From Methanococcus maripaludis (GTDB lineage: Archaea; AGJL01; Methanococci; Methanococcales; Methanococcaceae), in NCBI RefSeq assembly GCF_002945325.1, contig NZ_CP026606.1, positions 1,590,001 through 1,622,000 of the forward strand: a DNA stretch of 32,000 nt. Reading direction: 5' to 3'. The translations under genes and the position numbers were made by a program. Position 1 is the first letter of the stretch, and each line of letters starts with the position of its first letter. The notes beneath the pieces are model-generated. The model worked only from the letters and a program-made list of their open reading frames with translations, was not told where the DNA came from and did not search any database. Below are positions 1-32,000 of this stretch, in pieces.

Positions 1-13
1 TAACATGAAATAA

Positions 14-325
14 TTATTTTTTAAAATTTTCATGTTTATTTTCAAGTTCCGAAAGTAAAAATTTAACCCTGTTTTCCAGTTTTTCATAACTTTTTGAGAT
101 ATCCCTATATTTTTCATAGAGTTCATTTAATTTGTGATGTAAGTATTCAAGTTCTACGTTTTTTTGACTTATTTCATTTTTTAACTGGCTATTTACGTAA
201 ATTTCATGCCTGTATTTTGCTTCAAGTGCAATATATGACTTTTTAGATTCAATATATATTTTTTTAATATCTTCATATTTATCTCTTGAAACGGTTTCCT
301 GCTTTTTCTTTCGGATGTTAAACAT
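14..325 (-). CDS. Hypothetical small coiled-coil protein (103 aa)
   Basis: ATG at 325, 12 nt after the sucC stop. The sequence is K/E-rich and looks heptad-like (KYEDIKKIYIESKK...LNELYEKYRDISKSYEKLENRVKFLLSELENK). I recognise no catalytic motif. Confidence 0.45.
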   Translation of the reverse strand: MFNIRKKKQETVSRDKYEDIKKIYIESKKSYIALEAKYRHEIYVNSQLKNEISQKNVELEYLHHKLNELYEKYRDISKSYEKLENRVKFLLSELENKHENFKK

Positions 326-337
326 TGAAAATCACGT

Positions 338-1426
338 TTAACTATTTATTAATCCAGTAAGTGCTTTTGCAGCCCCTTCCATCGAGCTTTCGAAGCTTAT
401 TCCGTTTTCAGATAATATTTTTCTTCCTTCTTCTTCATTTGTTCCCATCATCCTAACAGCAAACTTAAGATTTGGATTTTCTTTTAAAACATCTACAATT
501 CCCATCGAAACTTCATCACACCTTGTAATTCCGCCAAGAATGTTTATGAATGCCCCTTTAACGTTTTTCCGGGATGTTGCTTTTAAAAGTGCTTTTTTTA
601 CAGTTTCCCTATTTGAACCACCGCCAACATCTAAGAAACATGCAGGGTTTCCGCCAAATTCTTTTACAATGTCCATGCTTGCAAGGGTGAGTCCTGCACC
701 GTTTCCAATAACTGCAATGTCTCCATCAAGTTCAACATATGCAAATTCGGATTTTTCCTGTTTATTAAATTCTTCAAATTTCTCGTAGTTATGTCTAAAG
801 TATGCATCGTCGTCAATATTCAAAACCGCATCAGCAGCAATGATTTTTCCATCTTCAGTAAATACAAGCGGGTTTATTTCGGCTAAAATTCCATCCATGT
901 CTTTGAATGCTTTATAAACTTTGCATAATACATCTGCTACTTTTGGAATTTCCTGGCTTGGAATGCCTGCTTTTTTAAGCATACCTCTTGCAAGGTATGG
1001 TAAAAATTCTTTTTCAGGGTTTAATGATAATTTTATTATTTTTTCGGGAGTTTTCGAAGATACTTCTTCGATATCTACTCCGCCTTCTGTTGAAAATATA
1101 ACAACATTGTTTTTTTCGTTTCTATTAACAACAACGCCAACATAATACTCTTTTGCAATTTTTATCTGCTCTTCAAGGAGTACTTTTTCAACAAGTTCTC
1201 CTTTTACCGTGTTTCCAATTAATGATTCAATTTTTTCGTTTGCATCATCGACATTATCTGCAAATAAGATTCCGCCAGCTTTACCTCTTCCACCAACTAA
1301 AACTTGCGCTTTTATGACAACAGGATAGTCGATGCTTTCAACTTTTCCACATACAAGTTTATTTTTTGGAATAGGGATATTATTTTCTTTAAAAATTTCC
1401 TTTGCTTCGTATTCGTGTAATTTCAT
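338..1426 (-). CDS. sucC: Succinyl-CoA synthetase (ADP-forming) beta subunit, ATP-grasp family
   Basis: N-terminus MKLHEYEAKEIF, then VVIKAQVLVGGRGKAGGI and GNGAGLTLASMD, all typical of SucC. The ORF-track start at 1438 is TTG. The ATG at 1426 has GGTGAT about 4 nt upstream and matches the canonical MKLHEY start. Confidence 0.9.
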   Translation of the reverse strand: MKLHEYEAKEIFKENNIPIPKNKLVCGKVESIDYPVVIKAQVLVGGRGKAGGILFADNVDDANEKIESLIGNTVKGELVEKVLLEEQIKIAKEYYVGVVVNRNEKNNVVIFSTEGGVDIEEVSSKTPEKIIKLSLNPEKEFLPYLARGMLKKAGIPSQEIPKVADVLCKVYKAFKDMDGILAEINPLVFTEDGKIIAADAVLNIDDDAYFRHNYEKFEEFNKQEKSEFAYVELDGDIAVIGNGAGLTLASMDIVKEFGGNPACFLDVGGGSNRETVKKALLKATSRKNVKGAFINILGGITRCDEVSMGIVDVLKENPNLKFAVRMMGTNEEEGRKILSENGISFESSMEGAAKALTGLINS

Positions 1427-1483
1427 AAAAATCACCAACAGTTCTCATGATAATAGTTACTGAAAATATAAAAAAACTAGGGT

Positions 1484-1930
1484 TTATTTTGAGATTATAA
1501 TTGAATTAATGAATTTTTCGCAGTATTCGCACCTGATTTTTAACGTGTTTTTCTGTTCGATTGAGAATCTGCTTTCGATATTTTCTTTATTCGTGATGCA
1601 GTTTGGATTGGTGCATTTGATTATTCCGTCAATTCTTTTTGGAATGTCTACTTTAAATTTTTTTATGACTTTTCCTTCTTTTATGATGTTTATCGTTGCA
1701 TCTGGTGAAATTAACGCAATTTTGTTTACATCGTCTTTTGAGAGTTCAAGCCCTTCAATTTTTAAAATATCTTTTGTAACGCCTTTTTTTGACGGCACGT
1801 TTAGTGCAAGTGTTATTGGGAGTTTTTCTTCGATATTTAGTATTTTATAGACTTTCAGTGCTTTTGATCCACTGATATGGTCGATAACAGTTCCGTTTTC
1901 AATGGGTTTTACTTTGAGTTCCCGTTTCAT
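1484..1930 (-). CDS. pyrI: Aspartate carbamoyltransferase regulatory chain
   Basis: KVKPIENGTVIDHI N-terminal motif. C-terminal zinc domain with four Cys (CTNPNC...CEYC). GGTGA lies 4 nt upstream of the ATG at 1930. Confidence 0.92.
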   Translation of the reverse strand: MKRELKVKPIENGTVIDHISGSKALKVYKILNIEEKLPITLALNVPSKKGVTKDILKIEGLELSKDDVNKIALISPDATINIIKEGKVIKKFKVDIPKRIDGIIKCTNPNCITNKENIESRFSIEQKNTLKIRCEYCEKFINSIIISK

Positions 1931-1980
1931 GACTTCACCAGATTTTTTTATGTAATCTATTAAAAAACTGTTTTAAATCA

Positions 1981-2625
1981 TTACTGTTTTTCAATATATT
2001 TTATAATTTCTTCGAGCATTTCAAAGGCATCGTTTCTTTTTATATCTGGCTGATTTTTTAAAAATTTTTCCAAAACTTCCCGTTTTTCTCCAGAAATTCC
2101 TGATTTTTCAATAACATTTTCAAATGTTCTAAGTGGGTAATATAATTCTTTTCCCGAAGTAATCAATCGTTTTAAATCATTTTCATCGATTATTTTTTCA
2201 TTCAATGCATTATTGATCATTTCTCTAAAGCTGATCATCGAAAATGTGATCTGATTTAAATTATCATCAAATGTAACTGCAACTTCGTCATCATCTGTGA
2301 TTATTCCGTTTTTATATAAATTATAAACCGAGCCAACTCCAATCATGCCGCATGTATCAAGTTCTGAAGCTCTTAATGCGCCCATTGAACCTGCACCAAA
2401 TACTGTAATATTATTTTCAATAACCTTTAAAATTTCCCGATGAGCAACAGCAGTACTTTGCAGGAAGCAACCATCGATTATTCCGATTATATCATAATCA
2501 AAGATTTTTTCAGACGTTAAATCCCCACGTTTTATTGGCGGAAATATATCGACATCAAAATTTTCCAGTTTTTTTCTTATTTCGTCTTCTTTAATAGTTA
2601 GTTTGGAAAAAATAGCTATTTTCAT
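1981..2625 (-). CDS. tfuA: TfuA-like protein
   Basis: TfuA domain hallmarks: PPIKRGDL, IIDGCF...AVAHREIL, FGAGSMGALRASEL, GMIGVG, DDDEVAV. The ATG at 2625-2623 overlaps the upstream TGA as ATGA. The ORF-track start at 2640 is TTG. Confidence 0.85.
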   Translation of the reverse strand: MKIAIFSKLTIKEDEIRKKLENFDVDIFPPIKRGDLTSEKIFDYDIIGIIDGCFLQSTAVAHREILKVIENNITVFGAGSMGALRASELDTCGMIGVGSVYNLYKNGIITDDDEVAVTFDDNLNQITFSMISFREMINNALNEKIIDENDLKRLITSGKELYYPLRTFENVIEKSGISGEKREVLEKFLKNQPDIKRNDAFEMLEEIIKYIEKQ

Positions 2626-3197
2626 TCGATAGACCCCCAAAGTGACTCAAAATATTCTTTTTCAATTTTAAGAACGTCTTCATTAGATACTGCAATTGCT
2701 GATTCTTTATTTTCAAAAAGGGCTTTATCAGTCCAGTTATGGCTTCCAACAATAACTGTATCATCAACTATCATTAATTTATTATGTGTTTTTTTAGAAT
2801 CATGGAATTTTACCAGAATATGCTGGCTTGAAAGTTTGCTCTGGGCTAAAATATTTGATCCGACTTCTTCTTCAAGAATTACACGAACCATTACCCCTCG
2901 TTTTCTTGCGTTTGTGAGTTCATCAATTAATTCGGAAATCTTTGGATTTAAGTATATCGAAAACATGATAATGTTAATTTCTTTTTTAGCATATTTGATT
3001 TTGTTTAAAACATAATAATAGTATTTTTCGTCATTTAATACTTCAATCCGGTCTTCTGGGCAGGTTAAACTCCTTGAATATTCAAAGTTACTTTTTACAA
3101 TTTTTAACAATTTTACAATTGTGAAAAATAAGATTGCGAGGATTATCGTGTTTATAATTGTCAAATATCCACATATATTGATTAAATCAAACTCCAT
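2622..3197 (-). CDS. Membrane-anchored single-HKD phospholipase D / Nuc-family protein
   Basis: One HxK(x)4D motif with its flanking GS.N.T..A...N.E signature (HNKLMIVDDTVIVGSHNWTDKALFENKESAIAV). N-terminal hydrophobic helix (ICGYLTIINTIILAILFFTIV). The ATG at 3197 has GAGGAT 4 nt upstream. The longer TTG start at 3266 is less likely. Confidence 0.75.
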   Translation of the reverse strand: MEFDLINICGYLTIINTIILAILFFTIVKLLKIVKSNFEYSRSLTCPEDRIEVLNDEKYYYYVLNKIKYAKKEINIIMFSIYLNPKISELIDELTNARKRGVMVRVILEEEVGSNILAQSKLSSQHILVKFHDSKKTHNKLMIVDDTVIVGSHNWTDKALFENKESAIAVSNEDVLKIEKEYFESLWGSIE

Positions 3198-3353
3198 TTT
3201 AATCCTCTTAATGCTTTCTTTAAATCCCGTTTTTGGAAAAAATACAAAACTTATTTTAAAAAACAATATATTTTTAAACTTGATACTATTAAATAATTTT
3301 GAATCATGATTTATTTAATCACATGACTGATTTTGAATGACTTGGTGGTTAGT

Positions 3354-4541
3354 ATGAGTACTTTAGAAAAAGAACAGATTATTTCAGATGAAAAAAAATA
3401 TGTTATAAACACATACGGCCGAGTTCCAGTAGTTCTTGTAAAAGGAAATGGAATGAGCGTGTTTGATACTGATGGAAAAGAATATCTTGATTTTCTTGCA
3501 GGAATTGGGGTAAATAACGTTGGGCACTGCCACCCTAAAGTTGTTGAAGCTATTAAAAATCAGGCAGAAACTCTAATTCACGTTTCAAACATATACTACA
3601 ATGTTCCACAAATCGAGTTAGCAAAAAAACTCGTGAAGTTAAGCGGACTTGATAAAGCATTTTTCTGTAACAGCGGTGCAGAAGCAAATGAGGCTGCAAT
3701 AAAGCTTGCAAGAAAATATGCTAAAGCAAACGGTAAGGAAGGAGAAATTATTACAATGGAACATGCTTTCCACGGAAGAACCCTTACTACAATTACTGCA
3801 ACTCCTAAAGCAAAATATCAGGAAGGATTTGAACCACTGCCAACAGGTTTTAAATACATTCCATTTAACGATATCGAAGCATTAAAAGCGGGAATTTCCG
3901 AAAAAACTTCTGCAATAATGATTGAACCTGTTCAGGGGGAGGGTGGAATTCACCCTGCAGATAAAGAATATCTAAAAGCAGTTCGAAAACTATGTGATGA
4001 AAACAATATCGTTTTAATTTTTGATGAAGTTCAGTGTGGAATGGGAAGAACTGGAACTGTATTTGCATACGAACAATACGGAGTAATTCCTGATATTGTA
4101 ACACTTGCAAAAGGTCTTGGTGGCGGATTTCCAATAGGTGCAATGGTCGCAAAAAGCGAAATTGCAAGCGCATTTACTCCCGGAAGTCACGGAACTACCT
4201 TTGGTGGAAATCCTTTAGCATGTGCTTCATCAGCAGCTGCACTCGATGTAATTTCAGAACTTTTAGATAATGCTGTTGAAATGGGTGAATACTTCAAAAA
4301 CAGCTTAAAAACACTGGAAGAAAAATATGAATTCGTAAAAGAAGTAAGGTCCTTAGGATTAATGGTTGGAGTTGAATTAACGTTCAACGGGTCAGACATA
4401 GTTTCAAAAATGTTTGAAAAAGGATTTTTAATAAACTGTACTTCTGATACCGTTTTAAGGTTTTTACCTCCGCTAATAGTTGAAAAGGAGCACATAGATG
4501 CAATGATTTCGGCTCTTGACGAAGTATTTTCCGAAATTTAA
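3354..4541 (+). CDS. argD: Acetylornithine aminotransferase (class III PLP aminotransferase)
   Basis: TYGRVPVVLVKGNG, FLAGIGVNNVGHCHP, FCNSGAEANEAAIKLARK, FDEVQCGMGRTG and TLAKGLGGGFP (PLP lysine). The ATG at 3354 is preceded by GGTGG. The ORF-track start at 3333 is TTG. Confidence 0.9.
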   Translation: MSTLEKEQIISDEKKYVINTYGRVPVVLVKGNGMSVFDTDGKEYLDFLAGIGVNNVGHCHPKVVEAIKNQAETLIHVSNIYYNVPQIELAKKLVKLSGLDKAFFCNSGAEANEAAIKLARKYAKANGKEGEIITMEHAFHGRTLTTITATPKAKYQEGFEPLPTGFKYIPFNDIEALKAGISEKTSAIMIEPVQGEGGIHPADKEYLKAVRKLCDENNIVLIFDEVQCGMGRTGTVFAYEQYGVIPDIVTLAKGLGGGFPIGAMVAKSEIASAFTPGSHGTTFGGNPLACASSAAALDVISELLDNAVEMGEYFKNSLKTLEEKYEFVKEVRSLGLMVGVELTFNGSDIVSKMFEKGFLINCTSDTVLRFLPPLIVEKEHIDAMISALDEVFSEI

Positions 4542-4542
4542 C

Positions 4543-4590
4543 TTTTTCTTTTTTTAATTCTGTTGTAATGTCTAGTACTAAACGACATTA
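4543..4590 (+). terminator. Oligo-T tracts and a hairpin downstream of argD
   Basis: T5 (4543-4547) and T7 (4549-4555) lie directly after the argD stop. They are followed by a 7-bp inverted repeat, TAATGTC (4566-4572) / GACATTA (4584-4590). Archaeal termination is known to use oligo-T. Confidence 0.4.
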
Positions 4591-4757
4591 AGGCAGATTT
4601 GATCAAAAATGTTTTTTCAATGTTAGTTGGCCTTACAAAAACTTTATATTGCACGTTTATGAAATATATAATTAGGTCTTTTGAAGTGGGGGAGCTTTAA
4701 ATGGCTATTTTATATTGGGTTAAATTTTCAATATACAGTTGAGAGTGGGGCGATATA

Positions 4758-5165
4758 GTGAATAGCATAGAAAATGTAGACCAAAAATTAATCGAAAACC
4801 TTGCAAATTTAATGTCAAGCGAAGTTCGAGCAAAAATCTACATATATTTAAGGAAGTACAATAAAAGTACAGTTGATGAAATTGCAGGTGGAACTGGAAT
4901 ATATCCGTCAACAGTTCGTGAATCGATACTCGATATGTATAATACAGGATATGTTTCACGAGAAAAAATGGATAAAGAAGGTCTTGGTAAAAAGCCGTAC
5001 CTTTATACTGCAGCAGCGCCTTCATACATCGTTAAAAAAATTTCAAAAAATATTCAGGAAAAATTAAATGATTTGATAATGGTTGATAAAAGGCTTGAAT
5101 CAAAAGAACTTAAAATACCGTTCGTTCCTGTACGAATTGTAGTTGATGAAAAATATAATGATTAA
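4758..5165 (+). CDS. Small winged-helix-turn-helix transcriptional regulator (ArsR/TrmB-like)
   Basis: SSEVRAKIYIYLRKYNKSTVDEIAGGTGIYPSTVRESILDMYNTGYVSREK reads as helix-turn-helix plus wing. GTG start with GTGGGG 8 nt upstream. The start codon is uncertain. Confidence 0.6.
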   Translation: MNSIENVDQKLIENLANLMSSEVRAKIYIYLRKYNKSTVDEIAGGTGIYPSTVRESILDMYNTGYVSREKMDKEGLGKKPYLYTAAAPSYIVKKISKNIQEKLNDLIMVDKRLESKELKIPFVPVRIVVDEKYND

Positions 5166-5863
5166 TTTTCCAACTTTTTTGTAGTTTTATTCAATAATTT
5201 ATCAAATTCTTCTTCTTTTAAGCGTTCTCCGGTAATCATAAATGCAACTCTATCACCAATACTTCCACACAAATTTCCAACCCGTTCAAGGTATGTTCCA
5301 ACAACCAAGAAATCGGTAGCTTCACTAATTATTTTTGGATTCTCAATCATTTTAAGTGTCATATCCCTGCAAAGTACTTTGTATAGTTCGTCAATTTTAC
5401 TATCTTCACGGTATGTTTTTTTTGCAAGTTCCAAATCCCGATTTCCAAATGACAAAATTGAATTTTTTAGCATGTTTTCAAGAATTTCATCCATAATTGT
5501 TAAAATACTCCCGTTTTTTGATCTGAGAATGTTCTGTTCTGAATTAATGGTTATTTTTGCAATTCTTGAAGCCATATCTCCAACTTTTTCAAGTTTTGAT
5601 ATAATTTTAATCATCGTAATAATTTCCCTTAAATCGCTTGCAACAGGCTGCTGTCTGGCCATAAATGAAATGCACTTTTCTTCAATTTCCATTTCCATTA
5701 AATCGATTTCATCGTCCCAGTCCCTAACAACTTTTGCAAGTTCGATATCATTAGTTATAAATGCGGTTATGGAATTTTTTAGTGATTTTACACACATTTC
5801 AGACATTTTATTAATCATATCTTCAATTTCTTTCATTTGATCGGAAAATGCATTTCTAACCAT
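5162..5863 (-). CDS. phoU: Phosphate transport system regulatory protein PhoU
   Basis: Two PhoU-type helical repeats (DDEID...E and REDSKIDELY). It sits directly downstream of pstB. The ATG at 5863 has GGTGG upstream. The ORF-track start at 5875 is TTG. Confidence 0.88.
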   Translation of the reverse strand: MVRNAFSDQMKEIEDMINKMSEMCVKSLKNSITAFITNDIELAKVVRDWDDEIDLMEMEIEEKCISFMARQQPVASDLREIITMIKIISKLEKVGDMASRIAKITINSEQNILRSKNGSILTIMDEILENMLKNSILSFGNRDLELAKKTYREDSKIDELYKVLCRDMTLKMIENPKIISEATDFLVVGTYLERVGNLCGSIGDRVAFMITGERLKEEEFDKLLNKTTKKLEN

Positions 5864-5919
5864 TTTTACCACCAAATATCTTCAATTTTCTAATTTTTTC
5901 AATTTTAATTTTTAATCTA

Positions 5920-6675
5920 TTATCCGAATCTTCCGCTAATGTAGTCTTCAGTTTTTTTATTTTCGGGTTCAACAAATAATTTATCAGTTTTATTAAATTC
6001 TACCAAATCTCCAAGCATGAAAAATCCAGTGTAGTCTGAAACACGGCTTGCCTGCTGCATATTGTGAGTTACAATTACTATTGAATATTCTTTTTTTAAT
6101 TCAACCATTAAATCTTCAATTTTAAGCGTTGAAATTGGGTCCAGTGCTGAACACGGCTCATCCATTAGTATTACATCAGGTTTTACCGCAATGGTTCTTG
6201 CAATGCATAATCTCTGTTGTTGGCCTCCTGAAAGTTTTATTGCAGATTTTTTCAGGTCGTCTTTTACATCATCCCACAGTGCAGATTTTTTCAGTGCCCA
6301 TTCAACGATTTCATCGAGCTGTTTTTTTTCTTTAATCCCGTGGATTCTTGGGCCGTATGCAATATTGTCATAAATACTCATTGGAAATGGGTTTGGTTTT
6401 TGAAATACCATTCCAACTCTTTTTCTAAGCTCAACAACGTCAATATCTTTGTCGTAAATATTTTTTTCATCGAGAGTTATTGTTCCAGTAACTTTAACTC
6501 CCGAAATTAGATCATTCATCCTGTTGAGGCATCTTAAGAATGTAGATTTTCCACAGCCACTTGGACCGATCAGTGCTGTGATTTTATTTTCATAAATTGG
6601 CAGATTTATATCATTTAACGCCTTTTTTTCGCCATACCAAAAATTCACATCTTTTGAGTTCATTTTGATTTTCAT
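5920..6675 (-). CDS. pstB: Phosphate ABC transporter ATP-binding protein
   Basis: Walker [13 protein letters not shown] signature LSGGQQQR, Walker B ILMDEP, and a PstB-typical C-terminus YISGRFG. Confidence 0.95.
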
Positions 6676-6694
6676 AAGTTACACCAAATTTTAA

Positions 6695-7561
6695 TTAGCT
6701 CTGCATGAGTTTGAATCTATTTTTAACGACATTTGCAATTGTAAATAATACAAACATGATTGCAATCAGGACAAGTGCAATTCCATAAGCCATTTTAAGT
6801 TCTTCTGCATTAGAATATTCGGTTGAAAGCACATATAAACTAAATGATAGTGTTTCAACCCTATTAAATAATCCAATTCCAAATGAAAATGCAGTAGCAG
6901 CGGTAAACATGATTGCAGCAGTTTCTTCTGCACTTCTTCCCATTGCAAGGATAATTCCCGTAATCATCTGGGGGAGAGCTGAAGGAATTACTACTTTTTT
7001 AATCGTCTGCCATTTTGTAGCACCGAGTGCAAGACTTCCTTCTCTAAGTCCGGGTGCAACTGATTTTAAACCTTCTTCTGTTGCCCGCATTATAATTGGA
7101 AGAACCATGAACGATAACGTAAGTCCTCCGATTAATAGTGATGGGCCAACTGTCTTTATTGCAAGAGCATACCCGAAAATTCCAAATACAATTGAAGGAA
7201 GCCCTGCAAGGCTGTCTGATGAAAATCTAACTGCCTGTGTTAATTTATTGTCCGAAGCATATTCATGAAGATATATTGCACCCAAAACTCCGAAAGGAAT
7301 AGCTAATAGAATTGAAAGGACAACTAGTGCAATAGTTCCAATTATTGAATTCCAGATTCCATCAAATGATCTTTCAACTCCCAAAATCACGTTTATGGGG
7401 TTTGCATCACCAAAGAAAAATTCCATGTTTATTGCGCCGATTCCGTTAATGAAGACGTAACCAACAATTGTGAACAGGATACCAACTACAATAAATGCAA
7501 ACAGGTAAAAAATACCAAATACGATGTTTTCTTCAATTTTGGCTTTTTTGGAGTTATTCAA
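6695..7561 (-). CDS. pstA: Phosphate ABC transporter permease PstA
   Basis: Polytopic permease with an EAA-loop-like EGSLALGATKWQTIKKVVIP. TTG start at 7561 with GGTGGA 3 nt upstream. Confidence 0.9.
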   Translation of the reverse strand: MNNSKKAKIEENIVFGIFYLFAFIVVGILFTIVGYVFINGIGAINMEFFFGDANPINVILGVERSFDGIWNSIIGTIALVVLSILLAIPFGVLGAIYLHEYASDNKLTQAVRFSSDSLAGLPSIVFGIFGYALAIKTVGPSLLIGGLTLSFMVLPIIMRATEEGLKSVAPGLREGSLALGATKWQTIKKVVIPSALPQMITGIILAMGRSAEETAAIMFTAATAFSFGIGLFNRVETLSFSLYVLSTEYSNAEELKMAYGIALVLIAIMFVLFTIANVVKNRFKLMQS

Positions 7562-7573
7562 ATTTCCACCTTG

Positions 7574-8449
7574 TTAGTCCCATTTTATTTTGTATTTTTT
7601 ATTGATATAATGTGATATTAAATTGAGTGAAAGAACCATTACAAAGAGTACGAGCCCTGTTGCAAACATTGCATAATAAATCGGGCTTCCTGAAGCTGCT
7701 TCTTTTATATTTAATATAATATGTGATGTTAATGGCCTTACTGGATCGAAAATCGATTTTGGAATGAGCGGCCAGTTTCCAGCAACCATTAAAACTGCCA
7801 TCGTTTCTCCAATGGCTCTACCCATCCCCAAAATAACTCCTGAGAGTATCCCGCTGAGGGACGCTGGAAGAACTACCTTTTTTATAGTCTGCCACCGTGT
7901 AGCGCCCATTGCAAGACTACCCTCTTTTAATTGTTGTGGAACTGAATTTATTGCATCTTCGGAAAGTACTGTAATTGTTGGAACTATCATTATTCCAAGG
8001 ATTATTGATGCAGCAAGCCAGCTGTATCCCGGATTTGTATTAAAAACATCTCTAATTAGTGGAACAAGTAAGACCATACCAACAAAACCATAAACTACTG
8101 AGGGAATTGCAGTTAAAATTTCAATTGAAGGTCTTAATATATTCTGAACTTTTTTTGGTGCAAGTTCTGCTAAAAATATGGCGCATCCAACTCCTAACGG
8201 GACTGAAAATACAAGTGCAAGTATTGTTACTAAAAATGAGCCGACAATCATTGGAAATATTCCGTAAGCGTCATAATTTGGTGACCAGTCAAGTCCCAAT
8301 ACGAAATCAAACGGACTTACAGCTGAAAATACTGGAAGACTACTAATTATTAAAAACAAAACCATTGCAAATATAATTACGCTTGATAAGAGTGCACTCA
8401 GTTTTAATATATTTTCAAGGACTGATTCGCCAATATTTTTTTTATGCAT
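7574..8449 (-). CDS. pstC: Phosphate ABC transporter permease PstC
   Basis: Polytopic permease with EGSLAMGATRWQTIKKVVLP. ATG with GGTGA 6 nt upstream. Confidence 0.9.
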   Translation of the reverse strand: MHKKNIGESVLENILKLSALLSSVIIFAMVLFLIISSLPVFSAVSPFDFVLGLDWSPNYDAYGIFPMIVGSFLVTILALVFSVPLGVGCAIFLAELAPKKVQNILRPSIEILTAIPSVVYGFVGMVLLVPLIRDVFNTNPGYSWLAASIILGIMIVPTITVLSEDAINSVPQQLKEGSLAMGATRWQTIKKVVLPASLSGILSGVILGMGRAIGETMAVLMVAGNWPLIPKSIFDPVRPLTSHIILNIKEAASGSPIYYAMFATGLVLFVMVLSLNLISHYINKKYKIKWD

Positions 8450-8529
8450 CCTGTTTCACCATAACTGTAAATTGAAAAGATTAATAAAAATTTTTTAAAA
8501 AAATAATTGGAAATTAAATAATTAAAATA

Positions 8530-9381
8530 TTAGTTTACTTGGATATATCCTTCTTCTGCAACGATTTTTTGACCTTCTGAACTTAATAAAAAGTCAATAA
8601 ATGCTTTAACTTCTTGTGAAGGTTCACCGTTTGTAATAACATTTAGTGTTCTTGAAACTTTGTATGTTCCGGAAATTACATTGGCTTCAGTAGGAATTAC
8701 TCCTTCGTATTCGCAACCTTTAACTGACGAGTCAAGGTATCCAATTGAAAGGTATCCAATTCCATTAACGTCCGCTTTAACTGATGATTTCATTGCACCG
8801 TTTGAAGCAACAACAACTGCTTTTTTAGTAATATTTCCTTTATTCAGTGCTTTTTCAAAGAATACTTCTCTTGTGCCGCTTTCTTCGTCTCTTGTGTAGA
8901 CTGTAATTGGTGCATCGTTTCCACCAACTTCATTCCAGTTTGTAATTTCTCCAGAGTATATCGCGATAACTTGTTCTTGTGTTAAACTTGAAACTGGGTT
9001 TTCTGGCTGTACTATAATTGCAACACCGTCTTTTGCAATTCCAAATACTTGTAATGATGGATATATTTCAAATTCTGAGGATTTTACATCTCTTGAAGCC
9101 ATTCCGATGTCATTTAAATTTTCACCGGCTTCTTTAACTCCAAGGCCCGAACCTCCGCCGGTAACTTCAATCATGTAGTTTTTATTTGCAATCATGAATT
9201 GTTTTGCAGCTTCTTCTGCGATTGGTAGTACGGTAGTCGAGCCTGAAATTTTTAAACTAACTTTTTGAACTTCCACATTATCTGAGCCATTAGTACTTTC
9301 CGTGCATCCGCTCAATCCCACGATTAGGGCGATAAAGACTGCACCAATTAGAACACTTATATATTTTTTCAAAGGAGACAC
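8530..9381 (-). CDS. pstS: Phosphate-binding protein PstS, probable lipoprotein
   Basis: Signal/lipobox-like LIVGLSGC. PstS-like motifs SGSTTV, GGGSG and TRDEESGTR. The start is either GTG at 9381 or TTG at 9372 (GGGAGGTG upstream). Confidence 0.88.
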   Translation of the reverse strand: MSPLKKYISVLIGAVFIALIVGLSGCTESTNGSDNVEVQKVSLKISGSTTVLPIAEEAAKQFMIANKNYMIEVTGGGSGLGVKEAGENLNDIGMASRDVKSSEFEIYPSLQVFGIAKDGVAIIVQPENPVSSLTQEQVIAIYSGEITNWNEVGGNDAPITVYTRDEESGTREVFFEKALNKGNITKKAVVVASNGAMKSSVKADVNGIGYLSIGYLDSSVKGCEYEGVIPTEANVISGTYKVSRTLNVITNGEPSQEVKAFIDFLLSSEGQKIVAEEGYIQVN

Positions 9382-9614
9382 CTCCCAGGTTTATGATATA
9401 TCCTACACATCAAATGTATATAAATGTTTCTATTTTGGTATTTTAGTTCCTATTTTATGAATAAATTAAGTGTATTTTAAAAAAATAAATTATCAAAAAC
9501 TAAGTCTGAAATCAACTCTACAAAATATTATATATCTGAGATGTATAAAATAGAATTGTAATCATAGTTATTTTTGATAGACGAAACATGAATTGAACGA
9601 ATGGAGGATTCAAC
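9382..9614. promoter_or_regulatory. Divergent pstS / ppsA promoter region
   Basis: 233-bp AT-rich spacer. TTTATATA on the minus strand (9416-9423) lies about 35 nt upstream of pstS. ATTATATAT (9527-9535) and GTATAAAATA (9543-9552) lie upstream of ppsA. GGAGGA lies 6 nt before the ppsA ATG. No transcription start sites can be determined from sequence alone. Confidence 0.4.
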
Positions 9615-11891
9615 ATGAAATTGATAACTTGGCTTGATGATCTCAGAAATGATGATGTTGATATTGCAGGTGGAAAAGGAGCATCTTTAGGGGAGATGTG
9701 GAATGCAAAATTACCTGTACCTCCGGCATTTGTCGTCACTTCAGAAGCTTACCGGTACTTTATCAAAGAAACAAAGCTTCAGGATGAAATTGAAAGAATT
9801 TTGTCAAATATTGATGTTAATAATAATGAAGAATTGAACAAAGCATCAAAAGAAGTTAGATACGCAATTGAAAATGTTAAAATTCCTGATGATTTGAAAT
9901 TAAGCATTATTGAATCATACCACAAAATGTGTGAACTTAGCGGAGACGATGAAACGTTTGTCGCAGTAAGAAGTTCAGCAACTGCAGAAGATTTGCCTGA
10001 TGCAAGTTTTGCAGGGCAGCAGGAAACTTTTTTAAACATGAAAGGAAATGAACAGGTTTTACAAGCAGTTCAAGAGTGTTTTTCATCGTTATTTACTCCA
10101 AGAGCTATTTTTTACAGGGAAGAAAAAGGATTTGATCATTTTGAAGTTGCACTTGCAGCAGTTGTTCAAAAAATGGTAAATGCAGATCAAGCAGGAGTTA
10201 TGTTTACCGTAAACCCTATAAATCAGGATTACAACCAGATGGTAATTGAAGGAGCATGGGGACTTGGGGAAGGTGTAGTTAGCGGAACAGTAAGCCCTGA
10301 CACATATATTGTTGCAAAAGATACTCAAGAAATCCTAAGCGTAAATGTTGCAAGGAAAGATACAATGTTTATAAAAGATGCCGATGGCGTAACAAAAGAA
10401 ATAAAAACGTCTGAAGATTTAATCGAAAAACAGGTTTTATCTGAAGAAATGATCAAAAAACTCGAAAATGTTGGTCAAACAATTGAAAATCACTACAAAA
10501 GACCAATGGATATTGAATGGTCTATTGAAAACGGGGAAATTTACATGTTACAGGCAAGGCCAATTACAACGTTAACTGATAAAAAGGACTCAAAATCTTC
10601 AAATGAAATCGAAGGAAAAATTATATTAAAAGGAATTGGCGCATCTCCCGGAGTTGAATCTGGAAAAGTAAAAATTATTTCGGAAATTGAAGAAATTGGA
10701 AGAATTCTTGATGGGGACATTTTAGTTACCAAAATGACAACTCCTGACATGGTTCCGGCAATGAAAAAAGCGGCTGCAATAATTACGGATGATGGTGGAT
10801 TAACTTGCCACGCTGCAATTATTTCAAGAGAACTTGGAACTCCTTGTGTAGTTGGAACAAAAGGAGCTACGAAAAATTTAAAAGACGAAGAATGTGTCAC
10901 TGTTGATGGTGAAAAAGGAATTGTCTACGAAGGAAAAATTGGCAAACCTGAAGAAAAAGCACCTGCTCAGGTAGTTTATGCGGGAGCTCCAGTAATCACT
11001 GCAACAGAAATAAAAGCAAATGTGAGCATGCCTGAAGTTGCAGAAAGAGCAGCTGCAACCGGTGCTGATGGAGTTGGGCTTTTAAGGGCAGAACACATGA
11101 TTTTAGGAACCGGTGTTCACCCTGGAAAAATCTTAAATGAACAAGGCGAAGGTGCATTAACCGAAGTATTTGCAGAAGGTATCAGAAAAGTTGCAGATGC
11201 ATTCTATCCAAGACCTGTTACATACAGAACTCTTGATGCTCCAACCGACGAGTTTGTTGGTTTAAAAGGTGGTGAAGACGAGCCTCACGAACACAATCCT
11301 ATGATGGGATGGAGAGGTATCCGGAGAGGTCTTGACCAGTCTGAAATTTTAAAATGCGAACTAAAAGCTATTAAAAAATTAAGAGAAGATGGCTACAGAA
11401 ACATTAACGTGATGATTCCTCTAGTTACAAACGTTGATGAAATAAGAAAAGTAAAAGAAATTGCAAACGAAGTTGGCCTAAAACTTAGACAGGATGTAGA
11501 ATTTGGTGTAATGGTCGAAACTCCTGCTGCAGCTTTGATAATCGATGATATTATTGAAGAAGGAATTGATTTCATAAGCCTTGGAACAAACGATTTAACC
11601 CAGTATACAATTGCAATTGATAGAAACAACGAAAATGTTTCAAAATATTACCTTGAAAACCACCCTGCAGTTCTCAAATTGATTGAACTTGTTATAACAT
11701 CCTGTAAAAGTGCAGGTGTAAAAACTTCAATCTGCGGTCAAGCTGGAAGCAGGCCACAAATCGTTGAAAAATTGGTTGAATGGGGAATTACAAGTATTTC
11801 TGCAAACATCGATGCAGTAGAAACAATAAGAAATGTTGTTGCAAGAACAGAACAGAAAATTATTCTTGAATCAATAAGAAAACAAAAATAA
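9615..11891 (+). CDS. ppsA: Phosphoenolpyruvate synthase (pyruvate, water dikinase)
   Basis: Full three-domain architecture: [29 protein letters not shown], the phosphohistidine loop [15 protein letters not shown], and the PEP-utilising C-terminal GTNDLTQY. Confidence 0.95.
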
Positions 11892-11912
11892 TTCTTTCTT
11901 TTTTATTTTTTT
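11892..11912 (+). terminator. Oligo-T tracts downstream of ppsA
   Basis: T6 (11899-11904) and T7 (11906-11912) lie immediately after the ppsA stop. Confidence 0.4.
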
Positions 11913-11961
11913 AATATTATATCCTTTAATTTTAATTTACAAATGTGCTGGTGTTTTTGAA

Positions 11962-12408
11962 ATGAATAATGTTGTTATCGGAGGTACCTTTGATATACTG
12001 CACAAAGGCCACGAAAATTTATTAATGCACGCATCAAAATTTGGAAAACTCTTTATTGGAATTACAAGCGATGATTTTATAAAATCGTACAAAAAACACG
12101 ATGTAAATTCATTAAATGTTCGAAAAAACAATTTAAAAAAGTTTTTAGATACTAATAAAATTGATTACGAAATAATGGTAATTAATGACGTGTATGGTAA
12201 CTCTATTTCAGAAAATTATGATATAATTGTCGTAACTCCTGAAACAAAAGAAAATGCCGAAACTATAAATAAAATAAGGGTTAAAAATGGACTAAAACCT
12301 TTAATTATTGAAGTTTATGACTTTTTAATGGCAAAAGATAATGTTCCAATTTCGACTACGAGAATAAGAAATGGGGAGATAGATAAACAAGGAAATTTAA
12401 AACGATGA
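11962..12408 (+). CDS. coaD: Archaeal-type phosphopantetheine adenylyltransferase (cytidylyltransferase fold)
   Basis: [11 protein letters not shown] nucleotidyltransferase motif at the N-terminus. C-terminal ISTTRIR. About 148 aa, as in archaeal PPAT. Confidence 0.7.
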
Positions 12409-13319
12409 TAATTATGGAAATCATGTATGTTATTGTATTTTTAATTTTGATCGGATATATTTCGAGACATTTTAAAATACTCGATGAAAAAGACAGGATG
12501 GTCTTAAATAAAATAGTAATTTACATTGCAATGCCTGCAACAATATTTTTGCAGTTACTTACTAATGTAACGCCCTCAGACCTTCCAGAATTTATGAAAT
12601 TGCCGATAATAATATTTATTTCAACAGCAGCATGTGCACTTTTAGCATATATTGTTGGAAAACGTTTAAAATTGGATAATAAATCACTTGGGGGATTTGT
12701 ACTTGTTGCATCAATTGGAAACACGGGATTTTTAGGGTATCCTGTAATTTTAGGATTTTATGGAGAACAAGGTCTTTTAAGAGCGATATTTTGTGATATG
12801 TCTGCAATTTTTTGCAGCATGCTCCTTGGAACATACATCGGGGTTAAATTAAGCGGTGCTAAAAAAAGCATTTTAAAAGAAGTATTTACATTTCCGCCAC
12901 TGTTTACGGGGATATTTACTTTAATTTTGGTATTATTGCACGTGAACCTATCAATATTCCCTGAATTTTTCACAAAATCGCTTGAATACATGTCTAGTGC
13001 AACAATTCCCTTAATAATGCTTTCACTTGGACTTTCGCTGTCTCCAAAAGCTGCGAAATTTGGAATATTTTACGGAATTTTGGCATCGATATTTAGAATG
13101 GTAATTTCTCCACTTGTGGCCTTCCCAATTTCCGAAAGTATTTTATCAAACCAGCTAGATAAACAAGTAACGATAATGCAATCAGCAATGCCTTCTGCAA
13201 TGATGCCTTTAGTTTATGCGGTGATCTATGATCTGGATGTAAAACTGGTTGCTTCGGCATGTTTTGTATCGACCGTTGTATCGTTGTTTGCGCTACCGAT
13301 ACTTTACACATTAATGTAA
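12405..13319 (+). CDS. AEC (auxin efflux carrier) family membrane transporter
   Basis: About 10 hydrophobic segments. The N-terminus ([15 protein letters not shown]...[15 protein letters not shown]) is typical of the AEC family. The ATGA overlap with the upstream stop suggests coupling. Confidence 0.75.
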
Positions 13320-13341
13320 AAGCCATATTTAAACGTCATAA

Positions 13342-13349
13342 TTTTATAT
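13342..13349 (+). promoter_or_regulatory. Candidate TATA box for the galU-led plus-strand glycan operon
   Basis: TTTTATAT lies about 44 nt upstream of the galU ATG. GGGG (13381-13384) lies 8 nt upstream of the start. This is prediction only. Confidence 0.4.
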
Positions 13350-13392
13350 GTGGTTTCAATAATACTATTATAGTTTTTGAGGGGAATATCTA

Positions 13393-14241
13393 ATGATAAA
13401 AAAAGCTATCATACCTGCAGCAGGATTTGGAACAAGGCTTCTTCCAATTACAAAAGCACAGCCAAAAGAGATGTTGCCAGTACTTGGAAAACCAATTATA
13501 CAGTATGTAATTGAAGATTTGGCAAATGCTGGAATTGAGGATATTTTAGTAATTACTGGTCGTGGAAAATACGCAATAGAAAACCACTTTGATAAAAATT
13601 TTGAACTCGAAGAACGGTTAAAAAAAGATGGAAAATGCGAACCTCTAAAAAAAATTTTAGATATTAATGAATTTGCAAATATATACTACACAAGGCAGGG
13701 AAAACAAAATGGCCTTGGAGATGCAGTACATTGTGGAAAAGAGTTTATTTGTGAGGATTACACAATAGTAATGGTTGGGGATACAATTTATTCTGGAAAT
13801 GTGCCAAAAAAACTCATTGAAGCACATGAAAAATATGGATGTTCAGTAATTGCACTTGAAAGAGTTCCAAAAGAAGATGTCCATAAATATGGAGTAATAT
13901 CTGGAAAAGAACTTGAAAGTGGAATCTTTGAAATAAATGATCTTGTTGAAAAGCCAAATGTAGAAGATGCTCCATCAAATCTGATAATTACTGGGGCTTA
14001 TTTATTATCTTCAAAAATATTTGATCACATTGAAAACACGAAACCCGGAAGGGGTGGAGAAATCCAGCTTACTGATGCTATGAAAACATTGTTAAAAGAA
14101 GAAAAAATTATTGGTCTCGAAGTTGATTTCAAAAGATATGATATTGGAGACATTAAAGGATGGCTTGAAGCAAACGTTGAACTTGGAATAGAACATATAG
14201 ATGGGTTTAAAGAATACATCAAAGACCTATGTGATGATTAA
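13393..14241 (+). CDS. galU: UTP-glucose-1-phosphate uridylyltransferase
   Basis: KAIIPAAGFGTRLLPITKAQPKEMLPV, GLGDAV and VEKP are canonical GalU motifs. Confidence 0.9.
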   Translation: MIKKAIIPAAGFGTRLLPITKAQPKEMLPVLGKPIIQYVIEDLANAGIEDILVITGRGKYAIENHFDKNFELEERLKKDGKCEPLKKILDINEFANIYYTRQGKQNGLGDAVHCGKEFICEDYTIVMVGDTIYSGNVPKKLIEAHEKYGCSVIALERVPKEDVHKYGVISGKELESGIFEINDLVEKPNVEDAPSNLIITGAYLLSSKIFDHIENTKPGRGGEIQLTDAMKTLLKEEKIIGLEVDFKRYDIGDIKGWLEANVELGIEHIDGFKEYIKDLCDD

Positions 14242-14274
14242 AAATATACATACTAATTTATTTTTGGTGAGATT

Positions 14275-15150
14275 TTGAAAATTTTAGTAACTGGCGGTGC
14301 AGGATTTATCGGAAGCCATATTGTTGATATTTTAATTGAAAATGGTCACGATGTATCAATTTTAGATAATTTAAGCACGGGAAATGAAAAAAATTTAAAT
14401 TCAAAAGCAAAATTTATCAAAGGAGATATTTTAGATAAAAATTTAGATTTAACTGGATTTGATTGCGTAATTCACGAAGCAGCACAGATCAATGTTAGAA
14501 CTTCGATTGAAGATCCTGTTTTTGATGCAAATATAAATATTCTTGGGACTGTTAATATTTTAGAAAAAATGAAAGAAAATGGCGTTAAAAAGATTATATT
14601 TTCATCATCAGTCGCCACAGTCGGGGAACCAGAATATTTACCTGTTGACGAAAATCACACTTTAAAACCCTTATCCCCTTATGGGTTGAGTAAAGTTTGT
14701 GCAGAAGAATATATTAAACTTTATAATAAATTTTATGGAACCGAATACTGTATTTTAAGATACGCAAATGTTTATGGTGAAAGGCAGGATCCACTTGGTG
14801 AAGCAGGAGTTATTTCAATTTTTATAGATAAAATGAAAAAAGGAGAACAGCCTGTGATTTATGGCGACGGAAATCAAACTCGGGATTTTGTAAATGTCAA
14901 AGACGTTGCAAGAGCAAATTTAATGGCTTTAAATTGGAAAAATGAAACAGTAAATATATGTTCTGGAAAAGAAATCTCCATAAATGAACTTTTCAAAATT
15001 ATTTCCTCAGAACATGGTTTTGATTTAAATCCTATTTATGAAGAAGGAATGGACGGTGAAATTTATCAGATATATATGGAGAATGATAACGCTAAAAGTT
15101 TAGGCTGGGTTCCAGAAGTTGAATTAGAAAATGGGATTAAAGAGATTTAA
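14275..15150 (+). CDS. NAD-dependent nucleotide-sugar epimerase (GalE-like extended SDR)
   Basis: VTGGAGFIGSH Rossmann motif and catalytic SPYGLSK (YxxxK). TTG start with GGTGA 3 nt upstream. Substrate cannot be decided from sequence (UDP-Glc, UDP-GlcNAc or UDP-GlcA). Confidence 0.8.
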   Translation: MKILVTGGAGFIGSHIVDILIENGHDVSILDNLSTGNEKNLNSKAKFIKGDILDKNLDLTGFDCVIHEAAQINVRTSIEDPVFDANINILGTVNILEKMKENGVKKIIFSSSVATVGEPEYLPVDENHTLKPLSPYGLSKVCAEEYIKLYNKFYGTEYCILRYANVYGERQDPLGEAGVISIFIDKMKKGEQPVIYGDGNQTRDFVNVKDVARANLMALNWKNETVNICSGKEISINELFKIISSEHGFDLNPIYEEGMDGEIYQIYMENDNAKSLGWVPEVELENGIKEI

Positions 15151-15153
15151 GAT

Positions 15154-16488
15154 ATGTGTGAAAAGATGAAAATTTCAGTTATTGGAACAGGTTATGTTGG
15201 GTTAATTCAAGCGGTAGGTTTGGCAAGTTTCGGGTTTGACGTTACGGGTATTGACATTGATGAATCAAAAGTTAAAATGTTAAATAATGGTGTTTGTCCA
15301 TTATATGAGGATGGTTTAGAAAAACTTTTAAAAAAACATGTTGGAAATAATTTAAAATTTACAACTTCTTATGAAGAAACTATTGATTCTGACGTTATTT
15401 TTTTATGTGTTGGCACTCCTCAGGACAAAGAAGGAAATACTGATTTAAAATATATTTTTTCAGCAGTTGAAATGTTAAAAAAACATTTTCAAAGTCAAAA
15501 ATGGTTGGTTATAAAATCAACAGTTCCAATTGGAACTAACCGTCTTTTAAAAGAACGTTTAACAGGGTATGATATCGAGATTATATCGAATCCCGAATTT
15601 TTAAAAGAAGGAGTCGCTTTAAAAGAATTTTTAAACCCTGAAAGAATAGTTTTGGGTTTTGATGAAAATGATTCATCATCAAAAGAAATTTTAGAAAAAA
15701 TATATAAAAATTTTAAAGAAAAAAATATTCCATTTATTTTAACAAACTATGAAACATCAGAAATGATAAAATATGCTTCAAATGCATTTTTGGCAACCAA
15801 AATTTCATTTATAAATGAACTTTCTAAATTGGCCGATAAAACAAATGCAGATATAAAAACAGTAGCTTATTCAATGGGACTTGATGATCGAATCGGAAAA
15901 AAATTTTTAAATGCAGGGATTGGTTATGGAGGGTCATGTTTCCCAAAAGATGTAAAATCCCTGATAAAACAATTTGAATATAATGGGGTAGTTCCAAAAA
16001 TTATAACTGCAACAAATAGTGTAAATGAAAATCAGATAAAATGGTTTTTTGGAAAAATTAAGAATTATTATGGTAATATAAATGGTAAAACCTTTGCAAT
16101 TTTGGGCTTAGCATTTAAGCCAGATACTGACGATTTAAGGGAAAGTGCAGGTATAAAATTAATCGATTTATTATTATGTGAAGGAGCAATTATTAAAGGA
16201 TATGATTATATTAAACAGGCGCGTGAAAATGCATGTAATATATACAAGTCAAATGCCTCAAAACCATTTCATGGCTCCAATTTTTATGTTTTGGATAATT
16301 TATATGATACGGTTTCCAATGTTGATGGAATAATTATAACGGTTGAAGACAATAAATTGAATTATGAGGATTGGTCAAATATTTTTAATTTAGCAAGCGA
16401 AAAAATAATTTTTGATGGAAAAAATATATTGCATAAAGAAAAAGTTGAAAAATTCGGTTTTGAATACTTTGGCGTTGGATTAAAATAA
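15154..16488 (+). CDS. ugd: UDP-glucose 6-dehydrogenase family protein
   Basis: ISVIGTGYVGL, and GYGGSCFPKD with the catalytic Cys. The start may be the ATG at 15166 (MKISVIG). Confidence 0.88.
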   Translation: MCEKMKISVIGTGYVGLIQAVGLASFGFDVTGIDIDESKVKMLNNGVCPLYEDGLEKLLKKHVGNNLKFTTSYEETIDSDVIFLCVGTPQDKEGNTDLKYIFSAVEMLKKHFQSQKWLVIKSTVPIGTNRLLKERLTGYDIEIISNPEFLKEGVALKEFLNPERIVLGFDENDSSSKEILEKIYKNFKEKNIPFILTNYETSEMIKYASNAFLATKISFINELSKLADKTNADIKTVAYSMGLDDRIGKKFLNAGIGYGGSCFPKDVKSLIKQFEYNGVVPKIITATNSVNENQIKWFFGKIKNYYGNINGKTFAILGLAFKPDTDDLRESAGIKLIDLLLCEGAIIKGYDYIKQARENACNIYKSNASKPFHGSNFYVLDNLYDTVSNVDGIIITVEDNKLNYEDWSNIFNLASEKIIFDGKNILHKEKVEKFGFEYFGVGLK

Positions 16489-16659
16489 TTTTGTTAAGAT
16501 TATATACTTTAGCCTATTTGAAAGAAGAATATCCAAAAAATAATTTAAAATTTTAAATCATTAACTGATACCTTTTCAATAGTGGTTAATGGAAAGTTTT
16601 AGGATATGCTCAAATTTCAGGGTTGTGTCTGACTAAAAACAATAACAATTGGTGCTACA

Positions 16660-18174
16660 ATGTCTTATAAAGAACGGGTTTTAAAAGGAGTAAGTTGGAA
16701 TTTTCTGCTTCTATTGGCAGCTGCACCAATTGGTTATTTTGTTAGGATTTTATATTCAAATGAAATCCCTAAATTAGATGTGGGTTTATTTTATGCAGTT
16801 TTCGATTTTTGTTGCATGATCGCTATTTTCAAGAATTTGGGACTAAATGCTGCACTGGTTAGGTTTATTCCAAAGTATTTACATGAAAAAAGACTAGATT
16901 TAGTTAAATCTTCGATAATATGTGCAGGGGTATTGCAGACTACTGTATCCTTAATTATGACCTTATTAATAATTTTGTTATCTTCATTTATCGCAACATA
17001 TTACATAAACAACCAAGGTCAATTTACGGGTCAGTTGGATTTGGTTATCTGTGTTTTAATTATTTTGAGTATTGGTTATTGGTTTCAAAGTATTATGGAC
17101 GTTGTTGCCAATAGTATATGGGGTTTTCAAAATCAAAAATATTATGGAACTATAAATTTTGTTAAAATATTTATGGTTTTAATTATATCATTTATTTTAA
17201 TACATGTTTTTGATGTGCGTACTGTTTTTACCCCAATATGCGCTTACACTTTAGCACCGATTTTAATGATTTTTATATATACATATATTTTTATTAAAAA
17301 GATATTTCCTGAATTTTTTATTGAAAAATTTTCATTTTCAAAAAAACTCACAAAGGACTTATTTAGTTATGGTTTACCACTTATGATGGGCAGTGCTGGA
17401 GCTTTAGTTTTAAATTATATCGACGGGATATGTTTAACTTATTTTGCAGGGTTAAATGCAGTTGCAGATTATAGGAATGTTGCAATGCCAACAGTCAGTA
17501 TTTTACGATATTTTGCAACAGCTGTTGGTGCAGTTTTATTTCCAATGAGTTCAGAATTATGGGAAATGGGGCATGGAGGCATATTGGGAAAAAGTGTCGA
17601 AAAGATATGTTTATATTCTTTTGTGGCAGTTTTTCCGATTACTGTTTTAACAGCATATTTTCCAGAAGTTATCGTAAATTTATTTTTTAACACTCAGTAT
17701 TTACCTGCAGCAGATGCTATAAGAATATTAAGTTTGGGAACTATATTTTTTACATTAAATAGTATAGGATTTAATGTTTTAAATGGGATCGGAAAGTCAC
17801 TATTATCTACAAAAATAATATATTTTGGAGCAATTTTTAATTTAATATTTAACATATTGTTAATACCAAAATTTGGGATCGTCGGGGCATCTGCAACAAC
17901 TGTTTTGGGGTATCTTTTAATGTGGATTTTGCAAGCACGGTATTTGGGTGACTTTATAAATTACTCAAACATGCTCAAGAAGTGGTTAATAACAACTCTT
18001 TTAGGAGTTTTTAGCTTAATTCCCTTGATATTCGTAACAAAAATTATAAATAATATTATTTTACAATTATCTGTTGGTATGGCCGTCTATTTGGGCGTAT
18101 ATGCACTGGGCATTATATTATTCAAAATTATAGAAATCGAGAAGTTAAAAGAAATGTTTAGAATAGGTATTTAA
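16660..18174 (+). CDS. Wzx-like polysaccharide/oligosaccharide flippase (MOP superfamily)
   Basis: 504 aa with about 14 hydrophobic segments and a polysaccharide-biosynthesis-protein-like layout. GGTG lies 5 nt upstream of the ATG. Confidence 0.75.
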   Translation: MSYKERVLKGVSWNFLLLLAAAPIGYFVRILYSNEIPKLDVGLFYAVFDFCCMIAIFKNLGLNAALVRFIPKYLHEKRLDLVKSSIICAGVLQTTVSLIMTLLIILLSSFIATYYINNQGQFTGQLDLVICVLIILSIGYWFQSIMDVVANSIWGFQNQKYYGTINFVKIFMVLIISFILIHVFDVRTVFTPICAYTLAPILMIFIYTYIFIKKIFPEFFIEKFSFSKKLTKDLFSYGLPLMMGSAGALVLNYIDGICLTYFAGLNAVADYRNVAMPTVSILRYFATAVGAVLFPMSSELWEMGHGGILGKSVEKICLYSFVAVFPITVLTAYFPEVIVNLFFNTQYLPAADAIRILSLGTIFFTLNSIGFNVLNGIGKSLLSTKIIYFGAIFNLIFNILLIPKFGIVGASATTVLGYLLMWILQARYLGDFINYSNMLKKWLITTLLGVFSLIPLIFVTKIINNIILQLSVGMAVYLGVYALGIILFKIIEIEKLKEMFRIGI

Positions 18175-18307
18175 AGATATAATTATAATTGTTAATTTTC
18201 AGAATAATAATGGAAATGTTCATCTATTTTGGCAGTAATGTGTCAGGTTTACAAATTTTAATTAATGGCGTATATTGATAAAAAATATTGAATTATAGTT
18301 TTATTTA

Positions 18308-19381
18308 GTGGAAAATATGGGAAAAATATATTATTATTTAAAAAAAGATTTGAATACTTTTGAAGGTAAGGATAAAATTAGTGGTGAAGTATACAATTAT
18401 CTGAAAAAATATTATTCTAATTTAGAAATTTTTGATGAGTTTTCTATATCCTATGGGGATGATGATATAATTCATATAAATTCTTCAGGAATTTTAGATT
18501 CTATTAAATATGGTAAAATGAATAAGAATTTAAAGATATACTCTCTTTATTCTAATCTGAAAGCAAATCCTATAACGCTCTTACGAGACTCTATTGATTT
18601 TTTTAAACTAAAAGATAAAAATTTAAAAATTTCATTATTTTATTTATTTAAAAGACGTTCATTTCCAATTTTTTTGAGTTTAATCCCTTGGTTTCTAATT
18701 AAAAAAATATTGGGACAAAATGAAGTTTTAATTTTGCCAAACAAATATCTTTACAAGAATTTAAATATAAAAACCGCTAAAATCATCCCCATTGGAATAG
18801 ATGCTGTTAAATTTCATAAAAAAAATATTGAAAAAAATTCAAAAATCACTGTAGCTTATGCGGGCCATCCCGCAGTCGACAAGGGTATTATCGAGGTTTT
18901 AAAAATATTTAGTCGGTTGGATAGTACAAAGTTTAGAAAAGTCCTGTTTTTAACAAATTTGAATATAAATTTAGACTACTTGAAAAAAATAGATCCGAGT
19001 GTTGAAATATTTGGGCCCCAAAAAGATATTGTAGATACATATAATTCGATAGATATTTTGATTTTACCCTATAGGCATGAAATCAGCAGCATTGCTAGCC
19101 CGCTAGTTTTAATTGAGGCTATGGCATGTGAGGTTCCGGTAATAACTAGTGATTTACCCCACGTTAAGGAAATAGGGGGGGAGATATTACAATATGTTAA
19201 ACCATTTGATATTTCGGATTTTGTTAAAAAAGTCAGTGATCTTGCAAATAATCCTGAAAAAAGATTGGAAATGGGAAAAAAATCTAGAAATATTGTTTTA
19301 GAATATTATGACGAAAAAGAAACATTAATGAAATATATGAAAATTTATGATACTGTGATTAAAAGGGACCAAAATGAATGA
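18308..19381 (+). CDS. Glycosyltransferase, GT4-like (GT-B fold)
   Basis: The C-terminal donor-binding region (ILILPYRHE...PLVLIEAMACEVPVITSD) matches the GT4 EX7E region. The N-terminal half is divergent. The ATG at 18317 is the more likely start (18308 is GTG). Confidence 0.75.
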   Translation: MENMGKIYYYLKKDLNTFEGKDKISGEVYNYLKKYYSNLEIFDEFSISYGDDDIIHINSSGILDSIKYGKMNKNLKIYSLYSNLKANPITLLRDSIDFFKLKDKNLKISLFYLFKRRSFPIFLSLIPWFLIKKILGQNEVLILPNKYLYKNLNIKTAKIIPIGIDAVKFHKKNIEKNSKITVAYAGHPAVDKGIIEVLKIFSRLDSTKFRKVLFLTNLNINLDYLKKIDPSVEIFGPQKDIVDTYNSIDILILPYRHEISSIASPLVLIEAMACEVPVITSDLPHVKEIGGEILQYVKPFDISDFVKKVSDLANNPEKRLEMGKKSRNIVLEYYDEKETLMKYMKIYDTVIKRDQNE

Positions 19382-20123
19382 AAAAAGTATAAAAAACGTA
19401 TTGGATTTGGCACAAGAACTTCGGTCAAATAATATAAGGTTTTTCTTTCATGATTACGATCGATGGATGACGAGTACTGATATCGATATTTCATTAAATA
19501 GCGATGATATAACTAATTTTCACAAAATAATGACTAAAAATGAATTTAAACTACTTTCAAAATTTCCTCCTTGGAAGTTATTTTATGTGAAATATCAAAA
19601 CGGAGACATAATTTTCTTTGACACCCATTTGGATGCATACGAAGGAGTTTCTAAGGATATTTTGTTTCCAAATTCATCAAATTACTTTTTGGACGAAAAC
19701 AAACAACTTTTTTATTATATATACCGAATCAGTATTGGACAACCTTGCTTAATTGAAATAATATCTCCATTTGTATATTATTTGGAGTATTTGCTACGAA
19801 CTTTATTTTTGTATCCTGAACGAATAAAATATTCGGCTGTTTTAACCGACAGATGGTTTTATGATTTAAATACTTCTCCGAACGCATCAAATAACATTGT
19901 GAAATTTTTAAATAAACTGCTTCCAAAACCCTCTTTGGTAGTTTATTTGTATAATGATATAGATGTTTTAATAACTAGAAAACCCGATCATCCAAAAAGT
20001 GATTTAGAAAGACAATTAGCTAGCTTTAATGAAATAGAAAATATTTTTGATTTAAAAATTAAATCGGGAAATAAAGGGGAAGTTATAAATGAGATTATGG
20101 ATAGGATTATTAAATTACTATGA
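19374..20123 (+). CDS. Hypothetical protein; possible nucleotidyltransferase-like N-terminus and P-loop-less kinase-like C-terminus
   Basis: 8-nt overlap with the upstream GT4 (ATGAATGA). Motifs are weak: TDIDISLNSDD ... FFDTHLD in the N-terminal half, and DRWFYDL ... PKPSLVVYLYNDIDVLITRK in the C-terminal half. No Walker A motif is visible. Confidence 0.5.
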   Translation: MNEKSIKNVLDLAQELRSNNIRFFFHDYDRWMTSTDIDISLNSDDITNFHKIMTKNEFKLLSKFPPWKLFYVKYQNGDIIFFDTHLDAYEGVSKDILFPNSSNYFLDENKQLFYYIYRISIGQPCLIEIISPFVYYLEYLLRTLFLYPERIKYSAVLTDRWFYDLNTSPNASNNIVKFLNKLLPKPSLVVYLYNDIDVLITRKPDHPKSDLERQLASFNEIENIFDLKIKSGNKGEVINEIMDRIIKLL

Positions 20124-20170
20124 TGCTTATTTTTGAATATGTTAAATAAAACTGATTTTACGTGGTTTAA

Positions 20171-20845
20171 ATGGAAAAAAACTTTAAAATACAATATTTT
20201 GAAAAATATGGTGGTGGGCATCTACCTTCAAAAAAATATCTAATTGATATTCTAAGCAAACTACCTAAAAATGCGAAAGTTTTAGATGTGGGCTGTGGAA
20301 AAGGTACATATCTCAAAGAAATTCATAAAATCCGGCCTGATTTACTATTGCATGCTGTTGATATTGGGGATGTTCAAGAATATTTGGCAGATTATATCTT
20401 ATTTAAAAAATCCTGTGGAGATAATCTACCATTTAGCGATGAAATGTTTGATTTTGTGTTTTGTTTACATGTGTTAGAGCATGTTCAGAACCCCCATGAG
20501 TTTATGATTGAATTTAATCGGGTTTTAAAAAAAGATGGTTTTACTTATATCGAAATGCCATATTATAAAAGAGCATATATTCCAGATGGAAATATGAATT
20601 TTTGGAGTGATCCTACACACATACGACCATACAATCATAATTCCGTGGATAAGCTTTTAATCGAAAATGGTTTTGAAACTTTAAAAATAAAACTTTGGAG
20701 GGACTGGATCCCTATTTTTTTAGGCCCTTATTTAATACTAAAAAGGATATTATTCAATGATATGGATGCCCTATCGACATTTTTTGCAAATTTATATGGT
20801 TGTGCAATAGGTGGGTTGGGAAAAAAGGTAAAAAACATTAAATAA
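20171..20845 (+). CDS. Class I SAM-dependent methyltransferase
   Basis: Motif I VLDVGCGKGTY, followed by FDFVFCLHVLEHV, typical of Methyltransf_11-type enzymes. Confidence 0.8.
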   Translation: MEKNFKIQYFEKYGGGHLPSKKYLIDILSKLPKNAKVLDVGCGKGTYLKEIHKIRPDLLLHAVDIGDVQEYLADYILFKKSCGDNLPFSDEMFDFVFCLHVLEHVQNPHEFMIEFNRVLKKDGFTYIEMPYYKRAYIPDGNMNFWSDPTHIRPYNHNSVDKLLIENGFETLKIKLWRDWIPIFLGPYLILKRILFNDMDALSTFFANLYGCAIGGLGKKVKNIK

Positions 20846-20862
20846 AAAATTTTGGGAATATT

Positions 20863-21921
20863 ATGAAAGTATTAATAATCGCTCTTTCGGGAATTGGAAA
20901 TTTAATAATGGCATTTCCAATGATAAACGAATTTAAAAAAAAGTACCCTGATTCAGAAGTAAATTTTTTAGTATCTCCTCGCGGAACAAAAGAACTTCTG
21001 GATGGTCAAGATTTTGTAAATAATATCTTCACGCTTGATTCAGAATTAATATTAGATCTATTCTTAAAGAATAAATCCAAAAAGTTAATCTCTCAATTAA
21101 ACGGGGATAATTACGATCATACAATCACAATATACCCCTCACAGGGGATATTTTCCGCCATTTTAATGAAATTAATTAATTCCAAAAATAGAATCCAGCA
21201 CAAATATAATTTTAAAGTTTTTAAAGACATAGGATAGTTTTTGACATATTCTCCAAAAATAAAAGATAATCACAGCGTATTTGTAAATTTGGATTTACTG
21301 GACGATTTAAGTTTAACCTGCAATGCTGAAGATTTAACCTATAATTATAATTTAAAAAATGAAAGTGTTAAATTCGCCAATGAATTTTTTGTAGAAAACG
21401 AATTAAAAGATAAATTTGTTATCGGTATCCATCCTGGTGGAAAAAATGACCTGATTTGGAAGAGGTGGGACATCAAAAACTGGCAAAATCAGATTGAATT
21501 ATTCGAAAAAAATTATTCGAATAAAATTAAATTCTTAATATTTCTAGGACCTGATGAAAAAGAATATGAAATTTATTTTAAAGATTTTAAGAGTGCAGTA
21601 ATCGTAAAAGACGTTTCTTTACAAAATACAATCTCATTAATAAGCAAGTGTGGTTATTTTATTGGTAACGACAGCGGTTTGTCTCATTGTGCATCGTTAT
21701 TTAAAATTCCACAAAGCGTAATTTTTGGAGGAACAAGTTACGTACACACCGCCCCCTTTTCAGATAAAGTCAATTTAATACTTCCAAAAAATTATGATGT
21801 ATTTTATATTCCTTATTATGGATTTATAAAAAAGCCAGTGAATTTGCTGGTAAATTTAAAGGCTGAAACCGTATTTAAATCGGTATGCTCCCACATGAAT
21901 TCTTTAAATTTACTCAAATAA
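20863..21921 (+). pseudogene. GT9 (heptosyltransferase-family) gene interrupted by a single in-frame TAG at 21235-21237
   Basis: ORFs 20863-21237 and 21241-21921 are in the same frame, separated only by TAG-TTT. The N-terminal part has the GT9 start (MKVLIIALSGIGNLIMAFPMI). The C-terminal part has GIHPGG...KRW and GNDSGLSHCA. The combined length of about 352 aa equals a full GT9. Confidence 0.75.
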
Positions 21922-23178
21922 TTCCATAAATTTTTCATAATAGTCATAATCTTCTAATTTCTGTTCTGTTAAAACATCTTCCCTATATCCAGTTATTTCT
22001 TTTACAAAGTTTTCAACTGTCGGTTTGGTATATATGCCACATTTTAACCAATCTATGACTTCAGGGATTCCTCCCCTATCGCTTCCGATGACGTGGCATC
22101 CATTATACGCCCCTTCTAAAACAACCCTACCAAAAGGTTCATGCCAAAGGGATGGAACCAACAAAATATCGGCTGCTCGGTAATAATCTTTAAGTTCTGA
22201 AATTGATAAATATCCAAGATATATTAAATTGTCCTGTTTTTTTTTCAAAAATAGCTCTTTTAAAACCCCGTTTCCAATAACAATAAACAAATGCTCTTTT
22301 AATTTCTCAGAAAGATCACTTAACATATGGGCTCCTTTTTCTTCTGTAAGACTACCTGCATATAAAACAATTTTTTTATTTTCAGGTAAATTTAATAACG
22401 ATCTTGCTTCTTTTTTGGACAATTTGGATACAATGTCGTCAGATATTGGGTTATATATAACTTTTATTTTATTTTTATCGACATTTAGCACATCAATATA
22501 TTTTTCTTTAACAAAGTTACTTATCGCGATCAAAAAATCGAAAGAAGACAGAACGGATGTTTTATTAATTCTTTTTTTCATTTCATGCTCTAGAATTTTG
22601 TTTACTGTACCTTCAGTACCCATACATGCATTTAAATTATTTAGTGAGCACCCCTCACAGAGGCCCCCTGATTTATTTAAGCCCCTATTATAACAAAATA
22701 GGCCAAAATCTCTCAAATGAGCAATTTTTTTGGCAGATGTATTTATTGGACCAACTGCCAAAATGGATTCTAAATTATTGGCATGAATCACGTCAAATTT
22801 CTCATTTTTTAAAATTTTTTTTACCCATTTTCTTAGTTCATATGTTGAATATCTAACGTAATGATTTAAAAATGTGTAAAATATGGGTTTTGTTTTTTTG
22901 TAGACTTCATGGGAAGTTTTTTCTCTTTTTTTGAATAAAAAATGTCTAAACGACCCAAATCTTATGATTTTTAGGTTATTTTTTTTGTCAATTTTTGTTT
23001 TGGGCGAACTATAATTTGGGGTTAACACTACAACTTCATGGCCTTTTTTTACGAGATTATCAACTAATATTTTTAGACTTATCTCTGCTCCACCCATGAC
23101 ATATGGCGGAAAATATTCTGCAACAAACAGGAATTTCATAAAATCACTTAATGTATATATTTGTTTTCTTTTAACCAT
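21910..23178 (-). CDS. Glycosyltransferase, GT4 family
   Basis: FVAEYFPPYVMGGAEISLKILVDNLVKKGHEV is a GT4 N-terminus. The C-terminal PSLWHEPFGRVVLEGAYNGCHVIGSDRGGIPEV is the EX7E region. The start is ATG at 23178 or at 23139 (MKFLFVAEY); the latter avoids overlap with hldD. Confidence 0.8.
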   Translation of the reverse strand: MVKRKQIYTLSDFMKFLFVAEYFPPYVMGGAEISLKILVDNLVKKGHEVVVLTPNYSSPKTKIDKKNNLKIIRFGSFRHFLFKKREKTSHEVYKKTKPIFYTFLNHYVRYSTYELRKWVKKILKNEKFDVIHANNLESILAVGPINTSAKKIAHLRDFGLFCYNRGLNKSGGLCEGCSLNNLNACMGTEGTVNKILEHEMKKRINKTSVLSSFDFLIAISNFVKEKYIDVLNVDKNKIKVIYNPISDDIVSKLSKKEARSLLNLPENKKIVLYAGSLTEEKGAHMLSDLSEKLKEHLFIVIGNGVLKELFLKKKQDNLIYLGYLSISELKDYYRAADILLVPSLWHEPFGRVVLEGAYNGCHVIGSDRGGIPEVIDWLKCGIYTKPTVENFVKEITGYREDVLTEQKLEDYDYYEKFMELFE

Positions 23179-24068
23179 GTAGTATAATCTCGAACTGCAT
23201 CTTCAAAATTCCATCTGGGTGTGTATCCTAAATAATTTTCCGTACGGGTTAGATCTGCCTGAGTAAAATCTTGGTAAAACTCTGCATAGGTGTTTTCTAT
23301 ATATTCGGGTTCGTAATTAAACCCTAAAATTTCATTTAAAGTATTAACAATATGATTAAATGAAACTGCAGTGCCATTCCCTGCATTCACAATACAACTT
23401 TCTTTCGCATGTTGTGCTAATAAATTTGCCCGAACAATGTTTTTAACATAAACTTGGTCTCTTTGCTGTTCTCCCCATTTGAATATTTTTGGATTTTTTC
23501 CTTCAATCATCTGTTTTGTTATTTGCCAAATCATTGAAGCCATTTTGCCCTTGTACTGTTCTCGAGGTCCAAAAACATTAAAATACCTTAATCCAACAAT
23601 ATGGTTTTCAGGATATTTTTCCATATATTTTTTAGCAATGCAGTCACAAGCCCATTTTGAAAAACCGTATACATTGTTTGGTTTTCCAGCATATTCTTCT
23701 TTTTGAGGAGATACTGCATCCCCATATGTGGCTGCAGAAGATGCGTAAACAAACTTCACGTTATTGGTTACAGCAAAGTTTAGAAGTTTCTTAAATCCAT
23801 CTGTATTTATTCGCATCATTAATTCTTGATCATGTACTGTGGTATCAGTTATCGCAGCTTGGTGAAATATTATATCCACATCTTTAACAATATCTTCAGT
23901 AACATCAAGTATATTTCCAGAGATAACTTCCCCTTCAAACCCGATAAGATTTTTAAAGTGCCCTGATGAAAAATCATCTAAAACTAACACTTCATAGTTT
24001 TTGTTTTGTAATTCTAATGCTAGATTGGAACCTATAAATCCTGCACCGCCAGTTACCAGAGCTTTCAT
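23148..24068 (-). CDS. hldD: ADP-L-glycero-D-manno-heptose 6-epimerase
   Basis: VTGGAGFIGSN, YASSAATYG, YGFSK (YxxxK), RYFNVFGPREQYKGKMASM and FTQADLT follow my recollection of E. coli HldD almost motif for motif. The ATG at 24068 has GGTGAT 3 nt upstream. The ORF-track start at 24128 is probably too long. Confidence 0.9.
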   Translation of the reverse strand: MKALVTGGAGFIGSNLALELQNKNYEVLVLDDFSSGHFKNLIGFEGEVISGNILDVTEDIVKDVDIIFHQAAITDTTVHDQELMMRINTDGFKKLLNFAVTNNVKFVYASSAATYGDAVSPQKEEYAGKPNNVYGFSKWACDCIAKKYMEKYPENHIVGLRYFNVFGPREQYKGKMASMIWQITKQMIEGKNPKIFKWGEQQRDQVYVKNIVRANLLAQHAKESCIVNAGNGTAVSFNHIVNTLNEILGFNYEPEYIENTYAEFYQDFTQADLTRTENYLGYTPRWNFEDAVRDYTTWLKENKYIH

Positions 24069-24081
24069 TTTATCACCAAAT

Positions 24082-25131
24082 TTATAGTTTTGATTCATCA
24101 ACTGATTTTTGTATTGTATCAAAAACATCTTCGACAGTTATGTTTTCCATGCATTTTTTTCCATAGGGGCATGGTTTTGGAAATTTTCCCCATAGATCAT
24201 AACAAGGACTGCATCCAACCTGTTTCCAGAGGAATGTACTTTTTTTATGTAATGGGGCTTTTTCACAAGGGTGTGTGGGGCCGAAAATGCTTAAAACTTT
24301 TTTATTAACTGATGCCGCCAAATGCATGGGGCCGCTGTCGTTACATACAACAATATTACATTTTTTTAACAAAGCTGCACTCTGTTTCAATGTAGTTTTT
24401 CCGATTGCAGAAACACAGGTATTTTTTTTAAAAATCTGTTTTTCTAGTTCTTTATCTGTATTTCCACCAATTAATAATACTTCAAATCCTTTTTCGTTTA
24501 GATTACTTATTAATTCAATATAATTTTCGTTACTCCACCGCCTTAAATCGTCATCACCAACGCCAATGTTTTTAGCGCCTCCTGGGCAGATACCCACAAC
24601 TAATTTACTATTTAGTGAATTCTCATTCCAAAAATTATCTGCAAAGTCCATATCATTTTTATCCAGAAATAAATCCATATTACAATTTTTATGTTCTGAA
24701 TTGATTCCTAATCCTTTTATTAGATCTAAATAATAAAAAATTTCGTGTTTTCTTCCAAAGTACGGAACTTGATATGTCAAAAATTTTCCTTCATTAAATC
24801 TATCAAAACCTATCCTTTTTTTAATTCCAAACAGCAATGAGGTGAAATTAAAAATCAAGTGTTTATCCAAAACAAAAACAACGTCGTAATTTTCTTTTCT
24901 AATTTTAAAAATTAGATTTATCCAGTCAAAAAAACGTTTTTTGAAAAATATATCTTCATCAAATGTGATTGTGTTATCCAAATAACAATTTCCTTTCAAA
25001 ACTTCATGGGAATAATTTCCAATTAAATAGTGAAGTTTTGCATCAGGAAAATTATCTTTTAAATTCTTAATCAATGGGGTAGTCATTAATGTGTCGCCTA
25101 TTGCCCCAATTTTGAATAATAATATTTTCAC
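24082..25131 (-). CDS. GT9-family glycosyltransferase (ADP-heptose-dependent heptosyltransferase homologue)
   Basis: MKILLFKIGAIGDTLMTTPLI, ICPGGAKN...RRW, CNDSGPMHLAASV and a C-terminal CSPC-x10-C-x5-CM cluster. GTG start. Confidence 0.85.
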   Translation of the reverse strand: MKILLFKIGAIGDTLMTTPLIKNLKDNFPDAKLHYLIGNYSHEVLKGNCYLDNTITFDEDIFFKKRFFDWINLIFKIRKENYDVVFVLDKHLIFNFTSLLFGIKKRIGFDRFNEGKFLTYQVPYFGRKHEIFYYLDLIKGLGINSEHKNCNMDLFLDKNDMDFADNFWNENSLNSKLVVGICPGGAKNIGVGDDDLRRWSNENYIELISNLNEKGFEVLLIGGNTDKELEKQIFKKNTCVSAIGKTTLKQSAALLKKCNIVVCNDSGPMHLAASVNKKVLSIFGPTHPCEKAPLHKKSTFLWKQVGCSPCYDLWGKFPKPCPYGKKCMENITVEDVFDTIQKSVDESKL

Positions 25132-25191
25132 AGTTTCACGTCTTATAGTGTATTACTTCTATTTTAAAGTAAAGTTTAGGTTTTTCTAAGA

Positions 25192-26343
25192 TTAACACTC
25201 GGGTAATTTTGGATCGTTAAAATCACCAGTTACCGAATTAAGAACATCGTTTACTTCGATTAGGTCCATGCATTTTCCATCTAATTTGCATTTTTCAAAT
25301 TTTCCTTCGTGGACATTTATACACGGGGAACATTTTAGATTTTCTGCATTATATAATGCGATATTTTGTTTACCGAATGGGGCAAACCGTTCGGGTAAGT
25401 TGGGGCCGAATAATCCAACTGTTTTAGTACCCATTGCTGCAGCAAGGTGCATTGGCCCTGTATCATTTGAAATAAATACGTTAAATTTTGTTAATAAGTA
25501 AGAAAATTCTCTTAAATTTGTTTTGGAAGCAAAATTATATATTTTATTTTTAAATTTTTTATTAACTAGTTTTAAAACTTCTTTATTTATTATATTGTCA
25601 CTACCGCTACCCGTTAGTACAACATAATATCCTTTTTCAATTAAATTTTCGATTAATTTGGCAAAATTTTCTTTTTTCCACGTTCTCCAGGGTGCAGTTT
25701 CCGCAGTACCGCAGTGGATTCCAATTAATGGTTTATCATGTAAGGAATACTCTTTTAATAATATATTAACCTTTTTTTGGTCTTGAATTGTATAGTTTAA
25801 AGGAATTAATTTTTTAGGCAAATCGCTGTCAATAAACGGCCCTGATAGATTACAAAAATTATAAACTGCATGAATTTTGTCGTCATATTTTATTTTAAAA
25901 TCATAAAGTTTATCTCTACCAAGTCCTTTAAATCCGATCGTATTTTTGCCTAAAAACCACCCTAATATGGCAGATATGTTAAAATAAGGTTCTGTATCTA
26001 TAACTACATCGTATTCTTTAAATTTTTTTAGAATTTCCCAAAAATTTTCCAATTCAAAAATTTCATCAATAAAATCAACATTTTCAAAAACGCTTTTACT
26101 CCTTTTCGTAGTTAAGATTGTTATTTTAGTAATTTCTTTTTCACAGGGATTTTTAGAATATTTAACGGCATTAATCAATGGTAGGGTTAAAATACTTTCA
26201 CCCAGTGTCCATAACCTAATAATTAGTATATTATGTTTTTTGGAAATATGGGGCTGTTTTTTTGATTTTAGCAGGCATAATGAATAAATAATAACATTTC
26301 CAAAGTATTTGTCAATATTTCGCATGAATGGAATCAAATTCAT
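25192..26343 (-). CDS. GT9-family glycosyltransferase (heptosyltransferase homologue) with an N-terminal extension
   Basis: IHCGTAETAPWRTW, SNDTGPMHLAAAMGTKTVGLFGP and CSPC-x10-C-x5-CM. The ATG lies 4 nt after the gmhB stop. Confidence 0.85.
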   Translation of the reverse strand: MNLIPFMRNIDKYFGNVIIYSLCLLKSKKQPHISKKHNILIIRLWTLGESILTLPLINAVKYSKNPCEKEITKITILTTKRSKSVFENVDFIDEIFELENFWEILKKFKEYDVVIDTEPYFNISAILGWFLGKNTIGFKGLGRDKLYDFKIKYDDKIHAVYNFCNLSGPFIDSDLPKKLIPLNYTIQDQKKVNILLKEYSLHDKPLIGIHCGTAETAPWRTWKKENFAKLIENLIEKGYYVVLTGSGSDNIINKEVLKLVNKKFKNKIYNFASKTNLREFSYLLTKFNVFISNDTGPMHLAAAMGTKTVGLFGPNLPERFAPFGKQNIALYNAENLKCSPCINVHEGKFEKCKLDGKCMDLIEVNDVLNSVTGDFNDPKLPEC

Positions 26344-26347
26344 AAGA

Positions 26348-26854
26348 TTACCTATTTTTTTCTATAATTTCAACGCATTCAACTAGATTTTTGCCCATAA
26401 AATCTCCAAAGTGCTGTTTTAAATTATCACAAATCATTATAGTTTTGCAGCCTACGCTTTTTCCACATAAAATATCACTTTTACTATCTCCAATCATCCA
26501 GCTTTTGTTAAAATCGATGTCCAATTTTTCTTTGGCATCATATAACATTTTATTTTCAGGTTTTCTACAATTACAGGTTCCATTTAAGTGAGGGCAGTAA
26601 AATATATCGTCGATTTCAGGAAGTTCCTTTAACATATGTTCGTGGACTTTTAAGAGGTCTTTTTCAGACATTATACCTTTTCCAATACCCTGCTGGTTTG
26701 TGATAACAACCAGTAAATACCCTAACTCTTTTAGTTTTTGCAATGCGATTTTGACTCCTTCGAGTATTTCAAACTCCGAAATTGATTTAACATAATCATT
26801 TTCAAGTTTTTTATTAATCACTCCGTCACGGTCTAAAAAAACGGTTTTACTCAT
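26348..26854 (-). CDS. gmhB: D-glycero-D-manno-heptose 1,7-bisphosphate phosphatase (HAD family)
   Basis: HAD motif I FLDRDGVIN, VITNQ, the Zn-binding CPH...C.CRKP loop, and GDSKSD. The ATG at 26854 has GGAGAT 4 nt upstream and overlaps the hldA 3' end by 8 nt. Confidence 0.88.
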   Translation of the reverse strand: MSKTVFLDRDGVINKKLENDYVKSISEFEILEGVKIALQKLKELGYLLVVITNQQGIGKGIMSEKDLLKVHEHMLKELPEIDDIFYCPHLNGTCNCRKPENKMLYDAKEKLDIDFNKSWMIGDSKSDILCGKSVGCKTIMICDNLKQHFGDFMGKNLVECVEIIEKNR

Positions 26855-27767
26855 GGGTATCTCCAAAAAGTTCCTCTAAGGTTACCGTGGCAGTGCCTGA
26901 TTTTGAAACCACTATTGAACTTGCCCGATTTGCAAGTTTTACTGCATCTATTAATTCATAACCTTTATCTATTGCGTAAGCGAGTGTGGCGATAAATGTG
27001 TCTCCGGCACCAGATACATCGTGAACATCTCTTACTTTTCCACAGATATGTTCGATTTTTCTATCTTTTGTGAATACACTAACTCCTTTTTCGCTTCTAG
27101 TAATCACGAAATTGGAGTTAAATCTTTCAACCAGTTCTAAACCTGCAGACTCAACGGAATCGTCGTTATTTATTATTTCCCTTCCAAGGATTTTTGAAGC
27201 TTCAAAAAGATTTGGTTTTATCAAATAAACATCATTATACATATTGATGTTTTCCGGTTTTGGGTCAACGAGTATTTTACCTTTAAATTCCTGTTTAAGT
27301 TCTGAAATAAGATTTTGAGTTAATAATCCTTTATTATAATCAGAAATTATTAAAACTGATGAATCATTTAAATTTTTGAAATTGGAGATTATTTCATTGA
27401 TAATACTGTTCGAAAAAGCTTTTTTTTCTTCATAATCTGCCCTTAAAAGTTGTTGATTGTAACCCACTGCAACAAATCGATGTTTTAAAATGGTTGGGCG
27501 TCCATCTGATACGAATTTATAAGTTATACAATTTTCATCACAGATTTCTGCTATTTTTTTTCCAAATTCATCATTTAAATTAGCAGAACTAATCAAAAGA
27601 ACAGGATGTTTTAAAAAAGCAATGTTGTTTGCGACGTTTCCTGCGCCTCCAATGGCATATTTTTTGTTCAAAACATTTAAAATTGGAACTGGAGCTTCAG
27701 GATTTATTCTTTCAACTTTTCCATAAGTATATTTATCAAGCATTACGTCTCCTAACACCGTTATCAT
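26847..27767 (-). CDS. hldA: D-glycero-beta-D-manno-heptose 7-phosphate kinase (stand-alone HldE domain I, PfkB family)
   Basis: VLGDVMLDKYTYGKVERINPEAPVPIL is the RfaE/HldE domain I signature. GGAGNVANN, and the PfkB anion-hole motif DVSGAGDTF. The ATG at 27767 lies 1 nt after the hldC stop. Confidence 0.9.
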   Translation of the reverse strand: MITVLGDVMLDKYTYGKVERINPEAPVPILNVLNKKYAIGGAGNVANNIAFLKHPVLLISSANLNDEFGKKIAEICDENCITYKFVSDGRPTILKHRFVAVGYNQQLLRADYEEKKAFSNSIINEIISNFKNLNDSSVLIISDYNKGLLTQNLISELKQEFKGKILVDPKPENINMYNDVYLIKPNLFEASKILGREIINNDDSVESAGLELVERFNSNFVITRSEKGVSVFTKDRKIEHICGKVRDVHDVSGAGDTFIATLAYAIDKGYELIDAVKLANRASSIVVSKSGTATVTLEELFGDTHE

Positions 27768-27768
27768 G

Positions 27769-28248
27769 TTAAACACCTTTTAAAATGGAAGATACAATAT
27801 TTGTGGTGGAAAAACCATCTACTAAATTTATAATTTTTATTTTTCCACCATATTCTAAAATTATTTTTGATTCAGGAAGACTTTCTATCGTATAGTCCCC
27901 TCCCTTTACATGAACATCTGGTTTAATTAGTGATATAAGATTGAGCGGGGTTTCTTCATCAAATGAAATTACAAAATCAACAGGTTTAATTGAATTCAAT
28001 ACTTCGATTCTGGATTCAAGTGGGATAACCGGTCTTGATGATCCTTTTATTTTTTTAATCGACAAATCTGAGTTTATACCAACGATTAAAATGTCTCCAA
28101 ATTTTTTAGCTTCTGAAAGATATTTAACGTGGCCTTTATGGAGTATGTCAAAACATCCATTGGTAAATACTATTTTTAAGTTATTTTTTCTTAGATCTTT
28201 AATTAAATCCTGCAATAAATCTTTATTTGATATAATCACTATTATCAC
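27769..28248 (-). CDS. hldC: D-glycero-beta-D-manno-heptose 1-phosphate adenylyltransferase (stand-alone HldE domain II)
   Basis: [26 protein letters not shown]...KG..RP and KGGDY...STT match HldE domain II. The GTG start forms a GTGA overlap with the gmhA stop. Confidence 0.88.
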
Positions 28249-28799
28249 ATCAATTTTTTTTCAACTTCTTCGCAAATAACATGATAAATAGTTAAATGAC
28301 ACTCCTGAACTCTTGGAGTATTATTCGAAGGAACTATTAATGGTATATCAACTAAATTATTTAGTTTTCCGCCGTCTTTTCCCAAAAGTCCAATCGTGTA
28401 TAATCCTTTATTTTTAGCAAGGTTTACTGCATTTATCACATTTTCTGAATTTCCACTGGTCGAAATTCCAATTAATATATCGCCAACAGTGCCTAATGCT
28501 TCAACCTGACGTTCAAATATTTTTTCAAATCCGTAATCATTTCCAATGGCAGTTAATATGGAAGTATCAGTACTTAATGCAATTGCAGGATATCCTTTTC
28601 GTTTTAATTTGTATCTTCCAACAATTTCGGCAGCAAAATGTTGTGAATCTGCAGCACTTCCCCCATTGCCACAAATTAATATTTTATTTCCATTTTTTAA
28701 TGCATTTACAATTATATTTATGGCATCAATTAATTTATGTTCATTTTTTGATATAAAGTCTAATTTTACTTTTGAACTTTCTTCAAAATATGTTTTCAT
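28245..28799 (-). CDS. gmhA: Phosphoheptose isomerase (sedoheptulose-7-phosphate isomerase, SIS domain)
   Basis: [34 protein letters not shown] and QECHL are GmhA hallmarks. GGTGGA lies just upstream of the ATG. Confidence 0.92.
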
Positions 28800-29742
28800 T
28801 ATCCACCCTGTTTAAAAATTTTAAATTATTCCATTTTCCAAAGTACGTATGTTTTCCATTTAATTTAATATGGTTTAATGTTAGGCCATATTTTAAATAT
28901 AAAAGTTTTGGAACTCTTGCAACAACATTTATTTCGTATTCGTTATCATTTAAAATGAAAAACGGTTTTAAATAATCAATTTTTGGATTATTATATGAAA
29001 TATTTACAAGTGCAGGGTAGTAAATTCCATTAATCTCACCAAAAAACCAACCTTTAATTTTATCCCACAATGACTGTTTTAAATAAATATACTGACAATC
29101 AAAGCTTTTTTCATTGAAATCTATTGAAAATTCTCTAATTCTCGTGTTATTTAATTTTTTATTAAATAAATCAATCGATTTTGAAAGATCCGTTTTATAT
29201 TTTAAAATTAGATTTTTTGGAGGTAGTTCTTTTTTTAAAATGCAAGTTTTAACGATATCGTATTCTTTTAATTTATATGCTGAATTTAGGTTTGAAACAT
29301 ATTCTTTTAATCCCATATTATATTTTGAAAAATAATACGTATTTCCAAAAATTAAGTCTTTTACAAAAGGTTTATAAATATCTGGAACTTTATTTTCAGC
29401 ATAATTTAAAATTAATTCTTTTAATCTTTCTTTTTCAAAATTATCAAGTTCAAAGTAGGTTTTTGAAGGGTTTAAATTGTTATTTTTTAAAAATATAATC
29501 GATTCTTTTTCAGAATTAAAAAGCGGAATTTCGTTGAAATAGTAAAGCATTTTAAATAATGGGTAATTTTTGCCATAAATTGCTAAATCATTTCCAATTT
29601 TTTCAATTTCCAATTTTTTTAAAGTACTTTCATCAATTTCAGGTTCATTATTTTTGTAAATACAGTCCAAAATATTTAAAAAATCTGAAATTTCTTCGTT
29701 ATTATTTTCCTTTTTAATCTCCAGAAATAAATCAGATAACAT
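28783..29742 (-). CDS. Hypothetical soluble protein (319 aa), first gene of the heptose operon
   Basis: ATG with GGGGG 5 nt upstream. Its 3' end overlaps gmhA by 17 nt. N/K/Y-rich with no hydrophobic segments and no motif I can assign. Confidence 0.55.
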
Positions 29743-29766
29743 GAAAAACCCCCGTACAAATCAAAT

Positions 29767-29800
29767 CCTTTATATGTATGATTAATTAAAAGGATATAAA
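29767..29800. promoter_or_regulatory. Back-to-back candidate TATA boxes in the 80-bp divergent spacer (heptose operon / glmM)
   Basis: CTTTATAT (29767-29774) and its exact inverted copy ATATAAAG (29793-29800). Each points toward a gene start about 50 nt away (29742 on minus, 29823/29838 on plus). Confidence 0.4.
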
Positions 29801-29822
29801 GTATTAGTTTAGGCGTTAATTT

Positions 29823-31181
29823 GTGCTTGGTGAAATCTTGAAACTTTTTGGGACTTCTGGGATTCGAATGAAAAATTTAGATCCTTTAATTGCATACAAG
29901 GTTGGTTTTGCAATTTCAAAGAATTTTAAAAAGGCAGTTATTGGAAGAGATACTAGAACTACTGGAAACTTAATTGAAAGTGCGATCACGGCAGGACTTC
30001 TTAATGGGGGCTGTGACGTAACTACGATTGGCATGGTTCCAACTCCAGTTTTAGGTTATTCTGCAAAAGACTATGATTTGGGAATTATGATTACTGCATC
30101 TCACAATCCACCTGAATACAACGGGATAAAGTTGTTTAATAAAAATGGAACTGCATTTGATCTTATGCAGGAAAAAAAACTTGAAGATATAATTAACAAT
30201 GACGATTTTAATGAAGGTACCTGGGATAATATTGGCTGTATATTGGAAGACAAAACCGCAGTTAAAAAGTATTCTGAGTATATTTTACAAAGTTTGAATA
30301 TAAATACGAATTTTAATGTTGTAGTTGATTGTGCAAACGCAGCAGGATGTGTGGTTTCTCCAACCATATTTACTGAAGCAGGTTGCAAAGTAATTTCTGT
30401 AAATTCGCACTGTGATGGAAGATTTGTTGGAAGAATGCCTGAGCCAAATGAAACAAACTTGAAAGAAACCGTAGATATTATAAAAGGCTTAAATTCAAAC
30501 GGTAGGAATTATATTGGGATTGCACATGATGGTGATGCTGACAGGATGATTGCAATTGATGAACTTGGAAGAGTTACCGATTTTGATAAACTTTTAGCGG
30601 CATTTTGTAAATATCTGGTTCAAAAAACAGGTGCTGATAAAATTGTGACAACTGTTGATGCTTCAATGGCAATTGAGGAATATTTAAACGAATTTGGGGC
30701 CAAAGTAATAAGGACAAAGATTGGAGATGTTGCAGTAGCTGAAGAACTTGAAAAAACAGGTGCTATTTTTGGAGGGGAACCTTCTGGAACGTGGATACAT
30801 CGCGATATTCATTTAACGCCTGATGGAATTCTTTCGGGACTTAGGGTTTTAGAAATGATGGAATTTTACGGCAAAAAATTGCATGAAATTATTGATGAAG
30901 TTCCGTCATACTATAATATGCGTGAAAAAATATCGTGCCAAGATAATTTAAAACAGGAAGTAATGGATTACATTTCAAAAGAAGGCGAAAAAATATTTGA
31001 AACGAAACCTGAAACTCTTGATGGGGTTAGATTTTCATTTGAAAAGGGCTGGATATTAATACGACCTTCAGGAACTGAAAGCTACGTTAGAGTTAGGGTT
31101 GAAGCAAAAGAAAAAGATTTTGCAGAAAAATTAATGAAAACAGGAATTTCAATGGTAAAAACAGGAATTTCTGGAAATTAG
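29823..31181 (+). CDS. glmM: Phosphoglucosamine mutase (alpha-D-phosphohexomutase family)
   Basis: LFGTSGIR, the active-site TASHNPPEYNGIK, metal loop AHDGDADR, GGEPSG and IRPSGTE. The start may be TTG at 29838 (MKLFGTSGIR) with GGTGA 4 nt upstream. Confidence 0.87.
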   Translation: MLGEILKLFGTSGIRMKNLDPLIAYKVGFAISKNFKKAVIGRDTRTTGNLIESAITAGLLNGGCDVTTIGMVPTPVLGYSAKDYDLGIMITASHNPPEYNGIKLFNKNGTAFDLMQEKKLEDIINNDDFNEGTWDNIGCILEDKTAVKKYSEYILQSLNINTNFNVVVDCANAAGCVVSPTIFTEAGCKVISVNSHCDGRFVGRMPEPNETNLKETVDIIKGLNSNGRNYIGIAHDGDADRMIAIDELGRVTDFDKLLAAFCKYLVQKTGADKIVTTVDASMAIEEYLNEFGAKVIRTKIGDVAVAEELEKTGAIFGGEPSGTWIHRDIHLTPDGILSGLRVLEMMEFYGKKLHEIIDEVPSYYNMREKISCQDNLKQEVMDYISKEGEKIFETKPETLDGVRFSFEKGWILIRPSGTESYVRVRVEAKEKDFAEKLMKTGISMVKTGISGN

Positions 31182-31190
31182 GGGGTTAAT

Positions 31191-32000
31191 ATGGATGCAA
31201 TAATATTATGTGCTGGAAAAGGAACTAGGTTACATCCAATAACGGAATCACGCCCAAAACCAATGATTCCAATTGCTGGAAAGCCTATATTGGAACACAT
31301 TATTGAAAAAATCGAAAACCACGTTGAAAAAATATATCTGATTGTAGGGTATCAAAAAGAAAAAATTATTGAATATTTCAAAGATAACCCAAAAATTGAA
31401 TATATTTTACAGGAAAAACAGCTTGGAACCGGGCACGCGGTTTTAACTGCTAAAAATTTCATAAAAAACGATTTTTTAGTTTTAAATGGGGATGTAATTT
31501 TCGAAGATTCAATCGATGAAATTTTAACTTATGAAAATGCAGTTAGCTTGTCAAAAGTAGACAATCCTGAAAATTTTGGTGTAATCGAACTTGGGTATGA
31601 TAACAAAGTAATAAATTTACTCGAAAAACCAAAAAAAGAAGAAATAACTTCAAATCTCATTAACGCAGGAATTTATAAACTTCAAAATAGCGTATTTGGA
31701 ATTTTAGAAAATCTTGTTCCCTCAGAACGTGGGGAAATCGAGCTGACTGACGCTTTGAAGACGTTGGTTGAAAACGGAAAACTTCACGGTGTTGAGTTAA
31801 AAGGTTACTGGAACGATATCGGTCATCCCTGGGATGTTTTAAGTGCAAACAATCACTTTTTAAATAAAATAATCTCAAAAGTTTCTGGAAAAATCGAAGA
31901 TAATGTATCGATTACAGGAAACGTTATGATTGAAGAAGGGGCAGTAATAAAATCAAATTCTGTAATTGAAGGGCCTGTAATTATAAAATCAGGTTCAATT
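31191..32000 (+). CDS. glmU: Bifunctional sugar-1-phosphate nucleotidyltransferase/acetyltransferase (archaeal GlmU-like), 3' end outside the window
   Basis: My own translation from the ATG at 31191 gives MDAIILCAGKGTRLHPITESRPKPMIPIAGKPILEHII...QLGTGHAV...EKPK...ELTDAL. It then enters left-handed beta-helix-type hexapeptide repeats (ITGNVMIEEGAVIKSNSVIEGPVII). The frame is open to the window end. It is absent from the ORF track because no stop is reached. Confidence 0.85.
   Translation, partial: MDAIILCAGKGTRLHPITESRPKPMIPIAGKPILEHIIEKIENHVEKIYLIVGYQKEKIIEYFKDNPKIEYILQEKQLGTGHAVLTAKNFIKNDFLVLNGDVIFEDSIDEILTYENAVSLSKVDNPENFGVIELGYDNKVINLLEKPKKEEITSNLINAGIYKLQNSVFGILENLVPSERGEIELTDALKTLVENGKLHGVELKGYWNDIGHPWDVLSANNHFLNKIISKVSGKIEDNVSITGNVMIEEGAVIKSNSVIEGPVIIKSGSI

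Follow-up and report, generated by a model that had tools for sequence, protein, structure and literature searches.

A surface-glycan cluster of the methanogen Methanococcus maripaludis (JJ lineage) encodes a full ADP-heptose pathway together with predicted enzymes for heptose attachment. Within the window (the whole 32,000-nucleotide stretch of DNA that was analysed), positions 21910–29742 of the minus strand form a densely packed operon in which neighbouring genes overlap or are separated by 4–60 nt, in the order RecJ-like ORF, gmhA, hldC, hldA, gmhB, GT9a, GT9b, hldD and GT4. All eight genes from gmhA to GT4 are intact, as is the RecJ-like ORF upstream. A sequence-only reading of this DNA had proposed GmhA, HldC, HldA, GmhB, HldD and two family-9 glycosyltransferases (GT9) in such an operon, with two intact GT9 genes between gmhB and hldD, and all of these were found at the expected positions. 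The operon is real, functionally plausible and mostly known, having been annotated and in print before; what is new here is that a third GT9 gene (GT9c) is dead and that the neighbouring P-loop gene lacks 474 bp. The operon genes are, in order:

28783..29742, minus strand: RecJ-like ORF, 319 aa, first in the transcription unit (NF040701, E 6e-14)
28245..28799, minus strand: gmhA, sedoheptulose-7-phosphate isomerase, 184 aa (TIGR00441 239 bits vs 209 cut-off)
27769..28248, minus strand: hldC (TIGR02199 207 bits vs 181.5 cut-off)
26847..27776, minus strand: hldA (TIGR02198 290 bits, below the 345 cut-off)
26348..26866, minus strand: gmhB, D-glycero-D-manno-heptose-1,7-bisphosphate 7-phosphatase, HAD-IIIA, 172 aa (NF006506 153 bits, below the 178 cut-off)
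25192..26343, minus strand: GT9a, family-9 glycosyltransferase, predicted heptosyltransferase, 383 aa (PF01075 138 bits)
24082..25131, minus strand: GT9b, family-9 glycosyltransferase, predicted heptosyltransferase, 349 aa (PF01075 136 bits)
23148..24128, minus strand: hldD, ADP-L-glycero-D-manno-heptose 6-epimerase (TIGR02197 300 bits vs 274.6 cut-off); the true start is likely at 24068 or 24098
21910..23178, minus strand: GT4 glycosyltransferase (GT-B, retaining-type), 422 aa, the operon's last gene (PF00534 88 bits, PF13439 65 bits)

Identities were assessed using NCBIfam equivalog HMM cut-offs, Pfam profiles and homologues of solved structure (PDB). Profile E-values for the seven proposed genes (gmhA to hldD) range from 1e-40 to 1e-90, so chance is excluded. 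The profile-HMM searches suggested earlier gave a divided outcome: GmhA, HldC and HldD exceeded their NCBIfam equivalog cut-offs, while HldA, GmhB and all three GT9s fell below. For all five pathway enzymes there were matches among the solved structures of heptose-pathway proteins (E 7e-24 to 1e-65). GmhA, which also matches PF13580 (SIS_2), hits the phosphoheptose isomerase 1TK9 (E 1e-55). For HldA, which carries a GAGD motif, the next-best family is ribokinase, at merely 82 bits compared with 290 for TIGR02198, and the sole PDB match is 4E84, D-beta-D-heptose 7-phosphate kinase (E 9e-49). GmhB scores higher against the beta-type model NF006506 than against the alpha-type model NF050049 (153 vs 120 bits), matches the GmhB structures 3L8E/2GMW (E 7e-24) and contains DRDGV and the zinc-loop motif CPH...CNCRKP. 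HldD matches 3SXP (E 1.4e-65) and 1EQ2 (E 2.7e-46), and an identical M. maripaludis protein at NCBI already bears this epimerase name. HldC matches 5X9Q (Burkholderia HldC, E 4e-36) and contains HKGH and a C-terminal LVDGFSTT; position 5 of its C-terminal motif is Phe, whereas the STTR5 motif has Arg, which has been tied to CTP/UTP promiscuity.

HMMs and structures together uphold the proposal that every step to ADP-L-glycero-beta-D-manno-heptose is encoded, by a SIS isomerase, a PfkB kinase, a HAD phosphatase, a cytidylyltransferase-fold adenylyltransferase and an SDR 6-epimerase (HldD), the last of which would yield this sugar by C6 epimerisation. Curated HMMs and solved-structure homologues likewise bear out the ADP, beta-anomer and L-glycero branch, and a GHMP-kinase/HddC-type alpha/GDP branch is absent. 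The predicted enzymatic route follows from strong family membership. Archaeal heptose enzymes are reported to yield ADP-heptose in vitro (Tang et al, 2024); for this strain, no biochemical, transcript or glycan data were found in the literature, supplements included.

The rest of the cluster and its flanks comprise the following features:

13393-14241, plus strand: galU (TIGR01099 361 bits, above the 327 cut-off)
14275-15150, plus strand: GalE-family epimerase (TIGR01179 181 bits)
15154-16488, plus strand: UDP-glucose 6-dehydrogenase (TIGR03026 415 bits; AglM-like NF041297 337 bits)
16660..18174, plus strand: Wzx/AglR-like oligosaccharide flippase, 504 aa (PF01943 Polysacc_synt 136 bits)
18308..19381, plus strand: GT4 glycosyltransferase, 357 aa (PF00534, PF13692)
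19374..20123, plus strand: 249-aa remnant; the full protein has 407 aa, two domains and a dTMP-kinase-like P-loop
20171..20845, plus strand: class-I SAM methyltransferase, 224 aa, candidate sugar O-methyltransferase (PF13489, PF08241)
20863..21921, plus strand: GT9c, third family-9 glycosyltransferase, pseudogene (W125 to TAG; in-frame TAG 21235-21237)
29823..31181, plus strand: glmM, conserved flank (PGM_PMM domains I-IV)

The flanking genes agree with the MMP1074–MMP1092 interval: the pst operon and PEP synthase, with galU and the epimerase, border one side, and glmM, glmU and dcd, with hydrogenase subunits, the other. The glmM flank corresponds to that of MMP1074 in 'glycan biosynthesis cluster 2'. 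Past the window end, glmM is followed by glmU, dcd and genes for two small membrane subunits of a hydrogenase. In strain S2, this interval produces sugars 2–4 of the archaellin/S-layer N-glycan, and 'glycan biosynthesis cluster 2' differs among strains and adjoins glmM/glmU (PMC12667266). Since the ADP-heptose pathway at this locus was already reported for strain JJ in 2025 (PMC12667266), novelty is lower than previously supposed. The expectation that heptose is destined for a surface glycoconjugate agrees with this context, which includes the Wzx-like flippase, five glycosyltransferases, the methyltransferase and the S2 archaellin/S-layer N-glycan locus. We consider it probable that the cluster is the strain-specific N-glycan assembly locus, 'glycan biosynthesis cluster 2', of the JJ lineage, with GT9 heptosylation of the lipid-linked N-glycan. 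A flippase with several glycosyltransferases is just as typical of Wzx-dependent polysaccharide clusters, AglB (like the initiating transferase) lies outside the window, and the two variable glycan clusters of M. maripaludis have products that are uncharacterised in strains other than S2 (PMC12667266), so the same pathway could instead place heptose on a non-AglB product, whether a glycolipid, an O-linked glycan, or a polysaccharide (capsular or secreted) built on a lipid carrier before export by the flippase. This is a possible destination but a rather doubtful one, as the window ORFs include no recognisable Wzy-type polymerase or chain-length regulator, the same locus makes an N-glycan in S2 (PMC12667266), and the known Methanococcales heptose, as quoted in PMC8821640, sits on an N-glycan.

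The 21910–29742 interval also contains two genes that the sequence-only reading had left unnamed, the GT4 (21910–23178) and the RecJ-like ORF (28783–29742). The latter shares 17 nt with the start of gmhA, matches archaeal RecJ models over their C-terminal two-thirds only (NF040701 profile positions 161–409 of 449) and is preceded by TATA-like boxes and by GGGGG as ribosome-binding site. A 50% identical homologue in Methanothermococcus sp. Ax23 likewise lies between glmM and gmhA.

Structural comparison places GT9a and GT9b near bacterial heptosyltransferases. The AlphaFold model of GT9a (pLDDT 92), a protein with 100% identity to an M. maripaludis GT9 protein at NCBI, has WaaF 1PSW (E 2e-19), 3TOV and WaaC as its top fold matches (TM 0.60–0.72), and GT9b matches 3TOV (2.6e-18), WaaF (9e-18) and WaaC (1.7e-7) in the PDB. 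GT9b is also just under the HepII model (TIGR02195 133.5 bits vs a cut-off of 134.6), and its Asp12 aligns with WaaF Asp13; the presumed catalytic-base position holds Glu in GT9a and Asn in GT9c in place of Asp. All three retain the ADP-heptose-binding motif N-D-(S/T)-G-x-x-H, and the WaaF Lys position is occupied by Lys or Arg. CAZy family GT9 is credited with a non-heptose activity too. That the GT9s here do not transfer heptose, or use the D-glycero form, with ADP-heptose used by a GT4 or put to another purpose, for instance as a natural-product precursor or soluble metabolite, is unlikely. All three fall under the HepI/II/III equivalog cut-offs, the catalytic Asp is replaced in two of them, and the four-gene core of Methanothermococcus sp. 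Ax23 precedes a GT4 and a flippase, no hldD or GT9 gene being present within 10 kb. However, the nucleotide-sugar-binding motifs are kept, and GT9 genes repeatedly adjoin heptose-pathway genes or hldD in Methanococcales, DPANN and Methanosarcinales (9/16 archaeal loci retrieved via HldA have such linkage, which is also seen in M. vulcanius and M. igneus). A retaining GT4 using the beta-linked donor would moreover give a beta-heptoside, but the known archaeal heptose is quoted as alpha-linked (PMC8821640).

GT9a and GT9b share a conserved four-cysteine motif at the C-terminus that could bind metal, and TibC is an iron protein (PMC4358343). TibC-type enzymes are GT9-like ADP-heptose users, which might suggest direct heptosylation of protein Ser/Thr residues by the GT9s in the cytoplasm, the mode of action of TibC and Aah, heptosyltransferases of bacterial autotransporters. 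We regard this as extremely improbable, as TIGR04414 (Aah/TibC) gives only 21 bits (cut-off 200), and for GT9b alone, the operon shares an N-glycan locus with a flippase, and the GT9a model fits TibC more weakly (TM about 0.55). Its fold is nearer to WaaF/WaaC, which have lipid-linked acceptors, than to TibC, which modifies protein.

For the favoured N-glycan assignment, the donor and acceptor of the GT9s are predicted ones. GT9a and GT9b, as inverting GT-B enzymes at the cytoplasmic membrane face, would take ADP-L-glycero-beta-D-manno-heptose as donor, as GT9c may with ADP-heptose in sister strains, and would attach alpha-linked heptose to a dolichol-phosphate-linked oligosaccharide. The two GT4 enzymes would help to build this oligosaccharide from UDP-hexose and UDP-hexuronate, presumably supplied by GalU, the epimerase and the dehydrogenase. 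For the methyltransferase, O-methylation of a sugar is the probable role, assigned from its context and the O-methylated heptose of M. thermolithotrophicus. The Wzx-like flippase would then move the completed glycan outward, and AglB, encoded elsewhere, would pass it to S-layer protein, archaellins and pilins.

The third GT9 described on the opposite arm does exist on the plus strand, but is a nonsense pseudogene here, its ORF broken into 124 + 226 aa by the TAG. The stop is seen in four independent DRR6809xx assemblies, whereas GCA_013761225.1 and other assemblies have an intact 352-aa form with TGG (Trp125), which scores 67 bits against PF01075. The P-loop gene has a 474-bp in-frame deletion at 19748|19749 that takes out residues 126–283, among them the Walker A motif GTDGSGKT. 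A full-length homologue with 93% identity, when modelled (pLDDT 82), resembles thymidylate kinases in its C-terminal half, and a search of 5.8 billion proteins returned only 10 relatives. In a near-identical sister genome, GT9c and the P-loop gene are both intact. With these two genes inactivated, the glycan here is probably a truncated or less decorated version of the sister strain's.

Such losses, strain-to-strain variation of the cluster (PMC12667266) and the location of all five SNPs relative to a sister genome within it could be taken as signs of a silent or decaying relic, recently imported horizontally from an LPS-making bacterium. This is very unlikely. The nearest relatives of every gene are in other Methanococcales (Methanocaldococcus, Methanotorris and Methanothermococcus, 62–78% identity), so recent import from LPS bacteria is not indicated; the next nearest are in DPANN archaea, CPR bacteria and thermophilic bacteria (40–66%), with LPS model organisms absent. 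GmhA orthologues, for example, are 77–78% identical in Methanocaldococcus sp. 28A and Methanothermococcus sp. Ax23, those of HldD 71–76% in Methanocaldococcus and Methanotorris, and those of GT9a 64–69% in five Methanocaldococcus genomes. The GC content of the cluster (0.28–0.33) is the same as in the remaining window, the operon itself is undamaged, and neither of the two SNPs in hldA and hldC changes the protein. The suggestion of acquisition as one block also finds no support, given these orthologues and the separate loci of the four-gene core and the hldD/GT9 module across other Methanococcales.

The sequence-only reading knew of no characterised heptose glycan from Methanococcales. One had in fact been characterised: the M. 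thermolithotrophicus N-glycan terminates in alpha-D-glycero-D-manno-Hep3OMe6OMe (Kelly et al, 2020, as quoted in PMC8821640). This only structurally solved Methanococcales heptose is of the D-glycero form, in contrast to the L-glycero form predicted here.

Nine consecutive minus-strand genes, overlapping or 4-60 nt apart in the ORF listing, occupy positions 21910-29742 of the window. Eight of them are listed here with their best-supporting matches, together with the one related gene on the opposite strand; the ninth is a RecJ-like ORF.

Features of the heptose operon and the opposing family-9 glycosyltransferase (GT9) gene
28245-28799, minus strand: gmhA; TIGR00441 239.2 bits, above the cut-off of 209.45; PDB 1TK9, E 1e-55
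27769-28248, minus strand: hldC; TIGR02199 207.3 bits, above 181.5; PDB 5X9Q (Burkholderia HldC), E 4e-36
26847-27776, minus strand: hldA; TIGR02198 289.7 bits, below the equivalog cut-off of 345; PDB 4E84, E 9e-49
26348-26866, minus strand: gmhB; NF006506 153.5 bits, below 178; PDB 3L8E, E 7e-24
25192-26343, minus strand: glycosyltransferase GT9a; Pfam PF01075, 138 bits
24082-25131, minus strand: glycosyltransferase GT9b; Pfam PF01075, 136 bits
23148-24128, minus strand: hldD; TIGR02197 300.4 bits, above 274.6; PDB 3SXP, E 1.4e-65, and 1EQ2, 2.7e-46
21910-23178, minus strand: GT4 transferase, assigned by profile search
20863-21921, plus strand: glycosyltransferase GT9c, split by an in-frame TAG at 21235-21237

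The sequence-only reading had described a five-enzyme operon for ADP-heptose, and this description was borne out by curated HMMs, by motifs and by matches of all five pathway enzymes to solved structures of characterised bacterial counterparts. In the profile searches, GmhA, HldC and HldD scored above their equivalog cut-offs and HldA and GmhB below theirs, and both minus-strand GT9s matched PF01075. The assigned functions are those of an SIS-domain sedoheptulose-7-P isomerase (GmhA), a PfkB-type heptose-7-P 1-kinase, the enzyme type that fixes the beta anomer (HldA), an HAD-IIIA heptose-1,7-bisphosphate 7-phosphatase (GmhB), a heptose-1-P adenylyltransferase of cytidylyltransferase fold (HldC) and an SDR-type ADP-heptose 6-epimerase (HldD). 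For HldA, the TIGR02198 score was 3.5 times that of the next family (ribokinase, 82 bits), and the sole match in a PDB search was the HldA structure 4E84. The top family for GmhB was the beta-type NF006506, albeit below its cut-off, with the alpha-type model at 119.6 bits. The translations carry HKGH (HxGH) and GFSTT (STT) in HldC, GAGD in HldA, DRDGV and CPH...CNCRKP in GmhB, and GGAGFIGS, YGFSK (YxxxK) and QYKGKMAS in HldD. An alternative assignment, to the GDP-D-glycero-alpha-D-manno-heptose branch, was ruled out: neither a GHMP-type HddA kinase nor an HddC-type guanylyltransferase was found in the window, and its sole NTP_transferase is a GalU equivalog (361 bits with the GalU model, above 327, and 52 bits with the HddC model, whose cut-off is 300). 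The ADP/beta/L-glycero branch, as originally proposed, is therefore the correct reading. Within the (F/L)xxGxSTT motif of HldC, position 5 is Phe, not Arg. The Arg form (STTR5) has been tied to CTP/UTP use, with the motif not strictly needed for promiscuity (PMC11461863, PMC11573728). Lacking this Arg, the HldC encoded here likely yields ADP-heptose as its sole product.

The RecJ-like ORF (28783-29742, 319 aa) overlaps the start of gmhA by 17 nt. Its similarity to archaeal RecJ/GAN nucleases is confined to the C-terminal two-thirds of these proteins; the catalytic DHH portion is therefore apparently missing. Methanothermococcus sp. Ax23 has a 50%-identical ORF at the corresponding place, flanked by glmM and gmhA (locus 7942-8886). 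No literature support was found for equating the M. maripaludis ORF with MMP1078.

The heptose operon is thus confirmed and its first interpretation supported, and the finding is already known. The window is of the JJ lineage of M. maripaludis. An ADP-heptose pathway has been reported at glycan cluster 2 of the JJ strain (PMC12667266), the RefSeq annotation of the heptose genes agrees, and NCBI files the exact GT9a and HldD proteins under M. maripaludis, the latter named 'ADP-L-glycero-D-manno-heptose-6-epimerase'. Two summaries (PMC11461863, PMC11573728) credit Tang et al. (Science 2024) with showing that archaeal heptose enzymes produce ADP-heptose. The sequence-only reading was also unaware of a characterised heptose glycan from Methanococcales, but one exists: the archaellin/S-layer N-glycan of M. 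thermolithotrophicus, as quoted in PMC8821640 (from Kelly et al. 2020), has been solved, is rich in galacturonic acids and bears a terminal alpha-linked, O-methylated manno-heptose of the D-glycero-D-manno form. The N-glycan of Thermoplasma acidophilum is described as carrying another heptose.

All three GT9s, GT9c in its intact form (67 bits), pass the PF01075 cut-off of 22, and none reaches the equivalog cut-offs of the LPS heptosyltransferases HepI/HepII/HepIII (GT9a 104 vs 134.6, GT9b 133.5 vs 134.6, GT9c 73 vs 170). Judged by these profiles, they are heptosyltransferase-like proteins rather than orthologues of the LPS enzymes WaaC/WaaF/WaaQ. The Aah/TibC model TIGR04414 matched GT9b alone (21 bits; cut-off 200). 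Comparison with WaaF (1PSW), a Veillonella GT9 (3TOV), WaaC and the family alignment showed that the N-D-(S/T)-G-x-x-H motif is kept in all three and that the donor-phosphate-binding Lys of WaaF is represented by Lys or Arg. In the family alignment, the column of WaaF Asp13 holds Asp in GT9b, Glu across the GT9a clade and Asn in GT9c; the WaaC residue in this column is the proposed catalytic base. GT9a and GT9b also have in common a C-terminal CSPC...C...C motif (CSPCINVH...C...C in the GT9a clade), nearly invariant in 41 clade members, which may bind metal and which is not known as a feature of WaaC or WaaF. The AlphaFold model of GT9a (pLDDT 92, pTM 0.91) is a GT-B protein, and its clade has an extra N-terminal helical pair of ~35 residues. 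Its fold matches were WaaF (1PSW, E 2e-19, TM 0.66-0.76), 3TOV (TM 0.72-0.79) and WaaC (TM 0.60-0.73), with TibC more distant (TM ~0.55). The model thus weakly favours a lipid-linked acceptor for GT9a over direct heptosylation of protein.

The third GT9 that had been noted on the opposite arm is indeed present as a gene, but it is broken by the in-frame TAG. At position 21236, the near-identical sister genome GCA_013761225.1 and two SRR123956xx assemblies have TGG (Trp125) and an intact GT9c of 352 aa. Recoding of the TAG, by pyrrolysine or read-through, was ruled out by the TGG in these genomes; pyrrolysine use is not known from Methanococcales. A second lesion affects the P-loop gene, of whose original 407 aa a 249-aa ORF (19374-20123) is left. 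Here a 474-bp in-frame deletion at 19748|19749 takes out residues 126-283, including the Walker A motif. Sequencing error as the source of both lesions was ruled out by four to five independent DRR6809xx read sets (DRR680971-74), which assemble at 100% identity to the window, so the GT9c stop and the deletion are real in the JJ lineage. Loss of the two proteins has probably trimmed the JJ glycan. The intact 407-aa family is very rare: a search of 5.8 billion proteins yielded 10 relatives, with Thermococcus nautili the source of one, and neither Pfam nor NCBIfam has a matching model. The fold predicted for a 93%-identical full-length homologue combines an N-terminal alpha/beta domain with a thymidylate-kinase-like P-loop domain; a sugar or nucleotide kinase would be our guess.

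Over the 32 kb, the window differs from GCA_013761225.1 by seven changes: the 474-bp deletion, a 6-bp indel and five SNPs. The indel (TTTAAT at 11924) is intergenic, follows the PEP synthase gene and is the sole difference in the first 19.7 kb. The SNPs all fall within 21236-29371, in the heptose part of the cluster (W125* in GT9c, the synonymous S255S in HldA and S79S in HldC, plus two missense substitutions in the RecJ-like ORF), with none in the remaining ~22 kb. Under a uniform distribution, the placement of 5/5 SNPs in a 9.7-kb stretch has p ~0.003, a post hoc estimate. Such clustering suggests the glycan locus as a focus of selection, relaxed constraint or recombination.

Relatives of the operon were sought in other genomes. 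The best HldA matches in a genome scan were from Methanocaldococcus sp. 28A (70%) and Methanothermococcus sp. Ax23 (62%), followed by bacteria, DPANN archaea and Methanosarcinales MAGs at 37-44%. In a tblastn comparison of every cluster protein with the fetched loci, the four-gene core (gmhA-hldC-hldA-gmhB) is 62-78% identical in both organisms. In Methanothermococcus sp. Ax23 the syntenic run is glmM, RecJ-like ORF, gmhA, hldC, hldA, gmhB, followed by a GT4 and a flippase; hldD and GT9 are absent within 10 kb of this core, which agrees with the D-glycero heptose of M. thermolithotrophicus. GT9a has orthologues in five Methanocaldococcus genomes (64-69%) and remoter relatives (40-58%) in Woesearchaeota, Altiarchaeota, Nanoarchaeota, Aenigmarchaeota, Patescibacteria and one Thermodesulfobacteria MAG. 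HldD orthologues (71-76%) are found in Methanocaldococcus fervens, indicus, vulcanius and sp. 28A and in Methanotorris igneus and formicicus, with Desulfofervidaceae and Aquificae next (55-66%). The M. vulcanius order is GT9, GT4, hldD, GT9, GT4, with no core genes within 9 kb, and M. igneus has hldD and a GT9 in one glycan cluster. By homology, then, the heptose system is widespread in Methanococcales, and by gene content the four-gene core is separable from the module of hldD and the GT9s, the JJ operon uniting both. Recent import from LPS bacteria was ruled out by the identities of the nearest relatives and by a GC content uniform with the flanks. Acquisition in one horizontally transferred block, for which a test had been proposed, likewise found no support, the nearest relatives being Methanococcales, in which the core and the hldD/GT9 module lie at separate loci.

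Some neighbours in these genomes deserve mention. The GmhB ORF of Methanocaldococcus sp. 28A (locus 10925-11821, 298 aa) carries a C-terminal HEPN domain (PF05168, E 4e-24), an odd fusion for a sugar-phosphate phosphatase. Methanocaldococcus hldD/GT9 clusters adjoin a sulfotransferase (sp. 28A locus 16560-17495; M. vulcanius M7 CP001787.1 62907-81824), and that of M. vulcanius also adjoins a complete PAPS-supply set of ATP sulfurylase, APS kinase, DHH phosphatase and a TauE-type exporter. This gene content hints at sulfated, heptose-containing glycans in Methanocaldococcus.

A plus-strand arm converges on the heptose operon in the order pst operon, PEP synthase, phosphopantetheine adenylyltransferase-like gene, transporter, galU, GalE-like epimerase, UDP-glucose dehydrogenase, Wzx-like flippase, GT4, P-loop gene, methyltransferase, GT9c. 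Past the operon, the window and extended loci hold glmM, glmU, dcd and two small hydrogenase membrane subunits. The flanks, glmU/glmM on the MMP1074 side and galU/epimerase on the MMP1092 side, are those of 'glycan biosynthesis cluster 2' (MMP1074-MMP1092), which in strain S2 holds the agl genes responsible for sugars 2-4 in the N-glycan of archaellin and S-layer; strain KA1 has an analogous cluster within its cluster 1, and the S2 product is called only 'the archaeal tetrasaccharide' in the same paper (PMC12667266). AglB is not in the window, and an Rfam scan of the window gave zero matches. A search of paper supplements for expression or proteome data gave a single match, to a zero-flux model reaction, and glycoproteomic data for strain JJ were not found. 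Short Logan contigs (SRR270616xx) were considered as transcript evidence and dropped: one end lies 1 nt from the indel at 11924, and others are shared with or near the ends of DRR-run contigs or within ~25 nt of the SNP at 28847, so they resemble assembly-graph breaks rather than transcript ends. A second cluster type (JGI 3300035529, SRR11801449, SRR11802023) is 94.5% identical over window positions 19749-23141. It retains the 407-aa gene, the methyltransferase, an intact GT9c and the GT4, and then has another GT4 and a 347-aa epimerase in place of hldD and GT9b, indicating that the plus-arm module circulates between different glycan clusters.

From family membership, sedoheptulose-7-P would be converted to ADP-D,D-heptose by GmhA, HldA, GmhB and HldC, and HldD would epimerise this to ADP-L,D-heptose. 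The genomic context suggests the later steps. The GT4s, using UDP-hexose and UDP-hexuronate, may help to build a dolichol-phosphate-linked oligosaccharide to which the inverting GT9s would add alpha-heptose; the methyltransferase would O-methylate a sugar, the flippase would export the glycan, and AglB would transfer it to S-layer protein, archaellins and pilins. With hldD and two to three GT9 genes in the window, an L-glycero heptose and more than one heptose are predicted. L-glycero-D-manno-heptose is the signature sugar of the LPS inner core. Tentatively, and with rather less than even confidence, we propose that GT9a and GT9b represent a previously uncharacterised, mainly archaeal/CPR clade of heptosyltransferases (Glu as catalytic base, four-cysteine C-terminal motif, N-terminal helical extension) that would put this sugar onto S-layer/archaellin N-glycans via a dolichol-phosphate-linked oligosaccharide, not Kdo-lipid A, and that, in the laboratory lineage of JJ, a third heptosylation step would be lost along with a kinase-like decoration. 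If true, Archaea would gain their first L,D-heptose glycan and their first defined heptosyltransferase.

Prevailing beliefs are unchanged by these results, which provide confirmation and a usable experimental handle. Since JJ is a genetically tractable methanogen with the pathway beside candidate transferases, a flippase and a methyltransferase, its locus is a practical one for experiments. It would allow the first archaeal heptosyltransferases to be defined and could show how strain-specific surface glycans differ, and the natural strain pair with and without GT9c and the P-loop gene adds some value. In M. maripaludis, such surface-glycan variation has been considered in relation to adhesion and corrosion (PMC12667266), and by analogy with other microbes it may matter for recognition by viruses or predators.

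The known systems closest to this locus differ from it in distinct ways. The bacterial ADP-L-glycero-beta-D-manno-heptose pathway (GmhA, HldE or HldA+HldC, GmhB, HldD), reportedly set out by Kneidinger et al. in 2002, matches the window in its five enzyme families and in the predicted chemistry. As in Burkholderia (4E84, 5X9Q), kinase and adenylyltransferase are separate proteins, and the HldD resembles Helicobacter pylori HP0859 (3SXP, E 1e-65). However, the archaeal host has no LPS or Kdo-lipid A acceptor, HldA and GmhB fall under the bacterial equivalog cut-offs, and, as the alignment shows, the window HldC has no counterpart of the STTR5 Arg of Burkholderia HldC. With WaaC (HepI), WaaF (HepII) and WaaQ (HepIII) of CAZy GT9, the window enzymes share the Pfam family, the donor-binding motif and the basic residue, and the GT-B fold of GT9a is nearest to WaaF and WaaC, whereas the GT9a clade is mainly from Methanococcales, DPANN archaea and CPR bacteria, has the two-helix extension, Glu for the catalytic Asp and the CSPC...C...C motif, and must have an acceptor other than Kdo2-lipid A, presumably a dolichol-linked glycan. 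The agl cluster of M. maripaludis S2 (aglO, aglA, aglL, aglXYZ, aglU, aglV; MMP1079-1088) occupies the corresponding place on the chromosome, with glmM/glmU on one side and galU/epimerase on the other, and likewise combines nucleotide-sugar genes, glycosyltransferases and a flippase for a lipid-linked N-glycan, but gene content is wholly different, the heptose operon replacing the S2 genes in the JJ-type cluster. The S2 N-glycan is said to be a heptose-free tetrasaccharide, from work by Kelly et al. in 2009. Like the window, M. thermolithotrophicus belongs to Methanococcales, and a methyltransferase, a UDP-glucose dehydrogenase and a 4-epimerase-type SDR in the window cluster add to the likeness to its N-glycan; in contrast, its heptose is D-glycero-D-manno, and the related Methanothermococcus locus has no hldD or GT9 nearby.
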